Shown here one piece after another: positions 1 through 64,000 of a stretch of 64,000 nucleotides of DNA. Numbering within the stretch: the first letter of the stretch is position 1; each line of letters begins with the position of its first letter. The translations under genes were made by a program, and so were the position numbers. The notes under the pieces were generated by a model. It searched no databases and was not told where the DNA came from. It saw nothing but the letters and a program-made list of their open reading frames with translations. The stretch is from IMG/VR virus record IMGVR_UViG_3300027710_000011, positions 212,773 to 276,772 of that record; one strand, 5' to 3'.

Positions 1-379
1 CTTTCTTATAGCCTACCTTTGAACCGTACCATTGGTCTTTGCCTAACCCGAAAGCAAGAACTCTAAGGCCGCGTGTATGCTCCTCGTTAGTAAGGATGCG
101 CACAGCGACCAAAGTTCTCGTCTCTAGTGTGGAAGACAAATCAAGCTTCGAGAAAGCTTCAAAGACTGAAAGTTTTGATTCATTCGGACTGACGATGTCC
201 TGTAGTGCTTTCGAGTATTGTTGGAAAGCACTGTCGGCCGCTAGATTTGCTTTGGTGTTTGTTACCTTGGTGTTCAACGAGTAAACATCATTTTTGATAA
301 CTTTAAACTCCTCAACTTCATTGCGACCGTGGCTGTAGGCTACTCCGGGGTATTGCTTGTCCCGTTTTGCTGCAACCAT
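1..379 (-). CDS. Hypothetical protein, 3'-truncated by the window edge (MVAAKRDKQYPGVAYSHGRNEVEEF...)
   Basis: Translated by hand: ATG at 379-377 follows a strong RBS (TAAGGAGG) and the frame stays open to position 1. Not in the ORF track because it lacks a stop. Confidence 0.75.
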   Translation of the reverse strand, partial: MVAAKRDKQYPGVAYSHGRNEVEEFKVIKNDVYSLNTKVTNTKANLAADSAFQQYSKALQDIVSPNESKLSVFEAFSKLDLSSTLETRTLVAVRILTNEEHTRGLRVLAFGLGKDQWYGSKVGYKK

Positions 380-397
380 TTTCCTCCTTACTTCTCC

Positions 398-835
398 CTA
401 CGGATTTGGATACGAAATTACCTTGATGTACAAACTGCGCGACAACTTGCGACTGATAAGCTCAATCAACGTATAAGGAGTGCCGTCCTTAAAAGCTTTG
501 TACGTTGAAATCTCAACGTCATACAAGTTTTCAAGATGCGGGAAGTTTGCAGCGAGGCCGGTAATCAGCTGTTGCTCTTTGAAGCTGAACGGCATCGATA
601 AGCTCGAAAGTATCGATGCCTTATTCAAATGCATCAATTCTTCCAAATCGTTCGACGGCGAAAAATCTTCTGGCGTTTGTTCAGGAATGTAGTTGTGAAG
701 TTCAAACACAACGCTGCAATTGCCTTCGTCGAGTTTGTCTTCTTCAACAACCTTGACGATTGATTGAAGCACCACTTTGTCAGCAATGCGGTTTTCAACC
801 GGTGTATCCGGATTTTGATTAAAGAACTGATTCAC
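398..835 (-). CDS. Hypothetical protein (145 aa)
   Basis: Tiles between the neighbouring minus-strand genes; AGGAAGGA upstream of the GTG start. Confidence 0.7.
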   Translation of the reverse strand: MNQFFNQNPDTPVENRIADKVVLQSIVKVVEEDKLDEGNCSVVFELHNYIPEQTPEDFSPSNDLEELMHLNKASILSSLSMPFSFKEQQLITGLAANFPHLENLYDVEISTYKAFKDGTPYTLIELISRKLSRSLYIKVISYPNP

Positions 836-849
836 TGCGATGTCCTTCC

Positions 850-1500
850 TTACTGCTCAGCAACTTCACTGATTTTTTCTTCAGCTTGTACTGGAGCAGT
901 TTGTTCAAAAAAGTCGAAGCGCATTTTGATGTGGTGGCTTCGTCCGTGTTTGTGCCGCAAGTCCAAGAAAAGGTGAGGTTCTTGGTCAAGCTGGGTAACA
1001 AAAGAATATTCATGAACAATTATTTCTTGCTTGATGCTTTCCAGATACTCGAGCAGTTGCTGGAGAACAAAGCGATAGTTGATCACGCCGCACGTCAAAA
1101 GACGCGCATCTTTTGGGAAGGCTGTCGTATCGGACAGTTCAGTGAAAACGCGCCGCAGTGTCTTTGCGGCGATTTTCAAATCCTTGACTTCATTGGTCCT
1201 ATCAGCAATAGGTTCGATGCTGATCATTGCACGGTTACCTGCCTCATTGATGTCATAAAGCATCTCTGTGACAACATAACGGTCGGTGTTTTCAGGATGT
1301 GCCCGCTCGGCGGAATACATCAGTTTCGAATTGGGTTTTGCTGTGGACTGAATGGCTCTCATCAACAAACGAGTTTGGTCGATCATTCGACTCATGGCGC
1401 TTGGATACTTGCAGTGCAGGTACTTGCGAATGAAAGTCAACTCGGTGTTGTTGAAAGCAATATCGCTGGTCCTTAGCACTATTAAAGTTCTCTTATCCAT
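850..1500 (-). CDS. Hypothetical protein
   Basis: ORF 850..1638 in the track; the likelier start is the ATG at 1500 (MDKRTLIVLR), which has an upstream AAGGG. Confidence 0.7.
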   Translation of the reverse strand: MDKRTLIVLRTSDIAFNNTELTFIRKYLHCKYPSAMSRMIDQTRLLMRAIQSTAKPNSKLMYSAERAHPENTDRYVVTEMLYDINEAGNRAMISIEPIADRTNEVKDLKIAAKTLRRVFTELSDTTAFPKDARLLTCGVINYRFVLQQLLEYLESIKQEIIVHEYSFVTQLDQEPHLFLDLRHKHGRSHHIKMRFDFFEQTAPVQAEEKISEVAEQ

Positions 1501-1650
1501 AGCGATTTTTCCCTTGCCTTTTGTGTTTGCAGCGTGGCGCTTGCTCATATCAAGGCTTGTCACAATTAGGTGTTGTAGTAAAAATACGCTTTCATCGTAT
1601 GTGATGACGATATTTACTCGTACTGCATTCAAGCCCACTGGAGCCTATTC

Positions 1651-2355
1651 ATGAAAAACTCAATCTTGTCTCAAGCTCTGGAGAGTTTGGAGACACCCGT
1701 TCCCGCAGCATTGCCACCTGCTACTGAACCAGTTGCACCTGCTCCACAAGCAGCCCCTCCCACTCACGTCATCAGTCGTGAGAACACGGACGCTGCTGTT
1801 GAGCAAAAGCTCGAAGCCATGAGTCGCGACAGTGTCGTGATGAATGCGCCGCTGTCCACCCTCTTCACTCGTGCGCTGAATATTCAATTGGCCAAGAAGA
1901 ACGTGGTGACTGGCGAGTTCGATGGCGTTACGCCTGCAGCCACAACTCAAGCTGAAGCCGTTGCGACTGAAAGCCAGGCGCAAGACGCTTACTTCTCCGC
2001 AGCAGCCCGCCGAGTCTTCCAAGACACTCACAAGGTGGAAGAGCGGATTGACATTACGGATCCGGTAAAGCCTGAAGTTCCTGAAAGCTTGGAAACCGGT
2101 GGTTCAGGTACAAAGCTGATTGCGCCAGCCACTCAGGAAGAAACCATCAAGTTCTTCAACTCCAACGACCTGGATGGTTTGGAGCCCAAGTTCGTTTTCT
2201 ACCGCGACGTTGGCATTAAGACTGACGGCGTGGTGAAGGAAGACTGGGAAACCCAGAAGATGATTGCTTTGAACGAGCAAAGCAGTGATGCCAATTACGT
2301 GGTTGAATCCATCGAAGTGGTGATTCGTACTCGCAAGGTTGACATCAAGGACTAA
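1651..2355 (+). CDS. Putative virion head (inner-body/ejection-type) protein with a processed propeptide
   Basis: GGAG RBS; acidic and Ala/Pro-rich; carries A/S-X-E motifs (ALE, SLE, ATE) of the kind cut by the phiKZ gp175-type protease; followed by a terminator hairpin. Confidence 0.55.
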   Translation: MKNSILSQALESLETPVPAALPPATEPVAPAPQAAPPTHVISRENTDAAVEQKLEAMSRDSVVMNAPLSTLFTRALNIQLAKKNVVTGEFDGVTPAATTQAEAVATESQAQDAYFSAAARRVFQDTHKVEERIDITDPVKPEVPESLETGGSGTKLIAPATQEETIKFFNSNDLDGLEPKFVFYRDVGIKTDGVVKEDWETQKMIALNEQSSDANYVVESIEVVIRTRKVDIKD

Positions 2356-2368
2356 AAGTCTGAAAAAG

Positions 2369-2396
2369 TAAAGAGGGGGTAAAACCTCTCTTTATG
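2369..2396 (+). terminator. Hairpin terminator ending in TTTATG
   Basis: TAAAGAGGGGGT-AAA-ACCTCTCTTTA, then TG, directly after the stop at 2355. Confidence 0.7.
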
Positions 2397-2631
2397 TTGT
2401 CACTTGTAAAACGCTGCTAAGGACCCTACAAAGGCCATAGATGAAATAAAAAAGAAAAGTCGAGGGTAGGTAGCTACCCAAATCTGAGTTCAATACAAGC
2501 CTTTTTAAAAGGTCACTATGCCAAAAAATACTGGCTAGCTTACTAATATAGTTAAAGCTATTTTAACTAAACCTAGTATAATAGGGGGGCCCCAGACCCC
2601 CGATAGTATACTAAGAATAATAAAGAGTATA

Positions 2632-2673
2632 ATGCGCGTGCGCGCACACATGCGCACGCATACGCGCACGCGT
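2632..2673. repeat. 42-bp perfect alternating purine-pyrimidine tract (Z-DNA-prone)
   Basis: ATGCGCGTGCGCGCACACATGCGCACGCATACGCGCACGCGT, flanked by TATAAT at 2628 and 2676. Confidence 0.85.
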
Positions 2674-2720
2674 TCTATAATGAGGGTTTCTTAAAAAGAG
2701 AAATTTTTTAAGAGTTAAGC

Positions 2721-2748
2721 GGCTGGGTAGTAGACCCAGCCTTTTATG
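2721..2748 (+). terminator. Hairpin ending in TTTTATG inside the non-coding element
   Basis: GGCTGGGT-AGTAG-ACCCAGCC-TTTTATG. Confidence 0.6.
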
Positions 2749-3082
2749 CTGAGAAGATGAGATCTTGAAGTTATAGGCTTAGAAAAGGTTTTAAGAGGTC
2801 TTAGAGCTATTTTCGTTGCTTAGATGAGCAACGATGAGTCTGAGAGAAAAGAAAGCCGTATAGACGGTTTAAACGAATCTAGCCAATTGACAGACCAACT
2901 ACCAGAAAAAGGACTTCGTCCAAAGTCTTGAGAGATTACCCTCCCCCAAAGCCCCCTCCCGCGAAACCGGGGCGGGGCGGCTTTTGACTTTACTTCCCTT
3001 TTCCTTTGTGGAGGTACTCACAACACCTCTTCGCCGTTCATGAGTGGCGGCAACCTGAAACAACGTTACTGAGGCGAACGAA

Positions 3083-4324
3083 ATGCAAGAAGCAAAGATC
3101 AGAGACATCTTCGACGATGTCTGCCGGAACGTTGTGGCTGATAAGGCATTGAGCCTGAGGATCCATCGCTATGTCGTGGACTTTATCAACCGCAACAGTG
3201 AACACTCCCAATTCTTCGGGGGCAACTTGACAGGTGTTCAAGTCGTGCGGTTTGTGGAGTCGGACAAGAACCACTGGTTCGACGATATCCTGGACGTTAA
3301 CGAACATGACTTGCAGGACAAGATCAACAAGCTGGCTTGCGTACAAGGCAAGGACGGTGTGCGTCACGTGTCTGGTGACGCTTTGAACCAATCGTGCGTG
3401 TGGCTTTGCTACAAGTTCCACAATGCATCGAATCTCACCATCGACGAGCGTGCCCAAACCATCCAAGACATCTTGCTGGCTTTGCAGTTCAAATTCCTGA
3501 CCAGTCGTTTGTTCCGTCACTTCAAGTTCCCAGCCGACCGCGCTTCGGCTGAGGCTGCGTACGCGCAGTTGTCGAACAAGTATTCGATCAAGATCTACGG
3601 TACTTGGTTGAAAGTCCTGGAAGCACGTTGCTCTGACATCACGGCAAAGACTAGCTCTCACTTCAATGTGATTGCTCGTATGGATGACGACATGGGCGTT
3701 GTTCGAATGCTCAATGACATTCAAGGTCGTCTGCGTGACATGCTCAAGAACATCTTTGGTCAGTTCGTACAGATCAAGGACGCGGGTGAGAAAATCACAT
3801 CCAGCTCCGGTGTGGTTGACTTTGACGGCGTGGAAGTGCTCAAGGATCGAAGTAAAGGCTTGGCAACTTACACCAACTACATGAACTCCGTTGTGGGTGA
3901 CAAGAACTCATTCATTCGTGGTGAGTTGCTGAAAGTGGTTCAAGACATCTTCCCTTCTGCCCCACCCAAGCACATCGTCAGTGCACTTGAATACATCTCG
4001 AACAATTACTTGAAATCTCGTTCCGACGATATTGCCAAGTTGATCGAGATGACGATGATTCACAGCTTCACGTACTTGGAGAAGAATCGTCAAACAGTTC
4101 AAGCCGGCATTAACTTGCCCAAACTGTTGGAGCGTTTGCGCGGTGTTTACACATCGTCCCGTTCTACGGATCCTGACTTGATGGATCTTCGTCGGTTTGC
4201 AGAAGTCATTGTTCGTAAGTCTGTAGATACACGCACAGATAGCGTCATTGCTTCTGTGCGAACCGCAGTCTTGCTTTACATCGTGTCTCGTGCATACACG
4301 ATGTGTCATTGGTCCAACGTGTAA
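3083..4324 (+). CDS. Conserved phiKZ-like virion-associated protein (resembles the phiKZ gp32 family)
   Basis: 413 aa, GAGG RBS; FFGGNLTGV motif; lies next to the terminase/tail block. Family assignment is from memory. Confidence 0.55.
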   Translation: MQEAKIRDIFDDVCRNVVADKALSLRIHRYVVDFINRNSEHSQFFGGNLTGVQVVRFVESDKNHWFDDILDVNEHDLQDKINKLACVQGKDGVRHVSGDALNQSCVWLCYKFHNASNLTIDERAQTIQDILLALQFKFLTSRLFRHFKFPADRASAEAAYAQLSNKYSIKIYGTWLKVLEARCSDITAKTSSHFNVIARMDDDMGVVRMLNDIQGRLRDMLKNIFGQFVQIKDAGEKITSSSGVVDFDGVEVLKDRSKGLATYTNYMNSVVGDKNSFIRGELLKVVQDIFPSAPPKHIVSALEYISNNYLKSRSDDIAKLIEMTMIHSFTYLEKNRQTVQAGINLPKLLERLRGVYTSSRSTDPDLMDLRRFAEVIVRKSVDTRTDSVIASVRTAVLLYIVSRAYTMCHWSNV

Positions 4325-4400
4325 TATACCGTTTATGAAGGCGTCCATCAATCCTTTGGTGCGATGAATCGAGAGAGTATTTACTTCCTTCTAAAATGGT

Positions 4401-4814
4401 GTGTTCGCCATGGGTCATTTTCGATTACTTAGTCAGCTGCTTCCGAAGGCCATCGAAACTATTCGAGGTGAAAGAAGTCTGATTGAAATCACTGAAGCAA
4501 GGGCTCAGATAGAGTCCTTAGTCGCATACTCTGTTGAAGGGTATACAGTGACTATCCATTGTCAGGAAAGAAAATACAGGTGCATGTATAAGCGTTGGTT
4601 TGTGCCAAACTTCGTGATTAAAACTTACGAAGTCTTTGCCACTATCGCTGGGAAAGCACCTGACGTATTGATCGATGCTTGCGCCAGAGACAGGACGTTC
4701 CCTCGACTATTGAACTCGTGGTCCAACTCGTCCAGTCAAAAGGAAGCAGCAATAGAGGCCTTCTTAGACCTCCTACATGCCAGACTGCGTTACGCTCAAA
4801 GCACGTCTGGTTAA
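4401..4814 (+). CDS. Hypothetical protein (137 aa; start may be the ATG at 4410)
   Basis: Fills the gap between genes and is followed by a strong hairpin. Confidence 0.55.
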   Translation: MFAMGHFRLLSQLLPKAIETIRGERSLIEITEARAQIESLVAYSVEGYTVTIHCQERKYRCMYKRWFVPNFVIKTYEVFATIAGKAPDVLIDACARDRTFPRLLNSWSNSSSQKEAAIEAFLDLLHARLRYAQSTSG

Positions 4815-4860
4815 GTCGTGAGATACATCGGCGCTTGCGCGTCAATTGCTTCAGTGATTA

Positions 4861-4910
4861 TAAAAAGCCAACACCTATCCGGGAACTAACTCGGGTAGGT
4901 GTTGGCTTTA
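4861..4910 (+). terminator. Long hairpin terminator
   Basis: AAAGCCAACACCTATCCGGG...CTCGGGTAGGTGTTGGCTTT. Confidence 0.7.
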
Positions 4911-5046
4911 TTCCGTCACTTTATCTTTTTTTATTATATACACCAAGCTTATGGTGAATGCGCTGCATCCATGCGGCCATTAAATGGAGAGGTTATGCAT
5001 CACTTCAAAGATTTTTGTCTTAGAGAGAAGTTGGAGTAACTAAGTA

Positions 5047-7227
5047 ATGATACTCTTCTTAGACGACTGGAAGAAATATCCAAGAGCAATCATCGACATG
5101 AAGACGACGAACACGTCCTTCATTCGACTGGCTTCGGTTTATCGCGCAATGGGTATCGAGAACAATGCGTTCTTGCTCGCCCTACTGAATCCAGACTTGC
5201 AAGGAGTTGATCCATACTCGCCTGATTTGACGCTTGAGCAGATGGCGGCGATCAGTTTGGAATGCAAGCACAATCCTTGGTATTTCTTTCGAGAGATTGC
5301 TAAGGTCCCTGCTTCGGGCGGTAACGACGCAATGCGGCTTCAGGCCAATCGAGGCAATATTGCATTGTTCTGGTTGTTCTTCAATCACATCACGCAATTT
5401 CTAATTCAGCCACGGCAGACAGGTAAGTCTATTAACGTTGACGCGTTGATGATCTTGCTGCTGAACATCATCTGTATTGCTACAAAGATCAACTTGCTGA
5501 CAAAGGACGACACTCTGCGTCGTGCCAACGTTCAGCGGATCAAGGACATGATGGAGGAACTCCCTCCATACCTGTTCCTGAAGGGTCCGAGTGATCTGAA
5601 CAATACAGAAGAAATTACCATCAACGCGCTGGGTAACCGTTACACGACTCACGTTCCACAAAGCTCTCCAAAGCGTGCGGATAACATGGGCCGGGGTTTG
5701 ACTACTGCGGTTATGCATGTTGACGAAGCACCCTTCCAGGTGAACATTGAGATTGCGTTGAAAGCAGCTCTGCCTGCTATGACTGCAGCTATCGAAGCAG
5801 CTAAGCGTGAAATGGCTCCGTATGGAACTATCTTCACTACAACGGCTGGTAAGAAGGATGACAAGGACGGCGCTTTCATTTATCGCGAGATGATGGAGTC
5901 TGCACCTTGGACTGAGAAGTTCTTGGATTGCAAGAACCTTGTAGATCTTGAAACAACTATTCGTACCAATAGCCGAGGAGGTAAGGTTCGAGTTCGTTGC
6001 GTCTTCAATCATCGGCAACTGGGTAAGACGGATGAATGGATGTTGCGAGCTCTGGAGGATTCCTTCCAGTCTGGCGATTCTGCTAACCGAGACTTCTTCA
6101 ACATGTGGACGTCCGGCTCTCAGACCAACCCGATCCCTATTCACTTGCTCGAGCGCATTGCTGGCTCACGCATGGAGCCTTTGGAAACAGAGATCTCCAG
6201 TCAAGACCGTTACATCACGCGCTGGTATATTCCGGCCGATACGATTCATGGCCGCATGGCGAACGGTAAGTTTGTCCTAGTCCTTGATACCAGCGAAGCC
6301 GTCGGCAATGACGATATTGGTTTGTTGCTGATCGATCTGGCTACAACCGAAGTGATTGCGTCAGGTACGTTCAACGAAACCAACTTGATTAAGTTCTCTC
6401 GTTGGCTGTTGCAATGGTTCATCCGCTTTGAGAACATCACCGGTTTGTTGGAGCGACGCTCTACTGGTGGGATGATCATGGACTACTTGATCGTTTACAT
6501 GATCGAAGCTGGTATTGATCCCTTCAAGCGCTTGTTCAACACAGTGGTGCAAGACTACCGTGAGAATCACGACAACTTCGAAGAGATTCGTAAACCAATG
6601 AATCGTCGCGATCCTCGTATCTACGATCGCTTCAAGAAGACGTTTGGTTTCTCCACTTCAGGCGGTGACGGTACGTATAGTCGTAATGGACTTTACTCCA
6701 GCACACTGATGATGGCTGCTAAGCGTGGTTGTGATTATGTTTACGACAGTACCCTTATTGACCAGGTGAATGCCTTGATCAATAAGAACGGTCGAGTCGA
6801 TCACCCGCAAGGCGGACACGACGATATGGTCATCGCGTGGCTGCTTGGTTTCTGGTTCATGACTAAAGCAGTTAACGTTGGTTTCTACGGTATTGATTCA
6901 CGACTACTGATGTCTAAGAATCAAGACTTGTCGAATCCGGCCAGCGTAATACCTACTCAAGATCAAGAGGTCCAAAACGCTCTGCGTGATAAGATCGAAG
7001 GTCTGACAGAAGAGCTCGGTAAAGAGCGTGACAAGTTTGTAGCTCAGCGTTTGGAGCAAGAGATTCGAAGTCTGATGAAATACGTCATCGTAAAAGAAGA
7101 CGAAATCTACAGCGTCGATGAACTGCTTAGAACGGCTAAGGAAAAGCGTGTTGAGAAGAAACGCTTTAACAGCTACCAGCAAAGTCCTTATCAAATGACT
7201 TCGCTGCAACCAGGTTACTATCGATAG
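5047..7227 (+). CDS. terL: Terminase large subunit (phiKZ gp25-like)
   Basis: Walker A IQPRQTGKS; Walker B MHVDE; coupling motif TTT; nuclease motifs VLVLDTSEAVGND and GGHDDMVIA. Confidence 0.95.
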   Translation: MILFLDDWKKYPRAIIDMKTTNTSFIRLASVYRAMGIENNAFLLALLNPDLQGVDPYSPDLTLEQMAAISLECKHNPWYFFREIAKVPASGGNDAMRLQANRGNIALFWLFFNHITQFLIQPRQTGKSINVDALMILLLNIICIATKINLLTKDDTLRRANVQRIKDMMEELPPYLFLKGPSDLNNTEEITINALGNRYTTHVPQSSPKRADNMGRGLTTAVMHVDEAPFQVNIEIALKAALPAMTAAIEAAKREMAPYGTIFTTTAGKKDDKDGAFIYREMMESAPWTEKFLDCKNLVDLETTIRTNSRGGKVRVRCVFNHRQLGKTDEWMLRALEDSFQSGDSANRDFFNMWTSGSQTNPIPIHLLERIAGSRMEPLETEISSQDRYITRWYIPADTIHGRMANGKFVLVLDTSEAVGNDDIGLLLIDLATTEVIASGTFNETNLIKFSRWLLQWFIRFENITGLLERRSTGGMIMDYLIVYMIEAGIDPFKRLFNTVVQDYRENHDNFEEIRKPMNRRDPRIYDRFKKTFGFSTSGGDGTYSRNGLYSSTLMMAAKRGCDYVYDSTLIDQVNALINKNGRVDHPQGGHDDMVIAWLLGFWFMTKAVNVGFYGIDSRLLMSKNQDLSNPASVIPTQDQEVQNALRDKIEGLTEELGKERDKFVAQRLEQEIRSLMKYVIVKEDEIYSVDELLRTAKEKRVEKKRFNSYQQSPYQMTSLQPGYYR

Positions 7228-7234
7228 TGACAGA

Positions 7235-7266
7235 ATAAAAGCCCAGGGCGAACCTGGGCTTTTATG
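7235..7266. terminator. Bidirectional terminator between the convergent terL and tail tube genes
   Basis: ATAAAAGCCCAGG-GCGAA-CCTGGGCTTTTATG. Confidence 0.8.
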
Positions 7267-7285
7267 TTCACCGTAGTGAAGTGGT

Positions 7286-8152
7286 TTACACGCGCAGAGC
7301 CGTGTTGCCCAGATTTGCCGTTTGAGCAGCGTAGCCGATGTTCTGCGCAGCAGTGTCGGAATCCACAGCTTGCACGAAGGCAGGACGCAGGTAAGGGTTC
7401 GCATTGGTGATGCTGATCGAGTCGAGCATCGATTGAGCGAACGCCATCACGCCCAGGCTGTGCTGGGTGATTGCCGTGAAGGTGATGTCGTACGTGACGG
7501 TTTCACCAGCGGCAGTCTTGTCGCGACGACCAGTCACATCACCAGCGCTCTTGGGGAACATGTTGGTCGACAACCAAGCATTGATCACCTTCGAGTGAGT
7601 GATGTCGGGCTCGATGAAGAGCACGGTCATGGCGTAGCGGTCAGCCAGCATGTCGGTAGGACGCTTGGCCGTGGTGGAGATGTTGGCCACCTTGGTTTCA
7701 GGATCCATGATCAGGTTGGTGATCCAGCCTTCCAAGAAGGCATTGATCGGACGACCATCCTTTTCAACCCAGCTGAACACTGGCTGCGAACGTGCACGCT
7801 TCACATCAGTGAAGTCTTCATGCATTTCGCCACCACCGCCGACAGGCGAGCTGTCCACGGTTTCGACTTCCAAAGTCGATTGCAGGCCAGTGATGCGGAT
7901 GGCGTGACGTTCCACCAGAGCGCGCAGAGTGCTCGTCCACTTTTCAGGGTTTTCCAGATCGCGGAAACCAGTGGGCGATTCAATGAGCAGCGCAATCATG
8001 TTGCGCTGGACGTACGCCTTATTGCTCACCCATTCAGCGTATTCAGGGGCGTAGCCGTTGTGCGCACCGAATTGCAGATCCAGCATCGGAGCTGTTCGGC
8101 CCTTTGCGTAAGCCTGGCCATTCGGCAACAGTGCGTTAGTAACTCGAGACAT
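7286..8152 (-). CDS. Tail tube protein (phiKZ gp30-like)
   Basis: About 288 aa, immediately downstream of the sheath; strong codon bias; C-terminal WLSTNMFPKSAG...YDITFTAI tube-like motif. Start set at ATG 8152, which has a GAGGA RBS. Confidence 0.85.
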   Translation of the reverse strand: MSRVTNALLPNGQAYAKGRTAPMLDLQFGAHNGYAPEYAEWVSNKAYVQRNMIALLIESPTGFRDLENPEKWTSTLRALVERHAIRITGLQSTLEVETVDSSPVGGGGEMHEDFTDVKRARSQPVFSWVEKDGRPINAFLEGWITNLIMDPETKVANISTTAKRPTDMLADRYAMTVLFIEPDITHSKVINAWLSTNMFPKSAGDVTGRRDKTAAGETVTYDITFTAITQHSLGVMAFAQSMLDSISITNANPYLRPAFVQAVDSDTAAQNIGYAAQTANLGNTALRV

Positions 8153-8221
8153 TGTGTTATCCTCGGATGAAAGAGATGAATGCATTACCCGGTAGTTTTT
8201 ACACTACCGGGCTTTGCTGCC

Positions 8222-10318
8222 TTAGCCTTGTTGAGCGTCGAGATCCGAGAGACGACGGCCGTTCACGTTCAACGTTGCCACGGTCTTCATGTTCGGACCG
8301 TACAGGTTGATTTCGGTGTGCCAGCTGTAACCATTGGCCTCGTCAGCCGCCGTGTAGTACGTACGCGGCACGACGGTGTAACGGTTGGTCAGGCGACCAC
8401 GGACGTTTTCGGAAATCCATTCATCGATGCGCTTGGCGAACTGTTCGTTCGACAGGTCAGCACGACCGGTGAACTGACGCCACGAAGCTTCGCCAACCTT
8501 CTGCAGTTCCACACAGGCCATGGCCGTGATGAAGCTGGTCAGGATCGAAGTGTCGTTGCTGTACACCGTCTTCAACGCAGGGAAGAACAGAGTTTCGCGG
8601 CCAGAGCTTTGCACCCAGTTCAAACCAGCATCCCAGTCCTTGTTGCGCACAGCGACCGAGGTGTAGCGAACGTTCACGTCAGTGAACATGTCCACTTCGT
8701 TCAGCGGAGCAACGTCGAACATGTTCTCGTTGTTCCACACGCCATTGCTGGCACCCCAAGCTGCAGCAGCACGGCGAGCCAACTGAGGAGTCAGAGGCAT
8801 GCGCTTGTTGTACTGCGAACCCAACATCTTGCCGTCGCGGCCGATGATGGCGGCACGCACCACTTGAGTGCCGTAGTATTCGGACTCAGGGTAGTTCTGA
8901 GCACGAGTGCGCAGAGCGATGGCGATCGAGTTCTCTTGCGATGCAGTAGCCGACGGCGAGTCGACATCGTGCACGGCCAGCACGCAGAACGTGTCCTTGC
9001 GCTGAGCAATGATCTTCAGCAGGTCGTACTTGGTTGCCAGCGGGAAGCCCGAGTCATAGACGATCGAAACGGGGTAACGCGCAGCGTCCAGCATGTCGCT
9101 GTTGGGATCTGCAAACTTCTGCATCCAAGCGCTCACCGAACGAGCAAAGGCCGCATTGTTCATGGTGCCGTCGGCGCCGCCGCGAGCGTAGGTTGTCGAT
9201 GCTTCGCTCAGGAGCGTCGCATTGCCACCGCTGGTTTGCAGTTGGAACGTCACGTAAGGAGCGCCAGTCGAGTCCTTGCCGGAAACCAGATTGAAGCGAT
9301 ACTGTTCATCAGCATCACCCTTCAGGTCGCACGAAGTCAGGGCCGAAGGCAGTTCAGCAGCAGTCACCAGATCCAAGATGGTCTTGACGTTGGCGTCGTA
9401 GGTGTGCATTTCACCGAACGGACCGTACTGCTTGGGCATGCCCTTGCTTTCCAGATCTTGGTAGTCCTGGATGAAACGGTCGCCGACATACATCAGCTTG
9501 CTGGTGTTGCGATCCAAGGAACCAGGCTTGAAGCTCAGATCCAAGTACTGCTCGCCGGCTTGGGTTTGCACCACGACGGGAGTGCTCAAGACATCGGCGC
9601 GTGTCACGCAAGCGATGCGGAACGGGTACAGCTTGGCTTGATCGATCAAGCGGCTGTCCAGAGGTGCATTGCCGTTGACAGTCGGAGCCCAGAGACGCAG
9701 GCCGACGTTGTTGCCGTCTGCACCTTCGCTCGGAACACGCAGATCCATGATCGGATAGCGAACCGACTGAGTCGAAGTCGTGGTGTCCACTTGGTCACCA
9801 ACGCCTTGAGAAGCAGTACCGAAAGTATCGGCTCCGTCGACGTCAGGAGTCACCTTGTCGGCAACCCACTTGACCTTGTAGCCTTGGACAGTTTTCGTAC
9901 CGTCCTTGACAGGCAAGCCGTCGACGTCCAGTTGGTACGAATTGTCAGGATTGCGCTTGTACACCGGCACTGCCGTTGCCAAGACATCCATGGACAGGCG
10001 GATTGTCGCTGCAGGACCTGCATCGTCAGGAACGATACGGACACACAGCTGGCTATTGCCTTGACTGTTGATGACGTTGTTCATCAACGAAGCATGGTTG
10101 AAGTACGACGACGTGGGGTCGAACGTAGCGTCACCATACAACGCGTTACGGCTGTTGCCTACGCAAAGCTGAGGATCGCGAGGACCCTTCTTGGCGTAGA
10201 AGAAAGACAACGGCAGGTGGGTGGGACGATCTTCAGGCACAGCGACGGGAGTGCGAAAGCTCTCGTCCTTGATGCCATTGTTGATCACTTTCGGTGCGGC
10301 GTTAACGATAGCGGACAT
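8222..10318 (-). CDS. Tail sheath protein (phiKZ gp29-like)
   Basis: 698 aa; N-terminal NAAPKVINNGIKDES and PTHLP; YDSGFPLATK and C-terminal GYSWHTEINLYG; strongly biased codon usage. Confidence 0.9.
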   Translation of the reverse strand: MSAIVNAAPKVINNGIKDESFRTPVAVPEDRPTHLPLSFFYAKKGPRDPQLCVGNSRNALYGDATFDPTSSYFNHASLMNNVINSQGNSQLCVRIVPDDAGPAATIRLSMDVLATAVPVYKRNPDNSYQLDVDGLPVKDGTKTVQGYKVKWVADKVTPDVDGADTFGTASQGVGDQVDTTTSTQSVRYPIMDLRVPSEGADGNNVGLRLWAPTVNGNAPLDSRLIDQAKLYPFRIACVTRADVLSTPVVVQTQAGEQYLDLSFKPGSLDRNTSKLMYVGDRFIQDYQDLESKGMPKQYGPFGEMHTYDANVKTILDLVTAAELPSALTSCDLKGDADEQYRFNLVSGKDSTGAPYVTFQLQTSGGNATLLSEASTTYARGGADGTMNNAAFARSVSAWMQKFADPNSDMLDAARYPVSIVYDSGFPLATKYDLLKIIAQRKDTFCVLAVHDVDSPSATASQENSIAIALRTRAQNYPESEYYGTQVVRAAIIGRDGKMLGSQYNKRMPLTPQLARRAAAAWGASNGVWNNENMFDVAPLNEVDMFTDVNVRYTSVAVRNKDWDAGLNWVQSSGRETLFFPALKTVYSNDTSILTSFITAMACVELQKVGEASWRQFTGRADLSNEQFAKRIDEWISENVRGRLTNRYTVVPRTYYTAADEANGYSWHTEINLYGPNMKTVATLNVNGRRLSDLDAQQG

Positions 10319-10494
10319 GTTGATTCCGTAAAAGAAAGGGTTTTGGATATACGTAAAGCAACAGATGGCACTTGCAAGCGGTTAACCGGTTGCCACGAAT
10401 CACAGTACGTACTTCAAGCTTTCTAAGTTCTCAAACTGCTTTGCGGGCAATAAGGAACTTTGTATTAGGCCTATTTAATTCATGCGTCTTTTTT

Positions 10495-10653
10495 GGAAGC
10501 CACTAGAACAAATAAGCGTTTAGGCGCGACAGCAATAGCTTGCCACACACAATCAGCTGATCAAACGCGATGGCCGCAGGTGATTGTTATGTGACAAGCT
10601 CTTGGAAAGTGGCTTAAGCCAGTGTCTTTGCAGACGCACTTATTGATGCTTCC
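10495..10653. ncRNA. Candidate structured RNA or long structured leader in the divergent intergenic region
   Basis: Nested inverted repeats GGAAGC/GCTTCC, AATAAG/CTTATT, CGTTT/AGACG and AGGCGC/GTGTCT enclose hairpin 10537-10600 and palindrome 10610-10621. Confidence 0.4.
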
Positions 10654-10798
10654 TTGAGTTTTAAGTACTCTTCAATGAGTGCATTCAGATAAGAGCTCTA
10701 TTTAAACTCTAGTCGAACCCCGTGAAAAAGGGCCCGTGTTCATATTAAATGCACAACGGCGCTCCATGGTAGCGGATGTCTTTTTTAAGGAACCCAAA

Positions 10799-11683
10799 AT
10801 GTCTGTGTTTCAAACCGCTTACCAGACCAGTGCTTGTGCTGGTACTGTCACAAGCAAACTCGTGGAAGCACTGATTCGTGCTCGTATTGAAAACTATATT
10901 CGAACCGAGCAAGGCTTCACCGATTTGTACCTGGTGCGCCGTGATCGCTACGTGGATGAGCTGGTGCCTTCGTTCCATCACCCGGTCGTCAGCGAAGCTT
11001 CTGGCGAGAAGTTTGTCTATGTGGACGTTCGTCCTTACGGCAAGCAAAGCGCCAGCACGCTTGATTTCGAAATCACGAATAAAGACGCTTACGACGCAGC
11101 GACTCTTCGTGGTCGTCTTCAGCAGATGTGGACAACTGGCGGTCAAGCAGCTCTGCGCGACATGCGTTTGCCAGCAATGGCATTCCCTGCCTGGATCTCC
11201 ATCAATCTCACCAAGCGTCTGAACTTCGGTCCTGCCGAGCAAGCCAAGATCTGCATCTTGGCAGGTATCTACTACCTCAGCTTGTTCAGCGATGAACCCG
11301 TTGACAAAGTGATCGTTGTCACTCAAGTGGCAAAGAACACCGGCATCAAGCCACAAGTGGTCGAGGAGGTCGTGGACCGCTATCCTTATATCGCGAACAT
11401 CAACGAGTTCTGCGAAGCAGCTAAGGAAGAAATTCAAAACGTTCGTCTGAACAATTTGAATACCGCCACGCTGTTCCCAATCATGGCCGGTACTTGGTAT
11501 GGTGCCAACTCCGCCGAGATCACTGCGGTTGCTTTGGAGCATCCGCCGACTTGGATCATGATGGTTTACCAAGCAGTCACTGCTCGGTCTTACTACCATT
11601 CGGCCCTGGCCAAAATGCTGGAGCAAAACCAGTACAAGCGCGAAGTTCGTCAATTCACCATCTCCTTGCGAGAAGGCGAGTAA
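10799..11683 (+). CDS. Virion structural protein (phiKZ gp28-like)
   Basis: Divergent from the sheath as in phiKZ-like phages; ALEHPPTW motif; start set at ATG 10799, which has an AAGGA RBS. Confidence 0.7.
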   Translation: MSVFQTAYQTSACAGTVTSKLVEALIRARIENYIRTEQGFTDLYLVRRDRYVDELVPSFHHPVVSEASGEKFVYVDVRPYGKQSASTLDFEITNKDAYDAATLRGRLQQMWTTGGQAALRDMRLPAMAFPAWISINLTKRLNFGPAEQAKICILAGIYYLSLFSDEPVDKVIVVTQVAKNTGIKPQVVEEVVDRYPYIANINEFCEAAKEEIQNVRLNNLNTATLFPIMAGTWYGANSAEITAVALEHPPTWIMMVYQAVTARSYYHSALAKMLEQNQYKREVRQFTISLREGE

Positions 11684-11724
11684 GAATTTCGAATCCCATC
11701 TAGTAGCTTTCTCGAAAGATAAAC

Positions 11725-14346
11725 ATGGCTCAACCCAGCAGCTACGACGTGATGGGTGGTTTCCTGCAGCAACATGCGTATAAGAACGTATGGTGCACGC
11801 CAAATCAAGACAAGCAAGCGATCTTCAAACCTGCTCGGTTGACTGACCTCAACGGAGCATGGATGGATTTCAGGGTGATGTGGACAAAACACAAACTCCC
11901 TGATCAACGCTCGCGCTTTCACATCTACCAAATCGGTCAGATTCATCCACTGTTGCTCGGCTTACAGCAAAGTTCAAAGAACGTTTGGATCTCGCTGGCC
12001 GACGCATGCATCGAGATGCAGATGATGGCTGATGTGTATACGGTTAAGGGTTATCAAATCCACCGTAGTCAGATCTGGTACAAGGTTACTCCCGAACGCG
12101 ATTTGATTCTCGCTATCCGAATTCCTGAGTACGATCGCATCCCAATCGATCTTGTTCAAGAAACGATCTACGTGCGTCTATACACGAATGCTTACTTCCA
12201 GAGCGCTCGTGCAAATTCGCAAGACAACATTGTGTACGTCAAAGGCATTCAAGCCGTCACGACTGCTGACATCATGGCGATTCAGCAAGTCTTGAACGTA
12301 TACAAAGCCAAAGAAGTTGGCACTACTCGCTGCTTTGTCAATGGCCTTCTCGTCGACACTATCGACTTGATCACAGCAAAGCCAGGCGATTACATGGAGT
12401 TCGTTTTTGACGGCTCTGTGAAGAAGATCATCACTTTCGATATTGGTTCTTTGCCGCAATTCGAAAGTACGCTGGACAACGTCTACAAATTCTTGCTTCA
12501 CTACGCTGGTGAAACAGACATCATCGACTACATGGACGATGTGGATTTGTTCCTAGTCAAGGAAGATGGACAGCGCTATAAAGGTCTGTACTACAACAAG
12601 AACAATCCCAAAGCCATGCGAATGGTTACGCACAAAGACTACGCAGTCCCAGTGCAGTTCTTGACAGCCTACGCTGAGGAAGGCAGTATCTTTGCCCCTC
12701 TGAATTCACTGAAGCTAGTTCTGCATGTTCGTAACTCAGGTTACGATCGTCCACTGGTGTACGAGGAAAATCGCGTCCGTGATCTCTACAAGCTAGATGA
12801 TGAAGATTTGCTCCAAGCGATGCTTGGCGTCAATGCGCTTGTGGACGTGTGGAAGGTGGAGAATCTTGAGAACTCCGCCTATATCGGACTGATGAGCAAG
12901 AACCTCGGTGCCATCACGGTTGACGATGTTCAGAACGCTTATGGTTACAACGCCATCAGTGTTTTGATTGCAGATACTCCTCAGCACACTCAGCTGGTAT
13001 CGACACTCCAGCGCGTTCAGCTTCCATCAGCTTTGGCGATGGACTGTACTGTTTACGAGTACGACGCCGATGGCTACATGGTCGGACACAGCGTTCACAA
13101 TTCTGGAACAAGCTACACGTGTGCAAACCCAACTACACGGTTGTGTGAAGCAATCAGTGGAGCGGCAGACATCGGTCTGAATTCGTTCTGGAATGTTCGC
13201 ACGCATTCGATTGATCCTGATCAGAACTACAGGTTCTACACCTGTGGTAAGATCGGCAACATCCTGGATAACGTGTGGGTGGATGTGACAGGCTCAGGCC
13301 AGTACACGATCATCAACAGCGTCGTGACGTGGGTGAATAATCCAGATACGACGTACACATTGGTGCGGCCAAGCAAGAAGCACATTTACTACGAGCTGGA
13401 TTACTTCGCAGTCGATGGCTTGATCACGTTCTCTCTTCGTGAATGGCGTGAAGACTTGCAAACCTTCCGCACCATGGCTGTTCCGATGGGCGAGCTGGAT
13501 CTCTTCTTGAACGGTAAGTCCTTGATTGAAGGCTTGGACTACATTGTTGACTTCCCACGCATCGTCGTCAACAATAAGGAATACCTGGTCAATCCGGATA
13601 CACAACCACAGAAGCTCGGGATTCGTTTCTCAAACTTCTGTAAGTCCGACATGACTCGTCCGAATGTCCCAGACATCGGCTTTGTTCAGTACGGTGTTTT
13701 GTCGTACAACAACAAGTACGATATTCGTCACGACAAGGTCAATCGTGTAAACATCCGGGGCGCTCTCTATCGTTGGGATGAATTGAACTACGGTGAGGAT
13801 GATTTTGACATCCACGTTGTGGACGTCATGAATGGTTCTCCGTATTCCATCCGCGACATCATTGTGCCGATGAACGATTATCTGCATCAAGCAGATGAGA
13901 AGATTGATCCAACGTTTGCTCTGCGCGCGAAGTCAATGGCGATTGATAAAGCCATCTCCGACTACATGACGCTGAAGATACCTGAAAAGAAACCTCAGCC
14001 TCCGAGTGCGATTCCAGCACTCTATCAAGTTGTGAGTCCGTTCTTCAATCGGATCGTCCACGACTTGAATAGCGGCGCTTTGTGGGATGCCAAGTTTATT
14101 GAACAGTACAGCGATGTGTTTGTTCGGGAAACTTGTCAGAGGTACGAGTATCTGTTGGCATGGGATCCTGTGACGGACAAGAACTTGCTTGACCCCAACT
14201 TCGTTGTGGTTCATCCGCACAACACGGATGGCTATATCGACATGGGCGTTTACCAGTACAAGTTCTTGACCCGCGTTGCGCTGATCTACGGCTCCAACCG
14301 TATTTCGCTGTCTGGCTCGATTCGCGTAAAGCAATTCGGTCAATAA
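11725..14346 (+). CDS. Virion structural/baseplate protein (phiKZ gp27-like)
   Basis: 873 aa; NVWCTPNQDKQ, RMVTHKDY and LFLNGKSLIEGLDY motifs; synteny. Confidence 0.75.
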   Translation: MAQPSSYDVMGGFLQQHAYKNVWCTPNQDKQAIFKPARLTDLNGAWMDFRVMWTKHKLPDQRSRFHIYQIGQIHPLLLGLQQSSKNVWISLADACIEMQMMADVYTVKGYQIHRSQIWYKVTPERDLILAIRIPEYDRIPIDLVQETIYVRLYTNAYFQSARANSQDNIVYVKGIQAVTTADIMAIQQVLNVYKAKEVGTTRCFVNGLLVDTIDLITAKPGDYMEFVFDGSVKKIITFDIGSLPQFESTLDNVYKFLLHYAGETDIIDYMDDVDLFLVKEDGQRYKGLYYNKNNPKAMRMVTHKDYAVPVQFLTAYAEEGSIFAPLNSLKLVLHVRNSGYDRPLVYEENRVRDLYKLDDEDLLQAMLGVNALVDVWKVENLENSAYIGLMSKNLGAITVDDVQNAYGYNAISVLIADTPQHTQLVSTLQRVQLPSALAMDCTVYEYDADGYMVGHSVHNSGTSYTCANPTTRLCEAISGAADIGLNSFWNVRTHSIDPDQNYRFYTCGKIGNILDNVWVDVTGSGQYTIINSVVTWVNNPDTTYTLVRPSKKHIYYELDYFAVDGLITFSLREWREDLQTFRTMAVPMGELDLFLNGKSLIEGLDYIVDFPRIVVNNKEYLVNPDTQPQKLGIRFSNFCKSDMTRPNVPDIGFVQYGVLSYNNKYDIRHDKVNRVNIRGALYRWDELNYGEDDFDIHVVDVMNGSPYSIRDIIVPMNDYLHQADEKIDPTFALRAKSMAIDKAISDYMTLKIPEKKPQPPSAIPALYQVVSPFFNRIVHDLNSGALWDAKFIEQYSDVFVRETCQRYEYLLAWDPVTDKNLLDPNFVVVHPHNTDGYIDMGVYQYKFLTRVALIYGSNRISLSGSIRVKQFGQ

Positions 14347-14393
14347 CTTAAAAGGGCTCGAGTGGGCAACCGCTCGAGTATTCGGAGCCCTAA

Positions 14394-16100
14394 ATGGCAA
14401 ATGATCCAATCATCTCAACATCAGGCATTACTGGGTCTGACGGCATCACGCCGATCTACGATCCAGATGGTCGCTTTCAAATCTGGAACAAAAACGAAAT
14501 CTTCATGGGCCCAACAGCTCCTGGCGATAAGCGGTACGTTCCAAAGATCGATGACATGGTTGTCGAACTGGTCCCTTTGACCTGGTACCGCGTGACCAAT
14601 ATCGATCTTGCTACATTGATCCCGACTCTGGACGAGCTGGAAACCGTAGCATCCGGCGGTGATCCTACCGACAAGGATCTGCTCCTCGGTCCTGGACCTG
14701 GTACGCCCAGCGATACGTATCGCGTGTATTTGGACACATCCGTTGTTCCGCACGCAATCCGTGTCGATGCTCGTTGCTACATTCGTGGTAGCGAGAATAT
14801 GTACGCACGTCTGTTCTTGGGTTCGGATATCTCCAGCGAAGCCAACATCATCAGTTTGCAGTACGACAGTGCTGGTAACATCATCGGGAACAAAATCCCG
14901 CTGGAGTTGGCTGAGATCAACAACACGACGAACATCGCTACCAAAGTCATGCCGACCGCATACACCATGCGGGAGATCCAAGATGATGAGCGTGTTACGT
15001 TTGTGTCGTACTCGGCAGACAATCGCATCACTTCCAAGCGTCAGTTGATCTTGGAAAACTCGGCATTCATTGCCAGTGCGAACATCTCTACCAAGTACAT
15101 CGTTGGCATCTCGCTGAAGTGCCCGTTCTTGTCGGCTGCCGATCCGCATCGCATCGATTTGCCGCAGAACGTGCTGCTCACCGGTTTGAACATGATCGGT
15201 GTGGTGACGTATTCGGATGGCTCAACAAACGAGCTGCCTGTGGACGGTACCAAGTTCAAGATGCTGGGTATGGAGTCGTACCTGACAACCATCGTCGGCC
15301 ATCAAGCTGGTATTGTGTTGCGTTACCAGTTGTCTGCCAACGAAATCTCGTACGGCAACCAAGTGGGTGCAGTTCCGTTCATCTCGCAAGAGTACAAGAT
15401 CGTGACTGCTCAGGAAGACAACGCATACAGCGTCAAGCTGTTCGGTTACCCAGTGTGGCAGAATTCCGTCGCAGGCTACACCTTGCGCTGGTTCCTGTAC
15501 AACGCGCTGCGTAACGTTGTTTACGACGTCACCAATTCGATTCAGCACAGCCCCGCCGCTGCTCCGTTCCAACCTAAGCTCTACGGTGCCCTGCAGACCG
15601 TCGTGGTTAGTGTGAACCTGCAAGACGTCAATGGTTCGTATCGCAACTACCGCCATGCTCAAACCCAGCAGTTGATTCTCTGGGGTGAAGGTACGATGCG
15701 TACAACCAACTGGACGATTCTGTTCGATCAGAATCAGAACCCGGTGTACGGTTTGAATCTGCACGCCGACCTGACGTTTGTGAACTACAACTACTACAAG
15801 TTGAAGTTCGGCACTGGTGCTCAAACCAAGGCGGAATGGCTCAAGCGTTTGTACTACGACTCCAAGCCAATCATCGACCAGTTCAAAGAGCAGACGCCGC
15901 CGGCGCCTACTCACTTCCGGTTGCGGGTTGGTACGCAGGACTACGAGTACAGCGTGGACGCATGGAACGACGAGATCATCGTGGGCAACGGTCTGAACGA
16001 CAACGACACCTTGATCATCTACTTCATCAGCAAGAACCAATCGACGGATCTTCAATTGTCCGTGGCTGGCTTGCCGGTGTATCAGGTAACAGGAAACTGA
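14394..16100 (+). CDS. Virion structural/baseplate protein (phiKZ gp26-like)
   Basis: 568 aa, beta-rich, with an Ig-like GVVTYSDGS segment; synteny. Confidence 0.7.
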   Translation: MANDPIISTSGITGSDGITPIYDPDGRFQIWNKNEIFMGPTAPGDKRYVPKIDDMVVELVPLTWYRVTNIDLATLIPTLDELETVASGGDPTDKDLLLGPGPGTPSDTYRVYLDTSVVPHAIRVDARCYIRGSENMYARLFLGSDISSEANIISLQYDSAGNIIGNKIPLELAEINNTTNIATKVMPTAYTMREIQDDERVTFVSYSADNRITSKRQLILENSAFIASANISTKYIVGISLKCPFLSAADPHRIDLPQNVLLTGLNMIGVVTYSDGSTNELPVDGTKFKMLGMESYLTTIVGHQAGIVLRYQLSANEISYGNQVGAVPFISQEYKIVTAQEDNAYSVKLFGYPVWQNSVAGYTLRWFLYNALRNVVYDVTNSIQHSPAAAPFQPKLYGALQTVVVSVNLQDVNGSYRNYRHAQTQQLILWGEGTMRTTNWTILFDQNQNPVYGLNLHADLTFVNYNYYKLKFGTGAQTKAEWLKRLYYDSKPIIDQFKEQTPPAPTHFRLRVGTQDYEYSVDAWNDEIIVGNGLNDNDTLIIYFISKNQSTDLQLSVAGLPVYQVTGN

Positions 16101-16109
16101 TGTCTGAAA

Positions 16110-16200
16110 ATAAAAGGAGAGGGAAACCTCTCCTTTTATGCTGTTTCAAACAAAAAAGAAAAGAGAGCATAAACGGAGGCCTGATGGCCTCCGTTTATTT
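16110..16200. terminator. Back-to-back hairpin terminators at a convergent junction
   Basis: 16110-16140 AAAAGGAGAGG-GAAA-CCTCTCCTTTTATG (plus strand). 16167-16199 GCATAAACGGAGGCC-TGAT-GGCCTCCGTTTAT, which ends TTTATGC on the minus strand. Confidence 0.8.
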
Positions 16201-16202
16201 CA

Positions 16203-16697
16203 TCAGTCTTCGATCAGATCCCAGGGAATATTGTCAGCCAGCTTCGTGACACCTTGACGTAGGTCCTTCAAAGCTGTTCTGAGCGTCTTGTTACGGACCT
16301 CAAGCTGCTCTACCTCAGAGAGGTTATTGTTACTCTTGAACTTGGCTTCAGCGACGTCATAGTCTTCGTCAGTGACGTAACGTTGCAATTCACCGAAGCC
16401 ACCCAATGAGTAACCGATGAGTTGAGCAAACTGGACTTGATCGTGACGGCTGTAATTCGACCTCGCGATATGGTTCAAATCGAACCCTAGTGGTGTTGCG
16501 AACTCCAACATATCGTCTACGATTTTGTTAGGACGGAAACGAACCACACCAGTCTCGTCTAAATAAAGATCCTGCACGGGATGAGGTCGTGAGAATGACT
16601 GCACTGGAGTGATGGGTGTAATTTCCGTAACTTGAACTTCCGGCTGGGGTTCTGACGCCGGAGGTTTTTGCATAGTGGCCAGGATGAATTTATTCAT
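16203..16697 (-). CDS. Conserved phage hypothetical protein
   Basis: HPVQ...GVVRFRPNKIV...QFAQLIGYSLGGFGEL motif and a coiled-coil C-terminus; ATG at 16697 overlaps the upstream TGA (ATGA). Confidence 0.7.
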   Translation of the reverse strand: MNKFILATMQKPPASEPQPEVQVTEITPITPVQSFSRPHPVQDLYLDETGVVRFRPNKIVDDMLEFATPLGFDLNHIARSNYSRHDQVQFAQLIGYSLGGFGELQRYVTDEDYDVAEAKFKSNNNLSEVEQLEVRNKTLRTALKDLRQGVTKLADNIPWDLIED

Positions 16698-17161
16698 AGT
16701 TGAACCTGAATGACGACTTTGTTTTCGGTGTTCTTTTCTGCATAGTAGAAACAATGCAGATTGTTCACCTTGGTTTGCATGGCATAATACAAACCACTGT
16801 CGTCAGCAAATTGGTTTTGAATGTTTTCATTCAACCACGTCATGATCGCGGCAATCAAATCCATACAGCCCAGAGATTTGATAGTAGCAATCATGGAACG
16901 GCAGGAAGGAGAACGCAAACCTGCGTAACGGAAGTTGGGCGGCAACTCAGAAACCGTGAATACACGGAACTCCGCAACGATGGTTTGTTTTCCTTGCTGA
17001 AAGACGTAACGGTTGTACTTCCGACCGTTAACGCCGTCCAGATCTGGCTGGATAGACAGCGAGGTATTGGACGAAGTCACCGCCATTCTTCGAATGAAGT
17101 CGTAATACTTCATCTCCAACACAGAAGCGGTTTGTGGATTGATAATTGGAAACTGCGACAT
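16694..17161 (-). CDS. Hypothetical protein (155 aa)
   Basis: AAAGGA RBS; tiles within the operon. Confidence 0.7.
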   Translation of the reverse strand: MSQFPIINPQTASVLEMKYYDFIRRMAVTSSNTSLSIQPDLDGVNGRKYNRYVFQQGKQTIVAEFRVFTVSELPPNFRYAGLRSPSCRSMIATIKSLGCMDLIAAIMTWLNENIQNQFADDSGLYYAMQTKVNNLHCFYYAEKNTENKVVIQVQL

Positions 17162-17182
17162 GAACGATCCTTTTTCTATTCA

Positions 17183-17851
17183 TTAACTGACTACAGCACC
17201 GCGGGCTTCTTCCAGAATCTGTTCAGAACACCCGCCTTCAACAGTGGGCTTCATCAGAATCTGCATCGTGACATTGAAGTCATCAGAGCCTTCTATCTTT
17301 GGAAAGTACCTGCAGGCCTTAAAGTAACCTTGCTTGATGTCGTTCAAGTGAAGATAGTTTTGAGCGTTATCTTGCTCACCACTTGCTTCACTCAGACTAC
17401 TCAGATATCTGAACGTTTCTGTGCGAACTGAATCAAACGGCAAGACTCTCAGCACGCTGGTTGTCAAAGGAGATACTGTTTTGGAAACGTTTTCGTATTT
17501 CAACTCAGCAAATTCCTTCTGCATGCTGTTGAATCCGCCGCTAGCGTTTCTACAAAGCTGAGCCAGTAGAAACACTTCACCATTTAACGGATTGCAAATG
17601 GTGAACTGAATGACCAGCACATCTTCTTCAACCGTAAAGCTCGTGATGCATTTTGCACCAGTGATGCCGTACATGGTCCAACTGACAAAACTGAAGAAAG
17701 CAAGGATGGCCTTAGAAATCCGATCATCCATTTTGAGCATCTCTACATCGCTCATTATCTCTTCAAGTTCGATCCGGTGGAGTTTGGAGTGGTAGATGTG
17801 GTTAATCAGTAGCACGACGTCTTCCTCGTTTGAGCCTGTATGCCAAGACAT
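17183..17851 (-). CDS. Hypothetical protein (222 aa)
   Basis: Tiles within the operon; start uncertain (50-bp overlap with the upstream gene). Confidence 0.6.
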   Translation of the reverse strand: MSWHTGSNEEDVVLLINHIYHSKLHRIELEEIMSDVEMLKMDDRISKAILAFFSFVSWTMYGITGAKCITSFTVEEDVLVIQFTICNPLNGEVFLLAQLCRNASGGFNSMQKEFAELKYENVSKTVSPLTTSVLRVLPFDSVRTETFRYLSSLSEASGEQDNAQNYLHLNDIKQGYFKACRYFPKIEGSDDFNVTMQILMKPTVEGGCSEQILEEARGAVVS

Positions 17852-18437
17852 AGGTCAGCATTTCAGTACCATTCGCTTTCGAAGCGCGGTAGTTGATAGT
17901 AAAACCATACCTATCATTACTCAGGATCTTGTATTTTGGATTCTTATCCTTGAGCAAGACAGATGCGCCGGTAATCAGCTGTTCTATCAAAGAGTAGCTT
18001 TGCAGGTTCTTGGATATCCCGCATTCAGCATATATGTTATCCAGAGCGTTAAGACAATCCTGCCGAGTATCTATCTTCGCTTCTTCAAGCGACTCATCCA
18101 TAGAGCCGTGAAGTTGGACGACAGAGATGTTTACGTATTGGGTAAACCCACAATCTAGTTCGATCTCTCGCGGGAACTTCACCTCGAGGATGTCACCGAT
18201 GAACGTGGTGTTGTGAATGAAACGCCGATGGTGAGGACAATCCAGCTTTCTATCCGCAATCAATTGGAATGACCTGTCGCGAATCCGCCGAAAGATGTCT
18301 GCCTCGTAGCCTTCGTACATCGTATCCAGTGTTGCAATCTTTATTTCAGGAAACGCGTTGATCGCTTTATCGATCCGAACACGCTGATGCGTGTAAGGAT
18401 TGTCCCTGACATTTGTTAGTTCGAAGTCCACCCGCAT
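17802..18437 (-). CDS. Hypothetical protein (211 aa)
   Basis: AG-rich upstream sequence; tiles within the operon. Confidence 0.65.
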   Translation of the reverse strand: MRVDFELTNVRDNPYTHQRVRIDKAINAFPEIKIATLDTMYEGYEADIFRRIRDRSFQLIADRKLDCPHHRRFIHNTTFIGDILEVKFPREIELDCGFTQYVNISVVQLHGSMDESLEEAKIDTRQDCLNALDNIYAECGISKNLQSYSLIEQLITGASVLLKDKNPKYKILSNDRYGFTINYRASKANGTEMLTYVLAYRLKRGRRRATD

Positions 18438-18474
18438 TCCTTTCTTTTTATTGAGTCAAAAAATAAAAGTACGC

Positions 18475-18508
18475 AAAAGTAGAGATGGAGGTGACCCCCA
18501 TCTCTACT
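18475..18508 (-). terminator. Intrinsic terminator
   Basis: AGTAGAGATGG...CCATCTCTACT stem followed by a T run on the minus strand. Confidence 0.7.
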
Positions 18509-18538
18509 CTACGTTACAACACCGGCAAAGCCGTTGAC

Positions 18539-19018
18539 TTACTTGGAAGCCAATTGCTTGGTGGCCAGGGCCGACAGGTGAGCGCGGATGTTGCCGAGCT
18601 GACCGGTCTTGCGCGATGCGCGCAGGGTGATTTCAGGCATGATCACGCCGAACTTGTCGCTCTTCTCAGCACCAGGGGCGCCGACCAGCTTGGAGCGATA
18701 GAACACGGTGCCGAACTGGTTGCCGGAAGGGTCCTTGACGACCAGCTCGGAGGAGGCCAGCTCAGGGTTCTTCTTCATCACCGGAATGGCAGCTTCGCCG
18801 TGGGCCAGAGTTTGGGCCTGGGCCAGTTCTTCGACGAAGGTGAACACGCGCTTGTATTGCTCAACGCTCACGTCTTCAGGCAGCAGCGATTCGACGGTGG
18901 CGGCCTGGGTGGCGGCGCCGGTCTTGGGGTCGATGGTGATGTTCAGCTTGGCAGCCAGTTCGCGAGTTGCGTCGCTGATCACGATTGCTTTGACTTCAGG
19001 GGTCTTTGTTGCAGACAT
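18539..19018 (-). CDS. Hypothetical protein, probably highly expressed, with a basic C-terminus
   Basis: Codon bias as strong as in the sheath and tube genes; has its own terminator; AAAGGA RBS before ATG 19018. Confidence 0.75.
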   Translation of the reverse strand: MSATKTPEVKAIVISDATRELAAKLNITIDPKTGAATQAATVESLLPEDVSVEQYKRVFTFVEELAQAQTLAHGEAAIPVMKKNPELASSELVVKDPSGNQFGTVFYRSKLVGAPGAEKSDKFGVIMPEITLRASRKTGQLGNIRAHLSALATKQLASK

Positions 19019-19157
19019 GGGAAACATCCTTTTGGATTTTGGTTGATATCAGAGGAGTTCTTTGTGAATAGCAAGATCGTAAAGTTTGGTTGCATTACGA
19101 TCCTGAACCATCCACGCCGAGCTCCTCTATTCTCGGCATGAACGATGTCATTACTTC

Positions 19158-19697
19158 TTAACCTGGACGACGATTGAATGTCGGTCGATCAGATTGTTGG
19201 CGATAACCGCCGTCGTCACGTTGCTGGTACGGACGTTGCGGGCGATCACCGTAGCGCGGACGCTGATCAAACTGCTCTTGGAAGCCAGCTTGGATTTCGC
19301 GTTCAACCTTGTCAGCAACCGCGTTCTGCTTGTCAGCAGGAACCGTGATGGTCGAGATGTGTTTCATCAACTGCTTGCTGATGAGGCGCACTTTCAAGAC
19401 ACCAGGCTTCTGACCCGCTGGCAATTCCGCATTGTCGTCCAGAAACTTCTGAACCCGACCCCAGTTGCACAAGACAACGTAGTGGCCACTTTGTGGGTGC
19501 ACGCAAACCGACATGTGTGCAGTCACTTCGTTGTCATCTTCAGTTGCAGTCCACAAGCCACGTTGAGCGGCTTTCAAGTCTTCCAACTGCAGAGCGATCT
19601 CTGGAGCAGAAGAAATGCTTTTGGTCAAAGCGCTGAAACTAACAGTCTTTTCACAGATTGTCAGGTGAGTGCGCTTGGGTTGCTTAGTTGGTGTCAT
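19158..19697 (-). CDS. Hypothetical protein with an Arg/Gln/Asp-rich disordered tail
   Basis: ORF 19158..19808; likelier start is ATG 19697 (GAGGA RBS); C-terminus DQRPRYGDRPQRPYQQRDDGGYRQQSDRPTFNRRPG. Confidence 0.7.
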   Translation of the reverse strand: MTPTKQPKRTHLTICEKTVSFSALTKSISSAPEIALQLEDLKAAQRGLWTATEDDNEVTAHMSVCVHPQSGHYVVLCNWGRVQKFLDDNAELPAGQKPGVLKVRLISKQLMKHISTITVPADKQNAVADKVEREIQAGFQEQFDQRPRYGDRPQRPYQQRDDGGYRQQSDRPTFNRRPG

Positions 19698-19812
19698 GTT
19701 CCTCGACTTGGTTGGTGTGGTTGTCACTCGCATCTGATTTACGCGAGCGCTGTAAAAAACTTCCAGCTTTGCTGCATGAAATATTAGAAGGTTAACCCAA
19801 TACTCCAAATTG

Positions 19813-19837
19813 GTGATATGTGGTTATAACTATTTTC
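19813..19837 (-). promoter_or_regulatory. Putative phage early/middle promoter motif, copy 1
   Basis: Minus strand GAAAATAGTTATAACCACATATCAC; 19/25 identical without gaps to 41424-41448. Confidence 0.6.
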
Positions 19838-19846
19838 AATACACGG

Positions 19847-19883
19847 CATAAAGGACAGTGGGTGACCCCACTGTCCCACTATG
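19847..19883 (-). terminator. Hairpin terminator after the protease gene, ending TTTATG on the minus strand
   Basis: CATAAA-GGACAGTGGG-TGAC-CCCACTGTCC. Confidence 0.75.
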
Positions 19884-19927
19884 CTGCGTTATGCGCTCTA
19901 CGAGCCGTTAAACGCGTTCTAGAGCTA

Positions 19928-20701
19928 TTACCAACCGCACCACGGTGCTTCCTTCTTGAAGAGACGTTCCAGCGCCGTAGCGTCGGTCCAACCCATCGAG
20001 CTGAAGAGCTCACGACCAGTCAGGATAGCTGCAGATTCTTGAGCGATACCTGCCCCGGCGCTTGTGTTGACCGCGTACTCCATTTGAGCACGAGAGAACA
20101 CTGTTTCGGATTCAGATTCCAAAGCAGGGTTCTTGAACTTCTCAGCAACCGACATACCAGGCTCGTTAACGTAGTCGAACGTCACGACGGTACGCAGATC
20201 ACGATTCTTCACACCCATGACTTGGTAGTCCTTGGTGAAAGCACGAATCGAGAAGCACACGTTCTCAGACGGGTTCTCCAGCTGCTTAGCCAATGCCGGA
20301 CCAAAAGGACCAGCTGGTGCAACTTCGGAGAAGATAGCAATTACGGGATTGCCACGATCATCCGTCATTTCATCAAACACGAGTTCGATGTTGCGGTGAT
20401 GGCAGCAGACGCTCTTCTCGTCAATGTCCAGCACGCGACGTGCAAACATCTCGGTAGACATATTGCCTTGACGAGGATGACCGTATTCACCACGCAAAGC
20501 ACCGCGACGAACACGGCGCATCAAAGCACTGCTTTCTTCGAAGACTTGCTTGGCTTGCTCGTAGGTGTAGAAATGACCTGCCGAATTGAACATATTCAGC
20601 GCACCAACGACCATTCGATAGTAGCCGTTGTCAAGCTGCTTGAGCTTGCCGACCTTGTTTGTGCCCTGCAATGCAGTGCACGAAAAGAAAACGCTATTCA
20701 T
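19928..20701 (-). CDS. Prohead (head maturation) protease (phiKZ gp175-like)
   Basis: LRGEYGHP (His), CFSIRAFT (Ser) and TFDYVNEPG (Asp) motifs of the T4 gp21/phiKZ gp175 family; C-terminal ALE and AQE candidate autocleavage sites. Confidence 0.9.
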   Translation of the reverse strand: MNSVFFSCTALQGTNKVGKLKQLDNGYYRMVVGALNMFNSAGHFYTYEQAKQVFEESSALMRRVRRGALRGEYGHPRQGNMSTEMFARRVLDIDEKSVCCHHRNIELVFDEMTDDRGNPVIAIFSEVAPAGPFGPALAKQLENPSENVCFSIRAFTKDYQVMGVKNRDLRTVVTFDYVNEPGMSVAEKFKNPALESESETVFSRAQMEYAVNTSAGAGIAQESAAILTGRELFSSMGWTDATALERLFKKEAPWCGW

Positions 20702-20722
20702 ACACGACCTACTCGATCTTGT

Positions 20723-21463
20723 TCAATGCAGCAGGAGGCCTTCAATGCGTTCGACACGTTCAGATGGTGAAACCAGAGCTGACACAATGCCGTCTTGCAT
20801 GTAAGAACCACCAAGCTTGTTGGTTGTGTTTGTTGCGGAGTACATCACGCTCTTCAGCGGAATGAACGCAGGAGGATGGTTCACGAGATCTTCGGGACTT
20901 TGAATGAACTGCCGATAATACTGCGAACGGTCGTTCGGATTGCGAGCAATCATGGAGATAATCAGTTCAGTGACTTCATGGTCTCCACCAATATTTGCAT
21001 TGGCATGCTTCTTCGCCGTATCAAAGAGTTTCGCCAGTTCAGGATAACCCATGTACCAAGGCACACGTCCTTTACTGATGAACTCGTCGTAGATGCGGTA
21101 AACCAAAGTGTTCTGCTTCACCAGAGACAGCGTCGGAATGACGGTTGACCCTGCGTTAAAGCTGAACTCGTAATACTCATCGCCATCGAACACAACCTTG
21201 TTGGTTGCGATTGGGTCGATACGCATCAACGCGTTGACAATCATCACCGCGTAATACTTATCTTCCACAACGACAGCGAAGAGTCCCACGATAGTGGTTT
21301 CCACACCTACACTTGCCAAACCACGCTCAGAGAAGCGGACTGGGATGTAGATCTTGCAACTCTTGAGAGCTACCAGACTTTCATTCCCAGTCTTTGCATC
21401 AACAACTTCCGTGAGCGATCCATGCACTCGCGCAACATCTTTGACAAAACTCTTATGTTTCAC
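20723..21463 (-). CDS. Probable virion RNA polymerase beta'-C-terminal subunit (phiKZ gp176/SPN3US gp244-like)
   Basis: HEVTELIISMIAR resembles beta' KHIEVIVRQMLR; LKSVMYSATNTTNKLGGSYMQDGIVSAL resembles beta' region H; lies next to the protease. Confidence 0.65.
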   Translation of the reverse strand: MKHKSFVKDVARVHGSLTEVVDAKTGNESLVALKSCKIYIPVRFSERGLASVGVETTIVGLFAVVVEDKYYAVMIVNALMRIDPIATNKVVFDGDEYYEFSFNAGSTVIPTLSLVKQNTLVYRIYDEFISKGRVPWYMGYPELAKLFDTAKKHANANIGGDHEVTELIISMIARNPNDRSQYYRQFIQSPEDLVNHPPAFIPLKSVMYSATNTTNKLGGSYMQDGIVSALVSPSERVERIEGLLLH

Positions 21464-21494
21464 AGGAGTTCTTTCTCAGATGCTCAGGTCAGGA

Positions 21495-22925
21495 TCAGTT
21501 GACGCGCGTCAACAACAGCTGGCCAGAAACCCAGTAGGTGATGTAATCGATAGCCGCAATGGCTGCCGCTTCACGCACATCCAGATCCGGATTGGCTTCA
21601 CGCACATCGCTGATCGACTTCAGAATGCGGTACGCATCCGTATCGTAGAACCAGCTGGTGCCCAGCAAACGCAAGCTCCAAGCAAACAAGTTGCGAGTTT
21701 CTTCGATGCGGCTTTGTTCCAAGGCAGTGTTGAAACGACGCAGGATGATCTCGCGATCATTCAACGGCATCTCGCTGTGAGTGGAGTCAGCCATCAAGCG
21801 GCAGAACTCCGCAGCAGCGGCTTCCTTGTACTTGGTGAACATGCGGTTGTTGAAGTTCAACGCATTCATGGCGGCGTAACGAGACCACGCTGCCTTGCTG
21901 CTTTCCGCATCTGCGTCGATGTCCTTGACGGTCAGCGCAGGGCTCGACTTCAAAGCGTTGCCGAACAACACTTCGTTCGAACCACCCGATTGCAGCCACT
22001 TCACGTAGACCGATTGGTTCACCACGATCTTGCGGTTGTAGCTCGACAGCACGAGGTTGCCGGCTTTCTCACCGCGCTCAGCGTTGTTGATGCGCTGGTT
22101 CAAACGGCTTGCCACTTGCAGACGCAGTTCAGCGATCGTGTCGTTGTACTTGCTCAGCGACACTTGCGTGCCTTCTGCGGGGTTGTCCCACATCGTGCGG
22201 CAGAACAGGAAAGCAGCCAGCAAGCGCTCAGTGCCTTCTCCGGTTTGCTGGAAAAAGGCGCTGGCCGTTGTGGTCGGCGCATTCATGCCATCCGAGAACA
22301 GACGCTCCCAGACTTCTGCGATGAACGTAATGCCTTTGGCATCAGCCCATGCATCGATGACGGCATCCAGAGCTGGTGCGCCAGTGCGCAGCATCTGCAG
22401 CATGCCTTCAGTGCTGACCGAAGGGAGACCCATCAAAGGCATCTCGAAATCGCGAGACAGAACGGTCTCACCCTTCTTGATTGAATCCAGAATGCTGCTG
22501 TCAGCCAAAGGCGCTGGCAGAGCTTGCGTCACGATTTCAAAATCGTGCGCAATAATTCCGCGATAAACAGACACAGCTTCATCCAAATGACGAACAAATT
22601 CTTCGACAGCAGGAGCAACGACAGTACGGGCGTGAGCCAGATAACCTGTCACCTTGGGAGCGATCAGAGCCACCAGCTCGGATTGAGTCAGCGTGTGTTC
22701 GCAACTGCCAGTAATGCCGTCAGTCGAATTCGCAGCGTACTCGATGCTCGAGCTGCTCAGCACGTGTTGACCGGCGTTGTCTTCAAAAGACGAGATCATG
22801 CCGGGATGGCACGCACGCACGGTCGATTCCAGCAGTGAGCCAGGCAAAGCGCTGACGATAACGCCGCGTGCTTCGAAATTGGCGACTTGGTCGATCGCGG
22901 TAGAGATTGCTTGTGCGGACAACAT
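21495..22925 (-). CDS. Virion head protein (phiKZ gp177-like)
   Basis: 476 aa, helical; syntenic position between the RNAP beta gene and the protease; codon bias. Confidence 0.65.
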   Translation of the reverse strand: MLSAQAISTAIDQVANFEARGVIVSALPGSLLESTVRACHPGMISSFEDNAGQHVLSSSSIEYAANSTDGITGSCEHTLTQSELVALIAPKVTGYLAHARTVVAPAVEEFVRHLDEAVSVYRGIIAHDFEIVTQALPAPLADSSILDSIKKGETVLSRDFEMPLMGLPSVSTEGMLQMLRTGAPALDAVIDAWADAKGITFIAEVWERLFSDGMNAPTTTASAFFQQTGEGTERLLAAFLFCRTMWDNPAEGTQVSLSKYNDTIAELRLQVASRLNQRINNAERGEKAGNLVLSSYNRKIVVNQSVYVKWLQSGGSNEVLFGNALKSSPALTVKDIDADAESSKAAWSRYAAMNALNFNNRMFTKYKEAAAAEFCRLMADSTHSEMPLNDREIILRRFNTALEQSRIEETRNLFAWSLRLLGTSWFYDTDAYRILKSISDVREANPDLDVREAAAIAAIDYITYWVSGQLLLTRVN

Positions 22926-22928
22926 TTC

Positions 22929-23126
22929 TTAGACCCCCAGATTCTTCTCAGACAGGTTCTTTTCAAAACCCGATTGAGCCATGTTGAGCATCATTTCTTT
23001 GGTCAGTGGAGTGCCACCCACTGTGTCTGCCACTTCTTGCCCGAGGACTTGCTCGGCAATTGCGGCAACCAGCTCGCCGCCTGCAGCGAGTGTCACCGCT
23101 GTGGTGACCGATTGTTTGTGTTTCAT
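22929..23126 (-). CDS. Small virion-associated protein (65 aa)
   Basis: GAGG RBS; stop lies 3 nt before the next ATG; position matches a small gene in related phages. Confidence 0.6.
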   Translation of the reverse strand: MKHKQSVTTAVTLAAGGELVAAIAEQVLGQEVADTVGGTPLTKEMMLNMAQSGFEKNLSEKNLGV

Positions 23127-23152
23127 TTTTGCCTCTGAAAAGAAAGCGGTTA

Positions 23153-23190
23153 AAAACTAGGGAGTACTGGGCAATGAAGCCCAGTACTCC
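23153..23190 (-). terminator. Terminator after the vRNAP beta gene
   Basis: GGAGTACTGGGC-AATGAA-GCCCAGTACTCC, then a T run on the minus strand. Confidence 0.7.
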
Positions 23191-23197
23191 TTCACAC

Positions 23198-26100
23198 TCA
23201 GGATGCGTCGTACATCTCGACCGCTTTTTTGGCGATCACGTTCAACAGGGTTGCTGTTGTGCCGATAAGGTACGGACTCATCACAATACGGTTGTCGACA
23301 CTGATGGCACCGAAGATGCTATCGATCGGGGTGCCTGTTTCAGTACGTACGTTCTCAGAGAACACACGACCAAAAACTGTTTTCAGCTGATTACCGAAAA
23401 CACCCTTATCGCCAACACCAGCCGCAACTTCCGTGGAGATATAGATGTTGATCGCAGCGCTATCGAGCTGCAATGCATCGTTTTCAACACGGAAGTTTTC
23501 ATCCACGCTGCCGTTGAATACCTTCTTACCTTGACTACGCAGACGCGCAGTCAGCTTATGGTCAGATTCGGTAGCCAACGCACGCAGAGTCGGTGACATG
23601 TCTTCCTTCTCACCGTGATAGAAAACTTCCACACGTTCCACAGTACCAAGGATCTTGGCTTGAGGAGCTTGTGCCGTCAGGACTCGAAGCGTGTCGATTG
23701 TCGATTCATCGAGAACCCCGGAACTCGCAGTCACGGCGTCTTCGATCATACACAGAATAGAGTCGTACTCGACTTTATCGCCGACCTTCGCGACACGGTG
23801 AACCTGTTGATCAAAGTTCACCACAATGGTGCGAAGCTTGGTGATCTTGGTGCGCAACTTGTTCGACAATCTCACGCTGATAGCGCACGAGTCTTCCAAA
23901 GTGTCCGTTGATTCCAACAAAGCAGTCTTGGAGTTCGTGCTGCACTTCCAAACAATCTGTTTAGGATTGAAGAAGTCAGGCTCGAAGAAACCGGAGTTGT
24001 AAGCGATTGGATCACCTGCGTTGAAAGTGTCACCAAGCTTGAGCGTAGTGACGATTTCGTGAGGGATAGTAAGGCCAGCAGCGTTGCCGTACTTACGACC
24101 AATCTCAACACCAAGCGTTTCGCCGTCAGCGTAAGTGACGATGATGCCTGTTGCATTGAGCGACGTCACCTGACCATTCTTCTTGGCCATCACGGTATAA
24201 GTCGGTCCAACACGATAAGGAATCACTTGCTCGTAACCGGTACGAACTTGCGCTTGATGGTAACCACCGCACGCCATACCGTGAGCTTGCTGAATGCTTG
24301 CAAAGTTAGCACGCTTCATGTCGTCACGATCCAACGCAGGCGAGGCCAATGCTGTCGTAGACAATCCTGAAGTTGCTCCAGATTGACCTGGTACGTAAGG
24401 CTCTGCCATACCGCGCAGATTCTTGAACTTGGGGTCAGCCGTCAAGAACGTATTGATGCCGACGTCAGAAGAGTCCGACGTTGCTTCAGAGATCACACCT
24501 GCGTCAGAAGGATGGTAGGCACGTGTGCGCTTCACCATAGAGCGTCCAGAGCGGCCGCCAGTACCTGCGTACGTGACTGCTTCGATTTCCTTAAGCTCTT
24601 TGATCGGATTGATTTCCAGCGACTGGTCCTTAGCAGGATCTTCACTGATGGCAATCCAAACAGCGTAAGGATTCATTTCCAACGGGTGCATCGCCTTGGA
24701 TCCCTTGGCGTTGTGGACCCGCAAAGAACGAATCAGTTCAGCGTACAGCAAACCGGAGAAACGCTCGTAACCCTTAATGCGCAAGTAAGTAGCGTCCAGC
24801 TCGTGCGGGTGCTGATCAGTGGTGAGCAGCGCAGCAGCCCTAACCAGCAACTCAGTCCAAACTTGCGGCTCCTTCATCTCAGCCAAGAGTTCCTTGGTGA
24901 TCGGGTCGATGAACATCTGTGCCATCAAGTCCAATTCGCGCAAGTAACGAACACTCAAACCGTTCTCTTCAAGAACGTTAAGGTACACGTCACGGCGATT
25001 GAATTCGTGATGACCATAGTTCAACGTGGTTTCGCGATAATCTCGCCACCCACCCAGCACCAACGTAGCAACAACATCGTCGCGATTGAACACCCATGTT
25101 TCATCTTGGAAGACGATCGTCCATTCTCCAGGACCCAAGCTAGCACGCTGACCAGCAGGAACAACACGAGGTTTCACGCTGAGGCGTTTGCAAAGCTCAT
25201 CCAGACCCATCAGGTAAGACAAGACGACACCAACAGGGATCATCTTACCAAACACACGAAGTTCTGCAAACTCAACAGGGCAGCGAAGGCCGGCCAAGCC
25301 AAGCAGTTCATCCAAAGCAGGCATCGGAATGATACTGCCTTGAGAATTGACTTCGTAGATGGCGTTTTGCTTATCCATCAACAAGACGCGACCGTTCTCA
25401 ACCATACCGATGATTACGAACTTGCCGTTTTGCTCAAGCTTAGCAATCGTGGCTTCTTGTCCGCCAAACATGTTCTTGACACGCGTGTGGTCGAACAACA
25501 GTTTCCACTGGACGTCTTGACCTTCGCGATTCACGGTCAGATTGAACGCACGAATGCCTTGCGCAATCGTCGTGTAAAGGCGCGGTGCTTCAAACGAGGG
25601 ATCAAACGCATCGCCTTGCTCGATGTATGTAACCAACTTCTGATTGTCAGCCAAAGCCATTCGAACGATGTGGTCCCGCAGCCAACGACCGTAATCGTTA
25701 ACCTTCTTTGCAGACCGCTCAATGAAAGCCTTACCGTAATAGCTAGTCAAAGCCACACGTGTTGGAGTCAGCTTTCGAATCGGCATGTCGCCGCGTTGCT
25801 TACGTGTGCGGTAAACAACGCCATTGATGCGGTAAGAACCATCTTCTTCGACGCGAGGGATCTTGAATCGAAGCGTGCTAGGGATGCCTTGCAAAGGCTT
25901 AACCTTAACAACGTAATCCATCACGCCGCCAGTGACGTTTTCGATTTCGTTGACACGGTAGTCAGTAACCATCACGCCAGCATTTTGCAAGCTAATTGCC
26001 ATGTTGGCAATATCGCGCTGCATCACGTCCTTAACGTAACGTCGATCAAAGTCGAGCAAGGACGACTGCGTCATCGTTTTATCGATGATGGTTTGGCGAT

Positions 26101-27583
26101 CCGGGACCTTACTGATTTCCGTCAGCGCAGTCATCTCAGGTTTGATCTGAGTGAATTCACCCAGCGTCGTTCCGTCGGGCGCTGTAATTTGCTTGTAGCG
26201 ACCAGCGTTCTCGAGAGCACGGCGATATTCAGTCGCAGGCCATCCACCAGCGTCGGCAAGCGCGTTCGCATGTGCGACGATTGCTTCTTCCGGCGTCTTA
26301 GCTTCCGGAGGAGCGTATTCAACGAAGACAGCGTCTGGGCCTTCAGTCTCATCGTCGCCGTATGCGTTATCCGCAATAGTCGCCAATGATTCCAAGTCTG
26401 CATCGATACTGGTATTGAAGACTTCTTCCTTCGTCAACACCGGTTCATGATCGATAACTTGAGCTTGCGCGTCGAGCTGCTTTTCTTCCTGCTCTTCGCG
26501 TTCAATCTCGTCAACAAAGTCAGATACTTCAGGCTCCGGGACAGCGTCAATCTTCTCAGGAGAGATCTTCTCCTTAAGAGTCTTGCCTGCTGGCGAAACG
26601 GTCACGACTTCGGGCACGGAACCAGTGGGTAGCTGATTTGCAGCCAAGACGTCAGACTTCTTGTCTTCAGACTCATTGCCCAGATTCTCGGGAACGCTCT
26701 CGTCACGAGCAGCAGTCAGCGCCATTGCCAACCGAAGCATGTAACGCTGCATGCGAGTAGCTTCGTTACCCTTACGACCCGCCAAAGCAGGATTCTCTTC
26801 AACCTCGCGCTTTGTCGGCAGCCGCCATTCATCGAGCTGACCCAGGTTAATCACAAACCAGCGATTACCTTCACAGAACACGATGTTGACGCGAGAGTAG
26901 AACTTGGGATCGATCTTGGCGATCAAAGACTTCTCACGATTCGGCCCCAACCATTTCCACAGCTCCAGCAAAATCAAAGTTTCGCTGTATGAGAAAACGG
27001 CTGCCAGTTTTTGCGTCATGGAAGTTTCCATAACGTTAAACATAGAGACGCTTGGGAGCACGCGCGGCAGATTGAACTCGATGAATTGATTACGCGGTGA
27101 AGCGCTCGCAATCTCAGCAATCTTGGTCCAGACAGTATCGTGGATATTTTTCCAGCGATAGTAGTTGGAGTAGATGTTTCGCGGATAACGATACATCCGG
27201 TGCAGCAACGAATAGTTGAACACACCAACCGTTTGCTGATCGCGCTCCACGGCAGACAGATCGCGCATGATCCGGAAGCGAGGATTACGCGTCAGATGTG
27301 AACGCGCAATCTTGTCAGGCATGATCGGAAGCAGGCGAGGCATACCTTCCGTACCTGACAGTGCCTTGATGGTCGTCAATGGGAATGGACGATTCTTGTT
27401 GTTCTGAAGCGCCGTGGTGTCTTCAGTCGGACCATCATCCAACGGGCCTTCTCCCACGTAGTGGTAGTAAGAGTTGGCGGGCATGGACAGACGACTCAGC
27501 AAAGGCAGTGGTGGTGAAACCAACTGTGCCATTCGCCGAATGCCGTACATTCGGTAAAAGTTGTTGTATTGAATCAAAGCCAT
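23198..27583 (-). CDS. rpoB: Virion RNA polymerase beta subunit, N-terminal/main part (phiKZ gp178-like)
   Basis: GSYRINGV, TYAGTGGRSG, RAYHPS...SEATSDSSDVG, DDMKRANFASIQ, EDSCAIS and GDKGVFGNQLK correspond to conserved beta regions. Confidence 0.93.
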   Translation of the reverse strand: MALIQYNNFYRMYGIRRMAQLVSPPLPLLSRLSMPANSYYHYVGEGPLDDGPTEDTTALQNNKNRPFPLTTIKALSGTEGMPRLLPIMPDKIARSHLTRNPRFRIMRDLSAVERDQQTVGVFNYSLLHRMYRYPRNIYSNYYRWKNIHDTVWTKIAEIASASPRNQFIEFNLPRVLPSVSMFNVMETSMTQKLAAVFSYSETLILLELWKWLGPNREKSLIAKIDPKFYSRVNIVFCEGNRWFVINLGQLDEWRLPTKREVEENPALAGRKGNEATRMQRYMLRLAMALTAARDESVPENLGNESEDKKSDVLAANQLPTGSVPEVVTVSPAGKTLKEKISPEKIDAVPEPEVSDFVDEIEREEQEEKQLDAQAQVIDHEPVLTKEEVFNTSIDADLESLATIADNAYGDDETEGPDAVFVEYAPPEAKTPEEAIVAHANALADAGGWPATEYRRALENAGRYKQITAPDGTTLGEFTQIKPEMTALTEISKVPDRQTIIDKTMTQSSLLDFDRRYVKDVMQRDIANMAISLQNAGVMVTDYRVNEIENVTGGVMDYVVKVKPLQGIPSTLRFKIPRVEEDGSYRINGVVYRTRKQRGDMPIRKLTPTRVALTSYYGKAFIERSAKKVNDYGRWLRDHIVRMALADNQKLVTYIEQGDAFDPSFEAPRLYTTIAQGIRAFNLTVNREGQDVQWKLLFDHTRVKNMFGGQEATIAKLEQNGKFVIIGMVENGRVLLMDKQNAIYEVNSQGSIIPMPALDELLGLAGLRCPVEFAELRVFGKMIPVGVVLSYLMGLDELCKRLSVKPRVVPAGQRASLGPGEWTIVFQDETWVFNRDDVVATLVLGGWRDYRETTLNYGHHEFNRRDVYLNVLEENGLSVRYLRELDLMAQMFIDPITKELLAEMKEPQVWTELLVRAAALLTTDQHPHELDATYLRIKGYERFSGLLYAELIRSLRVHNAKGSKAMHPLEMNPYAVWIAISEDPAKDQSLEINPIKELKEIEAVTYAGTGGRSGRSMVKRTRAYHPSDAGVISEATSDSSDVGINTFLTADPKFKNLRGMAEPYVPGQSGATSGLSTTALASPALDRDDMKRANFASIQQAHGMACGGYHQAQVRTGYEQVIPYRVGPTYTVMAKKNGQVTSLNATGIIVTYADGETLGVEIGRKYGNAAGLTIPHEIVTTLKLGDTFNAGDPIAYNSGFFEPDFFNPKQIVWKCSTNSKTALLESTDTLEDSCAISVRLSNKLRTKITKLRTIVVNFDQQVHRVAKVGDKVEYDSILCMIEDAVTASSGVLDESTIDTLRVLTAQAPQAKILGTVERVEVFYHGEKEDMSPTLRALATESDHKLTARLRSQGKKVFNGSVDENFRVENDALQLDSAAINIYISTEVAAGVGDKGVFGNQLKTVFGRVFSENVRTETGTPIDSIFGAISVDNRIVMSPYLIGTTATLLNVIAKKAVEMYDAS

Positions 27584-27585
27584 GG

Positions 27586-29211
27586 CTATTTCCGGAATCC
27601 AGTCATGTTGCGCAATACAAGTTGTATTGTCGACACACCGGTGTTGTGGATCAATTTGCCGTCCGTACCAACGTACGCACGTCGTGAGTTGATGAACTCT
27701 TTGTACTCCGCCACTGATTCTTCAGAATAGGCAATGTTGGCAGAACAAGTATCACCGTCAAAGTCAGCACCGAGACCTCCAAGCCTTGAGCTGTGTGGCA
27801 CCAAGGAGTTCATGAAGGCACTGCCTTTTACCGGGAATTCGAGTGCATCAAATTCCTCAGGCAATGGCTGCCAATTTTCATCCAAACGTGTACGACGTTC
27901 GCTTTCAATCGTCACGCGCATGTGAGTGGAGCTGGGGTAAATAGAACCAACGCCCGACACAGGGTAACGCGTCACGAGAACAGGGTAGCGACTTGAATCC
28001 TTGTACACAGCCAAGTACATCAGTTCAGTGAACGTGATGGGACTGACGTGTTGAGGATCCCGATCTGACGGCAATTCACGAATGTCTGACATCAGACGGA
28101 AAGTCATGTCCGGACCTTTGTAGATCAGGAACATATAACGACCTTCAATTTCCATGAAGCGATTACGAATACTTTCTTCTTGGTACTTCGTAATCTCACG
28201 CGCAATACCTTCGTTGGTTGCCCAACGATCGTACCACAAGCTGGCCAACATGACTTCTTCGGATTGAAGTGTTTGCTTGTTAATCAGACGAGACGCTTGA
28301 TTAACATCAGGGAACACTGGCGCCACCAACTCACGCAGCTGTTGCGTTGTGACCGGCAGCGTGGCCTTCATGTATTGGTACAGACCAATGACCGTTGAAT
28401 TGAAGTCAAGGTTACCTTTGGCACCAAGCACCTTAACCGACGTATCGATCGCGGTAATCACGTTCCGAGTACCGTTGAAAATGTTGCGAGAAGCCCAGCG
28501 GCCCAGCAGCAATTTCTTCTTCCCTTCGATCAACGAAGAGATGTATTCGTAGATTTGATTAAAACAAATCTGAATCTGATAGCGGGGTACGTTCAAAGCC
28601 GCTACGTCCTTACGGACAGAAGCATCCAGAATTGTGTTCGACAACTTGATCAGAGTCCGGTACATCTGGTTGATTTCGTCTTCAGACTTCCGGTTGTGCT
28701 GATCGATCTCAAGATCACGCAAGCCAGCAGGCATCACGATGATGTTGGTTGTCAACGCAACGTCTTTGTACTTGCGAAGCAAAGCGATACTCTGCTCACG
28801 AACGGCGGACTTGGATTCAGAGAACGCAATGTCTTGCCAGTGTGAAACGAAGAATTCAAATCCCGTGTCACCCTGTGCTGCGTTCGACTTGACGAAGTCT
28901 TTCAGATTCTCGTCCCAAGTCGCATAGAGCGTGCCGGCCATGATGTCGGCGTAGATACGCTTGAGCTTGATCAAGATGTTGTAAACCACTGGATGGAAAA
29001 CAGGCACCTTCACATCGACGTATGAGAAACGACGGTTACGCCGTTGGTCACCAACACGTCCAAAGATCTCTGTGGAGAACAAGCCATTAGGATGGAAGTT
29101 CTCAGAACTACCTTCCATGATGTCCAATGCCGAGACAGGACGAATGGCTTTCAATCGGTCTGGTGTCAAAGCCAGAATTTTGATGTTGAACGGAATTTCA
29201 GCGCGTTTCAT
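27586..29211 (-). CDS. rpoC: Virion RNA polymerase beta' subunit, catalytic part (phiKZ gp180-like)
   Basis: GLFSTEIFG, VMPAGLRD, GTRNVI, LVTRYP and the catalytic GADFDGD. Confidence 0.95.
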   Translation of the reverse strand: MKRAEIPFNIKILALTPDRLKAIRPVSALDIMEGSSENFHPNGLFSTEIFGRVGDQRRNRRFSYVDVKVPVFHPVVYNILIKLKRIYADIMAGTLYATWDENLKDFVKSNAAQGDTGFEFFVSHWQDIAFSESKSAVREQSIALLRKYKDVALTTNIIVMPAGLRDLEIDQHNRKSEDEINQMYRTLIKLSNTILDASVRKDVAALNVPRYQIQICFNQIYEYISSLIEGKKKLLLGRWASRNIFNGTRNVITAIDTSVKVLGAKGNLDFNSTVIGLYQYMKATLPVTTQQLRELVAPVFPDVNQASRLINKQTLQSEEVMLASLWYDRWATNEGIAREITKYQEESIRNRFMEIEGRYMFLIYKGPDMTFRLMSDIRELPSDRDPQHVSPITFTELMYLAVYKDSSRYPVLVTRYPVSGVGSIYPSSTHMRVTIESERRTRLDENWQPLPEEFDALEFPVKGSAFMNSLVPHSSRLGGLGADFDGDTCSANIAYSEESVAEYKEFINSRRAYVGTDGKLIHNTGVSTIQLVLRNMTGFRK

Positions 29212-29309
29212 CGCCTACTCCTAAATAAAATCACAAAAATTATGAGGAAACCAAACGCAGAAGCACTAATGTATATTAGCTTTTCTGTATTTTTACATTC
29301 GAGGTTTTA

Positions 29310-32300
29310 ATGGCCACAAAAACCACCAAACATAAGACTGGTAACAGTCTAGACATCGATCCAGGCCTCGACATTCCTGAGTTTGATTTCGAATCTTTCG
29401 AAAGCGGCTTCAGCAAGCAGATGAAGGACGAAGGTCCGGTGAAGGAAGTGCTTGGAAGTTTTGCCAAAGGTGTTGGCTCTTCCTTCGTAAAGCCTGGCTT
29501 CATCGAAACCACTATCCGCAACGTACTGCCGCGAGAATACGGCAGTGCTCTAGACCTCGGTCAAGCTAGCTTGGGTTCAGCCCGATCGCTATACAATCAA
29601 GCGGTCAAAGAGCTGAAACCTGCGGTCGGTCAGCTCAAGCAACTGACCCAGCAAGTTCTTCCCAAAACGGAAGGAATTCTCTCGAAGAATATTCAAGAGA
29701 AGCTCAAGGACTGGAGTCGAGAAGAGAAGAGCGGTGAGCTGAGTGAAGAGCGTATGCGCGAAATGGCGCTCGCTGTTGAACTCGGTTCTATTTTCGAAGC
29801 TCAGGCGAAAGATACTGATCGTCGAGAAGAAGCTAATCGTCGAAGCGATCAAATCAAGGATGGTGTCGAGCAGTTGCGTCATCGCGACGAAATGGGGCGT
29901 CTGAGTGAAATCGCTCAGAACACATCACGCCTCGTTGGTTTTAACGAAGACGTCACTACAGCGGTTTACAAGAAATCACTGCAAGTACAGCTTCGTCAGT
30001 TTTATGCAGTCACTGAGTTGCTGCGTGAAACCAAGATTGCCAACATCAAGAAAACAGCACAGCTTGAAGGCGTTGTTCGCAACACCGGTATTTCGGCAGG
30101 TGCTGTTGAAACTACGAATAAGGGCTCTTTCAAGAACAAGTTCTTGGACGGTGCCAAGAAAGGTTTGTTCGGCGCAGCCCAGGGCTTTGCCAGGGACTAC
30201 GTCGGAAACATTCATGATGACCTGAGCAAGAAGCTCACCGGCGCCACCTCGTCAGGTAACGATCTGCTTAGCCAGATCAACATGATGGCTTCCATGGGAA
30301 GCATGGGCGCTGACGTAGGTATGTCGGCCAAAGGCATGGCTGGCGACATGGCTGGTAGTTTCCTTGGTGATTACTTGGCTAACAAGCTGCAAGGTAAGCT
30401 GAAGAAACACGTTGGCAAGATTCCTGCTGTACAGAAGCTAGGAGCCAAACTTGGTTACGGCATGGAGAATGCCGGCCCCTTGTTGAACGATTATCTCAAT
30501 GATCGCAACAATAAGCTTGGACCTCTGGAGCCTTTCCGGGAATACCTGACATCGATGCTGCCTAAGACTGGCGTTGACGTCACGATGGATGTGGCATCTT
30601 TGCATAAGTCTAATGAGCAAGCGCATTTCACCAATGCGACTCAGAAGTCTATCATCGAAGTCATCCCTGGTTTGCTCGCACGTATTCAGCGCGAACTCGT
30701 CATTACTCGCACAGGTAAAGATGCTCCACTGATCTCGTACGACTACAAGGCCAACAAGTTCTCTACCGTTGAGAAGTTGACGTCAGATCTGCGCGCCGCT
30801 TTCACGGGTAAGGATAAGCAAGAAGACGTGAAGAAACGCTTCGATGAGATGTTCAAACTCATCGACAAAGACGGAGAGCTGGACGAAAGCAAGCGTGAAC
30901 GAATCAAGAAACAGTTCATGGACAAAAAGTCCAAGGGCATGTCTACTGATTCCAAACACATTGCGTCCAAGTTGAATTGGGGTATGGATGAGGAAGGCGA
31001 AGCAATTGCTAAGTTCTTCCAGAAGTACTTGAAAACCGATTCCGTCGGTAAGCGTGATCCGGACTCTTTGCAAGCGATCAGGCGTCAGCGCGTATTGTCA
31101 AAGCAGATTGATCGATTGACTCGTTTCTTCGAAGACCCTCGCGCAGACGCTCAAGCTATGGCCAACCTTGGTCAACTTGATGTGCTCTCCGGGACAGGTC
31201 TCTATAACACCGAGAAGAATAGCTTTGATTTGGATAAAATCAATCAGGGCCTTTTGGGTGGCGAAGACGATACAATCTTGCAAGCTGGTGAAAACAGGAA
31301 CCCGACTCTTGTTGAAGGCTCCTCTCGCGATTCCTTGAATAGGCCTCGCCGGAACATTCAGAAGGACGCTCGCCTTGCTGCTCAAGAACGTCGTCGTCGC
31401 ATGCAAGAAGCGATGACGCCTCGTAATCAGGCGGCCGGCGCTATTCCTCAACAAGCGCCAGTGGAGCCGACACCAGTTGTTGGTGCTGAAGCTCTGAAGC
31501 AAACAGTTGAAGCCATGGTTGACACTGCAGCTCTCGAAAGGATGATGCAGGAACAAATTGCAGAGATCAAGAAGATTGATCCCAACGCAAACCTGCTGAC
31601 CGTGATCGAAGTGCTGCGTTCGATGGACAGTCGCTTGGAAGGCGGTATCAATACCTACTCCCTTGCCGAAGACTTCCTGGGTCCCGAAGCTCGTGATCGC
31701 TTCCGTGATCGCGCAAGCCGCGCAGGGCAACGTGTCAAAGGCGCTGCTGGCTCAGCTCGTGATGCAGCAGCTAATGCTGCGCGAAGGACTGCTGATGCTG
31801 CGCGTAGGGCAACCAGTAGAGTCAAAGACAAGGTTAAGTCTTTCCGTGAGACAACTTTGGGCGACGTTGCAGACGCTGGTCTTGGTGCCGCAAAATCGAT
31901 CGGAAGCTTTGGACTCGACATGGCGAGTAAGCTTGGCAGCATTGGTGTCAAAGGCGCCAAGATGGCTGGGTCTGTCGCTAGCACTGTCTTGAATAAAGCT
32001 GGTAAGACGGCTGATAAAGTTGCCGACTATTTCGGCGACGTCTTTGTTGAAGGTGAAACCGAACCACGCTTGACTCGTGCAAAGATGAAGGCTGGTAAGT
32101 ACTTCGACAAAGGTAGCAAAAAAGTCCTTACCTCTCTTGCTAACATCAAGGGCGCTGTTCTTGATGAAGAAGGCATGGAGATCTTGAGCGCTGATGAACT
32201 CGAGAAGTCCTACGTTAAGGGCTCGAAGATTCGCGCTCTGAAAGAGATCGCCACCACTGGAGCCGGTTGGATTGGTGCCGCCGGATCGATGGCTGTAAAG

Positions 32301-35300
32301 GGTCTTGGTACCTTCTACGGCGGATTGGTCAACGTCGGATTGAAGGCCTTTAAGGCTGGTTTGAAACTGCTGCCACCGTACGACGTGTATGTCAAGGGAC
32401 AGGAGAAGCCTGTTCTTACCGTGGGTGGTTTCAAAGGTGGCTTGTACATCTCTCAGAAATCTGAAAAGACTCTCTCCCATCCTCGAGAGATCGATGGTCC
32501 GGTGATGGACAAGGACGGTAACTATCTGGTTACTGAAGACGACATCCGGACAGGACTTGTTGACAAGAACGGCTTGACAGTTACCAACAAAGCTGCGCGC
32601 TTGCTGGGCAAAGTCAAGAACGTACTCGGTGCTGGCTTCAAAGCCCTCAAGGGCATTGCCGGCATGGGTAAGGAATTCCTGGTAGGCATCGGTCAAGCGT
32701 TCAAAGATATGTTCTCTGGTATCTTTGGTCTGCGCGGTGAGTACTTGGAAACCAGTAGAAGTCAACTCGATGTTCAGCGCGAAATCCTTAAGGTTTTGGT
32801 TGAACGTCTTCCTACCTCTGGCAATAAAGTCAAAGGCGATTACGACGGAGATGGGGTTCGTAATGGATCAGCTGAAGACATCAGGCGTCAAGCCGCTGAA
32901 GCGGAGAAGCAAAAAGCTGCTGATCAAAACTCCACCGAGATTAAGAATCAACCTGCTGGTGGAAAAGGCATCTTGGGTATGCTCGCCGGATTGTTCGGTA
33001 AAAAGAACAAGGGCGAAGAAGATGAAGGTGGTGACACCAACATTACTCTTGGTGGAGGCGGCGACGGAAAAGCTCCAGGTGATGCCGGTAAGGATGCTGG
33101 TAAAGCTGCAAAGTCTTCTAAGTGGCTTGGGAAAGGCGGCAGGCTTGCTCGCTTGGGTGGCGGCCTTTGGGGCGCTACTAAGTGGGCCGGAGGTGCTGCT
33201 CTTAGCATGGCTGGTCTGGGCGGTCTGGGCCTTGGTGGTCTTGCTTCAGGTGCTGCTAGTGCTGGCGGTGCCGCTCTAGGTGCTGCTGGAACAGGCCTCG
33301 CTGCTGCTGGAACAGCGCTTGGCGCCATACTGACAGCGCCTGTTCTCCTGACAGCCTTAGGCGTCGCTGCAGTGGCCACAGCTGGCTACTACGGTTACAA
33401 GTACCTGACTCGTGCTCAACTCACCACACTGAACAAAGTTCGCTTTGCTCAATATGGTTTTGCTGAACAAGATAAAGAGAAGCTAGCTATCGTCTTTGGT
33501 CTGGAACAATACTTGATGAAGAATGTCAAGTTCGATAAGGACAAGGCATACATCAATTCTGAAAAGATTGATGCAAACGAGATGATGAAGCCTTTCGAAG
33601 TCAGTCAAGGATCTAGTTTTGCTCCCCAATGGATGCTTTGGTTTGAACGTCGTTTTAAACCAATCTTCCTTGGACACGTCGCTGCACTGAAGGGTATCAA
33701 TCCTGAAATTGCACTTGCTGATGTGGATAGCAAGCTCAAGTCGGATGAGAAGCTGAAATACTTGGATGCGAGTTCGATGCCTGATGGTCCTTACGACATT
33801 TTGGAATCACCGTTCCAAGACATGAAACAACTCTCGGTTAGTTCTAGCGGCGTAAAAGCTGCAATTGAACTGGCGCGAGATGAGCTTCAAAAAGCCGTGA
33901 AGAGTGATGCTACTTCTTCCGCTGCTAAGAAGGCAGGCGCTGCCGCTACAGGCGCAGCTCTGCTTAAGAGTGGTGGCGATGGCACCAGCGTCAGTAACGG
34001 CAATGCACCTCCGTCAGGTACAAGTGATGAGGCTAGTGATGAGCTCAAAGCTGCCGCAGGCATAGGTGCTGCCGGTATGGAGTCCAGCGTGCAAGCTGGC
34101 TTGTCTGTCAGTGGCTCCAGCAACGTTCCTGGTGACTTCTTGTTCACTGGGCAAAAGGGAACCATCGACGCTTTGTCTTCCATCCGCTTTAAGGCGTACG
34201 GTTTGACAGAGATGGAAGTGCCCAAGATCAAAGATCTGGCTTTCCTTGAAAAACAAGTCAGCAAGGATGTTATCTTTACCAAGGATAGCGCCACTTACGA
34301 AGAAGATGTTCGTGACCTGCTGTCTCGAGTCAAGAGCAAGTTCGGTATTGTTGGTCCGGAAAGTCCAGAAGGTCGTGAATGGGTCAATTGGTTCCGCTGC
34401 CGTTTCCTGCCCGTCTATTTGAATTACAGAACGTTGATTCAAAAAGCAACTGGTAAAGAAGACGGTGTTGTTGGCGGAATGATGCTCAAGCCCGACCAGC
34501 AGTTGGACGTGGCTAACGCGCTGATCACTACGACCGGTATCGATCGCGGTCGTAAGGTTCCTGTCTGGGACATCACGTATACGCCTTGGACCGATTATCC
34601 GATGAATACGGATTCGGCCTCTACTGAGCTGAACATCAAGTTCTTGACTGAAGCCGTCAAGGCCGTCAAGGCTGGTGAGCAGAAATCAGCAGAAAAGAAA
34701 AAAGAAGCCGCTGCCAATGAATCGGCCGCCATCTCTCGTGGAGAAGCAGCCGATACGAAGTGGCGCGTGAATACTCCGGTTGGTCAACTCGCTATCCCTA
34801 AGGACCCTTACAGTCTGAAGAAGGATCGTGAAGCCATGGCGGAGAAGAACGGTTACGTTCAACCTGCTCCTTTGAATAGCGACGGTACCGGTGTGCGCGG
34901 TATGGGCGACTACATTAAGGGTGAGGCGATCAAACACCCTGGTAAGGGTACGGGTGGTGACATCAATTCAATTCCTGAACCAACTGGAAACAATTGGCCA
35001 GGCATGAAAGCAATGCTCGAAGCAGTCGGAAAGATAACAGGTGTTGATGCAAGTACGCTTGCTGCAATGGCTGCTATCGAATCCAGCTTCAACCCAACTG
35101 CCCAAGCAGGTACCTCCAGTGCCGCTGGTTTGTTCCAATTCGTCAACAAGACTTGGAACGGAATGATCCAGAAGTATGGTTCTAAGTACGGCATTGCGCC
35201 GAACACACCTCGAACCGATGCACGCGCTAGTGCTTTGATGGGAGCAGAGTTCATTAAAGAGAATATCGGTTATCTGAAATCCAAACTCAAGGGTAAGGAT

Positions 35301-36170
35301 ATCACGAATACCGACGTCTACATGGCTCACTTCTTGGGTGCCGGTGGCGCTACTGAGTTTCTCAATAGCGATCCCAACATGACTGGAGATCAAGTAACGT
35401 CTAAATCCATGAGAGACGCTGTTGCTGCCAACCGTCCTGTTTTCTACGAGAACAAAGGAAACGGTAGGGCTCGCACATTCGCTGAGATTTACAAACTCTT
35501 CAACCAGAAGATGGATCGTGAATCAAAGAAAGCAGGCGTCGGTAGTGGCTCGTCATCGTCCGCTGTCGCACCCACAGTGACTGGCGATAAAACGACAGGC
35601 GCTCCAGCATCAGTCACACCGGCAGCCGGAGATCGTGCTGGTGGTGGTAACGTGGCAGCACCAAGTGCTAGTGCAGCTAAGAACTCTGGCACTGCGGCTT
35701 TGGCTGCGGCGAACAGTGCTCCGGCTCCTACAAGCGCTGTAGCTTCTAACGTGACACCTGTTGTTCCTGTTCAAACACCACCCACAACGACTCAAGTCGG
35801 TGGTTCCGGTGGCGCATACACAGCACCTTCAATGCCTGCTGCAGATGCGCCTCGACCTCCGATTCGTCCTGTTCCTGATTTCGCTGGCTTCTCGCCACAA
35901 CCTCGTCCGACGGGTACGGAAATCAGTGCTCAAGGCGATGCAAATCGTAAAGCAATGGCTGACGGCATTGTTAGCATTGGTAAGATCTTGGATGATTCTT
36001 TGGATGTTCAGAAGAAGATTCTCGACGGCATCAATGTCATTGCTAAGAACGGTCTTTCAGGTGCTTCTAAAGAACCTGAAAAGCCAAAGACCCCGGTGGC
36101 TAACACACCGACTTCCCCTAATGCTCAACGCGCCGCTAAGGCTCCGGTGAGTATGGGTAGGGACTACTAA
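29310..36170 (+). CDS. Tail tape-measure / virion lytic transglycosylase (phiKZ gp181-like)
   Basis: 2286 aa, largely helical and Ala/Gly-rich; SLT domain AAIESSFNP...AAGLFQF...YMAHFLGAGG at about 35040-35370; divergent from the beta' gene. Confidence 0.9.
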   Translation: MATKTTKHKTGNSLDIDPGLDIPEFDFESFESGFSKQMKDEGPVKEVLGSFAKGVGSSFVKPGFIETTIRNVLPREYGSALDLGQASLGSARSLYNQAVKELKPAVGQLKQLTQQVLPKTEGILSKNIQEKLKDWSREEKSGELSEERMREMALAVELGSIFEAQAKDTDRREEANRRSDQIKDGVEQLRHRDEMGRLSEIAQNTSRLVGFNEDVTTAVYKKSLQVQLRQFYAVTELLRETKIANIKKTAQLEGVVRNTGISAGAVETTNKGSFKNKFLDGAKKGLFGAAQGFARDYVGNIHDDLSKKLTGATSSGNDLLSQINMMASMGSMGADVGMSAKGMAGDMAGSFLGDYLANKLQGKLKKHVGKIPAVQKLGAKLGYGMENAGPLLNDYLNDRNNKLGPLEPFREYLTSMLPKTGVDVTMDVASLHKSNEQAHFTNATQKSIIEVIPGLLARIQRELVITRTGKDAPLISYDYKANKFSTVEKLTSDLRAAFTGKDKQEDVKKRFDEMFKLIDKDGELDESKRERIKKQFMDKKSKGMSTDSKHIASKLNWGMDEEGEAIAKFFQKYLKTDSVGKRDPDSLQAIRRQRVLSKQIDRLTRFFEDPRADAQAMANLGQLDVLSGTGLYNTEKNSFDLDKINQGLLGGEDDTILQAGENRNPTLVEGSSRDSLNRPRRNIQKDARLAAQERRRRMQEAMTPRNQAAGAIPQQAPVEPTPVVGAEALKQTVEAMVDTAALERMMQEQIAEIKKIDPNANLLTVIEVLRSMDSRLEGGINTYSLAEDFLGPEARDRFRDRASRAGQRVKGAAGSARDAAANAARRTADAARRATSRVKDKVKSFRETTLGDVADAGLGAAKSIGSFGLDMASKLGSIGVKGAKMAGSVASTVLNKAGKTADKVADYFGDVFVEGETEPRLTRAKMKAGKYFDKGSKKVLTSLANIKGAVLDEEGMEILSADELEKSYVKGSKIRALKEIATTGAGWIGAAGSMAVKGLGTFYGGLVNVGLKAFKAGLKLLPPYDVYVKGQEKPVLTVGGFKGGLYISQKSEKTLSHPREIDGPVMDKDGNYLVTEDDIRTGLVDKNGLTVTNKAARLLGKVKNVLGAGFKALKGIAGMGKEFLVGIGQAFKDMFSGIFGLRGEYLETSRSQLDVQREILKVLVERLPTSGNKVKGDYDGDGVRNGSAEDIRRQAAEAEKQKAADQNSTEIKNQPAGGKGILGMLAGLFGKKNKGEEDEGGDTNITLGGGGDGKAPGDAGKDAGKAAKSSKWLGKGGRLARLGGGLWGATKWAGGAALSMAGLGGLGLGGLASGAASAGGAALGAAGTGLAAAGTALGAILTAPVLLTALGVAAVATAGYYGYKYLTRAQLTTLNKVRFAQYGFAEQDKEKLAIVFGLEQYLMKNVKFDKDKAYINSEKIDANEMMKPFEVSQGSSFAPQWMLWFERRFKPIFLGHVAALKGINPEIALADVDSKLKSDEKLKYLDASSMPDGPYDILESPFQDMKQLSVSSSGVKAAIELARDELQKAVKSDATSSAAKKAGAAATGAALLKSGGDGTSVSNGNAPPSGTSDEASDELKAAAGIGAAGMESSVQAGLSVSGSSNVPGDFLFTGQKGTIDALSSIRFKAYGLTEMEVPKIKDLAFLEKQVSKDVIFTKDSATYEEDVRDLLSRVKSKFGIVGPESPEGREWVNWFRCRFLPVYLNYRTLIQKATGKEDGVVGGMMLKPDQQLDVANALITTTGIDRGRKVPVWDITYTPWTDYPMNTDSASTELNIKFLTEAVKAVKAGEQKSAEKKKEAAANESAAISRGEAADTKWRVNTPVGQLAIPKDPYSLKKDREAMAEKNGYVQPAPLNSDGTGVRGMGDYIKGEAIKHPGKGTGGDINSIPEPTGNNWPGMKAMLEAVGKITGVDASTLAAMAAIESSFNPTAQAGTSSAAGLFQFVNKTWNGMIQKYGSKYGIAPNTPRTDARASALMGAEFIKENIGYLKSKLKGKDITNTDVYMAHFLGAGGATEFLNSDPNMTGDQVTSKSMRDAVAANRPVFYENKGNGRARTFAEIYKLFNQKMDRESKKAGVGSGSSSSAVAPTVTGDKTTGAPASVTPAAGDRAGGGNVAAPSASAAKNSGTAALAAANSAPAPTSAVASNVTPVVPVQTPPTTTQVGGSGGAYTAPSMPAADAPRPPIRPVPDFAGFSPQPRPTGTEISAQGDANRKAMADGIVSIGKILDDSLDVQKKILDGINVIAKNGLSGASKEPEKPKTPVANTPTSPNAQRAAKAPVSMGRDY

Positions 36171-36179
36171 AAGGAATAA

Positions 36180-36209
36180 GGGTGGGGATTATCCCCACCC
36201 TACCTTTTT
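36180..36209 (+). terminator. Intrinsic terminator
   Basis: GGGTGGGGA-TTA-TCCCCACCC followed by a T-rich tail. Confidence 0.65.
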
Positions 36210-36236
36210 CTATGAGTAAATTAGAAGGTTACAGCC

Positions 36237-38237
36237 ATGGCTACTTTGAGTGCAAAAATCCGCGATTCCAGTTGGCTGCGGCAAGTCTTCTTGGTCCCAA
36301 CCAAGGGGAATAGCCCACTGGTCGACGACATCGACAAACGTAATGCCGCTTTTTCAACAGCAAGATTCAAGTTCGCCAATACCTCCCTAGGTGGTTCAAT
36401 GGCGATCAACCCACCTCCGCAATATACACCGAATGCTGATCGACGTGTCCCAGGCGTGCACATGTTGCGCGATAAAGCCGACCAGCCGTTGAGCAGAGAA
36501 AACCAAGGCACACTTGGTCGTTATTACAGTGAAGCCGTTGACGATAATTCCCGCATCATCAGCATGCGTATGGGAGTTCCAGCTTTCAACTCGCTGAGTT
36601 CGTTCTTCACTGGCTTCTACAACTACAACGCTGGTTTGATGGCGCGCACTGGACGTGCCACTGGTGCAATGTATGCATTGGGTATGGCAACAGGTTTCGT
36701 CGCTTCCCTGGTAGTGTGGCCGCTGATGGTCATCAACTTGGGTGGTGACCTGATTAAGTTCTTCATGAACAAACCACGTAGTAAGTATTACTACCTGAAG
36801 CCCACGATGCCTCTTTACTGGAATGCAGTCACTGCCCTGGTGAACAACATTGCAGTTAACAAAGGCATTATTCCGCGCATCCTGGACGAAGACTCCACCA
36901 ATAACTTGGATGGTCGCTTTCCGTTCAAGAAGGATGACATGGAGCATGTTTCCAGACTTATGGGCGACATTTACATGGAAGGTGGACAGATCAACGTCTA
37001 CGCCATGGCAACGCGCTATCAGCGTCAAGCTCGTAAGTTCTATGGATACATGCAAAAGAAATACATGAACGAGACGGGTTATCTGGACACGTACGGCATG
37101 GTGGAAGATTTGTATAAACACCGTGTCGATCTAGGTACCCGAGAGAATCCGTCTTTGTCAATGTACTTGAAGAAGTGGATTACTACGTCATCAGGTACAC
37201 CAAAGCAAACGGAGCAATCTCAGAAGGGCTCAGCGCCTGCGTCTACAGATGCTGGAGCTTCTAACAACACGACTGTGTCTGCAGATACTGAATCTACGCC
37301 AAAGGAAGATTCCGACATCAAGGGCTTCCTGAATTTCTTGGAAGCTGAGCTTGATGATGGATCGCAATTCATCTCGTTCCGCGTGGATAACGAATCATCG
37401 GCTCAAGAGTCCTTCAGCAATCAAACGGGTGAATCCGAGATTGCGATGAAGATCAACTCCATCTCTGGTCAATCGCGAGAAACAACGTTCAATCTGGCTG
37501 GTGGCAATATCAGTGACGGATTGCTCGGCAAGGTAGCTGGCGAAGCCGCGCAGATGGTGACTCAGTTTATCGGCGGTATTGCTGATGGACTGAATGTTAG
37601 CGGTATTGCTGCTCTTGGCGGCGCAGCATTTGTGGACATTCCCAAACACTGGACTAGCTCAACAGCTAATCTGCCGCGCATGAACTACTCGCTCTCACTT
37701 GTTTCGCCGTATGGAAACAAGTTGTCGCAGATGATGTTCATGTACGTTCCGCTTTGCATGATCTTGGCAGCAGCGTTGCCGTTGTCCACAGGTAAGCAAT
37801 CCTACACAAGTCCTTTCCTTGTGCAGTTGTTTGATCGCGGGCGTGCTCAAACGCGTCTTGGTATTATTGATTCCTTGTCGATCACCCGCGGAACGACACA
37901 TCTGGGATTCAATAATGCTGGCAATGCCATGGGTATTGACATTTCGTTCAGTATCCAGGACTTGAGTTCAGTCATGCACATGCCTCTGGTTCAAGGCTTC
38001 TCGCCAGGAGCTGGTTTGTTTGATGATGAAACAGTTTTCTCTGACTACATGGCGATCTTGGGATCGCTGACGGTCAACGAGCAAATCTATCCTCTGGAGA
38101 GACTGCGCTTGCGTTTGACCAGGAACATGTCCAACGTGAAAACATGGTTCTCATCAGCTCACTTTGCGCAATGGGTTACTGACCTTGGCCCAATGCAACT
38201 GATCAGTGCTTTCTACCCTGGTCAAGTCAACCGTTAA
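36237..38237 (+). CDS. Virion structural protein, probably baseplate hub/tail tip (phiKZ gp182-like)
   Basis: KFANTSLGGSMAINPPPQYT, FVDIPKHW, SPYGN, YTSPF and GIIDSLSITRG motifs; follows the gp181-like gene. Confidence 0.75.
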   Translation: MATLSAKIRDSSWLRQVFLVPTKGNSPLVDDIDKRNAAFSTARFKFANTSLGGSMAINPPPQYTPNADRRVPGVHMLRDKADQPLSRENQGTLGRYYSEAVDDNSRIISMRMGVPAFNSLSSFFTGFYNYNAGLMARTGRATGAMYALGMATGFVASLVVWPLMVINLGGDLIKFFMNKPRSKYYYLKPTMPLYWNAVTALVNNIAVNKGIIPRILDEDSTNNLDGRFPFKKDDMEHVSRLMGDIYMEGGQINVYAMATRYQRQARKFYGYMQKKYMNETGYLDTYGMVEDLYKHRVDLGTRENPSLSMYLKKWITTSSGTPKQTEQSQKGSAPASTDAGASNNTTVSADTESTPKEDSDIKGFLNFLEAELDDGSQFISFRVDNESSAQESFSNQTGESEIAMKINSISGQSRETTFNLAGGNISDGLLGKVAGEAAQMVTQFIGGIADGLNVSGIAALGGAAFVDIPKHWTSSTANLPRMNYSLSLVSPYGNKLSQMMFMYVPLCMILAAALPLSTGKQSYTSPFLVQLFDRGRAQTRLGIIDSLSITRGTTHLGFNNAGNAMGIDISFSIQDLSSVMHMPLVQGFSPGAGLFDDETVFSDYMAILGSLTVNEQIYPLERLRLRLTRNMSNVKTWFSSAHFAQWVTDLGPMQLISAFYPGQVNR

Positions 38238-38245
38238 AGAGACGG

Positions 38246-38279
38246 CATACAGGAGGGGGTTCTCCCCTCCTGTATTATG
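38246..38279. terminator. Bidirectional hairpin terminator with TATG on both strands
   Basis: CATACAGGAGGGG-GTTCT-CCCCTCCTGTAT-TATG. Confidence 0.75.
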
Positions 38280-38282
38280 TCG

Positions 38283-39527
38283 TCACGAACCAAAACCACC
38301 GCTGTTGGTAAGCCAGCTATTATCTTGGTTACCTTGGTTGTTATTGTTGTTCTTATTTGAAAAGAACCCAGCAACTTGACCAATGGTTCCGACCACTCGA
38401 GGATCGAGTGTTCTGTTTTTCTTGGTAACAGATGGTTGGTTGTAAGACTCTTGCCACAGACGCGGGAAGTTAATCTTCAACTGAGCGTCAACAGTTGTTT
38501 CACCAAACATCAAAGCAAGGCCTTGCACCTTATTTCGATCACCTTCCACCAAGCTCTTGACACCGATAGCAATCAGCTCTTGAAACTCACGACTACCACC
38601 AAGAACGCGAAGCAAGTTAAAGGTGGTTGTACCGGTCGTTCCAGTGGCATCGCCAATCCGGTCAATGACGTTCCATTTTGAATCGGTGTTTGTAAAGATA
38701 CCAATCAAATTAGCATAATCATTAACCTGGGCACCAGTGTTACGGCCGTAGTTGTCATAACGGTAACTCTGCTTGATTTGACCAGCATAGTTAGGCAAAA
38801 CAGCACTAAGTATTTGCCCACCCTGACCTTGCGTCAACTGAGACAAATTACCAAGATCACCGTTCTTGACCAGAACAGGTCCAGCGGCTGCTGCAACCTT
38901 AGTGAGCAGTTCTTTGTTATCAGTAACTGCCGAGGAAGCTTTGGTGAAGAAGTCGTATGACTTTGGAATACCGAGATCACTACCCTGTGTGATGCCTCCG
39001 GACAGCATGGCCGCATGCGCATCAACGTCGTACGCATAACACATCCCATCAGTGCTTGCATTCAGAGATGTGAGATTGAACGAGTACGCATTGACATCAG
39101 TAGCATAGCTGCTGAAAGCAGTCATGTCTCCAAAATTGGCAGACGGGACTTTAAAGCTGTCCGCACCCATCTTGAAGTCCATCGTTCCAGAATCTTTGAA
39201 CTTGTCCATAATGCCAGATTTGGCTTTATCAGACATATCCCTCAAACTAGAACCAATACCGGGTGCCGCTTTGAGCAAACGTCCAGTAATGTCACTGGTG
39301 TTTAAACCAAGACCACCAGTCTTGGTCATGGACAGCAAACTACCTGCTGAGCCAATAGCACCTTTACCGCCATTAGCCAGTAGCTTAGAGATATCAAATC
39401 CTAAGCCAGTGTCTTTTTTATCGATAATGCTGTTAACGACGTTCTTACCACTGGCAGAGTAAACGTCGACAGCCGCCAATGTGTCTGACGGTCCAGAGGA
39501 AAACGTGGTTGAAGCCAACGGATTCAT
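38283..39527 (-). CDS. Putative virion structural protein (414 aa)
   Basis: GGAG RBS; N-terminal LASTTFSSGPSDTLAAVDVY motif; Gly/Ser/Asn-rich. Confidence 0.6.
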   Translation of the reverse strand: MNPLASTTFSSGPSDTLAAVDVYSASGKNVVNSIIDKKDTGLGFDISKLLANGGKGAIGSAGSLLSMTKTGGLGLNTSDITGRLLKAAPGIGSSLRDMSDKAKSGIMDKFKDSGTMDFKMGADSFKVPSANFGDMTAFSSYATDVNAYSFNLTSLNASTDGMCYAYDVDAHAAMLSGGITQGSDLGIPKSYDFFTKASSAVTDNKELLTKVAAAAGPVLVKNGDLGNLSQLTQGQGGQILSAVLPNYAGQIKQSYRYDNYGRNTGAQVNDYANLIGIFTNTDSKWNVIDRIGDATGTTGTTTFNLLRVLGGSREFQELIAIGVKSLVEGDRNKVQGLALMFGETTVDAQLKINFPRLWQESYNQPSVTKKNRTLDPRVVGTIGQVAGFFSNKNNNNNQGNQDNSWLTNSGGFGS

Positions 39528-39567
39528 TATTTTTTCTCCGTTTTAACAAAAAAAGAATGTACTACAT

Positions 39568-39608
39568 CATAAGGAGTCTTGATAACCCTTTCGAGTTATC
39601 AAGACTCC
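39568..39608 (-). terminator. Hairpin terminator ending TTATG on the minus strand
   Basis: GGAGTCTTGATAAC-CCTTTCGA-GTTATCAAGACTCC, a perfect 14-bp stem. Confidence 0.75.
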
Positions 39609-39616
39609 ATCATGCA

Positions 39617-40204
39617 TCACTCTTCTCGCTGATCCCGGCAACCCTGGGGAGGATTGCCATTCGCAACGTTCTGAGCGTAACGAAGGGCCGCTGCTTTCCA
39701 GCTTTTAGGGACGGTACCGTTCTTCAAGGCAGCTCGAATCTCTTCGAACCCTGCAGTAAGCCAAGCGCTTTCGCGCGGCGTAACAGTTACGTACTTCTCT
39801 GGATCAGAGCGATCCGGGAACAAGTAGTAATGCTTGAAGGGAAGTTCGGACTCCATGATCATGTCTGAAAGATTGCGATCCTGGATGATCTTCTGGTAAT
39901 TGCCGGCCATGATGTCTTCACAGAAATGCTCGTACCAACGAGTGTGAAGATTGCTCGCGTGCTGCTTAGCCTTCAATCCAATCAAGTGACGAAGCTCTTC
40001 GTGACAAAAGCCTGTACTGACGTAGTGCCAGTATCCTTCCATAGACTGGAAGGAACCGTAATACGGATGAATGAAAGGCGAATGCGCAAAGTGGGACAGT
40101 CTCTTACCAATTAACGTCATGGCTTTACCGGCCAAGATGTTGATGTGGCTGAAACCGTCATTCTCAGGACCGTACGGCGATGGTTTTCTTTTCCTTCTTG
40201 CCAT
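39617..40204 (-). CDS. Conserved jumbo-phage protein, possibly NADAR-like
   Basis: DGFSHINI...LSHFAHSPF...YGSFQSMEGYWHY resembles the NADAR N-terminal motif; GGAGG RBS. Confidence 0.55.
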   Translation of the reverse strand: MARRKRKPSPYGPENDGFSHINILAGKAMTLIGKRLSHFAHSPFIHPYYGSFQSMEGYWHYVSTGFCHEELRHLIGLKAKQHASNLHTRWYEHFCEDIMAGNYQKIIQDRNLSDMIMESELPFKHYYLFPDRSDPEKYVTVTPRESAWLTAGFEEIRAALKNGTVPKSWKAAALRYAQNVANGNPPQGCRDQREE

Positions 40205-40214
40205 TTATTACCTC

Positions 40215-40787
40215 CTATGCTTGATCGGCAGGGGTATCTTCAGGGATGGTGATGGAGCTGCTGGTCAAAGGACCAAGCGGCTGAGAGGGTTCGTGTTGGT
40301 CATCATCACCCTCATTCAATTCATCCAAACCTTGGTTGTAATCCAAAGTCACCGTCGGTCCACGATGCTCAGACTGCATGCCATTACGGTGCTCAGCAAT
40401 GATCACGATTTGAAATCGTTTCCACTGCAAGAACATCAAGGTCTTGCAAAACACCTTCCAGGTCATGCTGCTTCGATTGAACTCTTTGTGCAAGTTCCCT
40501 CGAATGCTTGTGCGATCACGGCGGTTCAACTCAACGTGATCAATCGGAGGCTTGTTGGGATCAGTATTACGACTGTCCTTTTCACGTCGACGACGCTCAG
40601 CACCAGCAATCTCAAAACGAAGGTACTCCTCCATCAAGCTGTTCCAACGATACCCGTTGATACCCATATCGAACTGGATGATTCGAAACAGGTTGGTGAG
40701 TACGCCAGTAATGCCGGTAGCCGGTGGTGTCCGTGGTTTGCTACCGTTACCAGGTTTTTGGTAATACGATCCTTTTCTTTGCATCAT
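40215..40787 (-). CDS. Conserved hypothetical protein (basic core, acidic tail)
   Basis: RGNLHKEF..SSMTWKVFCK motif; tiles within the operon. Confidence 0.7.
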   Translation of the reverse strand: MMQRKGSYYQKPGNGSKPRTPPATGITGVLTNLFRIIQFDMGINGYRWNSLMEEYLRFEIAGAERRRREKDSRNTDPNKPPIDHVELNRRDRTSIRGNLHKEFNRSSMTWKVFCKTLMFLQWKRFQIVIIAEHRNGMQSEHRGPTVTLDYNQGLDELNEGDDDQHEPSQPLGPLTSSSITIPEDTPADQA

Positions 40788-40796
40788 TTCTACCTT

Positions 40797-41324
40797 TCAA
40801 TCCGCAAGCACAGTGGAAATGGCACTGTGAATGCTAGTTAGGTTGCCAAGTGTTCTCAGCAACATTCTGAAGTGATACTCTTCAATACCAGCTTCCGCTT
40901 TGGCTAGGACTCTTGCGAATCCTAGCATTGTTTTTGCTTCTATCACCAATTCCCCAATGGTACTTTGAGGAATGTAGTTTCCAGAAGCCGAGATGAAGAA
41001 CGAGTCCAGCTGAATTTCTATTTGGTTGAACGGAAACTCGCTGGATAAGAGCTGAGGTTTTGGTGCCCCCAATTCTTCATTGATCTTTCTCATGAATTTG
41101 AGAAACTCCAAAATGTCGTTGTGAGTTGTTTTCACAAAGACCAACCTGGCTTCCAACGGACTGTACTTCAGGTGGAGTTTTTCTTCTACTTGGTCTACCA
41201 TATTCTGGCAGGCTTCAACGACCTTTTCGTTGGTTGAAATTACGACAGGTCGCTGATTAAAACGTAGGGTAGCTTTGAATCTTTCGACACAAGCCTTGAT
41301 ATAACGGATGAGTCTTCCGTACAT
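40797..41324 (-). CDS. Hypothetical protein (175 aa)
   Basis: AAAGGA RBS; first gene after promoter motif copy 2. Confidence 0.7.
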   Translation of the reverse strand: MYGRLIRYIKACVERFKATLRFNQRPVVISTNEKVVEACQNMVDQVEEKLHLKYSPLEARLVFVKTTHNDILEFLKFMRKINEELGAPKPQLLSSEFPFNQIEIQLDSFFISASGNYIPQSTIGELVIEAKTMLGFARVLAKAEAGIEEYHFRMLLRTLGNLTSIHSAISTVLAD

Positions 41325-41423
41325 TTTGGTTGTTTCCTTTTGGATTAGAAGTCACACGCACTGAGCGCACGACTTGTTTTATGACTTATGTGTATGAGGT
41401 ATTACTCACGCATAGTCACATAA

Positions 41424-41448
41424 GTGATATGTAGCTGAAAGTAATTTC
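41424..41448 (-). promoter_or_regulatory. Putative phage early/middle promoter motif, copy 2
   Basis: Minus strand GAAATTACTTTCAGCTACATATCAC. Confidence 0.6.
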
Positions 41449-41469
41449 ATCCTATCTTTGGAGCTAATC

Positions 41470-41931
41470 ATGGAAGCTGGTACGGTAGTTGTTGATCCAT
41501 GCATCGACGCAGGGTCGATGACGGACGACCAAATTCTTGCACTCACTCAACAGACTCGCGTCAGGATCGTTAAGAACTTGGTGAACAAAACACCCGGTGG
41601 TTTGCCAGGTGATCAAGAAGAACGCGAAGCGCTTTTCAAAGCGATGGACGGCTTGGATAAAGTGGCACTGACTCGCAAGCGCATCGATGCCGATAAAGAA
41701 TCGAGCAGCGGTGTTTCTCACGCAGTTGGTTTGGTTGCCGCACTGCTTCGTCAATCCAAAACGAACTATAGCTTGGCCGACGTTGTTGACTCTGGTCGAG
41801 AAATTCCTCGACTCGGCGACGACATCCCGGACCCAGTCTTGGTCCCAGGTGAAACAGAGATCAACGCTGGTCAGTTGGATTACGATTCGTTCGTAGCAGG
41901 CCGCGCACAGCCAGCTAAAGCTGAGCAGTAA
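41470..41931 (+). CDS. Conserved hypothetical protein (terminase small subunit-like size and helicity, unproven)
   Basis: GGAG RBS before ATG 41470; helical core with a C-terminal LVPGETEI motif. Confidence 0.65.
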   Translation: MEAGTVVVDPCIDAGSMTDDQILALTQQTRVRIVKNLVNKTPGGLPGDQEEREALFKAMDGLDKVALTRKRIDADKESSSGVSHAVGLVAALLRQSKTNYSLADVVDSGREIPRLGDDIPDPVLVPGETEINAGQLDYDSFVAGRAQPAKAEQ

Positions 41932-41974
41932 CATATACAGGGTACTGGGTCGTATTGACCCAGTACCCTGTATG
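41932..41974. terminator. Bidirectional hairpin terminator with TATG on both strands
   Basis: ATACAGGGTACTGGGTC-GTATT-GACCCAGTACCCTGTAT, a perfect 17-bp stem. Confidence 0.8.
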
Positions 41975-41978
41975 ACGT

Positions 41979-42764
41979 CTATAGTTCCATCAGCTCTTCA
42001 TCACTGATGCTACTGTGCTTCATCTGCAATCGCCTAACATCATCAACTGCGTCACGAATGCAGAACATGTCGATGGTTAGAAAACGAATCGAGAATCCCG
42101 GAGAAGCTGCCAGTCGAGCTGCTTCAAAAGGATCAAGTTGCATTTCAACCATCTTCTTGTTCTCTTCAGGTGTTGGAAGTTTTTCCAAAAGCCTGGGAGC
42201 ATAGATGATCATGTTTGGCATCCTGGTGACCTTGAATGCTTCACCGTGCATTCGTAGCCAATCAGGAAAGTCGTACATCACCAACACAGCGTATTGGGAT
42301 TTACAAATCGCTGGAGTGAGGAACTCGTTCGGAATACTGACGACATTGAACTCAGCTGCGTCGCCGATATGGAATTCCAAAGCACCAACAAGATCACTCT
42401 TCTCTTCTTCATCCATCTGATAAGGATGAATGTTGATGTCAAAGATCATTGCTGTCGGAGCGGCACCTGCAAAAACTTCTTCAGCCGCAGACTTAATGAA
42501 GGACGCCATCAGCAGAGTGATCTGAGACATCATGGAGCACTTCAATGTCTCGACATCACGCTTTTTGTAGAGTTCAACAAACTCATCGTGATCAACACCG
42601 TCAAAGCGATCTTGAATACGTTCGAAATATCTGCGTCCTTCAAGAAGCTTCTCTAATTTCTCTGGATACTTCTGCGCAATCACGCCTAAACGTGTATCGA
42701 GCAGAGCATCCAGAGAAACCATGATCTTATCGACCGTTGGCGCGGGAGCTTTCTCCTGACTCAC
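41979..42764 (-). CDS. Conserved hypothetical protein with a degenerate HAD-like N-terminus
   Basis: IMVSLDALLDTRLG motif; start set at GTG 42764, which has a GAGGA RBS. Confidence 0.65.
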   Translation of the reverse strand: MSQEKAPAPTVDKIMVSLDALLDTRLGVIAQKYPEKLEKLLEGRRYFERIQDRFDGVDHDEFVELYKKRDVETLKCSMMSQITLLMASFIKSAAEEVFAGAAPTAMIFDINIHPYQMDEEEKSDLVGALEFHIGDAAEFNVVSIPNEFLTPAICKSQYAVLVMYDFPDWLRMHGEAFKVTRMPNMIIYAPRLLEKLPTPEENKKMVEMQLDPFEAARLAASPGFSIRFLTIDMFCIRDAVDDVRRLQMKHSSISDEELMEL

Positions 42765-42766
42765 GT

Positions 42767-43270
42767 TTAGTTCCTCGCATGCGTCAAGGTAATGCCTTGA
42801 TTCCAATACATCAGAATCAGACTGACGCAGACTACCCAGGGATTACTGGAAAGCACTTCCAGGATTTCATCGTACGTCATCATGCGACTAGACAACTCTT
42901 CTGGCATCAAAGAAGAGTTGGTCTCTTGACAGAACAGCGCTCCGCTTCGAGCAATCAGTTCGTTCAGAGCTTCCAGATCTTCTTGCTTGTTGCTGTAACG
43001 AGCAACGAAAGCAGAGTAGATTGAGAAGATCAAATCACGAGTGTTGGCATTTGTGAACACCTTGCGATGATAGGTGTCGATACCGTCGACTGTCAGGAAA
43101 GAATACAGGAAAGTCTCACCTGTCAAGCTCAGCAGAAAAAGCTGTGCTTCTTCCGACAAACTCTTGTCAATACCGAGGCGTGCCAGTGATTGCGAGACTG
43201 CTTCATTCAGAAGAATGTTCACAGTCTTTTCAGGGGATGACAGTTGATACGGAATTACTTTCTCAGTCAT
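42767..43270 (-). CDS. Hypothetical protein (167 aa)
   Basis: AAGGA RBS; tiles within the operon. Confidence 0.7.
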   Translation of the reverse strand: MTEKVIPYQLSSPEKTVNILLNEAVSQSLARLGIDKSLSEEAQLFLLSLTGETFLYSFLTVDGIDTYHRKVFTNANTRDLIFSIYSAFVARYSNKQEDLEALNELIARSGALFCQETNSSLMPEELSSRMMTYDEILEVLSSNPWVVCVSLILMYWNQGITLTHARN

Positions 43271-43296
43271 ACTTGTCCTTTAGTACTCGATCAAGC

Positions 43297-43968
43297 TTAA
43301 CCCAAGGTGTTATCCAAGTGGCAACTGATCAAGTAGGTTTTGAGTGTTTGCGTGGATTCCACGCCTGAAGACAAATGCTCGATGGAGTCCTGATAGACCT
43401 TACCGGTACGCGCGATCGAATCATTCATCGCATTGAAGCCTTGACGATCACCACCGCGATACTTAATCAGCTCAGTGATCATTCGGTCAAGACCCTTGGA
43501 TGCCAGAATTTGAAGCTCTGGGTAGGAGATCTTCGAACCCTTGGAAGAACCAACAGGCTGACCTGTCAAGTTATCGACCGAGGATGTGTTCTCCGGAATG
43601 GTGATCTTCTTGACCAGCAGCTGTGCTTGACGACGCAGTGGAAGATCAACGATCAGGTACTTGGGGTTAGACAGGTAGGAAGGACTACCGGCTTTACCGT
43701 CCATCCAAACGCGCTCGAAGAAGTTGTGTCCCAGAGATGCAGCGATGTTGAAGTTGTTCTGAACATCGAGCTTCTTGGGACTTTGATTCGGAGCAAGAAC
43801 GCAAAGACGAATCTCACCGGTTTCCAGCTTCTTCATCCAGATACCGAACGCTTCATCGTCCATGCCGGCAAAGAGGCTTTCGTAAGCTTCCTTGTTTCCA
43901 CCGCCTGGGAGGATTTTCTCCACATGCTCAATGATAAAGCTTTGAACTGCTGCGCGATTACCAGCCAT
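43297..43968 (-). CDS. rpoB: Virion RNA polymerase beta subunit, C-terminal part (phiKZ gp149-like)
   Basis: LTGQPVGSSKGSKISYPELQIL corresponds to beta TQQP..G..GQRFGEMEVWAL; ELIKYRGGD resembles EMLTVKSDD. Confidence 0.85.
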   Translation of the reverse strand: MAGNRAAVQSFIIEHVEKILPGGGNKEAYESLFAGMDDEAFGIWMKKLETGEIRLCVLAPNQSPKKLDVQNNFNIAASLGHNFFERVWMDGKAGSPSYLSNPKYLIVDLPLRRQAQLLVKKITIPENTSSVDNLTGQPVGSSKGSKISYPELQILASKGLDRMITELIKYRGGDRQGFNAMNDSIARTGKVYQDSIEHLSSGVESTQTLKTYLISCHLDNTLG

Positions 43969-43979
43969 GATGTTTCCTC

Positions 43980-44486
43980 TTATGCGTAAGGTGTGTTGTC
44001 AGCAAACACAATGATGAGAGTTGTTTGAATACTCTTATCTGCGTTACTGATAGTGAACATGTGTTCAGCTCCACGAGATACAAGATCCCAGAAGACAATA
44101 ACACGTGTTGCATGTTTTTTCATATCAACGTTGCGAATGAAACCGGCCGCCTTTTTGAATTTATCCCAGTCCGCGGGGAATCTGGAGTATTTCCACCTAT
44201 TCACTTTAGCCCAGTGAATAACCATGGCGTCAGGTCCATCTAGTGCATCGCCACTAATGATCACACAATTTGACTTATCTAACTTGTCAGTTAGCTTTCG
44301 CATCATAAAGTCAAATTCATCATAGTTGTTGTAACTACGACTACCTGCCGCAACAATGCGTTGCTCGAAAGCAAACACATCGTCGCGGCTGACCAGGAGA
44401 TCCTGGTCATCTTCTTTATTTATTTCGGCACGTTTGCGGTACGGGCCAAGAACGGAGCTACGTTCTCGTCGATCAGAGTTTTCCAT
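43980..44486 (-). CDS. SLOG/YspA-like (DUF2493-type) nucleotide-binding protein
   Basis: IVAAGSRSY, IISGDALDGPD, FPADWDKFKKAAGFIRNVDM and VFWDLVSRGAEHM motifs; start uncertain. Confidence 0.8.
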   Translation of the reverse strand: MENSDRRERSSVLGPYRKRAEINKEDDQDLLVSRDDVFAFEQRIVAAGSRSYNNYDEFDFMMRKLTDKLDKSNCVIISGDALDGPDAMVIHWAKVNRWKYSRFPADWDKFKKAAGFIRNVDMKKHATRVIVFWDLVSRGAEHMFTISNADKSIQTTLIIVFADNTPYA

Positions 44487-44764
44487 TCTTCATGAGTCCC
44501 TTGATCGACGAGAAGGTAACGAGTCATGTCTGCCTTCGGATCATTCGTTTCAGCAATGATCAAGTGCAAGCACCGATTGACCATCATCCGACGCCAAGTG
44601 CCGGAAGAAGCCTTGTCGAAAGCACCAGGGCATTGAACTTGGAGTTCAGCTTGCCAGGCAGTTGGGTTCGGATGACCAGAAGCAGCCAGTGCATTGGTCA
44701 CGTCTTGAACAGGGTCAAAGAAAGCATCAATGACCGGAGCGAGTTGTTGAGGTTGTTGTGTCAT
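44420..44764 (-). CDS. Hypothetical protein (114 aa)
   Basis: Directly downstream of uvsX on the same strand. Confidence 0.7.
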   Translation of the reverse strand: MTQQPQQLAPVIDAFFDPVQDVTNALAASGHPNPTAWQAELQVQCPGAFDKASSGTWRRMMVNRCLHLIIAETNDPKADMTRYLLVDQGTHEEWKTLIDENVAPFLARTANVPK

Positions 44765-44780
44765 GATGGTCTAGTTCTAT

Positions 44781-46244
44781 TTAGCCGATAGGAAGTGCCG
44801 GAGTCGGGAGCTTCAGTTTTGCCTTCTGTTCTTCAGTGAACCAGAAAGGAACGTACGAACCTTCGCGCATCAACAGCAGATCCATGGTGGACAAGAATGG
44901 GAGATGATCTTTCTCGTCTTCCATTGGTACCCAGTAGTAACGGGTGTTCAGAAGAACGTTCCAGTCGTAGCCGATCTTGATCAGATCGTCGTACAGCTCT
45001 TTTGGAGTGCACAGCAAACCAGGACGCAGGTGGTGCCACAGGTCGTTCATCTGACACATCTCGGACGTGATGTTCAGAGCACGACGCAGTTCTGGATGAC
45101 GATCGATCTTGCCGCGAACCACAGTGCGCGACAGCTTGATCTCAGGACACAAAGCCAACGAGTAGTTGAGGTTGTTACCTTCCAGACCGTAGCGGCCGTT
45201 TTCCTTGATGTGGTGGAATTCAGTCAACGAAGCCAACACACCTTCTTCTTGCGACACGACGATTGGGAATGCCATGCCAGAAGGACCCGACTTGCTGCGC
45301 AGCTGCTTGACGGTCACAACGCACAAGTCGGTATCGTTCTTCAAGCTGTCATCCGTATCACGAGGATACTCAGGCGCCTTTGTTGAATCATTCTTCAAAG
45401 GAGCTGCGTTGTGACAATGCCAGCAGTTGTTCATCACGAAGGTGAACTTCTCAGGTGCACCCTTGATCTTCATGCCTTGAGGCATGTGCTGCAACTTCTT
45501 GGGCTTTGGATTGCGAGGATCCATGTTGAACTCGTCACCCAAGTGAGTCGACATCAGCACGAAGTCGTACGCGCCGTTGGCCAGGCCAGGGATTTCCATG
45601 AGGAAACGGTTCTTCTGCATACCTTGACGCATCGAAACCATGTTGGCACCAGCCTCACCCAAGCTGTTCTCGTCTTGCATCGTGATCACGTCTTGTGTCA
45701 CGAACTCACTGAAGCTGTCCACCTCAGTGAAAGTAGGCAGGGTCACGACCATGTTGGACTTGCCGTCACGGTCCACGAAAGGCGTGGTGACCTTGAACTT
45801 CTTTTCTTCCTTGCGCTTGAGCTGCAAGAATTCCTTGTACTTGTCGTAGAACTCGTCACCGGTATAGATGGTCTTGTCGGTGATGGTCCAGCGAGCTTGA
45901 ACTTCCGGATTGCTTGAATCCAAAATGTCAACGCCACCGAACAAGTCCTTGTACACTTGATAGTTCTTCAAGTGCCATTCATGAATGTTGATCTCGGTGT
46001 CGTACGTACGAGCAATCGAGTTGTTGAACCGGGACATCGCTGCGAGCATCATGTAATGCATCAGCGTTGACTTGAAGTTGTTACCAATACCCACAACGCC
46101 AGTCAAGGAACCCAGGCCACCGTTGAGGATGTGTTCGCCGCGAACGCCCTTCTGGTACGAGCCAGTAGGGATGTCCATGCAGGCACCGACGTTAATCATG
46201 ATTTTGATAACGGGTGCTGGAGTGAAAGTGTTAGTAAATTGCAT
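44781..46244 (-). CDS. uvsX: UvsX/RecA-like recombinase (phiKZ gp152-like)
   Basis: INVGACMDIPTG, P-loop GIGNNFKST, YDTE, Walker B EVDSFS and RSKSGPSG motifs. Confidence 0.85.
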   Translation of the reverse strand: MQFTNTFTPAPVIKIMINVGACMDIPTGSYQKGVRGEHILNGGLGSLTGVVGIGNNFKSTLMHYMMLAAMSRFNNSIARTYDTEINIHEWHLKNYQVYKDLFGGVDILDSSNPEVQARWTITDKTIYTGDEFYDKYKEFLQLKRKEEKKFKVTTPFVDRDGKSNMVVTLPTFTEVDSFSEFVTQDVITMQDENSLGEAGANMVSMRQGMQKNRFLMEIPGLANGAYDFVLMSTHLGDEFNMDPRNPKPKKLQHMPQGMKIKGAPEKFTFVMNNCWHCHNAAPLKNDSTKAPEYPRDTDDSLKNDTDLCVVTVKQLRSKSGPSGMAFPIVVSQEEGVLASLTEFHHIKENGRYGLEGNNLNYSLALCPEIKLSRTVVRGKIDRHPELRRALNITSEMCQMNDLWHHLRPGLLCTPKELYDDLIKIGYDWNVLLNTRYYWVPMEDEKDHLPFLSTMDLLLMREGSYVPFWFTEEQKAKLKLPTPALPIG

Positions 46245-46393
46245 CTTGATCCCAGAGAAAGATTATCTGTCAGAAAATCCATGATTCACGTAAGAAAATG
46301 CATCTATAAGTTATGAAAGAATATCAATGCTGTGCTACAACTGATGTTGATTTTCTCAGCATCGTTCATCTTTGATCTTTACGGTGTAAGAAA

Positions 46394-47254
46394 ATGAATC
46401 ACACAACTTCTAATCCTGAATTCCGTACTTTGGAGCTGATTAACTCCCGCCTGGCGCTGGAGAGCACGGCTTTGGAGTCGTTCTCTGAAACAGTCCGCCG
46501 CATCGTTCCATCGCTGTCGTCTTCGCTCAAGACGTTCGCTGCAAATTCCAAGGCCGTTTTTGCCAATCAGCGCGGTGTGTCGAACTTCAACTACAGCGAG
46601 GCCGAGTTCGAAAGCCTGGTCCGTACGCTGGAAGGCCACAAGTACACCAATTTGATGGATCTGCGTTTCTATATCCCTGAAGGTTTCAAGGGAAACATCA
46701 CTGCTTATGCAGTAGCTTTGCAGAACGCTCAAAAGCACGTCAGCGCCACTGCGGCTGACGTCGTTGTTCCGTACAACATCTTCATCAGCAAGCTGCTGAC
46801 AAACCCGATTGCAGTCAAGGACACACGTCTGCAAATGATCAATCTGGGCAAAATCAAGCAAGCTCGTGAATTCTTGAAAGCTCAGTTAGGCGAGTACTTC
46901 CAACCCGGTTCCACTGCATCGACTTGCAAGCTCGGGGACGCTGTCACTAGCAATAGTGACTGGAAGCCGCTGCGCGAAACACTGAAGATCATCAACAACG
47001 ACTTTGATCCCAAGCTCGTGAAGCAGCTCAACAACTCCGTTGACGACAGCTCGATGCTTCTGGATGAGCTGAGCAATTGCACACGCGAAAGCGGCCTGCG
47101 TGACATCTCTCCACAAACGCTGCGCACGCTGGGCGACGGCACGCTGGAAGTCGCTCGTGAAGTTGAGTTCTTCTCTCTGGTGAACTATCAGATCGGCGTC
47201 TTGCTTACCGTGATGGGTCAGAACACAGAGTTCCTCAAGAAAGCTCTCAAGTAA
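46394..47254 (+). CDS. Virion head protein with a short propeptide (phiKZ gp153-like)
   Basis: N-terminal LALESTALESFSE cleavage-type motifs; YIPEGFKG; divergent from uvsX. Confidence 0.65.
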   Translation: MNHTTSNPEFRTLELINSRLALESTALESFSETVRRIVPSLSSSLKTFAANSKAVFANQRGVSNFNYSEAEFESLVRTLEGHKYTNLMDLRFYIPEGFKGNITAYAVALQNAQKHVSATAADVVVPYNIFISKLLTNPIAVKDTRLQMINLGKIKQAREFLKAQLGEYFQPGSTASTCKLGDAVTSNSDWKPLRETLKIINNDFDPKLVKQLNNSVDDSSMLLDELSNCTRESGLRDISPQTLRTLGDGTLEVAREVEFFSLVNYQIGVLLTVMGQNTEFLKKALK

Positions 47255-47265
47255 AGGAGAATGAC

Positions 47266-47598
47266 ATGTCCGCCTTGAGCAGTAAGATCCGGAAAGTTGA
47301 AGGCGGGTACGTTCATTGGTGCCCTGCTTGCAACACGACGCATTTCTTTCGGGAACGCATTCCTTTTGAAACCAGGCCAACCTGGACGTACGACTATTGT
47401 CACGACCACCCGTCCTTTGATCCATCGATGAACATCAATAGTCCTCAAAGCACTGATGATCCATCCGATGTGATCCCTGCTTATTGCTGTCATTACCGAC
47501 TGATAAGCGGATACCTCCACTACTGCAGCGATTGCACTCATGCATTCCGTAATCAGGTGGTGGAACTTCCCGATCTGCCTGCTCATCTTGCTGCATGA
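47266..47598 (+). CDS. DUF6527-like Cys/His metal-binding protein
   Basis: HWCPAC...H, WTY..., PSFDPSM, CHYRLISG, CSDCTH and VELPDLP motifs. Confidence 0.7.
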   Translation: MSALSSKIRKVEGGYVHWCPACNTTHFFRERIPFETRPTWTYDYCHDHPSFDPSMNINSPQSTDDPSDVIPAYCCHYRLISGYLHYCSDCTHAFRNQVVELPDLPAHLAA

Positions 47599-47618
47599 GA
47601 GTAGACGGAATAAAAAAG

Positions 47619-47660
47619 CATATGGGACCTGTGCAGGGATCACCCGCACAGGTCTTTATG
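47619..47660. terminator. Bidirectional hairpin ending TTTATG
   Basis: GACCTGTGC...GCACAGGTC-TTTATG, with CATA on the 5' side. Confidence 0.7.
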
Positions 47661-47667
47661 CCGTCGT

Positions 47668-48099
47668 TCAGGAGACGATCAGTTCCTGATTCTTCATCAA
47701 CTGGATCAAGTCTTCGCGCATCCCCTTCCGATTGGAGTACTTCAACCATGAAGGGATTTCGTTCAGAATTGTGTTGACGAGATCTTCAGCAGGCGCTGCG
47801 TCGGATTGTGGTGTCGGGTAGAGCATCACGTTCCCAGCATCTGTTTTCCAGATGACCTTGCTCAAGTGCACGGGTAGTGCCAGAGCTTGGTCTTCACTGC
47901 TCAACGCCATGACGGAGTTGAGTTTGTGCAGCGTTGTTGAGTTGAACTTGCTCTTGTCGCCGCAGAATCTCGCTGAGAGCGAGGCGAACAAGATCAAGCG
48001 CTTCGTTCGAGTCGGAAGGATCCGACTCAGAAGTGCCGAAATGCCAAAACGTGAGCGATGTGCTTTTGTTCCGGCCTCTTGAAAGTTCTTTTCACTCAT
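47668..48099 (-). CDS. Hypothetical protein (143 aa)
   Basis: Fills the gap downstream of the RNase H gene. Confidence 0.65.
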   Translation of the reverse strand: MSEKNFQEAGTKAHRSRFGISALLSRILPTRTKRLILFASLSARFCGDKSKFNSTTLHKLNSVMALSSEDQALALPVHLSKVIWKTDAGNVMLYPTPQSDAAPAEDLVNTILNEIPSWLKYSNRKGMREDLIQLMKNQELIVS

Positions 48100-48167
48100 G
48101 GTTACAAAGACGCGTACATGAGATCACTCTCACTTAAGCGTCTACCTCGTAGTTGAACAAAAGAGTA

Positions 48168-49772
48168 TCAGGCGATCAATCTGAGGTTGCTATAGTAACC
48201 CGCCCAGATACCCACACATCCCTGTGCCTTGATCACTGTTGCGTACCGGAAGGCCTTTTCACTTTCAGCCCACGTAATAACGTAGACTTCTGGTTTCTGA
48301 CCATCAAGCCGCTTCAGGGAATTCCGAGCAAGCAAATCCGAACCAATGGTGAGTTTAAGCTTGTAGGGCTCAGACCCATCTTTGAGCGGATGTGCAATAT
48401 CAACCTCGAGCACTGCGAGGCCGACGCTGATTTCTGGACGCAGTTTGTGGAATGGTACTTCCACGCCCTTTTCCTTCTTCGGCGTAACCTCGTAGAGCAG
48501 CGACGTAATGTCGGTGGACTTAATGTGTTCCTTGCCTTCCAAGAAATCAGACAAGTTATGGTCAAGCGCTGTCAGCGCATCAACCGCACGCATCGAAATC
48601 CTCGCAGGCTGGTAATCACGAGTCAAGGGTGTATCACCCACAAAAGACAGATCCATCCGATATCCGTTGGGCGGTTGAATGCCCAGCTCTCCATAGGTAT
48701 TCAGGAAGTAAGTCACTTCCGGATTGAACAAATTGGACAAGTTCACGGAGAACAAGGAATCTGAACCCTTGGAGTATTTTGCCTGCAATGTACGGATATC
48801 GTCGATTGTCTTATCGAACTCTTCCATGCGCACCACAGCGAACGAGCCGTCGCTCATCCGGTTGCCCAAGAGCTCTTCGTCCTTACCGTGGTTGCCCAGA
48901 TAATAGATGCCGTTGATGCTTGCACCTGGCAACGTATTGAAGTAGACATAGCGGTGAGCTAAGAACGGATGTCGTTCATTGTCAATCTTCCAATACCCGT
49001 CAGCATTTGTGGTGCGGACGTCTTTGAAGTTTTCATCTTTGGAATGCATCGCTTTGAACACACCGAGCGTAGCCAGCTTGTCCGTACGCTCGTTACCAAC
49101 ATCACCGCTGTGGCCACGAACCCAATCCACCTTCAGGATAATACCTGCGTCTTTGAGACGATGGTAGACCTCACGGATCTTTTGCCACAACGGAACATTG
49201 GAAATGGATGAACCATCGGGCTTGAGCCAGTTGTTCTTTGCCCAGCGATCCATCCAGCCATCAATACCTTTACAAGTATATTGAGAGTCGGAACGAATCT
49301 GCAAGTAGCGCAGTTCACGTCCTGGTTCAGACTTCTTCAACTCTTCTTCGAAATGCTCCAGTGCCAACAAAGCACCAGTCATTTCGGCAGCGTTATTGGT
49401 AACACTCAAACCAGCTACAGCGATGATGTCGATGTAGGATTCAGGCATGACCATGACTGGATCGCCATTTTGAATTCGCTTGAGAAACCAAGCCTCATCG
49501 CGACCTTCCGGCGATTGAGTTTCAGTCTTGGAGATGTAACCGAACGTGGAAGTCACAATCGATCCAAGACCGCATCCCTTCACAGTGCCAGCAGTGTCAG
49601 CAATGTATCCGTGCAAGCCTGTGCCGCCGAAGCCAGGATTTGTAGGACGAGCACCGCCGTCGGCATAGATCACCATACCACGAACACTGGCAGTATTGCG
49701 ATCTTCTTTCTTGATCTTTTCTTTTTTAGCAACTGGTGCATCCACCAATTGTTCTTGAACGGCATCACTCAT
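48168..49772 (-). CDS. rnhA: Ribonuclease HI with a large C-terminal extension (phiKZ gp155-like)
   Basis: IYADGG, TNNAAEM, RSDSQY and WVRGHSGDVGNERTDKLA catalytic motifs; start set at ATG 49772 (AGGAG RBS). Confidence 0.9.
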   Translation of the reverse strand: MSDAVQEQLVDAPVAKKEKIKKEDRNTASVRGMVIYADGGARPTNPGFGGTGLHGYIADTAGTVKGCGLGSIVTSTFGYISKTETQSPEGRDEAWFLKRIQNGDPVMVMPESYIDIIAVAGLSVTNNAAEMTGALLALEHFEEELKKSEPGRELRYLQIRSDSQYTCKGIDGWMDRWAKNNWLKPDGSSISNVPLWQKIREVYHRLKDAGIILKVDWVRGHSGDVGNERTDKLATLGVFKAMHSKDENFKDVRTTNADGYWKIDNERHPFLAHRYVYFNTLPGASINGIYYLGNHGKDEELLGNRMSDGSFAVVRMEEFDKTIDDIRTLQAKYSKGSDSLFSVNLSNLFNPEVTYFLNTYGELGIQPPNGYRMDLSFVGDTPLTRDYQPARISMRAVDALTALDHNLSDFLEGKEHIKSTDITSLLYEVTPKKEKGVEVPFHKLRPEISVGLAVLEVDIAHPLKDGSEPYKLKLTIGSDLLARNSLKRLDGQKPEVYVITWAESEKAFRYATVIKAQGCVGIWAGYYSNLRLIA

Positions 49773-49835
49773 GTTGATTATTCTCCTGCGCAATAACTGT
49801 AGTCAAAGAATGACTTTAATGCGTAATTAAGAGCC

Positions 49836-50333
49836 TTATTGAACTACAACCATGCGACAGGTGGCTACGTGCTTCCTATAAGCCTCAGCATCTTGCGCTT
49901 GCTCAATCTTGGAATACTGATACATCTTCTTCATCATCGTCAGCAAAGCGCTGTTAAAGCGATCAGGAGAGAGTTTAGCCATCTCTTCCATCTGTGCTTC
50001 TGTCAAACGCGGTAAAGGCCCGTGCTTAGGCGGTATCAGTCTTGCGCACATTTCAACCTTTTGAACCGAAGCAGCCGCCGCGACCGGCTTGACGACGTCA
50101 GTCTGCTCATCATCGTTCATGGCGTTCTTCAGCTTACTCAGGTTGTCAGCGGTGATCTTTGAACCGCTCGGAACGTTAGGTTGTCCTACGCTTATGTCGA
50201 GATCGCGACCAACTTTGACGCCAGTATTGATATCCACGTAAGAGTAAGAAACAGGGTCTTTGTAAACCGTGCAACTAGCGAGACAAGTGATGCAGAAAAG
50301 CATCATCGATAGTCGTGTAAAGAAGTTGTTCAT
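49836..50333 (-). CDS. Lipoprotein, candidate o-spanin
   Basis: Signal peptide with lipobox LASC; two further Cys and a Pro-rich segment. Confidence 0.55.
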   Translation of the reverse strand: MNNFFTRLSMMLFCITCLASCTVYKDPVSYSYVDINTGVKVGRDLDISVGQPNVPSGSKITADNLSKLKNAMNDDEQTDVVKPVAAAASVQKVEMCARLIPPKHGPLPRLTEAQMEEMAKLSPDRFNSALLTMMKKMYQYSKIEQAQDAEAYRKHVATCRMVVVQ

Positions 50334-50335
50334 GA

Positions 50336-50677
50336 TTAGTCCTTGAAGACGTCCTTAAGTTTCTTGTGATTCTCTTCTTGATTAGAGATCGAATCTGGTG
50401 CCGAAGCTGCGCTGGAAGACATTACGGGTTGTTCAGCGCGAGCTGGCTTACCCGGTGTAGGTTTAACAACGGTTCCTTGCTTAATGCTTTCTTCTCGCCT
50501 TTTTGACGCCATATCGTAAATCTTCCCAAGTGAGAAGTAGTTCAACAATAGGGACAAGGTTAGCATCAAGATCAATGCCGACAGGAGCTTGTTTGAAAGT
50601 ACGACTTCTTTAAGACTTTTGCCTGCAAAGAACATCTCACTTACAAAAGGCCAGATTGCCTTTATGAGGTCAAACAT
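50336..50677 (-). CDS. Inner-membrane protein, candidate i-spanin or holin
   Basis: Hydrophobic helix LLSALILMLTLSLLLNYFSL; stop lies 2 nt before the lipoprotein start. Confidence 0.5.
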   Translation of the reverse strand: MFDLIKAIWPFVSEMFFAGKSLKEVVLSNKLLSALILMLTLSLLLNYFSLGKIYDMASKRREESIKQGTVVKPTPGKPARAEQPVMSSSAASAPDSISNQEENHKKLKDVFKD

Positions 50678-50819
50678 ATGACATCCTTAATCCTGTGTGT
50701 GTAAATCACATTTGTTGTGATTTTTGCGCGTATACCCGCGCTCTTAATCATCACTAGAGTGCAGCTGTGCACCTCGTGTTGACTCCCAAATAACGCCAAC
50801 TCCGGTTTGGAGATTTTCA

Positions 50820-52172
50820 ATGTACGCTTCCAAAAGTTTTTGCAACGTCGGGCAGTTCATGTCCAACGTTCCAGGTACCAACTCGCCAATTGGCGAAATT
50901 ACTCCTGATGGACTGACCTTCTCTCGGGAAGTTGGGATCTACGAAGACCCAACCATCGCTGGCTTCACCTTGTACAACTTCAAGAGCGCTACCGATGGTC
51001 AAGGTGGTGGTCCGGTAGTTGTTCCCGGCAGCCTTGTCAGCAAATCGATTGCGTTCATGCGGTTTTTGGTCAACACCATCACCGCAGCTCCTGGTCAGGT
51101 TTACGTTGATGAACTGCTTCAAGCACTGGTAACATACGGCGCTCAAAACGGTATCAGCGAGATCACTCTGGGCGCGATCGTCAAGCACGATCAAGTCTGG
51201 TGCCCAGATTGGGTAAAGTTCAAAATGGATTCCCTGGCTCTTACAGCCGGCGGAGCAGTCATTGATAACGAGAACACCGTCTGGTTGTCGAGCGCTGCTT
51301 TTGAGACACAATACAGCGAGTATCAAATCGTCGTGGTTCCTCCCATCGACAATTTGGATTTGTTTTTTGGAACAGGTGCTAGCGTTGTCAACATGATCAA
51401 CGCCATCAGTTTCCCACAAATCATTGACCGAATGAACGTGTTTCGTGGAGGTCATCCTGAGACGACTTATCGTTCGGATGAGTACGAATACATCTTCGCG
51501 CTGAACAGCACTATTCGCAAAAATGTGAACTGGCCTGTTCTGATCTACGGACCTGCTGGCAACAACATCGATGCGATCAAGGACGCATTGATCGAGTACA
51601 TCCTGGCCCACAGTTCGTACGATCGGGCTGCTTGGACGCAGATCTTCCCAGACATCTTCAAGCGTACTGAGTTCATCCTTGCGCCTGTGTGGCAGAATTA
51701 TGCGATTGCCAATCGCACACAAGCTGCCGGTGTATATTCGCCAATCGGTTTACTTACTGAGATGGCGACATACATCAAACGTGTGGCTCCAGCTTACGTG
51801 GCGACGCATGTTGACGCGAACGCTTGCTTGCTGGGTCATCCGTATCGGTCGTTGAATCTGATGGCAATTGGCGGGATCGATAACCGCGATGCGAAGTATC
51901 GGATCAGTCAGATCTTCCCTGACTACATCAATGTCTCCACAACGAGCATTGAGTTCAACCGCATGGCGCCTGAGACACAGTTGTGGGCCTTGGCCTTGGC
52001 AGAGATGATCATCTTGGCTGAAACCATGAACAAGTACACCACGTTGCCGCAAGGCTACATGAAGGTGACACGTGATGGAATTCTCTATATTGTCAAGACC
52101 ATCGGGAAGATCCAGTACCTGATCGCTACAAAGCGTTCGGTGTACGACCTCCTTGGACTGGTGTACGATTGA
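50820..52172 (+). CDS. Conserved phiKZ-like virion structural protein (450 aa)
   Basis: GGAG RBS; SPIGEIT, QYSEYQIVVVPP, IYGPAGN, WTQIFPDIFKRTEF and FPDYI motifs. Confidence 0.7.
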   Translation: MYASKSFCNVGQFMSNVPGTNSPIGEITPDGLTFSREVGIYEDPTIAGFTLYNFKSATDGQGGGPVVVPGSLVSKSIAFMRFLVNTITAAPGQVYVDELLQALVTYGAQNGISEITLGAIVKHDQVWCPDWVKFKMDSLALTAGGAVIDNENTVWLSSAAFETQYSEYQIVVVPPIDNLDLFFGTGASVVNMINAISFPQIIDRMNVFRGGHPETTYRSDEYEYIFALNSTIRKNVNWPVLIYGPAGNNIDAIKDALIEYILAHSSYDRAAWTQIFPDIFKRTEFILAPVWQNYAIANRTQAAGVYSPIGLLTEMATYIKRVAPAYVATHVDANACLLGHPYRSLNLMAIGGIDNRDAKYRISQIFPDYINVSTTSIEFNRMAPETQLWALALAEMIILAETMNKYTTLPQGYMKVTRDGILYIVKTIGKIQYLIATKRSVYDLLGLVYD

Positions 52173-52183
52173 GAGGCTAAGCA

Positions 52184-52798
52184 ATGTCTCTAGTCCCTCC
52201 AATCAACGTAGCTGGTATTTACAGCCTTTCGGGGCCGTGGAGCCAGGACGTTGTTCCCAATACTCCATACACGTGCGTTGCCGTCCGTAAGTTCGTAGAC
52301 ATCATCCGTAAAGGCGAGGATCCATTCACGCTTTATTACGCACCGAAGTCTTTGAATGTTGCGGACTATCAGCGAGACAGTCAGTACGGAGAATGCATCG
52401 TCACTCTGCGAAGCGCAGGCGGGCAATTCATCTACGTACCTACGTCTTACATTCAATCATACCCTAACCAATCCGGCATTCCTTACGCTGTTATGGTCCT
52501 GGGTGTGAATCTGGGTGCAGTTCCAAATCACGCTGACTTGTCAGTAATTCGCCAGAAGATCTCTGATGTCGTTCAGGGGTACTACGGGATTACGCCGTCA
52601 ATTCAACAAGCAGTGATCTCTGAGGTGGTGACGAAGACCGCAGCTGATCACGGAGCAATCGAAGCAGCGCGCCAATCAGCGATCATCGAGCGGCAGACGG
52701 ATTATTCAAAGCTACTCTTGGCTGAACAAACGATCCTGTCTCAAGCCCAGAAGATCGCTCAACTCGAAGCGTACATCAAAGCTCGTTTACCGATTTAA
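52184..52798 (+). CDS. Conserved putative virion protein (204 aa)
   Basis: PPINVAGIYSL, YVPTSYIQSYP and a C-terminal coiled coil. Confidence 0.65.
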   Translation: MSLVPPINVAGIYSLSGPWSQDVVPNTPYTCVAVRKFVDIIRKGEDPFTLYYAPKSLNVADYQRDSQYGECIVTLRSAGGQFIYVPTSYIQSYPNQSGIPYAVMVLGVNLGAVPNHADLSVIRQKISDVVQGYYGITPSIQQAVISEVVTKTAADHGAIEAARQSAIIERQTDYSKLLLAEQTILSQAQKIAQLEAYIKARLPI

Positions 52799-52809
52799 GG
52801 ATTCTTTTC

Positions 52810-53238
52810 ATGTATCTCGATCTATCATTCGTTGTTGAGCTGGTGACTGATGTCTGCACTTGGGCTGAACGTAATCCTGTCTTTGCGACCATCGTCGCAA
52901 CAGGTGCTTTCCTGCATGCGTTTTTTGCACTGTACGTCGTCGTGACGGCTTTGTACAGAGCGCATCTGGATAAGACGATGACCAAGGTAGGTTACATCCT
53001 GGGCTACCCGTTGCTGATCCTGGCTGGATTGGTTGACGTTCTTGCTCAGTTCACCATCTTTACCATTGTCTTTGTGGAGCTTCCGCAAGAACTCTTGGTG
53101 ACGGATCGCCTGCGTCGATACCTGATCGGTGGCGGAGATGTGTATGGTTGGCGTTACCGCGCTGCCAAGTACATCTGCAGCAAACTGCTGGACTACTTTG
53201 ATCCACGTGGCGGCCATTGCATTCCGTTGAAGACTTGA
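52810..53238 (+). CDS. Phage membrane protein with 2-3 TM segments
   Basis: Hydrophobic helices followed by ELLVTDRLRRY..GWR...C..LLDYFDP.GGHC. Confidence 0.7.
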   Translation: MYLDLSFVVELVTDVCTWAERNPVFATIVATGAFLHAFFALYVVVTALYRAHLDKTMTKVGYILGYPLLILAGLVDVLAQFTIFTIVFVELPQELLVTDRLRRYLIGGGDVYGWRYRAAKYICSKLLDYFDPRGGHCIPLKT

Positions 53239-53245
53239 CGGAATA

Positions 53246-53277
53246 ATAAAGAGGAGGGTAGATCCCTCCTCTTTATG
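53246..53277 (+). terminator. Hairpin terminator ending TTTATG
   Basis: ATAAAGAGGAGGG-TAGAT-CCCTCCTCTTTATG. Confidence 0.75.
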
Positions 53278-53320
53278 ACCGGAATTCTTTGACATCGCAG
53301 TTTTCACATGAAAGAGAATT

Positions 53321-56008
53321 ATGAAAGATATTAGTGCAGGTGACTCGTCACCGAAGCTCGATAAGAGTTCTTTGATCGATTCTGCTACCGCGCTAAATCT
53401 GTGGTATAAGTTCGTCGAACTCACAAATGACTTTACCACTCCTCTCCAGTTCAACAAAGCCACGTTGACTATCGGTAACACTGTGTCTCGTAACACAGCA
53501 ACTGACCAACGTGGCTTCGAATTGCAAGACACCACAGGTACCAAGATCGCAGCACTGCGTAGTCCAGCTGCATCTAATTTGGTTTACTTGGAATCTGCAT
53601 TGGGTTATCCATTGTCTCTGCGCGTAAGTAGCGCGGAGATTGCGCAAGTCAGTGCTACCGGCTTGGGTATCGGAATGTCAGCAGCTGAGAAGCTGTCAAT
53701 TGGTAGCGCTTCTAACAACACAAATAACGCACTCGCAATTTATGCTCAAACATCTGCAGGAAGCCAAAGCTTTGCTTCCATCACTCAAGAAGCGGCGGTT
53801 GGTTCCACAAACTTCCGTTATGGTAGTGGCCCTGGTGGTACTACTAAGCATCTGGTCTTCACTGGTAGTGGTGGGAACCAAACATTTCTGACATCCACTG
53901 GTGACCTTGGTCTGAACTCCAATGGTCCAGCAAGCGTCCTTTATTCTGGCGCTCGTTACTTGACGGTTCAAGGCCCGTCTGGTCCAGGCGTTCTTGAATT
54001 CGCATCAAGCGTAGCCGATGCAACGCTTGGTGTTCGCGGTGTTGTCTGCTTGTCAGACATTGGCAATACAGTACTCAGTGACAAACGTGCCGCAGCGTTT
54101 GACATGGGTACAGTTGGTACCACTGCAAATAACAGAGGCGGTTACGCTCGCATCCTTGCTAAGGCTGACGGCGGTGCTTTGGCTGAAGCAGCTGTCTTTT
54201 ATAGCAACCAAGTCAAGATCACTCCTGCCTTGGTTGTTACAAACACAATCACCGCTACGTCCTTCAGAGCCAACCAAGGTCTATCATCCGGTGACAACGG
54301 CGTCACGGGTTATGCTTTCGGAACTGATGGCGATACAGGACTGTTCGCAGTTGGTTCCGGAATCGCATCGACGAATCTAAGAATGACGCTGAACGGCGTC
54401 AACTGTGTCGATACATCTATCGTTAGCGGTAGTCCTTACACCGCTTTTGGTTCAACCGGAGCAAGACCTGTTGCAATCAGCACCTCAAATGGAACGATTT
54501 CATTCAAAGGTGATCCAGGCGGCTGGGCTATGGGTCCAGTATGGTTAAGCAATGATGGAACGCAAGTTGCCACCATTGCTGGTGTTGGCGGCGGAAATAC
54601 GTTTAGCTACATCAGTATTGGTCCGACATACAGCGCACCATGGATGATGATTGTTCCTTCGACTGGTATTCATTTCCAGATCAAGGCTCAATCCAATTCG
54701 ACACTAGGTCAGATCAAAGATCAGTCAGCAGCGACTACTGCTGGCTTGGTTGTGCAGACCAATCAATCAGGTGTGCTGGGTGTAGACGGTGCTTTCATCA
54801 CTTACATGAACAAGGACGGCAGTAAGCTGTTCTCGGCAGGTATGGATGCCGACGGTGAATTCAAAGTAGGTGGTGGATCTCTTGGTGCTTCAGCTAAGAA
54901 GATTTATCACGAAGGATTCAACCCAGGCGCAATGACGTACCGTGCGACATTTCCTATCGCTGATGCTGATTTGTATCGGCCATCAGGCTTGTATCAAATG
55001 CAGAACGTTGGAAATACTGCTTCGTTTGGTGTTTTGGAGTTTTCAGACATTGGCGGCTCCGCATCACGTGTTCAGCAAGTCTTCTGGTACGGGAACAATC
55101 CAGGACAACCAGCATCTGGCGATGAGATGTATTTTCGCGTCGCCCGTGACTCCCAGTCAAATTTTGACTCGTATCCAACCTTAGGTAATCGCGTCTGGCA
55201 CTCTGGCAATATCTCGCCGATGACAACCAGTACAGATTATGCGACACCCACTGGGTTTGGAATGCGCGCTACAGTTGCTCCGACTAACGTTGGTGATACG
55301 TGGTTCAGTACGCCGTCCTACGCTACAGGGCAAGGTGATGGTCGCACTCATTTTGGCTATTTGATTGACGCAAGTGCCGCTAAGACGTGCTATAACTACA
55401 TTCGTGGTGCACGTACGTATTTCGATGGCTCTGTCAGTATGGGCGCCGTCGGTATTGTCTCCGGACGTTCAGCGAAGTTGACAATCTCTTATTCCGGTGA
55501 TGGTTCACAGCACGGTATCACTCTGAATAGCTCATCCATCAACGCAACGGCTGCCATCATGTTCTGTACCGGTGGTACCGACGTGTCACCAGGAACATTG
55601 CAAGGTAGCATCAGTATCTTGAACAACACGGTTTCCTACAACCAAACGTCTGATTTGCGTATCAAGGAAAACGTCAAGCCTGCTGCTTGGGCCACTAGCA
55701 AGATCAAAGCCATTGAAGTCATCGAGTATGATCTCAAAGATACAAAGACACATGTCGAGTACGGCTTTGCTGCTCAGCAACTCAACGCCGTCATCAAACA
55801 AGCGGTCACACCTGGTAATGAAGGTGAGATCGAGGAAGCTGGTGACGTGTGGCAGGTTGATAACTCAAAGATCGTTCCTCTGCTGGTTAAGTCTCAGCAA
55901 GAAACGATCGAAGCGCTTGAAAGTACGACCAATGCATTGAAAGATGCGTTGGAAATGATCTCCGTTCTTCAATCCGAACTCCGTGATCTGAAGAAGAAGG
56001 TGGGGTAA
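53321..56008 (+). CDS. Tail fibre/spike with a C-terminal S74-type intramolecular chaperone
   Basis: Gly/Ser/Thr-rich beta repeats; fibre motifs IYHEGFNP and VWHSGN; QTSDLRIKENV...GFAAQQL...VDNSKIVPLLVKSQQE plus a coiled coil. Confidence 0.85.
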   Translation: MKDISAGDSSPKLDKSSLIDSATALNLWYKFVELTNDFTTPLQFNKATLTIGNTVSRNTATDQRGFELQDTTGTKIAALRSPAASNLVYLESALGYPLSLRVSSAEIAQVSATGLGIGMSAAEKLSIGSASNNTNNALAIYAQTSAGSQSFASITQEAAVGSTNFRYGSGPGGTTKHLVFTGSGGNQTFLTSTGDLGLNSNGPASVLYSGARYLTVQGPSGPGVLEFASSVADATLGVRGVVCLSDIGNTVLSDKRAAAFDMGTVGTTANNRGGYARILAKADGGALAEAAVFYSNQVKITPALVVTNTITATSFRANQGLSSGDNGVTGYAFGTDGDTGLFAVGSGIASTNLRMTLNGVNCVDTSIVSGSPYTAFGSTGARPVAISTSNGTISFKGDPGGWAMGPVWLSNDGTQVATIAGVGGGNTFSYISIGPTYSAPWMMIVPSTGIHFQIKAQSNSTLGQIKDQSAATTAGLVVQTNQSGVLGVDGAFITYMNKDGSKLFSAGMDADGEFKVGGGSLGASAKKIYHEGFNPGAMTYRATFPIADADLYRPSGLYQMQNVGNTASFGVLEFSDIGGSASRVQQVFWYGNNPGQPASGDEMYFRVARDSQSNFDSYPTLGNRVWHSGNISPMTTSTDYATPTGFGMRATVAPTNVGDTWFSTPSYATGQGDGRTHFGYLIDASAAKTCYNYIRGARTYFDGSVSMGAVGIVSGRSAKLTISYSGDGSQHGITLNSSSINATAAIMFCTGGTDVSPGTLQGSISILNNTVSYNQTSDLRIKENVKPAAWATSKIKAIEVIEYDLKDTKTHVEYGFAAQQLNAVIKQAVTPGNEGEIEEAGDVWQVDNSKIVPLLVKSQQETIEALESTTNALKDALEMISVLQSELRDLKKKVG

Positions 56009-56039
56009 AAAGAGAGACCCATTAGGGTCTCTCTTTATG
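56009..56039 (+). terminator. Hairpin terminator ending TTTATG
   Basis: AAAGAGAGACCC-ATTA-GGGTCTCTCTTTATG. Confidence 0.75.
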
Positions 56040-56095
56040 CTGTTCTTTTTTATTGCGAATTTTGTGTACTTTGCATCTAATTCTGAGGATAACAA

Positions 56096-59000
56096 ATGTC
56101 TCAAATCGACGATCTTTCCGCTGGCGACAGTACACCGAAGCTGGCAAAGGCTTCGTTGATGTCGATCACGCAAGTGCTTAACCGCATGGCGTACACGATT
56201 AAGACGCCTGATAGCGCAGTGGCGCCAGACGCGTTGCAGATTTCTACAGACGGGAATATGAGTCTGGGAAATGTTCCTTTGGTCTATTCAACTGTTGGTC
56301 GTAACTTCTCGGTGTCCAACACCAATAGCACTGGGACAATTTCTGATAAGGCGCAAATCTCTATTTCCAGTGTTAATAATAGCGCCGTAATGAGTCTGCA
56401 GGCCTCTGGTGCCAGTAGCTCTTATTTCAATGCAATTGAGTTTTGCAAAGCCGACACGACTGTCGAGTTTCGCATTAGGCACAAACTCACCGAGACCGCT
56501 TTGAAAATTGATGCGACTAACAATAACGTTAATCGGTCAATTGTTCGTTTCAATACCACCGGCGAGATGGTTCTTGGTGACACCAACTCTGTCGTTGGCA
56601 AACTGATGATTATCGGTGGTACTGCTGTGAACGGTGGCGAAGCCGTAATGTTTGCGCAGTCAAGTGATCCCGCAAACGTACCTGCTTTGATCACAGGTAC
56701 AAACGGCGGCTCGCTGCAAGTCTGTGGCGGCAACAATGCGCTTAATAGTGCTCGTGGTGCCCAGATCGATTTCAACTCCGGAAGTTTTGCCGGTGGCTCG
56801 GGTCACCTGGTATTCCGCGCTGGTACAAATACCGGCGGAGCACCGTCTCCTGAAGTAGGACGTTGGTATCCAGGAGGTTTCTTAGGTATCAACACCGGTA
56901 TTGAAGGTGCGGCCAGCATGCTTCACGTCCGCGCTCCTACCGGGGTTCGCGGCCGCGTGATTGCTGAATCCAACGCCGATATGGCGGGTTTCACAGCGCG
57001 CCGTACCAATGGCACGTATGCTGCTCCTACCGCTATTCAAAGCGGTGACACACTTGGCTTTTTCAACACACACGGTTCAACTGGTGTTTCGTTGAATTAT
57101 GCGGTTGGCGCAACTATTCAAATGTTTGCAACGCAGAACTGGTCCACCAGCGCAGCTGGTTCTGCAATGCAGTTTACTACGGTACCAAACGGTACAACGT
57201 TGTCGCAATTAAGCTTGTGGTTGGACCATAACGGTTACGCTGGCTTTAACACCACTGCACCACCGGCACAGTTCACTGTAGCTTATGGCACCGGTGTTAA
57301 CGGGTACGAACTTCAAACGAGCGCCGCTTCTGTTGGAATTTCAACTCGTAATCGCAGCACCAGCGTGTTTACTCAACTAGCTACCGCAGCAAAACGCCAT
57401 GTGTGGTCTGTTGGTGACGTCACGCCCGTGGACGCAATGTTGTTGGAGAACAACGGCCTCCTGGCAGTTGGAACAAGTTTGGCATCCGGCGGAACAGGTA
57501 ACACCGCGATTGAAGGCAGAATCATCGCTGCCACGCAACCGTTGAATACTGGTCTGACCATTGCTGATTCCGGTAACGGCGCTGCTGGCATCTATTCTGG
57601 TTTGAAATTCAAACTAGGCGCCCGTCACGCTACTTCAGGCGGCATTGAGTATTTTGACATCACGACTCGACCTGGTGATGCGAGTAACGGTGTTAGCAAC
57701 CAGTCCGATATGGCGTTGATTCGACTGGAGGCTTCAAAGAGCCTGACGCCTCGTCTGTTGTTGCAACCTTCCGGTGGTCTGCAGCAAGTGGTTGTTGGTG
57801 CAGGTACTTCCAACGGCAGCGGTAAGCTCGTTGTCGAGCAAGAAACCAGTTACGCCTCTCCAGGCATTACCGTCATCGGTAAGAGCGGAGCGACTTCGTC
57901 TGCGGACATTGTGATCAGTCGTAACGGCGCCGTCAGTAGCCTACAGGGAAAGATGCCTTGGCTGCAATTTGATTCGACCGATGCTGCGTTCGCTGGAAAC
58001 AACTCTGCTGCAATCGGTGCTGCTGGAAACAGTGTTGAGATCTGGAACTACGTTAGTAACGTATGGACGCAGAAGTTTGTTGTCGGACAAAGTACCACAA
58101 CAAGCAACAACAGCTTCATCGTTAACGGCGGTTCTGCCACTGCTCTTACAGTGCGAGGAGCTGCTGCTTCCAATAGCAGCGTTATCTTGCAGAGCAATAC
58201 CAGTAACGGCGCAGCTCATTGGATCACTTCGAAGCTCGATGGCTCTTTCCATTTGGGCGGTAATGGCGCAGCTGATCCAGCTGTTGGACCGATTGCTGTG
58301 TCGTCGAACATGCGCAGTGTTGGCTTGTTTGCACCAAGCGTAGCAAACCTTGGGAATACATACAGTCACAGCGGGACAGCTCGTGTATTGAGTGTCTATA
58401 ACCCAGACACAACGCTGAACGCCCAGGCCCACATCTTTTTAGGCGTAGGCAATACGACTCAAGCAAGCAGCGCAATCGGCGGAGTTTCGTTCGTTCTTCC
58501 AGGTATCAACAGCGACGGAACAGCGCGTGTCGCGAACATTGGTGCCTCCACCGATGACTTGCATGAGTCAAGCTCGCCAGCCGGCATGATCACGATGGCG
58601 ACAAAAGGTATTGCTAACAGCACTGCCACTACACGTCTGGTGATTCGGAGCTCTGGTAACTTGACATTGGGTAACACGGTTACACAAGACCTTGCGCGGT
58701 TGTACATTTATAACGAAGGTCGCAACGTAGATGGTGTTCGTGTAGACATGAACGACGCGCCCAACAACGCTTCGAACTTTGTTTCCATGAGAAACAACAC
58801 CTCCGGTTACTCAATGACTTTCGTAGTCAGCGGGAACATTGCAGGATCGATCACGCATCCGTCAGCAACGACGACGGCGTACGGAACATCGTCAGATGCT
58901 CGTATCAAGGAAAACGTCAAACCCTCAGAGGACAGTGGCGAGATCATTGATGCCTTGGAGATCGTTCAATACAACATGAAAGCAGACGGTTATTACATCC

Positions 59001-59236
59001 CGTTTGGTTTCGTTGCGCAAAAGCTATACACCGTTTATCCAACGGCTGTTATCGCTGGCGACACGAGTTTGGACATCGGTCCCGATTCAAAGATTTGGGG
59101 TATTGACGCTACGAGACTTGTGCCCGTGGTCGCTAAGGAAGTTCAATCGCTGCGTAAGCGCGTTGCACAACAAGATGCAGATATCGCTGAGCTGCGAGAA
59201 CTGGTTAACTTGTTGCTGCAGGAAAAGGGGAAGTGA
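56096..59236 (+). CDS. Second tail fibre/spike with an S74-type chaperone
   Basis: Repeated triple-beta-type units (GFLGINT...SMLHV, GYAGFNTTAP, RLVIRSSGNLTLG); TSSDARIKENV...GFVAQKL...LVPVVAKEVQ. Confidence 0.85.
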   Translation: MSQIDDLSAGDSTPKLAKASLMSITQVLNRMAYTIKTPDSAVAPDALQISTDGNMSLGNVPLVYSTVGRNFSVSNTNSTGTISDKAQISISSVNNSAVMSLQASGASSSYFNAIEFCKADTTVEFRIRHKLTETALKIDATNNNVNRSIVRFNTTGEMVLGDTNSVVGKLMIIGGTAVNGGEAVMFAQSSDPANVPALITGTNGGSLQVCGGNNALNSARGAQIDFNSGSFAGGSGHLVFRAGTNTGGAPSPEVGRWYPGGFLGINTGIEGAASMLHVRAPTGVRGRVIAESNADMAGFTARRTNGTYAAPTAIQSGDTLGFFNTHGSTGVSLNYAVGATIQMFATQNWSTSAAGSAMQFTTVPNGTTLSQLSLWLDHNGYAGFNTTAPPAQFTVAYGTGVNGYELQTSAASVGISTRNRSTSVFTQLATAAKRHVWSVGDVTPVDAMLLENNGLLAVGTSLASGGTGNTAIEGRIIAATQPLNTGLTIADSGNGAAGIYSGLKFKLGARHATSGGIEYFDITTRPGDASNGVSNQSDMALIRLEASKSLTPRLLLQPSGGLQQVVVGAGTSNGSGKLVVEQETSYASPGITVIGKSGATSSADIVISRNGAVSSLQGKMPWLQFDSTDAAFAGNNSAAIGAAGNSVEIWNYVSNVWTQKFVVGQSTTTSNNSFIVNGGSATALTVRGAAASNSSVILQSNTSNGAAHWITSKLDGSFHLGGNGAADPAVGPIAVSSNMRSVGLFAPSVANLGNTYSHSGTARVLSVYNPDTTLNAQAHIFLGVGNTTQASSAIGGVSFVLPGINSDGTARVANIGASTDDLHESSSPAGMITMATKGIANSTATTRLVIRSSGNLTLGNTVTQDLARLYIYNEGRNVDGVRVDMNDAPNNASNFVSMRNNTSGYSMTFVVSGNIAGSITHPSATTTAYGTSSDARIKENVKPSEDSGEIIDALEIVQYNMKADGYYIPFGFVAQKLYTVYPTAVIAGDTSLDIGPDSKIWGIDATRLVPVVAKEVQSLRKRVAQQDADIAELRELVNLLLQEKGK

Positions 59237-59311
59237 TTTATGAAGAAGGGGTCTGGTGTAGTGTTAGCCAGACCCCTGTCAGGGTTTTGATAAAAGTTAA
59301 AAGGACAATCG

Positions 59312-61048
59312 ATGAGTGATCCTATTCAAAAACCGGTAGTCGTGAGAAACTCTCTCACGGTTATCGGACCAATTGGAGCAGCCACACTGGTTACGACCGG
59401 GCTCGCTACTTTGGCAAGCGCAAATATTCAAGGCACGGCAGTCGTTGGCACCTCACTGATTGTTTCTGGTCCTGTAACTGGAACTTCATTTAGCGGTATT
59501 GGCACCTCGTTGTCTGCACTGAATGCATCCAACTTAGAATCAGGTACTGTACCAATTGCTCGACTCGGCACAAGTGGTGTAGCAGGTGCTACCACGTTCC
59601 TGCGGGGTGACAATAGCTGGAGCAGTGTAGTTACGGCAGTAACCGTTGTAGCTGCTAACGGTATCTCAGGTTCTATTGCAACCCAAGGTACCACTCCAGC
59701 AATCACATTGACTCTGGGCGCCATCACGCCCACCAGTATCAATACAGCAGGAAGTGTGACGGCAGCTTCTTTCAGTGGTTCTGGCGCTAGCCTGACTTCT
59801 CTGAATGGTACTAACGTTTCCAGCGGCCTCATTAATCCAGCTCGACTGGGTACAGGTACACCAAGCTCTGCCTTCTTCTTGCGAGGAGACGGTACTTGGA
59901 ATTCTGTTGTTGCTATTGCATTGCAAGGCTCAGGCTTGGCTAATACGAATGCAGCGATGGGTTCATCGGTAGCGGTCGGTACTTATGCCGCTACCGCTGG
60001 TGTGACATGGATCAGCTCTGCTTCAGCTACGAACGGAAAATCGTGGCAGATGTGGACAACGCCATCCGGGAATTTGTTCCTAGGTACCTTGAGTGATGAT
60101 GGTGCTTCGAATACTGTTGGCGTTACGTTCACTCGTAGCGCTCTGACGGTTACTAATATTGCTTTTGCGGCCACAACTGTGACAATGAATGCCGCAGTCA
60201 GCGGCACGTCGTTCAGCGGTTCGGGTACGGGTTTGACCGCATTGAATGCGTCTAACTTGGCATCAGGTACCGTACCGACTGCGCGTTTGGCGTCAGGCAC
60301 CGCTAATAACCAAACGTTCCTACGCGGCGATGGTTTCTGGGCCGTTCCTTCAGCTTCTGGAGATATCTCAGTAACTACTGTTAACAGTAGTGGAATGGGA
60401 ACTTTTGGTAGCTTGTCGGTTAATGGCGCCACAACGCTGAGTACGTTGTCCGTGAATTCAACAACGACTCTTGCGAGTTTGACTGTAAATTCAAACGCAA
60501 GCTTCAGCGCTGGTTTCACCGCTAATGGTTCCGCAAGCATTGGTGGTTCATTGTCAGTTGCTGGATCGTTGACGACTGGCGACGTCACCGGCACGGTGTT
60601 CATTCCAACTTCTAACACTCCGCCGGCGTACGGCGTGTACGAAGGTAGTACGGTTGGCGGAGTCGGTATTGCTACAGGTGGTCTGGAACGTTTGTCAGTT
60701 TCACCTTCCGGCGTAATTACGCAATCTGGGCCAGTGGTTAGCATTATCAATACGTTAACCTCGCCTGTTGTGGATTGTTCAAAAGGCAACTACTTCAAGA
60801 GAACGTACACCAGTGCACAAACCTGGTCGTTCATCAACGTCCCAGCGGGCGTCTTCTACAGCTTCATCCTGCGCATCACTCGCAGTGGTTCTGCCGCTGC
60901 TCAAACATGGCCGTCAAGTGTCAAATGGTCTGGTGGTGCTGTGCCGGTCCTATCCAACACCAACGGCGGTAATGACATTTTTGAGTTCATGACAGATGAC
61001 GGCGGCGTCAGCTGGCGCGCATTCCGTCGTACCACGACAACTACGTAA
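59312..61048 (+). CDS. Fibre protein with three internal repeats
   Basis: Three copies of FSGxGxxLxxLNxxNxxSGxxxxARLxxG...FLRGDxxW; C-terminal TWPSSVKW.GG..P....DIFEF.T.DGG.SW domain. Confidence 0.8.
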   Translation: MSDPIQKPVVVRNSLTVIGPIGAATLVTTGLATLASANIQGTAVVGTSLIVSGPVTGTSFSGIGTSLSALNASNLESGTVPIARLGTSGVAGATTFLRGDNSWSSVVTAVTVVAANGISGSIATQGTTPAITLTLGAITPTSINTAGSVTAASFSGSGASLTSLNGTNVSSGLINPARLGTGTPSSAFFLRGDGTWNSVVAIALQGSGLANTNAAMGSSVAVGTYAATAGVTWISSASATNGKSWQMWTTPSGNLFLGTLSDDGASNTVGVTFTRSALTVTNIAFAATTVTMNAAVSGTSFSGSGTGLTALNASNLASGTVPTARLASGTANNQTFLRGDGFWAVPSASGDISVTTVNSSGMGTFGSLSVNGATTLSTLSVNSTTTLASLTVNSNASFSAGFTANGSASIGGSLSVAGSLTTGDVTGTVFIPTSNTPPAYGVYEGSTVGGVGIATGGLERLSVSPSGVITQSGPVVSIINTLTSPVVDCSKGNYFKRTYTSAQTWSFINVPAGVFYSFILRITRSGSAAAQTWPSSVKWSGGAVPVLSNTNGGNDIFEFMTDDGGVSWRAFRRTTTTT

Positions 61049-61053
61049 AAGGA

Positions 61054-61090
61054 CATAAAGAAGGAAGCGGTTGGCGACCGCTTTCCTTTA
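61054..61090. terminator. Hairpin terminator with CATAAA on the 5' side
   Basis: CATAAAGAAGGAAGCGGT-TGGCG-ACCGCTTTCCTTTA. Confidence 0.6.
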
Positions 61091-61231
61091 AGGTAGTTTT
61101 TTACCCGAAATGATTTGACAACAGTTATTGGATCTGACAAGGTTTATTTACGTAAGCATGTCGATCATCAGGGATTTACTACTCTTAAAGAGAAGTGTTC
61201 TTCATTCGCCATAAACTCTGCAGAGGTTTCG

Positions 61232-62611
61232 ATGTCAGATATCAGTACAGAAAATCTAGACAATGATCTAGACTCACCGTTGCTCGCGCGACCAAGCCTT
61301 CTTGACGCCGTCACTCGTGTGAGCGCTTTGAGCCGCTATATCCAGACCGCTGATCCCGCGACTTTGCTGGTGACGAACAAACTGTCTGTGATTGGTGATG
61401 TTCGTGCGAACAGCAACCTTCACGTTCAAGGACAACTCAGCTTCGGTAATGCCGGCACAGCCGGTTATGTGCTGACCTCTCAAGGTCCTGGTCTGCCTGC
61501 GACCTGGAGCACAGTGGCTGCTGGTGATAAGTACAAAGCTACTTCCACAAGCAACCTGACAATTGATGCGGTCACTCCAAAGACCGTGGTTATCGAGCCA
61601 GATCTGTCGTATTCGACAGGCCAATCTGTCGTGGTAACAAATAACGCAACCCGCTATATGGGTGGCACTGTTCAATCCTATGACCCCGCGACTGGCAGCT
61701 TGGTATTTGCAAACGAATACCAGCTCGGAAGTGGCTCTTTTTCGTCATGGACGGTGAACATCGCTGGTAAGAAGGGAACTGATGGTACCAACGGTACTGC
61801 TGGTTCTTCGTGGTACAACGGCACCACTGTTCCTTCGGCCGGTACCGGCGTAGACAACGACTACTACATCAACAAGACCAATGGTGACTACTACCAGAAG
61901 CAGGTAGGTGCTTGGGTCTTGCAAGGCAACTTGACGGGTCCTTCGGGATCTGGTGGTGGAGGCGGTAGCTCTACCGTCTACTCGACTACGTCCAGGTATC
62001 AGGCAATTACCACGGCCGGTGAAGGCGTGACGATTGTTTCCTCAGCCTCGGTTAAAACAGGTATTTCTTGGTCACGCGTAGGATCTACGATGACCATCGT
62101 AGATCCTGGACACAATCGGTTGTCGGGTCAGCGCGTCATTCTGAGAAATACCAACGTACCTGTGTTTGACACACTTACGCTCACCCTAACCGCCGACACT
62201 TTCGATGTCACTTGTGCTGACACTGGTCCAACCAGTGGTACAGCTGCGGCCTATTCGATGGGCTTCACATTTGCCTATGTTGGCCCAGCAAACGCAAAAA
62301 CTGGCGGCGTCGTCAGCGCTCCTCCTGGATCCGATTGCGTGTTGCTGAGTATTCGTATCCACATGGCTGCGAATACTCGTGCTACTACCACTTGGCAACT
62401 CACAGTTCCAAAGGGTAACGTGAACGGCGCAGGCGGCCAAACCGGTCTGGACGACATGTCTATTCCAGTGCAGCAGATTCGTCAAGACAGCATTGCGCTA
62501 CCGGCAGTGGGTAACACCATTGCGTGCAACGTAGGTGGAGATTGGGGCGTGTATACGTTTGGCGCTCTGCCAGCCGCTACAACGGGTATTCACATCCTCG
62601 CTAACTTCTAA
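61232..62611 (+). CDS. Fibre protein with a short collagen-like segment
   Basis: Start set at ATG 61232 (GAGG RBS); GKKGTDGTNGTAGSSWYNGTTVP...DYYINKTNGDYYQK...W; shares an N-terminal motif with the fibres at 53321 and 56096. Confidence 0.75.
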   Translation: MSDISTENLDNDLDSPLLARPSLLDAVTRVSALSRYIQTADPATLLVTNKLSVIGDVRANSNLHVQGQLSFGNAGTAGYVLTSQGPGLPATWSTVAAGDKYKATSTSNLTIDAVTPKTVVIEPDLSYSTGQSVVVTNNATRYMGGTVQSYDPATGSLVFANEYQLGSGSFSSWTVNIAGKKGTDGTNGTAGSSWYNGTTVPSAGTGVDNDYYINKTNGDYYQKQVGAWVLQGNLTGPSGSGGGGGSSTVYSTTSRYQAITTAGEGVTIVSSASVKTGISWSRVGSTMTIVDPGHNRLSGQRVILRNTNVPVFDTLTLTLTADTFDVTCADTGPTSGTAAAYSMGFTFAYVGPANAKTGGVVSAPPGSDCVLLSIRIHMAANTRATTTWQLTVPKGNVNGAGGQTGLDDMSIPVQQIRQDSIALPAVGNTIACNVGGDWGVYTFGALPAATTGIHILANF

Positions 62612-62620
62612 GGAGCGAAA

Positions 62621-63313
62621 GTGGATACTCGTCCCATCAACGCATCGCTTTTAGTAGACGCTTTCACGCCTACTGGAAATCCCGGCGAGTACACGTTTGA
62701 CAATGCGTTCTACAACAACCAGGCTGACCAAACTGGTAATGGTGCTTACGACGTTCAGGTAGATTTTGTACTTTACGTACCTGCCACGAACTTCAACACC
62801 GGCGGGTCTCTTACCGGCGTTGTTCATCGTTATAAGTTAACAACTGTTACTGTTGTAGACAGTAGCCACATTAGTGGCACGATGATTTGGGATGAACTCG
62901 GCCAAGAAGGTTTAGAAGTCCCAACTAACGGCGCCGGTTGTGGTTTGAGTCAGGCAAGTCCGTCTTCAAAGTACGGATATGCGCCAGCTGACGCCCTTTA
63001 CTCTGAGTTACCACCAGGTTTTACCGTTCAGTCTGTTCAGACTGATCTGTGGAACATCACTGACATTGCATCGCCTGGGCCAGGGCCTGGTCCAAGTGGT
63101 TCTGTCTACAAACGAACTATCGGCGATTCTGTTGCCGATAGCTTCACCCTTCATCACGCGCTGAATACCCTGGACATAAGCGTCACAGTTTATGAACTGA
63201 GTACCGGTGCTGATGTGTACGCTGGCGTCGTTCGAACGGGTCCGAACGATGTTAGGATTGATTTCGCGTACCCAATTGAAACGAACAGTCATCGCGTGAT
63301 TGTTCGTTCCTGA
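62621..63313 (+). CDS. Putative virion fibre-associated protein (230 aa)
   Basis: AAGGAG RBS; PGPGPGP linker followed by a small beta domain (TIGD....FTLHHALNT.D..V.VY). Confidence 0.7.
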   Translation: MDTRPINASLLVDAFTPTGNPGEYTFDNAFYNNQADQTGNGAYDVQVDFVLYVPATNFNTGGSLTGVVHRYKLTTVTVVDSSHISGTMIWDELGQEGLEVPTNGAGCGLSQASPSSKYGYAPADALYSELPPGFTVQSVQTDLWNITDIASPGPGPGPSGSVYKRTIGDSVADSFTLHHALNTLDISVTVYELSTGADVYAGVVRTGPNDVRIDFAYPIETNSHRVIVRS

Positions 63314-63377
63314 TCTCCCCAACTAGACCGGCATTTCGCTTGTCTTATCTTCACCACCTCCCTTAGGAGTTTTTCTC

Positions 63378-64000
63378 ATGTTCCCAAAGTTTCACGGTAT
63401 TGCCCTGGCAGCGAACAGCTGGATCAGCAACGCAGTTGTGGAGAACCTGGCTGCTGACCCGACGCCCCTGGGTGCCGGTCGCATCTGGTACAACACTTCC
63501 GACAAGGGCCTGAAGTTCAGCTCGCTCGACGCTGGCGGCGCCATCGTTGTGCAAGTGGTCGCCACTGGTGCCGACGTTGCTGCTGCTGTTGCAGCCATCG
63601 CCGCTCTGGGCGCTCGCGTCACTGCCGTTGAAGGCAGCTACATCAACAAGGACGGTTCCGTTGCCTTCACTGGCGATGTGAATGCTGGCGGCAACAAGGT
63701 CGTCAACGTTGCCAATGGCACGGTTGGTTCGGATGCAGTGAACTATAGCCAGCTGCAAGCTGCTATCACTTCGCTGGCCAACGCCTTCCTGTACGTCGGT
63801 ACCGTTGCTGGCGGTGCTGACGCTGGTGCTGCCTTCGACATGTCGACGTCGGCCGACGTGACCGTTGGTGCCTACTACAAGGTTTCCGCTCCCGGTTACT
63901 TCAAGGTCGGCGCAGCTGGCGTCCCCTTCTTCGCCAACACCAACGACGGCCTGGTCTTCAACAGCCTGAGCGGTGTTGACGTCATCGACAACACCAACAG
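63378..64000 (+). CDS. Fibre/adhesin-like virion protein, truncated by the window edge (MFPKFHGIALAANSWISNAVVENL...)
   Basis: Translated by hand: AGGAG RBS, frame open to 64000. Contains GRIWYNT, a coiled coil, and the YadA-neck-like NKVVNVANGTVGSDAVNYSQL; very strong codon bias. Confidence 0.8.
   Translation, partial: MFPKFHGIALAANSWISNAVVENLAADPTPLGAGRIWYNTSDKGLKFSSLDAGGAIVVQVVATGADVAAAVAAIAALGARVTAVEGSYINKDGSVAFTGDVNAGGNKVVNVANGTVGSDAVNYSQLQAAITSLANAFLYVGTVAGGADAGAAFDMSTSADVTVGAYYKVSAPGYFKVGAAGVPFFANTNDGLVFNSLSGVDVIDNTN

What the first reader, a model, noticed from the sequence alone, without database searches (positions are those of the whole stretch)
2356..3082. Large non-coding, hairpin-packed element upstream of the terminase block: candidate replication origin, packaging site or ncRNA locus
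Seen: this is the longest gene-free stretch in the window (about 730 bp) and is AT-rich. It is packed with short inverted repeats: GGGTAG/CTACCC 2464-2479, CCTTTT/AAAAGG 2500-2512, TAGTTAAA/TTTAACTA 2549-2569, TCTTAAAAA/TTTTTAAGA 2689-2713, GGCTGGGT/ACCCAGCC 2721-2741, TCGTTGCT/AGCAACGA 2813-2834, GGAC/GTCC 2911-2921, a C-run/G-run stem at about 2948-2985 and CGCC/GGCG 3032-3049. Inference: jumbo phages are normally gene-dense, so this looks like a cis-acting DNA element (origin, pac site or nuclear-shell tether) or a cluster of small RNAs. I know of no defined origin or pac site for this group.
Basis: partly seen in the sequence, partly recalled or inferred. Interest (0 to 1): 0.65.

Follow-up and report, generated by a model that had tools for sequence, protein, structure and literature searches.

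The report
Conserved non-coding locus before packaging genes
The longest gene-free stretch of this nucleus-forming jumbo phage is a non-coding control region kept far more constant than the silent sites of its neighbouring genes; it holds two terminators around a gene-less unit and a unique 42-base alternating GC-rich palindrome, but whether it acts as RNA, a protein-binding site, a replication origin or a packaging site is still open.

Summary
Window 2356-3082 is the longest ORF-free gap of the whole 276,772-bp phage genome. Every listed hairpin is at its stated coordinates, and the left half folds far better than shuffled sequence.

The region is functional. In the closest relative it is 90% identical (97% over 2606-2855), while fourfold-degenerate sites of both flanking genes are about 55% identical. 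The gap persists in all 11 distinct relatives of the clade that I fetched. Its small ORFs do not evolve like coding sequence.

Anatomy:
- Two phiKZ-type intrinsic terminators on the + strand (hairpin plus TTATG tail), T1 at 2369-2400 and T2 at 2721-2752, enclose a gene-less unit.
The next longest such run in the genome is 17 nt.
- The tract's core, GCGTGCGCGC, occurs once in the genome. It is 58-fold enriched just upstream of the phiKZ-gp032-like gene across 88 related loci.
- A 338-nt conserved leader follows, with a single-copy C5N4C5 motif whose strand and position flip between subclades.

Best reading (0.5): a transcription-control and small-RNA cassette for the gp032-like/terminase genes, with the palindrome as a sequence-specific site. 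A replication origin or pac site is not excluded (0.25). GC skew gives no origin signal, and no RNA or raw-read data were available.

The parts
2369..2400 (+). T1: intrinsic terminator of the upstream 234-aa (RP12 ORF022-like) gene. Hairpin 2369-2394, with a TTTATGTTGT tail at 2391-2400.
   Evidence: Terminator scan; perfect 7-bp stem. It matches the phiKZ terminator motif 'hairpin + YTTATKYYGT' (PMC10914365). In relatives the stem sequence differs but the hairpin and the TTATG tail are kept. The same hairpin recurs once elsewhere in the genome.
2401..2517 (+). Least conserved spacer. It holds the hairpins GGGTAG/CTACCC (2464-2479) and CCTTTT/AAAAGG (2500-2512), and a conserved A-rich run at about 2443-2459.
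   Evidence: 42 of the 80 differences from the closest relative fall in 2356-2505; alignment.
2518..2569 (+). Conserved AT-rich box (ATGCCAAAAAATAC ... TAGTTAAAGCTATTTT). It is a candidate promoter or binding site of the gene-less unit, and includes the TAGTTAAA/TTTAACTA repeat.
   Evidence: Zero differences from L096 in 2506-2555. Conserved in 6 lineages, partly in L007. AGCTATTTT occurs four times in the genome (both strands); the only two intergenic copies are here (2556, 2805).
2574..2613 (+). H_up: long hairpin (TAGTATA..GGGGG / CCCCC..TATACTA), 18 nt before the alternating tract. One arm contains the first TATAAT (2577-2582).
   Evidence: (I1). A stable hairpin sits upstream of the tract, most clearly (dG -10 to -27) in 8 of the 11 relatives (17-39 nt upstream); the automated pick was weak or off-target in L104, L007 and L111, where hairpins were seen by eye. 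The hairpin sequences are unrelated across relatives.
2626..2633 (+). AGTATAAT box abutting the 5' end of the tract (second TATAAT). Poorly conserved outside the two closest genomes.
   Evidence: (D5).
2632..2673 (.). Perfect 42-nt alternating purine-pyrimidine tract (CG/CA/TG steps). It is built as the inverted repeat GCGTGCGCG ... CGCGCACGC, and is prone to Z-DNA and cruciform formation.
   Evidence: Unique in the genome; the next longest run is 17 nt. It is 42/42 identical in L096 although neutral sites are 55% identical. A GC-rich alternating tract is present in all 10 relatives whose contig covers the position. The exact 10-mer occurs once in the genome. It is 58-fold enriched within 1.2 kb upstream of gp032-like genes across 88 loci. 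The outer helix is sequence-conserved rather than covarying.
2674..2683 (+). TTCTATAATG box abutting the 3' end of the tract (third TATAAT, 2676-2681). It is the best conserved promoter-like element.
   Evidence: Seen as TATA(A/T)(A/T)G in WIN, L096, L100, L102, L106, L007, L006 and L108. No sigma-70 -35 hexamer at a 17-nt spacing, and not called by the promoter scan.
2689..2713 (+). Hairpin D (TCTTAAAAA / TTTTTAAGA).
   Evidence: Perfect 9-bp stem. Compensatory changes in L100 (helix 3).
2721..2752 (+). T2: phiKZ-type intrinsic terminator (GGCTGGGT-AGTAG-ACCCAGCC plus TTTTATGCTGA). It carries the TATG word (2745-2748) that, from my knowledge, marks phiKZ-type late promoters.
   Evidence: Terminator scan. 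It is one of at least 12 intergenic 'hairpin+TTTATGCTG' units in the genome. Motif identity with phiKZ terminators. 5 of 8 stem pairs have compensatory changes and 100% of cells are paired.
2753..2938 (+). First half of the 338-nt leader of the gp032-like gene. It holds conserved words (GGTTTTAAGAGG, a second AGCTATTTT box at 2805-2813, GTTTAAACGAATC) and the hairpins 2813-2834, 2856-2867 and 2911-2921.
   Evidence: Only 7 differences from L096 in 2606-2855. Alignments. The 2813-2834 stem is invariant while its loop varies. A hairpin at the 2856-2867 position is kept with different sequences in L100, L106 and L107 (read by eye).
2939..2985 (.). C-rich motif CCCTCCCCC-AAAG-CCCCCTCCCGCG followed by its G-rich partner CGGGGCGGGGCGGC. 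The minus strand reads GGGAGGGGGCTTTGGGGGAGGG, a G-quadruplex-type run pattern.
   Evidence: C5N1-4C5 occurs once in the genome. Conserved in WIN, L096, L100, L102, L104, L106, L107 and L007. In L006, L108, L110 and L111 the same motif is G-rich on the + strand and lies upstream of the alternating tract. It is single-copy in the L006 genome and in RP12.
3000..3082 (+). Last part of the leader: TCCTTTGTGGAGG (GGAGG at 3010-3014), a nearly invariant 40-nt block CTCTTCGCCG...CGGCAACCTGAAACAACG with the CGCC/GGCG repeat, and the ribosome-binding GAGG at 3071-3074 before the ATG at 3083.
   Evidence: Alignment of 4-6 lineages. This is sequence conservation with little covariation.
3083..4324 (+). 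Downstream gene: 413-aa all-helical protein, homologue of phiKZ gp032 / 201phi2-1 gp36 / PhiPA3 gp017. It is always the gene that follows the element.
   Evidence: phrog_2921; 290 phage records; PhiPA3 annotation note. AlphaFold model pLDDT 87 with no PDB analogue.

Best explanation
The region is a conserved non-coding transcription-control cassette placed in front of the phiKZ-gp032-like gene and the terminase genes.

Proposed sequence of events:
1. The upstream gene's mRNA ends at terminator T1.
2. Between T1 and a second + strand terminator, T2, lies a self-contained gene-less transcription unit. It consists of a conserved AT-rich box, a 5' hairpin, the 42-nt GC-rich alternating palindrome, a TATA(A/T)(A/T)G box and hairpin D.
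3. This unit yields a short structured RNA that stops at T2. The RNA would be about 60 nt if started at the TATAATG box and about 180 nt if started at the AT-rich box.
4. Read-through of T2, or re-initiation at the TATG word inside T2's tail, gives the gp032-like mRNA with a 338-nt conserved leader.
5. The palindrome, with half-site GCGTGCGCG kept across the clade, is read by a sequence-specific factor. Being prone to Z-DNA and cruciform formation, it may also respond to supercoiling. Either way it sets how much transcription enters the downstream operon.

Shown: the anatomy, the conservation, the terminator motif identity, the covariation and the + strand bias downstream of the tract.

Inferred: that the boxes are promoters, that the RNA exists, that a protein binds the palindrome, and that the target is the gp032-like/terminase operon.
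For: - Purifying selection on non-coding DNA. The gap is 90.1% identical to L096, against 55-57% at fourfold sites of both flanking genes. The corresponding figures are 72 vs 43% for L100 and 66 vs 38% for L102. Identity is 97% over 2606-2855. An independent fish-gut contig aligns continuously over 2296-3627 while parts of the coding flanks fall below 80%.
- Position. A gap of 600-1060 nt lies between the same two genes in every relative whose gap lies whole within the contig (eight lineages plus the P0006 contig); L106 and L107 show at least 688 and 523 ORF-free nt up to the contig start.
- Terminators. T1 and T2 match the experimentally mapped phiKZ terminator motif, a hairpin followed by YTTATKYYGT. 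The same unit recurs at least 12 times between genes in this genome. No ORF lies between T1 and T2.
- Structure. 92.9% of cells are paired against 82.7 +/- 1.5% in shuffles (0 of 500 reach the observed value). 11 pairs have double changes against 3.9 expected. Sliding the partners drops pairing to 23-60%.
- Strand. The 80 nt after the tract fold better on the + strand in all 11 relatives, summing to -204 vs -157 kcal/mol.
- Precedent. Short RNAs from 'a TSS immediately followed by a TTS' are documented in 201phi2-1 and phiKZ (PMC11512511).
- The tract and the gene travel together. The exact GCGTGCGCGC 10-mer is 58-fold enriched upstream of gp032-like genes. It sits 20-50 nt before a phiKZ-type terminator in FLC9 and L110 as well.
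Against: - No expression data. No RNA run holds the sequence.
- No promoter could be assigned. The TATAAT boxes lack a -35 hexamer. The conserved AT-rich box is not a genome-wide promoter word.
- The right half of the leader shows sequence conservation but hardly any covariation.
- The G5N3G5 / C5N4C5 motif changes strand and position between subclades. This fits a DNA site better than a fixed part of an mRNA leader.
- Strict 42-nt purine-pyrimidine alternation, including the loop, is not needed for an RNA hairpin.
- The gp032-like protein has no recognisable DNA-binding fold, so no binder is identified.
- Only 6 sequences enter the covariation test.
Confidence: 0.5

Rival explanations
1. A single-copy DNA site acting in cis: the replication origin (possibly transcription-activated, as in T4 ori(uvsY) or T7) or the packaging initiation (pac) site. 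It would be recognised through the palindrome and the G5N3G5 motif, which can form non-B DNA (Z-DNA, cruciform, G-quadruplex/i-motif), with AT-rich DNA beside them.
For: Both motifs occur exactly once in 277 kb. The G-motif is also single-copy in the L006 genome and in RP12. The 10-mer is nearly unique in FLC9 and G002. The half-site sequence is conserved, whereas the neighbouring hairpins drift and compensate. The G-motif works in either orientation and position. The tract is kept even where it overlaps the end of a coding gene in FLC9-type phages. The locus lies 2 kb upstream of TerL. Promoter-like boxes and AT-rich DNA (39-41% GC) flank the tract.
Against: Cumulative GC skew has its extremes at 132.5 and 250.4 kb and passes the locus without inflection. 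There are no iterons; direct repeats are few and short. Near-complete conservation over about 580 nt and two oriented terminators are not what a minimal ori or pac site needs. In PhiPA3 the gp032 homologue is not next to TerL and has no such gap. No initiator or small terminase gene is identified nearby. Termini and coverage could not be examined.
Confidence: 0.25
2. One or more free-standing, trans-acting non-coding RNAs whose job is unrelated to the neighbouring genes. One example would be an RNA whose C-rich run (CCCUCC, CCCCCUCCC) pairs with the phage's own GGAGGG ribosome-binding sites or titrates a host factor.
For: There is a terminator-bounded gene-less unit with covarying hairpins. 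The C-rich words are the exact complement of the RBS words enriched between this phage's genes. sRNAs conserved among giant phages exist.
Against: No Rfam family matches. In four relatives the motif would be G-rich in a + strand RNA, so a single pairing model does not fit all lineages. The element never leaves the gp032-like gene. No expression data exist.
Confidence: 0.15
3. Small protein-coding genes fill the gap (for example the 35-aa ORF 2824-2931), or the gap is a decayed gene.
For: ORFs of 33-69 aa exist on both strands. The 35-aa frame stays open in L096.
Against: In the 35-aa ORF, 8 nucleotide differences from L096 give 6 amino-acid changes. Indels in the gap are 1-2 nt. Other frames break between WIN and L096. 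There is no ribosome-binding site before the ORF. Conservation is highest where there is no ORF at all. No PHROG or Pfam signal exists for anything adjacent that could have decayed.
Confidence: 0.04
4. Neutral spacer whose hairpins are chance or ordinary terminators only.
For: 11 of 380 genome windows have as many perfect stems. Two of the hairpins are plain terminators.
Against: Substitution rate is about one fifth of that at neutral sites. The 42-nt tract is unique. Motif placement is conserved across lineages whose loci span 33-58% GC, with gaps as low as 26% GC.
Confidence: 0.02

Closest known systems
phiKZ-type intrinsic terminators (stem-loop followed by 5'-TTAT-3'; motif BCCYCCCCHWWDGGGRRGGBYTTATKYYGT; Putzeys et al. 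2024, PMC10914365)
   Same: T1 and T2 are GC-rich stem-loops followed by (T)TTATG(T/C)(T/C)G(T/A). The unit recurs between genes throughout this genome, and the stems covary.
   Different: T2 does not end a protein-coding unit, since nothing is encoded between T1 and T2. Termination was not measured here.
5'-UTR-derived and intergenic sRNAs of giant phages (201phi2-1 sRNA005 / phiKZ sRNA upstream of gp182; PMC11512511)
   Same: A short gene-less unit in front of a conserved late gene, ending at a terminator. Position and hairpins are conserved among related jumbo phages.
   Different: A different gene neighbourhood (gp032 homologue, not the tail gene) and no sequence similarity. It is much longer (about 700 nt in all), it holds a GC-rich alternating palindrome, and expression is unproven.
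Transcription-activated phage and plasmid origins (T4 ori(uvsY)/ori(34), T7 primary origin, ColE1 RNA II). Recalled from my own knowledge, not tested.
   Same: Promoter-like boxes, a structured non-coding transcript, G/C runs and AT-rich DNA in one single-copy locus.
   Different: No replication data, no skew signal, no DNA-unwinding element defined, and no RNase H or primer evidence.
pac sites of headful phages (P22, SPP1, P1). Recalled from my own knowledge.
   Same: A single-copy site close to the terminase genes.
   Different: Known pac sites lie in or beside a small-terminase gene and are short. No small terminase is identified here, and the element follows the gp032 homologue rather than TerL.
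Z-DNA-forming (CG/CA)n tracts and palindromic operators
   Same: A perfect 42-bp purine-pyrimidine alternation made of CG, CA/TG and a few TA steps, built as an inverted repeat with a conserved half-site.
   Different: No Z-alpha protein is encoded. The in vivo conformation and the binder are unknown. My searches found no described phage counterpart.

Membership tests
phiKZ-type intrinsic terminator | GC-rich stem-loop directly followed by YTTATKYYGT | tested here: met
   T1 tail at 2391-2400 matches 10/10. T2 tail at 2743-2752 matches 9/10. Stems of 7-8 bp.
phiKZ-type intrinsic terminator | Stem conserved as a structure (compensatory changes) in relatives | tested here: met
   T2: 5 of 8 pairs have double changes and 100% of cells are paired. 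T1 stems differ in every lineage.
phiKZ-type intrinsic terminator | Transcripts end there | not testable with these tools
   No RNA run holds the locus.
Any curated RNA family (Rfam 15) or tRNA/tmRNA | Covariance-model match at or near the gathering score | tested here: not met
   Best hit is sraA at 26.9 bits against a gathering score of 56, over T1 only. ARAGORN finds none.
Sigma-70 promoter | -10 TATAAT with a -35 TTGACA-like hexamer at 16-18 nt, or an extended -10 TG | tested here: not met
   Three perfect -10 hexamers, but the -35 positions match at most 2 of 6, there is no TG, and none is called by the scan.
Replication origin | Switch of cumulative GC skew at the site | tested here: not met
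   Extremes lie at 132,516 and 250,407; the locus is at 215,128-215,854. The local profile is monotonic.
Replication origin | Iterons or repeated initiator boxes beside an AT-rich unwinding element | tested here: inconclusive
   There are only two-copy short repeats (AGCTATTTT twice; inverted GCGTGCGCG half-sites). AT-rich DNA is present.
Replication origin | Copy-number peak or initiation in vivo | not testable with these tools
   Runs are held as contigs only.
pac site | Adjacent to terminase genes | tested here: inconclusive
   TerL lies 2 kb downstream in this clade. It is inverted in RP12. The gp032 homologue is away from TerL in PhiPA3. No small terminase is recognised.
pac site | Packaging-series termini at the site | not testable with these tools
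   No raw reads. The record ends fall in a repetitive gene.
Z-DNA-forming sequence | Long uninterrupted purine-pyrimidine alternation rich in CG and CA/TG steps | tested here: met
   42 nt without a break.
Z-DNA-forming sequence | Left-handed conformation under physiological supercoiling | not testable with these tools
   Needs chemical or antibody probing.
G-quadruplex motif | Four G-runs of at least 3 with short loops on one strand | tested here: met
   The minus strand of 2939-2962 reads G3-A-G5-CTTT-G5-A-G3. Folding into a quadruplex was not tested.
Protein-coding gene | Substitutions biased to synonymous sites, with indels in multiples of 3 | tested here: not met

The most novel reading that the evidence does not exclude
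The locus is the cis-acting DNA site at which this clade of nucleus-forming jumbo phages starts replication or packaging. It would be defined by a single-copy Z-DNA/cruciform-prone palindrome (GCGTGCGCG...CGCGCACGC) and a single-copy, orientation-independent G5N3G5 element, with local transcription through it as the activating step. This would be the first origin or pac site defined for Chimalliviridae.
Probability: 0.25. Interest if true: 0.85.

Novelty: new variant of a known kind. Interest (0 to 1): 0.6.

Why it matters
The reviews and papers I could search describe no replication origin, packaging site or gene-specific control region for nucleus-forming jumbo phages. This locus is a concrete candidate that can be tested.

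It covers about 600 nt of non-coding DNA under stronger constraint than a family-wide core gene. It carries two single-copy motifs that can be mutated. Cultured phages (Burkholderia phage FLC9, Ralstonia phage RP12) hold reduced versions of it.

If it is a control cassette, it shows that giant phages with their own RNA polymerases use long structured leaders, and perhaps a supercoil-sensitive palindrome, to gate the packaging genes. If it is an origin or pac site, it opens replication and packaging of the phage nucleus to genetics.

Tried and rejected
- Rfam at permissive E-values and ARAGORN: nothing.
- blastn of the region against 50,697 phage records: only the start of the gp032-like gene matches.
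- First search for related loci with the single protein: nothing. With an alignment it worked. The metagenome scan returned only the source contig and distant relatives.
It is uninformative, because the motif is meaningful only in context.
- Function of the neighbouring proteins: there are no Pfam hits of note, and PHROGs gives only a family of unknown function for the 413-aa protein and nothing for the other neighbours. PDB by sequence gives nothing. The AlphaFold model is confident (pLDDT 87) and all-helical, but Foldseek finds no PDB analogue at E <= 0.001. So no DNA-binding or initiator role could be assigned.
- Z-alpha domain in the genome: none.
- Minus-strand RNA idea: raised by the better fold z-score of the minus strand in the window. 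It is not supported across relatives, where the + strand folds better overall and always downstream of the tract.
- Idea that AGCTATTTT or TATAAT are general promoter words of this phage: rejected.
- Host-RNAP dependence of the relatives: I remembered it the wrong way round. RP12 and RP31 are rifampicin-resistant; RSL2 and RSF1 are sensitive.
- GC skew: no signal at the locus.
- One script call returned no answer and was repeated.
Full report
**Context**

The window is the last 64 kb of a 276,772-bp IMG/VR virus record with 49.7% GC. The finding lies at genome 215,128-215,854.

The flanking genes, all on the + strand, are:
- a 234-aa ORF (1651-2355), a weak homologue of RP12 ORF022 and FLC9 gp22;
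- a 413-aa ORF (3083-4324, phrog_2921), found in 290 phiKZ-like phage records and annotated in PhiPA3 as similar to phiKZ gp032 / 201phi2-1 gp36 / EL gp13;
- a 137-aa ORF, followed by the large terminase at 5047-7227.

Relatives carry a PhuZ-type tubulin and DUF7484 a few kb upstream. The phage is therefore a chimallivirus-type jumbo phage. The nearest cultured relatives are Ralstonia phages RP12, RP31 and FLC1-1B and Burkholderia phage FLC9, at 46-47% amino-acid identity.

**Check of the observation**

The gap of 727 nt is the longest ORF-free stretch of the entire genome. GC is 43%, with 39-41% in the centre.

Hairpin density is above chance but not extreme:
- There are 7 perfect stems of at least 6 bp, against 1.9 +/- 1.4 in shuffles (3 of 500 reach 7).
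- However, 11 of 380 genome windows do as well.
- The left half (2400-2750) folds much better than shuffles (z = -4.3 on +, -7.1 on -). The right half does so only mildly (z = -2.3 and -2.0).

Positions 2632-2673 are a perfect 42-nt alternation of purine and pyrimidine made of CG, CA/TG and a few TA steps; the next longest run in 277 kb is 17 nt. Three TATAAT hexamers lie on the + strand within 105 nt around it. This is about 9e-5 improbable genome-wide. The general rarity of TATAAT in the genome is just TA-oligomer depletion.

**The region is under strong purifying selection and is not coding**

Through the gp032-like protein I fetched a graded series of relatives from IMG/VR, ENA, JGI and Logan assemblies:

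| Locus | aa identity to the window's gp032-like protein | Gap length (nt) |
|---|---|---|
| L096 | 89% | 729 |
| L100 | 84% | 659 |
| L102 | 79% | 601 |
| L104 | 68% | 650 |
| L106 | 63% | at least 688 |
| L107 | 64% | partial |
| L108 | 58% | 1060 |
| L110 | 58% | 609 |
| L111 | 57% | 671 |
| L006 | 56% | see below |
| L007 | 55% | see below |

All keep a long ORF-free gap between the same two genes. For L006 and L007, the ORF map and reading of the sequence give several hundred nt.

The gap evolves far more slowly than neutral sites:

| Relative | Gap nt identity | Fourfold-site identity in flanking genes |
|---|---|---|
| L096 | 90.1% | 55% and 57% |
| L100 | 72% | 43% |
| L102 | 66% | 38% |

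For L096 the whole-gene nucleotide identities are 81.5% and 77.6%.

The differences from L096 pile up in 2356-2505. The stretch 2606-2855 has 7 differences in 250 nt. An independent fish-gut contig aligns without a break over 2296-3627 while parts of the coding flanks fall below 80%.

The only ORF that stays open, 35 aa at 2824-2931, takes 8 nucleotide changes that give 6 amino-acid changes. Indels are 1-2 nt, and the other frames break. So the region is functional and non-coding.

The long gap is specific to this clade. RP12 and FLC9 have about 100-126 nt at this position, with their long gaps one gene further upstream. PhiPA3 has 61 nt.

**Anatomy**

1. *T1 (2369-2400).* A hairpin with a TTTATGTTGT tail right after the stop codon.
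2. *Variable spacer (2401-2517).*
3. *Conserved AT-rich box (2518-2569).* Its word AGCTATTTT has its only two intergenic copies in the genome here, at 2556 and 2805.
4. *H_up (2574-2613).* Most relatives show a stable hairpin upstream of the tract, most clearly in 8 of 11 at 17-39 nt, with unrelated sequences.
5. *The 42-nt tract (2632-2673).* It is flanked by AGTATAAT and TTCTATAATG. The latter box is kept as TATA(A/T)(A/T)G in eight lineages.
6. *Hairpin D (2689-2713).*
7. *T2 (2721-2752).* GGCTGGGT-AGTAG-ACCCAGCC followed by TTTTATGCTGA.
8. *A 338-nt leader.* It holds conserved words and small hairpins, the C-rich motif CCCTCCCCC-AAAG-CCCCCTCCCGCG with a G-rich partner (2939-2985), a nearly invariant 40-nt block, and the ribosome-binding site before the ATG at 3083.

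**Terminators define a gene-less unit**

The unit 'GC hairpin plus TTTATGCTG' occurs at least 12 times between genes of this genome, always pointing downstream. It equals the conserved intrinsic-terminator motif mapped by ONT-cappable-seq in phiKZ: a stem-loop followed by a TTAT region, consensus ...YTTATKYYGT (PMC10914365).

T1 and T2 both fit the motif, and both are on the + strand. Nothing is encoded between them.

On a six-lineage alignment, the four helices from the tract to T2 behave as follows:
- 92.9% of cells are paired, against 82.7 +/- 1.5% in shuffles (0 of 500 reach the observed value).
- 11 pairs carry changes on both sides, against 3.9 expected.
- Sliding the partners drops pairing to 23-60%.
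- T2 has 5 of 8 pairs with compensatory changes.

The 80 nt after the tract fold better on the + strand in all 11 relatives (-204 vs -157 kcal/mol summed). The tract itself and H_up show no strand preference.

Short RNAs made by a start site followed at once by a terminator are documented for 201phi2-1 and phiKZ (PMC11512511).

**The alternating tract is conserved as a sequence**

A GC-rich alternating tract lies in the gap of all 10 relatives whose contig covers the position, with 15-42 nt of perfect alternation. L008/L009 lack it.

Its ends are the inverted half-sites GCGTGCGCG and CGCGCACGC with a variable spacer. In FLC9 and L110 they abut as an 18-bp palindrome.

In the covariation table the outer helix of the tract is nearly invariant: 1 of 11 pairs has a double change. 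The neighbouring hairpins have drifted and compensated. This pattern points to sequence-specific recognition rather than a merely structural stem.

The 10-mer GCGTGCGCGC has this distribution:
- It occurs once in this genome.
- It occurs two or three times in FLC9 and in a 313-kb IMG/VR genome, and in each case one site lies just before the gp032 homologue.
- Across 88 loci it occurs 13 times in the 101 kb lying within 1.2 kb upstream of gp032-like genes, against twice in the other 895 kb.
- GC-rich alternating runs of at least 14 nt show the same 20-fold bias.

In FLC9-type phages the palindrome overlaps the last codons of the upstream gene and is still kept. In FLC9, L110 and the window it lies 20-50 nt before a phiKZ-type terminator.

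**The G/C motif**

C5N1-4C5 occurs once in the genome. It is C-rich on the + strand and downstream of T2 in the window, L096, L100, L102, L104, L106, L107 and L007. The same motif (GGGGG-T(1-3)/TA-GGGGG with flanking G-runs) is G-rich on the + strand and upstream of H_up in L006, L108, L110 and L111.

It is single-copy in the L006 genome and in RP12, where it lies 3.4 kb upstream of the gp032 homologue. A motif that keeps its sequence while changing strand and place behaves like a DNA site or an autonomous module.

Its C-rich form is also the exact complement of the ribosome-binding words (GGAGGG, AGGAGGG) enriched between this phage's genes. I note this without being able to test it.

**Tests bearing on origin or pac**

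Cumulative GC skew has its minimum at 132.5 kb and its maximum at 250.4 kb, and passes the locus smoothly. There are no iterons.

The runs that hold the sequence are kept as contigs only, so termini and coverage are unreadable. The record's own ends fall in a repetitive gene.

The neighbouring proteins give no hint. Pfam gives nothing of note, PHROGs gives only a family of unknown function, and there are no PDB hits. The confident model of the 413-aa protein is all-helical without a PDB analogue. No Z-alpha domain is encoded.

**Most likely mechanism**

I commit, at 0.5, to a transcription-control cassette:
- T1 ends the upstream message.
- A gene-less unit, started at the TATA(A/T)(A/T)G box or at the AT-rich box, makes a short structured RNA that stops at T2.
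- Read-through, or re-initiation at the TATG word in T2's tail, produces the gp032-like/terminase message with its long conserved leader.
- The palindrome is a sequence-specific, possibly supercoil-responsive, site that gates this flow.

The anatomy, conservation, motif identity, covariation and strand bias are shown. The promoters, the RNA, the binder and the target are inferred.

The main rival (0.25) is a single-copy DNA site for replication or packaging. It best explains the uniqueness of the motifs, the orientation-free G-motif and the strict alternation. The two readings are not exclusive, because an origin can be activated by local transcription. A free-standing trans-acting RNA gets 0.15. 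Small proteins or a decayed gene (0.04) and neutral spacer (0.02) are essentially excluded.

**Comparison with what is known, and novelty**

The terminators are ordinary members of the phiKZ terminator class. The gene-less unit resembles the 5'-UTR-derived sRNAs of giant phages but shares neither sequence nor neighbourhood with them.

My literature searches found no described origin, pac site or Z-DNA-type element in nucleus-forming phages.

I rate the locus a new variant of a known kind: a conserved phage regulatory/ncRNA region with an unusual single-copy alternating palindrome. Interest is 0.6. The conservation is striking, and the locus gives a concrete handle on open questions, but its function is unproven.

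Noticed in passing
whole genome (e.g. genome 211403, 232586 = window 19814, 254197 = window 41425): The motif TGATATGT(RRYTGAAA..TAGA) occurs 18 times, all on the + strand. 13 copies are intergenic, and several lie 6-120 nt before + strand ORF starts. It is a candidate second class of TATG-type phage promoter.
   Followed up: partly
window 4815-5069; L096 6213-7139; L104 6221-7123: Close relatives carry a 300-308-aa HNH_3 endonuclease ORF directly in front of the large terminase. The window has only a 232-nt gap there. A fish-gut contig has about 0.9 kb extra at 5046-5069. This looks like a mobile homing-endonuclease polymorphism.
   Followed up: partly
whole genome: The unit 'GC hairpin + TTTATGCTG' recurs at least 12 times between genes on both strands, matching the phiKZ terminator motif. 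The T1 hairpin itself recurs at genome 114279-114306 on the minus strand.
   Followed up: yes
genome 1-300 and 276473-276772 (window 63701-64000): Both ends of the record lie in a GC-rich (61-65%), repetitive Ala/Gly-rich coding sequence. The contig probably broke at a repeat, so its ends are not physical genome ends.
   Followed up: no
window 2939-2957 versus intergenic regions genome-wide: The C-rich leader words CCCTCC and CCCCCTCCC are the exact complement of the ribosome-binding words (GGAGGG, AGGAGGG) enriched between this phage's genes.
   Followed up: no
FLC9 record 319600-319609; IMG/VR G002 308788-308797: FLC9 and a 313-kb relative each hold a second copy of GCGTGCGCGC, 11-18 kb upstream of the gp032-proximal copy across the record start.
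   Followed up: no
window 3083-4324: The phiKZ-gp032-like core protein gives a confident all-helical AlphaFold model (pLDDT 87) with no PDB analogue at E <= 0.001 and no Pfam family. It is a family-wide protein of unknown fold class.
   Followed up: partly
runs X2, X3 over window 2907-3156: Two unrelated samples ('organism A' and a drinking-water metagenome) each hold a roughly 230-250-nt contig 99.6% identical to the leader and gene start. Ponds, lakes, fish gut and wastewater hold relatives. The phage group is widespread in fresh water.
   Followed up: no

What the first reader, a model, noticed from the sequence alone, without database searches (positions are those of the whole stretch)
10495..10653. 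Nested multi-stem RNA structure between the divergent sheath/tube and baseplate operons
Seen, from outside in: GGAAGC 10495/GCTTCC 10648; AATAAG 10511/CTTATT 10639; CGTTT 10517/AGACG 10632; AGGCGC 10522/GTGTCT 10622 (three G-U pairs if the plus strand is transcribed). These enclose a long hairpin AGCTTG-CACA-ACAATCA-CTG / CAG-TGATTGT-TGTG-CAAGCT (10537-10600) and the palindrome TGGCTTAAGCCA (10610-10621), giving a three-way junction. More stems flank it: TGGCA/TGCCA 10366-10395 and GTGCATT/AATGCAC 10679-10754. The 480-bp gap has no convincing ORF. Inference: an unannotated ncRNA or a long structured 5' leader that balances expression of tail components.
Basis: partly seen in the sequence, partly recalled or inferred. 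Interest (0 to 1): 0.6.

Follow-up and report, generated by a model that had tools for sequence, protein, structure and literature searches.

The report
Conserved structured leader before phage sheath gene
The 480-base gap between the tail-sheath gene and a head-vertex gene of an uncultivated phiKZ-like giant phage is a strongly conserved non-coding region built from about ten local hairpins, most likely the long 5' leaders of two late operons that diverge from crossed promoters, and not the single nested three-way-junction RNA first proposed.

Summary
Only the long hairpin (10533-10604) and the small palindrome (10610-10621) survive comparison with relatives. The four long-range closing stems show no compensatory change and break in relatives, so the three-way junction is not supported.

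The whole 480-nt gap (10319-10798) is under purifying selection. It is 80-82% identical to three relatives, where third codon positions of the flanking genes are only 53-60% identical. It holds no conserved ORF, no Rfam family and no tRNA.

It consists of about ten local hairpins. These have 12 and 9 pairs with changes on both sides, against about 4 and 3 in shuffles.

The left two thirds fold significantly only on the minus (sheath-sense) strand. This holds in five of five sequences.

Exactly one TATG per strand is conserved in all relatives. TATG is the start-site motif of phiKZ late promoters. The plus-strand copy gives a start at G10591 and the minus-strand copy a start at G10741.

My best model is a 423-nt sheath leader and a 208-nt leader for the gp28-like operon, overlapping antisense by 151 nt. 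No transcript data could be obtained, so starts and function are inferred. I class it as a new member of a known kind.

The parts
10319..10798 (.). Whole conserved non-coding gap between the sheath gene (8222-10318, minus strand) and the gp28-like vertex-protein gene (10799-11683, plus strand)
   Evidence: Pfam hits of the flanking genes. The gap is 426-498 bp in all clade relatives. It is 80-82% identical to three relatives, against 53-60% at third codon positions of the flanking genes. There is no conserved ORF, no Rfam family and no tRNA.
10741..10744 (-). Invariant TATG on the minus strand (CATA on plus). Predicted late-promoter start site for the sheath-tube operon, with G at 10741
   Evidence: It is the only minus-strand TATG conserved in all six distinct sequences and sits in the block GTTCATAATAAAT, which is invariant in the relatives (the window reads GTTCATATTAAAT). 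TATG as the phiKZ nvRNAP start-site motif comes from PMC7598289, PMC4666361 and PMC12809450. The start itself is inferred.
10588..10591 (+). Invariant TATG on the plus strand, inside the right arm of the long hairpin. Predicted late-promoter start site for the gp28-like operon, with G at 10591
   Evidence: It is the only plus-strand TATG conserved in all sequences. It lies in the block TGATTGTTATGTGAC, which is invariant in the five full-length sequences; partial L058 differs there at two bases outside the TATG. The start itself is inferred.
10319..10741 (-). Predicted 423-nt 5' leader of the sheath-tube mRNA
   Evidence: Folding z is -2.83 on the minus strand and -0.45 for the same DNA on the plus strand. 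In five relatives z is -1.9 to -5.2 on minus and -0.5 to -1.4 on plus.
10591..10798 (+). Predicted 208-nt 5' leader of the gp28-like operon. It overlaps the sheath leader antisense over 10591-10741
   Evidence: It follows from the TATG position. Hairpins He and Hf have lower energy on the plus strand in 5 of 6 and 6 of 6 sequences. The overall z is not significant (-1.5).
10533..10604 (-).
   Evidence: 22 plus 6 pairs, 4 of them with changes on both sides. Energy is lower on the minus strand in 5 of 5 sequences because of two conserved U-G pairs. The right arm is almost invariant and the left arm varies.
10469..10517 (-). Hb hairpin (arms 10469-10482 and 10505-10517, inner stem 10486-10490/10497-10501)
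   Evidence: 13 pairs, 5 with changes on both sides, 96.8% of cells paired. The window folds at -13.5 kcal/mol on minus and -5.6 on plus.
10349..10412 (-).
   Evidence: 12 pairs, 3 with changes on both sides. Many G-U pairs occur on the minus strand. Consensus energy is -13.5 on minus and -7.2 on plus.
10610..10621 (.). Hd, the small palindrome hairpin
   Evidence: T-A changes to C-G at the outer pair and, by eye, at the inner pair in L004. L058 keeps the stem with another loop. L002 has deleted it.
10622..10637 (+). He hairpin GTGTCT/AGACGC, followed by ACTTATTGA
   Evidence: One T-A to C-G change in L058. Energy is lower on the plus strand in 5 of 6 sequences. The terminator scan flagged it as terminator-like, but it is weak and lacks this phage's TTTATGC terminator tail.
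10636..10682 (+). Hf hairpin (11-bp stem 10636-10646/10672-10682 with inner stem 10656-10659/10667-10670)
   Evidence: 3 pairs with changes on both sides in two lineages (L004, L058) and 97% of cells paired. Energy is lower on the plus strand in 6 of 6 sequences.
10692..10736 (-). Hg1 (10714-10736) and Hg2 (10692-10710), two hairpins directly downstream of the predicted minus-strand start
   Evidence: Energy is lower on the minus strand in 5 of 6 sequences. Hg1 has partial compensation. L058 has a different hairpin at the same place.
10734..10776 (+). Hi (10734-10759) and Hj (10763-10776), hairpins upstream of the gp28-like ribosome-binding site
   Evidence: 2 and 1 pairs with changes on both sides. 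The support is weaker than for the others.

Best explanation
The gap is a conserved, non-coding, RNA-structured control region of a nucleus-forming, phiKZ-like jumbo phage. Two late promoters of the TATG type are crossed. The leftward one (start at G10741 on the minus strand) lies to the right of the rightward one (start at G10591 on the plus strand). The sheath-tube operon therefore carries a 423-nt leader and the gp28-like head operon a 208-nt leader, and the two leaders are antisense to each other over 151 nt.

The sheath leader folds into a chain of local hairpins (Hg1, Hg2, Hc, Hb, Ha). Its right arm encodes the start site of the opposite operon on the other strand, which would explain why that arm is nearly invariant while the left arm changes to keep pairing.

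The likely role of the leaders is post-transcriptional. Candidates are protecting or processing the very abundant late mRNAs (Hc is long enough to be an RNase III-type substrate) and setting the translation rate of the sheath gene, whose Shine-Dalgarno sequence is weak.

Shown: conservation, the hairpins, the strand bias, the invariant TATGs and the presence of phage RNA polymerase genes. Inferred: that the TATGs are the start sites, that the RNAs exist, and what they do.
For: Identity of the phage:
- The flanking genes match the phiKZ sheath, tube and gp28 families.
- The genome encodes homologues of chimallin, nvRNAP gp55/68/71/73/74, vRNAP gp80 and PhuZ.

Selection on the gap:
- The gap length is kept at 426-498 bp in nine relatives.
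- Gap identity is 80-82% against 53-60% at third codon positions. For L004 it is 65% against 42-57%.
- Indels that are not multiples of three and the lack of any shared ORF exclude coding.

Structure:
- The local-hairpin model has 12 pairs with changes on both sides on the minus-strand left part, against 4.2 in shuffles (0/500) and 1-4 in slid controls.
- It has 9 such pairs on the right part, against 2.8 in shuffles (0/500) and 1-5 in slid controls.

Strand:
- Consensus energy of the left part is -53.6 kcal/mol on minus and -36.6 on plus.
- The z-score of the predicted leader is -2.83 on minus and -0.45 on plus. The same direction is seen in 5 of 5 sequences.

Promoters:
- One TATG per strand is invariant. 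In five of six distinct sequences the plus-strand one is the only TATG on that strand in the gap, and in four of six the minus-strand one is.
- The same crossed order of TATGs is visible in the shorter gaps of phiKZ, FLC9 and four metagenomic relatives.
- TATG is necessary for phiKZ nvRNAP initiation, and sequence downstream of the start matters (PMC4666361, PMC12809450).

Precedent:
- 5'UTR-resident structured RNAs have been reported in phiKZ and 201phi2-1 (PMC10914365, PMC11512511).
Against: - No transcript data are available.
- Only five or six distinct sequences were available, and three of them are close to each other. The structures tested were derived from the same alignments, which inflates the comparison with slid controls.
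- The plus-strand leader has no significant folding z-score, and the right part shows no overall strand preference.
- TATG specificity is known for phiKZ. Here it is extrapolated to a phage whose nvRNAP subunits are 20-37% identical, and the TATG-binding subunit gp123 was not checked.
- The sheath promoter could lie outside the gap.
- The RNAalifold covariation terms were slightly positive.
Confidence: 0.5

Rival explanations
1. The gap encodes one or more free-standing or 5'UTR-derived small non-coding RNAs. Examples would be a minus-strand RNA covering Hc-Hb-Ha, or a short plus-strand RNA from G10591 ended at hairpin He. These would be released by premature termination or processing, as proposed for 17 phiKZ and 8 201phi2-1 5'UTR-derived RNAs, and would act in trans.
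For: The structural and conservation evidence is the same as for the leader model. He is a hairpin followed by ACTTATTGA, a weak echo of the chimallivirus terminator form of hairpin plus TTAT (PMC10914365). A poorly conserved, indel-rich linker (10405-10467) separates Ha from Hb, as might be expected between modules.
Against: The gap contains no copy of this phage's own terminator form, a GC-rich hairpin followed by TTTATGC, which occurs about 35 times elsewhere. No T-tract follows Hc, Hb or Ha on the minus strand. Conservation runs without a break into the sheath ribosome-binding region. No target complementarity was found, and the element is single copy.
Confidence: 0.2
2. The conservation is at the DNA level. 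The gap would be a promoter and regulator region whose inverted repeats are protein-binding sites or extruded DNA hairpins used in initiation, as in phage N4 early promoters (own knowledge), with no function for the RNA structure.
For: The two invariant blocks surround the TATGs. In phiKZ, undefined sequence up to about +50 downstream of the start is needed for late-promoter activity (PMC4666361). The right arm of Hc is sequence-invariant rather than covarying.
Against: Compensatory double changes keep pairing while the sequence changes. Hb has 5 such pairs, Hf 3 and Hd 1-2. That is not how sequence-specific protein sites evolve. Hairpin loops vary in length and sequence. Pairing depends on G-U pairs that exist on one strand only, and the folding z-score is strand-specific. 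This points to a single-stranded, RNA-like molecule. 480 bp is far more than the 104-128 bp that RSL2 and phiKZ need for the same pair of promoters.
Confidence: 0.15
3. One reading: a single plus-strand RNA in which four nested long-range stems (10495-10527 with 10622-10653) close a three-way junction formed by the long hairpin and the palindrome.
For: The stems exist in the window. The minimum-free-energy fold of the excerpt reproduces the two outermost stems and the long hairpin, with z = -2.5.
Against: The closing stems have no compensatory change and several breaks in relatives. L004 loses stem 1 altogether. Their halves pair locally, with covariation, in Hb and Hf. The same DNA read on the plus strand over the larger region has z = -0.45. 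If the plus transcript starts at G10591, the 5' halves of all four stems are not transcribed.
Confidence: 0.04
4. Chance or neutral spacer: an ordinary intergenic region whose hairpins are accidental.
For: The z-scores for single sequences are moderate (-2.5 to -2.9). The coordinates were chosen after the fact.
Against: The gap is as conserved as, or more conserved than, the neighbouring essential genes, and far above synonymous sites. The gap length is retained in every clade member. Double changes exceed all 500 shuffles.
Confidence: 0.02

Closest known systems
5'UTR-resident structured RNAs of phiKZ and 201phi2-1, including the conserved structure upstream of tail gene phiKZ gp182 / 201phi2-1 gp277 (PMC10914365, PMC11512511)
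   Same: It is a structured non-coding RNA element in the 5' region of a late virion gene of a chimallivirus-type jumbo phage, and it is conserved among related phages in position and fold.
   Different: Those RNAs are short (about 70-250 nt) and are bounded by a mapped start and a premature intrinsic terminator. Here the conserved region is about 420-480 nt with about ten hairpins, has no canonical terminator, sits before the sheath gene and has no transcript data. No sequence or Rfam relationship was found.
phiKZ late promoters (5'-TATG-3' with the start at G, recognised by the nvRNAP beta-like subunit; PMC4666361, PMC12809450)
   Same: One invariant TATG lies on each strand upstream of late structural genes. 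The sequence downstream of each is conserved. The genome encodes nvRNAP homologues.
   Different: Initiation at these sites was not measured. Here one TATG lies inside the arm of a conserved RNA hairpin of the opposite transcript. The predicted leaders (208 and 423 nt) are much longer than phiKZ's whole 128-bp gap at the same gene pair allows.
RNase III-processed leader hairpins of phage mRNAs, such as T7 early and late processing sites and the lambda N leader (own knowledge, not tested)
   Same: Hc is a stem of about 22 bp plus a 6-bp apical extension inside a long phage mRNA leader. That length fits a double-strand-specific endonuclease.
   Different: There is no evidence of cleavage. The host and its RNases are unknown. 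In a nucleus-forming phage the compartment in which processing would occur is unclear.
Overlapping divergent (face-to-face 5' end) transcription units with antisense 5' UTRs in bacteria, sometimes called the excludon-like arrangement (own knowledge)
   Same: The predicted 151-nt antisense overlap of the 5' leaders of two divergent operons could couple their expression.
   Different: Both operons here are late structural operons that are expected to be co-expressed rather than mutually exclusive. The overlap is predicted, not observed.

Membership tests
phiKZ-type late (nvRNAP) promoter | A 5'-TATG-3' motif on the non-template strand at the start site | tested here: met
   One TATG per strand is invariant in all six distinct sequences, at 10588-10591 on plus and 10744-10741 on minus.
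phiKZ-type late (nvRNAP) promoter | The phage encodes the non-virion multisubunit RNA polymerase | tested here: met
   tblastn finds homologues of phiKZ gp55, gp68, gp71, gp73 and gp74 (E 1e-19 to 1e-105) in the 276.8-kb genome. gp123 was not checked.
phiKZ-type late (nvRNAP) promoter | Transcripts start at the G of TATG late in infection | not testable with these tools
5'UTR-derived ncRNA made by premature termination (phiKZ, 201phi2-1) | An intrinsic terminator (GC-rich hairpin followed by the TTAT-type tail) inside the 5'UTR, less than about 250 nt from the start | tested here: inconclusive
   The gap has no copy of this phage's hairpin plus TTTATGC terminator form. Only the weak 6-bp hairpin He, followed by ACTTATTGA, resembles it.
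5'UTR-derived ncRNA made by premature termination (phiKZ, 201phi2-1) | An abundant short RNA species sharing the mRNA 5' end | not testable with these tools
   This needs northern blots or long-read RNA-seq.
Any curated RNA family (Rfam 15) | A covariance-model match at the gathering score | tested here: not met
   There are no matches in the window at gathering thresholds. In the gap the only hits have E > 4 and bits far below threshold.
Early (virion RNAP) promoter of this phage | The motif ACATATCAC preceded by a T-rich stretch, 30-140 nt upstream of early genes | tested here: not met
   About 20 intergenic copies exist, all on the minus strand, including copies upstream of the gp68 and gp71 homologues. 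The gap has only GTCACATAACAATCAC, which carries a 4-nt insertion and lacks the T-rich upstream stretch.
   There are 0 double changes in the three closing helices, and pairs are broken in relatives.
RNase III-type processing hairpin | A continuous double-stranded stem of about 20 bp or more in the transcript | tested here: met
   On the minus strand Hc forms 22 pairs with one bulge, plus a 6-bp apical stem, in all five sequences.
RNase III-type processing hairpin | Site-specific cleavage in vivo or in vitro | not testable with these tools
   This needs an enzymatic assay.

The most novel reading that the evidence does not exclude
The two late operons would be wired through their leaders. The start site of the head-protein operon is embedded in the arm of a hairpin of the tail-sheath leader, and the two leaders are antisense over 151 nt. 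Transcription of one unit, or duplex formation between the two RNAs, would then set the sheath/tube to head-vertex protein ratio. Alternatively, the hairpin chain could be a recognition signal for handling late mRNAs of a nucleus-forming phage, for example export from the phage nucleus or recruitment to ribosomes. Either reading would be a previously undescribed layer of late gene control in chimalliviruses.
Probability: 0.12. Interest if true: 0.75.

Novelty: new member of a known kind. Interest (0 to 1): 0.5.

Why it matters
Jumbo phages pack their genomes tightly. The median inter-ORF gap here is about 41 bp by a crude ORF call, so a 480-bp non-coding stretch that evolves more slowly than the essential genes beside it must do something important. 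How phiKZ-like phages choose late promoters with only a four-base motif is still open, and so is how they control and route late mRNAs out of the phage nucleus. This element offers a compact, conserved, sequence-defined test object: two invariant TATGs with conserved flanks, one of them inside a conserved RNA hairpin. It can be tested with in vitro transcription, reporters and structure probing, even though the phage itself is uncultivated.

Tried and rejected
- Rfam at gathering and at E-value thresholds found nothing.
- ARAGORN found no tRNA or tmRNA.
- The sigma-70 promoter scan found none, as expected for a phage with its own polymerases.
- blastn against the phage collection found no DNA relative. 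By protein, the best known phages are at most 35% identical.
- IMG/VR by protein pattern found nothing. IMG/VR by the invariant 15-mer gave 42 hits, all chance.
- The JGI metagenome scan returned only the record itself and distant relatives.
- A search with the sheath N-terminal fragment returned one distant relative.
- DNA of three useful relatives (the contigs of P0003, P0007 and P0009) could not be fetched because the sample files are too large.
- Supplementary start-site tables of the phiKZ ONT-cappable-seq paper are not held. The 2014 phiKZ transcriptome paper is not held.
- Small-ORF hypothesis: rejected. The recurring 33-codon TTG frame and the 'MALA...' frame are broken by frameshifting indels and have no Shine-Dalgarno sequence.
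- Repeated-element hypothesis: rejected. The element is single copy in the genome.
- The direct repeats inside the gap (GTCTTTTTT, TAAGGAAC, CTATTTAA) are not conserved in relatives, so I took them for chance.
- Terminator and early-promoter readings of the long hairpin: rejected.

Full report
**Context.** The window is the last 64 kb of a 276,772-bp viral metagenome record. The genes around the finding are:
- a phiKZ-type tail sheath (8222-10318, minus strand, PF20961) and tail tube (7286-8185, minus strand);
- divergently, a homologue of the phiKZ gp28 vertex-binding protein (10799-11683, plus strand, PF25614), followed by DUF7193 and a further large gene.

The same gene order occurs in phiKZ (gp30-gp29 | gp28-gp27-gp26), FLC9 and RSL2. 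The genome also encodes homologues of chimallin, five nvRNAP subunits, a vRNAP subunit and PhuZ. It is therefore a nucleus-forming, phiKZ-like jumbo phage that transcribes its own genes. The rightward operon is head-associated by annotation, not a baseplate operon.

**Observation.**
- The gap is 480 bp. The gp28-like start is the ATG at 10799, which is conserved in relatives. The upstream ATG at 10766, used by an automatic gene call, is not conserved.
- The excerpt 10495-10653 folds better than shuffles on both strands (z -2.5 and -2.9).
- Rfam, tRNA and sigma-70 promoter scans are empty.

**Relatives.** No DNA relative exists in the phage collection, and known phages are at most 35% identical in the gp28-like protein. 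The large protein collection holds nine relatives at 52-74% identity. All of those whose contigs reach both flanking genes keep the divergent arrangement and a gap of 426-498 bp. DNA was readable for L002, L003 (identical to L059 in the gap), L006, L004 (identical to L005) and, for the right half only, L058. In more distant phages the same gap is much shorter: 128 bp in phiKZ, 104 bp in RSL2, 296 bp in FLC9 and 208-231 bp in four metagenomic relatives. The long gap is therefore specific to this clade.

**Selection.**
- Gap identity to L002, L003 and L006 is 80-82%. The flanking genes are 70-83% identical overall and only 53-62% at third codon positions.
- For L004 the gap is 65% identical, against 42-57% at third positions.
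- Long blocks are invariant or nearly so, for example TGATTGTTATGTGAC, GTGTCTTTnCAGACGCACT and CAGATGGCACTTGCAA.
- One- and two-base indels are frequent and no ORF is shared, so the region is not coding.
- The element is single copy in the genome.

On five distinct sequences, only one pair has a change on both sides, and it lies in the long hairpin. The three closing helices have none, and several of their pairs are broken. No measure exceeds the shuffles.

**Local hairpins are supported instead.** RNAalifold and per-sequence folds show a chain of local hairpins. Their coordinates, are:
- Ha 10358-10403
- Hb 10469-10517
- He 10622-10637
- Hf 10636-10682
- Hg2 10692-10710
- Hg1 10714-10736
- Hi 10734-10759
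- Hj 10763-10776

Counted with the tool:
- The minus-strand left part has 12 pairs with changes on both sides, against 4.2 in shuffles (0/500) and 1-4 when partners are slid.
- The right part has 9, against 2.8 in shuffles (0/500) and 1-5 when slid.

Two caveats apply. There are only five or six sequences, and the structures were derived from the same alignments.

**Strand.**
- Ha, Hb, Hc and Hg are more stable on the minus strand in nearly all sequences. He and Hf are more stable on the plus strand.
- Consensus energy of the left part is -53.6 kcal/mol on minus and -36.6 on plus. For the right part it is -28.0 on plus and -24.4 on minus.
- Against dinucleotide shuffles, the region from 10741 to just inside the sheath gene has z = -2.83 on the minus strand and -0.45 on the plus strand.
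- In my own script, the five sequences give -3.2, -1.9, -2.5, -2.7 and -5.2 on minus, against -0.5, -1.2, -1.0, -1.4 and -1.3 on plus.
- The right 226 nt show no clear preference.

**Promoters.**
- The genome has two strong intergenic motifs. One is ACATATCAC with a T-rich upstream stretch, all copies on the minus strand. Copies lie upstream of the gp68 and gp71 homologues, so it is very likely the early vRNAP promoter.
- The other is a GC-rich hairpin followed by TTTATGC, equivalent to the phiKZ terminator form (PMC10914365). Neither motif occurs in the gap.
- phiKZ late promoters are defined only by TATG with the start at G, plus undefined downstream sequence (PMC7598289, PMC4666361, PMC12809450).
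- In the gap, exactly one TATG per strand is conserved in all sequences: plus at 10588-10591 and minus at 10744-10741. In most sequences they are the only ones on their strand.
- They are crossed: the leftward one lies to the right of the rightward one. The same order is visible in phiKZ, FLC9, L053-L055 and L062.
- If these are the start sites, the sheath leader is 423 nt and the gp28-like leader is 208 nt, overlapping antisense by 151 nt.
- This fits the strand data. Everything left of 10591 would be transcribed only leftward, and it folds better on the minus strand.
- It also explains why the right arm of Hc, which carries the plus-strand TATG and its downstream flank, is invariant while the left arm changes.

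**Mechanism (inferred).** The hairpin chain most likely acts on the mRNA. Candidate roles are stabilisation from the 5'-proximal hairpin Hg1, processing at the 22-bp stem Hc, and control of sheath translation, whose Shine-Dalgarno sequence (GGAA) is weak compared with the AGGAGG-type sites common in this genome. The antisense overlap could couple the two operons. None of this was tested.

**Comparison with known elements.** The nearest known things are the 5'UTR-resident structured RNAs reported for phiKZ and 201phi2-1, one of which is conserved upstream of a tail gene (PMC10914365, PMC11512511). This element shares the setting but differs in four ways: it is much longer, it has no internal canonical terminator, it precedes the sheath gene, and it has no family in Rfam. 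I class it as a new member of a known kind.

**Limits.**
- Three relatives could not be read.

Noticed in passing
whole genome (G000); in the window for example 41424-41432 and 19813-19821, minus strand: The motif ACATATCAC, preceded by a T-rich stretch, occurs about 20 times in intergenic DNA, always on the minus strand and usually 30-140 nt upstream of a start codon. Copies lie upstream of the homologues of nvRNAP gp68 and gp71, and one lies about 360 nt upstream of the chimallin homologue. It is probably this phage's early (virion RNAP) promoter.
   Followed up: partly
whole genome; in the window for example 2743, 16135/16167 and 56034: About 35 GC-rich hairpins are followed by TTTATGC(Y)GT, and several are bidirectional (CATAAAG...hairpin...CTTTATGC). 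This is the same form as the phiKZ terminator motif reported in PMC10914365. The tail contains TATG, so these sites might double as late start sites for the next gene.
   Followed up: partly
window 2356-3082: A 727-bp stretch with no convincing ORF. It contains an alternating purine-pyrimidine GC-rich run (GCGCGTGCGCGCACACATGCGCACGCATACGCGCACGCG), several terminator-like hairpins and AT-rich blocks. It has no Rfam or tRNA hit. It is one of the largest non-coding stretches of the genome and is unexplained.
   Followed up: no
window 10766-10798: An automatic gene call (P0001, 305 aa) starts the gp28-like gene at ATG 10766. Relatives lack that ATG and conserve the ATG at 10799 with an AAGGA ribosome-binding site, so the true protein is probably 294 aa.
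   Followed up: yes
L062 3001-5091: In a more distant metagenomic relative, the sheath gene is called as two ORFs (248 and 434 aa) separated by 39 nt. This could be a frameshift, a sequencing error or an interruption.
   Followed up: no
L052 1869-3000: In a 270-kb metagenomic relative (35% identity in the gp28-like protein), the sheath/gp28 gap is 1132 bp. It appears to hold an inserted ORF on the plus strand followed by a terminator-like hairpin.
   Followed up: no
L007, L053-L055 and L062, gap next to the sheath start: FLC9-like phages share the block AATGGTATGGTTTC about 25-35 nt from the sheath start codon on the gp28-sense strand, and the block TTAACATAGGATG nearer to gp28. These are conserved candidate crossed late promoters in another clade.
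   Followed up: partly

Follow-up and report, generated by a model that had tools for sequence, protein, structure and literature searches.

Why do several tail-fibre proteins of one phage, most of them unrelated to one another along their bodies, begin with the same short peptide, and what might that peptide bind? The question arises from a 64,000-nucleotide window, which is the last 64 kb of the 276,772-bp genome of an uncultured phiKZ-like jumbo phage from a subsurface metagenome. The genome encodes homologues of phiKZ gp128, gp129, gp130, gp131, gp139, gp140, gp157, gp161, gp164 and gp165 in conserved order, supported by matches to PDB chains, and its nearest cultured relatives, RP12 and FLC9, are about 40% identical. 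A preliminary description of the window proposed that three fibres, here called F1, F2 and F4, share an N-terminal docking peptide of roughly 30 residues, diverge directly after it, and are separated by hairpins in the manner of cassettes. The features of this locus (fibre array A) are listed below, together with the candidate partner protein, P0079, which lies elsewhere in the genome.

Table. Features of fibre array A and its surroundings (window positions unless stated), with the candidate partner protein.
Position	Strand	Feature	Support and remarks
50820..52172	+	450-aa virion protein, homologue of phiKZ gp157 (brace of the outer peripheral baseplate)	PDB 9xqd chain PHIKZ157, E 1e-55; phrog_3293; role from PMC13250141
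52184..52798	+	204-aa DUF7194 protein, homologue of phiKZ gp161 ("horn" of the inner baseplate)	PF23824, 208.9 bits; PDB 9xqs PHIKZ161, E 2.5e-37
52810..53238	+	142-aa hydrophobic protein, probably membrane-bound, at the head of array A	Conserved in the close relatives; absent from RP12 and FLC9
53246..53276	+	13-bp perfect hairpin after the 142-aa gene	z -5.2
53321..56008	+	Fibre F1 (895 aa): plug peptide, divergent body, C-terminal Peptidase_S74 intramolecular chaperone domain (residues 777-829)	PF13884, 35.9 bits (cut-off 22)
53321..53440	+	Plug peptide of F1 (about residues 1-40)	Invariant Pro at residue 11
56009..56036	+	12-bp perfect hairpin after F1	z -6.0
56096..59236	+	Fibre F2 (1046 aa): plug peptide, body paralogous to the 1099-aa fibre of array B, S74 domain (residues 933-985)	PF13884, 38.5 bits (cut-off 22)
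56096..56224	+	Plug peptide of F2 (about residues 1-43)	Pro at residue 14
59247..59277	+	11-bp hairpin after F2	z -3.3
59312..61048	+	Fibre F3 (578 aa), without the plug peptide	Shares repeat modules with the 1466-aa fibre that lies beyond the window
61063..61085	+	10-bp hairpin after F3	
61232..62611	+	Fibre F4 (459 aa), ATG start with GAGG upstream	Plug closest to the widespread family; used in the complex model
61232..61366	+	Plug peptide of F4 (residues 1-45)	Residues 11-17 and 20 of all three copies form the modelled interface
62621..63313	+	230-aa protein following the F4-type fibre	Follows it in all six related phiKZ-like contigs examined (229 aa, by gene order only, in contig L014)
63378..64000	+	Start of a YadA-stalk-like fibre gene, cut by the end of the contig	The array continues at the start of the genome record
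genome 74119..78396 (outside the window)		P0079 (1425 aa): DUF7941 N-domain, about 59 repeats of 18-19 residues, C-terminal candidate socket domain	PF25613, 50.7 bits at the N-terminus (cut-off 27)

The observation itself is confirmed and extends further than first described. All three open reading frames exist; the ATG of F4 has a GAGG six bases upstream and is the start used by the orthologues, while a longer TTG frame from 61115 is probably not used. The three N-termini share [ST]-P-x-L-x-[KR]-x-S-L, with flanking similarity over about 35-45 residues. To ask whether this could be chance, a profile hidden Markov model built from only these three N-termini was searched against all 3176 six-frame ORFs of the genome, a check that had been suggested at the outset. 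It recovered two further proteins, both at their N-termini and both large fibre proteins encoded in a second array (array B) at the other end of the genome: one of 1099 aa (E 2e-10) and one of 697 aa (E 2e-6). The next best hit had an E value of 0.32, indicating that the similarity is not chance. Five fibres of this phage therefore carry the peptide.

Divergence after the motif holds for most pairs of fibres but not all. F1 and F2 align only over residues 1-74 and in the C-terminal S74 domain, and the 697-aa protein aligns with F1 and F2 only over about 45 residues. By contrast, F2 and the 1099-aa protein are paralogues along most of their length. S74 domains above the gathering score were also found in the 1099-aa fibre (28 bits) and in P0012, a gp131-like fibre (27.4 bits), whereas F4 and the 697-aa fibre lack this domain. 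The hairpins are real: perfect stems of 10-13 bp follow the stop codons of the 142-aa gene, F1, F2 and F3 (z-scores of -3.3 to -6.0 against shuffled sequences), although most lack a T-tract and a terminator scan as a whole showed no enrichment. The amphipathic helix said to follow the motif is not supported as stated, since hydrophobic moments are not above those of shuffled sequences, although the spacing of hydrophobic residues looks like that of a coiled coil.

Additional evidence that the peptide is under selection came from comparisons within and between genomes. Between related genomes, the first 50 residues are the best-conserved window of F2 (76% identity, against 26-70% elsewhere) and the joint best-conserved window of F1 (66%, against 16-66% elsewhere). 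Among the paralogues, 7-19 of 33 residues are identical without conservation of the third codon base, so selection acts on the protein, and this is not gene conversion. A profile search of 1.84 billion representative proteins returned 51 clusters at E<=1e-3, and in 48 of these the match starts within the first 10 residues, in proteins of 60-1357 aa. The bodies of these proteins differ, and include S74 fibres, pectate-lyase-like proteins, a GDSL esterase, and a collar domain together with Gp10_C. Neither this family nor that of the candidate partner domain described below has a solved structure or a Pfam entry.

A candidate partner for the peptide emerged from gene order in small uncultured phages. 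In siphovirus-like contigs, the gene carrying the peptide lies directly after that of the large tail-tip protein, whose C-terminal domain contains a Trp-rich stretch. The C-terminal 125 aa or so of those tip proteins match exactly one ORF of the jumbo phage genome, the C-terminus of P0079 (E about 1e-15). Searches starting from this domain found it in 10 distinct loci, all 10 of which have a peptide-bearing ORF immediately downstream. One lambda-like contig, L013, fits less well, as its peptide-bearing fibre follows a gpJ that matches the domain profile only weakly (E 0.014).

To investigate whether the two could bind, the P0079 domain was modelled with three copies of the F4 N-terminus, the only one of the five so modelled. 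The complex scored an ipSAE of 0.76, while the best of three controls scored 0.01. In the calibration of the method, this mark was reached by 58 of 80 solved complexes and 2 of 110 mismatched pairs, but those counts hold only roughly here because custom alignments and a 1:3 design were used. The peptide chains had a pLDDT of at least 89 and the runs agreed in at least 91% of contacts, whereas the socket chain, whose alignment has five rows, had only moderate confidence (pLDDT 65-68). In the model, socket residues 41-61, which include the invariant W44, T50, W51, W54 and W57, contact peptide residues 11-17 and 20, which include the invariant P16 and the near-invariant R20; the conserved tryptophans thus meet the conserved D-S-P-x-L-x-x-R core. 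Modelled alone, the Trp-rich stretch is of low confidence (pLDDT below 50), as expected for a segment that orders on binding.

Taken together, these data favour, with somewhat better than even confidence, a model in which the shared segment of about 35-45 residues is a docking ("plug") module. Its core, [ST]-P-x-L-x-[KR]-x-S-L, is written D-S-P-x-L-A-R in the wider family, and is followed by a probable coiled-coil helix. In this view, three plugs, one from each chain of a trimeric fibre, form a collar around a single Trp-rich stretch (T-W-x-T-L-P-x-T-W-x-x-W-x-x-W) that precedes a small beta-sandwich at the C-terminus of an adaptor protein, and the adaptor in this phage would be P0079. By analogy with Goslar and phiKZ, the DUF7941 domain of P0079 would attach to the peripheral baseplate or its filament cloud. 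The five fibres would then be alternative cargoes of one kind of tether, so a virion could display a mixture of receptor-binding proteins. The analysis establishes the motif, its significance and its five carriers, the wider family, the strict adjacency of socket and plug genes in siphovirus-like contigs, and the single socket homologue in this genome. Binding of the F4 plug to the socket is a modelled result, while it is inferred that the other four plugs use the same socket, that P0079 is in the virion and attached to the baseplate, and that occupancy is mixed.

Several considerations temper this model. The four AGD-type plugs, those of F1, F2 and the 697-aa and 1099-aa fibres, differ from the F4 plug at interface positions, and the 697-aa fibre has Glu where the others have Lys or Arg. 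P0079 lies about 60 kb from both arrays, and one socket type for five fibre types would require competition. The beta-sandwich looks weakly like discoidin or CBM32 folds, so the domain could be a sugar binder that merely co-occurs with the plug.

The interpretation in the preliminary description is partly supported. Its core idea, that a short N-terminal peptide lets unrelated receptor-binding proteins use one attachment site, remains the best-supported reading. However, the adjacent 450-aa and 204-aa proteins, which it put forward for complex modelling, are probably not the socket, being homologues of baseplate components; an anchor it considered much shorter than usual is not unprecedented; and the mixed or switchable host range it proposed is an inference.

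The alternative that survives best, although it is unlikely, is that the plugs dock on the peripheral baseplate proteins encoded next to the arrays, and that the P0079 match is a side issue. The candidates are the gp130 homologue (the fibre platform in phiKZ), the 186-aa DUF7941 protein P0014, the gp157 homologue and the gp131-like fibre bases. In its favour, array B, comprising the 1099-aa, 697-aa and 274-aa genes, lies directly downstream of the gp130 homologue and P0014 on the same strand, while array A follows the gp157 and gp161 homologues. In two relatives, L011 and L014, the arrays are contiguous with the gp130-like and DUF7941 genes. Moreover, the fibres of phiKZ attach beneath gp130 (PMC13250141), and DUF7941 N-domains are proposed to bind linear peptides (PMC13742148). 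On the other hand, RP12 and FLC9 keep gp157, gp161, gp130 and the small DUF7941 gene but lack both fibre arrays, so these proteins are not specific to the plug, and siphoviruses that carry the same plug have none of them. In addition, the apparent DUF7941 linker motif (L-[DP]-G-F) does not resemble the plug.

It is also possible, though doubtful, that the plugs are sub-functionalised, such that only the F4-type peptide uses the P0079 socket and the AGD-type peptides have diverged to bind another site or each other, in which case the fibres would not compete for one site. Consistent with this, F4 is closest to the widespread family, is the only plug-bearing fibre in the distant relative L011, and shares only 7-11 of 33 residues with the others, and the helix parts are specific to each paralogue but conserved between orthologues. 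Nevertheless, one profile recovers all subtypes, and intermediates exist, such as the L-D-A-G-D-D-S-P-K-L-A-R type in proteins P0035, P0037 and P0045 of a phiKZ-like contig. The invariant Pro and the basic residue four positions later, both in the modelled interface, are kept in four of the five plugs.

A less probable reading is that the segment is mainly an N-terminal trimerisation or folding element inherited from a common ancestor, with no specific partner, and that attachment uses other parts of the fibres. The coiled-coil-like spacing after the core, the pLDDT of 77 that the peptide chains reach even in the control without the socket, and the plain paralogy of F2 and the 1099-aa fibre are consistent with this reading. 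However, a trimerisation element would not need a conserved loop (D-S-P-x-L-A-R) at the exact N-terminus across unrelated bodies, nor would it explain the 10-of-10 adjacency to the Trp-rich domain, and several of these fibres already have C-terminal S74 chaperones that drive trimer folding. Finally, a propeptide or assembly tag removed from the mature fibre has no specific evidence in its favour and is very improbable, since, although phiKZ-like phages process many virion proteins, known processing in these phages concerns head proteins, the motif has no recognisable cleavage context, and strict conservation at residue 1 and co-location with a partner domain better fit a retained interaction module.

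The idea of a short docking peptide is already known from Klebsiella podophages, in which a conserved N-terminal peptide of the secondary receptor-binding protein (RBP; KP32 gp38, KP34 gp57) docks on the T4gp10-like branching domain of RBP1 (PMC6872550; PMC13352976). The 29-aa peptide of KP32 RBP2 has been validated experimentally as required for virion incorporation (PMC13352976); it is modular and portable, and is the only element needed to mount an otherwise unrelated RBP on the virion. The fibres described here resemble this system at the level of architecture. They differ in that five carriers rather than one share the peptide, the phage is a jumbo myovirus, and the candidate partner is a Trp-rich stretch plus beta-sandwich; Pfam and PHROG scans of the proteins scanned in both arrays and of the gp131-like fibres found no gp10-like domain.

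A second functional precedent is the RcGTA megatron, a tail-tip protein that ends in a domain holding a trimeric fibre (Rcc00171), the first 45 residues or so of which form a helical rod (PMC7296036). The siphovirus-like contigs have the same gene order logic, although the RcGTA fibre gene is not adjacent to g15. The RcGTA interface was seen only at 6.8 A, with the domain modelled by prediction, and neither the plug nor the socket profile matched any PDB chain sequence, so homology is not shown.

Among chimalliviruses, the phiKZ fibre paralogues gp131, gp133, gp134 and gp135 share a gp131-like N-terminal attachment domain and diverge in the C-terminal part (PMC13250141). This phage has two such proteins, P0011 and P0012, but a tblastn search of the whole genome with phiKZ gp131 and gp133-135 hit only genome positions 19447-23800, which encode these two, and none of the five plug-bearing fibres. 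The phiKZ module is a folded domain that forms hetero-hexamers under gp130, with matches to gp131 here spanning about 330 residues, whereas the plug is about 40 residues long and unrelated in sequence. DUF7941 proteins are known as tail-associated filament proteins (Goslar gp22, gp23, gp86, gp92 and gp161; phiKZ gp126 and gp127), and Goslar has DUF7941 proteins fused to host-recognition domains (PMC13742148). P0014 (66-68 bits) and a 153-aa neighbour (46.9 bits) also carry this domain above the Pfam cut-off, as does P0079. However, P0079 carries no recognition domain of its own, but a putative socket for separate fibres after its short repeats, an architecture not described in the Goslar paper.

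The branched systems of jumbo Klebsiella phages (phiKp24, RaK2 and phiK64-1) and the tailspike complexes of Ackermannviridae likewise place many receptor-binding proteins on one virion, joined through N-terminal parts. Those systems chain the fibres to one another through folded N-terminal domains, and no shared 40-residue peptide with a single common socket is described in the parts of the papers that were read. In Ur-lambda, the side tail fibre Stf is encoded downstream of gpJ and attaches through its N-terminus, but it uses a 91-residue beta-sheet domain, twelve copies of which form a collar around the gpV/gpM junction, a different mechanism and site (PMC12617516).

The 64-kb stretch forms the end of a single-contig virus record of 276,772 bp that is rated complete and has linear ends, and the only sequencing run that contains the stretch in full is a subsurface metagenome. 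Several lines of evidence indicate that the phage is phiKZ-like. A 450-aa protein matches phiKZ gp157 (PDB 9xqd, E 1e-55) and a 204-aa protein matches phiKZ gp161 (PDB 9xqs, E 2.5e-37; DUF7194), while tblastn with phiKZ proteins finds homologues of gp128, 129, 130, 131, 139, 140, 157, 161, 164 and 165. The nearest cultured relatives are Ralstonia phage RP12 and Burkholderia phage FLC9, at about 40% identity. In the phiKZ virion atlas, gp157 braces the outer peripheral baseplate, gp161 is an inner-baseplate "horn", and fibres made of gp131 paralogues attach beneath gp130 (PMC13250141). A megablast search of the fibre region against GenBank phages returned no match, and a search for related loci using the gp157 homologue alone returned nothing. 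A scan for sigma-70 promoters showed depletion rather than enrichment, as expected for a phage with its own RNA polymerases. No alternative genetic code was used.

The preliminary description reported that three otherwise unrelated fibres in this region, here called F1, F2 and F4, share a short N-terminal peptide, and this observation holds. All three proteins exist, and F4 starts at an ATG with GAGG upstream, which is also where its orthologues start; a further fibre of the same array, F3, lacks the motif. A profile built from only these three N-termini was searched against all 3176 six-frame ORFs of the genome, and it recovered two more proteins, both at their N-termini: a 1099-aa fibre (E 2e-10) and a 697-aa fibre (E 2e-6), both encoded on the minus strand near the start of the record. 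The next best hit had an E-value of 0.32, so five fibres carry the peptide. F1 and F2 end in Peptidase_S74 chaperone domains. Most pairs share only the N-terminal segment, plus the S74 domain where present, although F2 and the 1099-aa fibre are full-length paralogues. Gene conversion was considered as the cause of the shared N-termini and was rejected: among the paralogues, 7-19 of 33 anchored residues are identical, but the third codon base is not conserved at those positions, and the similarity is therefore kept at the protein level rather than being due to DNA homogenisation. The genes had also been described as separated by their own hairpins, and strong perfect hairpins do follow the stop codons of the 142-aa gene at the head of the array, F1, F2 and F3. 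By contrast, the proposed amphipathic character of the helix after the core is not supported, since the hydrophobic moment is not significant.

The fibres form two arrays that RP12 and FLC9 lack. Array A is inserted between the gp161 and gp164 homologues, and holds the 142-aa gene, F1, F2, F3, F4, a gene for a 230-aa protein, and a YadA-stalk-like fibre gene that is cut by the contig ends; it continues with small genes of 62 aa (in the relatives' gene calls) and 182 aa, a 1466-aa S74 fibre, and genes of 196 and 136 aa. The two ends of the record that cut the YadA-stalk-like gene share no overlap and the frames do not join when simply concatenated, so a few bases are probably missing or duplicated at the junction, although the record is rated complete. 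The 142-aa protein is hydrophobic, with apparent transmembrane stretches, and is probably a membrane protein, with a role that could lie, for example, in lysis or exclusion; it is conserved in the close relatives and absent from RP12 and FLC9. The 230-aa protein follows the F4-type fibre in all six related contigs (229 aa, by gene order only, in the contig L014), including the distant relative L011, where F4 is the only fibre bearing the peptide. Its C-terminal 65 residues match PHROGs annotated as head decoration or virion protein, and also match part of the 182-aa protein upstream of the 1466-aa fibre, and it may be a fibre accessory or chaperone. F3 and the 1466-aa fibre share repeat modules (36-47% identity), and F3-type proteins vary from 300 to 695 aa between relatives through internal insertions and deletions, which suggests repeat-mediated length variation.

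Array B is on the opposite strand, downstream of the gp130 homologue and a 186-aa DUF7941 protein (P0014), and holds the 1099-aa and 697-aa fibres and a 274-aa protein. The latter, the product of the last gene of the array, has a fibrinogen C-terminal-like domain (PF00147, 26.4 bits against a cut-off of 22) and is conserved after the 697-aa-type fibre in two relatives; it may be a lectin-type distal tip or accessory receptor binder. Two gp131-like fibres (P0011 and P0012) lie beside the gp130 homologue. They carry about 9 and 5 tandem copies of a 58-residue repeat (N-P-H..T-K.Q-V-G-L-G-N-V type) that also matches phiKZ gp132, one of them ends in an S74 chaperone domain, and a 628-aa protein with a poly-Gly tract follows. 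Related contigs of 276,853 and 271,405 bp, and shorter ones, keep the same arrays and the same N-termini. In the 271,405-bp contig (L007), the more distant of the two larger ones, the first 50 residues are the best-conserved (F2) or joint best-conserved (F1) window.

Coordinates of the features discussed. Positions are those of the 64-kb window unless marked as genome (the 276,772-bp record) or by a locus name.
Feature	Position	Strand	Length
gp157 homologue	50820-52172		450 aa
gp161 homologue (DUF7194)	52184-52798		204 aa
Hydrophobic protein, first gene of array A	52810-53238	+	142 aa
Fibre F1	53321-56008		895 aa
Fibre F2	56096-59236		1046 aa
Fibre F3	59312-61048		
Fibre F4	61232-62611		459 aa
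Protein following F4	62621-63313	+	230 aa
YadA-stalk-like fibre gene, cut by the ends of the record	63378-64000 and genome 3-1112		
S74 fibre of array A	L003:2177-6577		1466 aa
Fibrinogen-like protein, last gene of array B	L003:10857-11681 = genome 10857-11681	-	274 aa
Two gp131-like fibres (P0011, P0012)	L009:2447-5203 and L009:5257-7956 = genome 19447-24956	+	
P0079 (outside the window)	L018:2119-6396 = genome 74119-78396	+	1425 aa
ORF with a Trp-rich stretch resembling the socket motif	genome 133710-134615	-	302 aa
Lambda-like gpJ	L013:6218-9988		1256 aa

Evidence that the peptide is a widespread N-terminal module came from a profile of 13 N-termini searched against 1.84 billion representative proteins. 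This search gave 51 proteins at E<=1e-3, with lengths from 60 to 1357 aa, and in 48 of them the match starts within the protein's first 10 residues. The family core is L-D-x-G-x-D-S-P-x-L-A-R followed by L-L-x-A-V-x-x-V-N. The bodies of these proteins differ, and include GDSL esterase, pectate-lyase-like, tail Collar plus Gp10_C, and S74 types. One N-terminus on many receptor-binding or depolymerase bodies is the pattern expected of an attachment module. Pfam has no family for the peptide and no PDB chain carries it; profile searches of the PDB with the peptide (the putative "plug") and with its candidate partner domain (the putative "socket") gave only chance-level hits.

The candidate partner was identified from gene order. 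Outside the jumbo phages, the carriers sit in siphovirus-type tail modules, where the gene lies directly after the large tail-tip protein: after a lambda-like gpJ in the contig L013, and after proteins of about 950 aa in the contigs L012 and L015-L017. The last 125 residues or so of those tip proteins match exactly one ORF of the jumbo genome, the C-terminus of P0079 (phmmer E about 1e-15; profile E 2.7e-55). This protein has a DUF7941 N-domain, about 59 tandem repeats of 18-19 residues with an invariant D-G-F, and the C-terminal domain, and is followed by a 153-aa DUF7941 protein. TRF finds no DNA-level tandem repeat in P0079, and a structure model of residues 1-420 built on a pseudo-alignment of the protein's own repeats reached a pLDDT of only 31. 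P0014 and its homologue in L011 end in P-x-P-[FY]-L-[DP]-G-F, so D-G-F may be the linear motif that DUF7941 N-domains bind.

Searches of IMG/VR and the metagenome collection were then started from the C-terminal domain. Together with the loci already identified, these searches give ten distinct loci (L012, L015, L016, L017, L022, L023, L024, L027, the L028 group and L031), and every one has a peptide-bearing ORF immediately downstream. All of them keep a Trp-rich stretch, T-W-x-T-[IL]-P-x-T-W-x-x-W-x-x-W. The lambda-like gpJ of L013 has two looser Trp/Tyr-rich copies of this stretch and a divergent version of the following beta-sandwich, placed before an extra C-terminal domain, and is followed by a peptide-bearing Collar-domain fibre; the socket may be more widespread in gpJ-like proteins than the profile detects. 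A 302-aa ORF in a non-structural region of the jumbo genome has a T-W-x-G-W-x-S-W-x-x-W stretch near its C-terminus, but this resemblance is probably due to chance. In tblastn searches of 50,697 GenBank phage records, neither the plug peptides nor the socket domain gave a match, and hence no cultured carrier was found at that sensitivity. Searches of GTDB species genomes with the plug or the socket also found nothing, although the patterns were narrow and this is weak evidence of absence. A word search with the P0079 C-terminal region gave no hit, but says little given its length window and word requirement.

Additional support for the pairing came from a model of the P0079 C-terminal domain (150 residues, alignment of 5 rows) in complex with three copies of the F4 N-terminus (60 residues, alignment of 36 rows), which was the only complex modelled. 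The score was 0.76, whereas the best of three controls scored 0.01. In the calibration of the method, that mark was reached by 58 of 80 solved complexes and 2 of 110 mismatched pairs, but these counts hold only roughly here because custom alignments and a 1:3 design were used. The runs agree in at least 91% of contacts, and the pLDDT is at least 89 for the partner but 65-68 for the socket chain, whose alignment is shallow. The modelled interface is formed by socket residues 41-61 (P0079 1316-1336, the Trp-rich stretch) and residues 11-17 and 20 of all three peptide copies. These are the most conserved positions on both sides: W44, T50, W51, W54 and W57 are invariant in the socket alignment, while P16 is invariant and R20 nearly so in the peptide alignment. 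Modelled alone, the socket domain folded with low confidence (mean pLDDT 59), with a pLDDT below 50 for the Trp-rich stretch; the rest is predicted to be a beta-sandwich, for which Foldseek gave only weak discoidin/CBM32-like matches, none at E<=0.001. The low confidence of the stretch on its own fits a segment that becomes ordered when clasped by the fibre trimer. While the model supports binding, it does not show it.

These data suggest a mechanism in which a fibre trimer uses its three N-terminal loops as a collar around one Trp-rich segment of an adaptor. In siphoviruses, the adaptor would be the tip protein itself. In this phage, the putative socket sits on a DUF7941 protein, and proteins of this type are proposed to associate with the chimallivirus peripheral baseplate and to form filaments by head-to-tail binding (PMC13742148). 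Five fibres with the plug and one socket type imply alternative occupancy, and hence mixed display. The proposal in the preliminary description, that a very short anchor lets alternative receptor-binding proteins plug into the same virion site, is thus supported in part. The five carriers, the wider family, the ten adjacent gene pairs and the single matching ORF in this genome are direct results of the sequence analysis, and the docking of F4 on P0079 rests on the model; the occupancy, the virion location of P0079, and the behaviour of the four AGD-type plugs (those of F1, F2 and the 697-aa and 1099-aa fibres) are inferences.

A broader reading is possible, though it remains tentative: the D-S-P-x-L-A-R collar of a fibre trimer and the single T-W-x-x-W-x-x-W stretch ahead of a small beta-sandwich may form an undescribed, portable attachment pair shared by siphoviruses and chimalliviruses. 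In this view, the pair mounts one side fibre per tip-protein chain in siphoviruses, whereas in this jumbo phage the socket has moved to the end of a DUF7941-anchored tether of about 59 repeats and serves five different fibres. Each virion would then carry a stochastic mixture of receptor-binding proteins on long flexible tethers, which would also give the chimallivirus "DUF7941 fibre cloud" a concrete host-recognition function. How jumbo phages mount their many fibres is an open question, and both recent virion structures (phiKZ and Goslar) leave the peripheral baseplate and fibres largely unmodelled. A defined plug-and-socket pair would provide a testable rule for which fibres sit where in this clade, a role for DUF7941 tethers, and a small sequence signature for finding receptor-binding proteins in uncultured phages, given that 51 protein clusters already carry it on unrelated bodies. 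Moreover, both partners are short and modular, so the pair could be explored as a general connector in laboratory phage and tailocin work, as the KP32 peptide has been. Much of this interest depends on binding being confirmed, but if binding fails, the finding still stands as a well-defined and widespread N-terminal fibre motif that has no Pfam family.

Other explanations remain possible. The strongest alternative is that the peptides dock on the gp130 homologue, P0014, the gp157 homologue or the gp131-like bases. This model is supported by gene neighbourhood, but RP12 and FLC9 keep those proteins without the fibres, and the siphovirus carriers have none of them. P0014 in particular was set aside as the socket because its apparent linker motif (L-[DP]-G-F) does not resemble the plug, a judgement that rests on sequence alone. 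A second possibility is that the plugs are sub-functionalised, with only F4 using P0079. A pure trimerisation element is less likely, and a cleaved propeptide is the least favoured explanation.

The concept of a short docking peptide is already known. The 29-aa conserved peptide of KP32 RBP2 is necessary and sufficient to mount foreign enzymatic domains, through a T4gp10-like branching domain (PMC13352976). In phiKZ, the fibre paralogues share a folded N-domain (PMC13250141), and the Ur-lambda Stf uses a 91-residue collar domain (PMC12617516). The pair described here differs from each of these in sequence, in the partner domain and in its distribution, and it has no solved structure. The proposed arrangement in siphoviruses would be functionally like the RcGTA megatron, whose C-terminal domain holds a fibre with a 45-residue N-terminal rod (PMC7296036).
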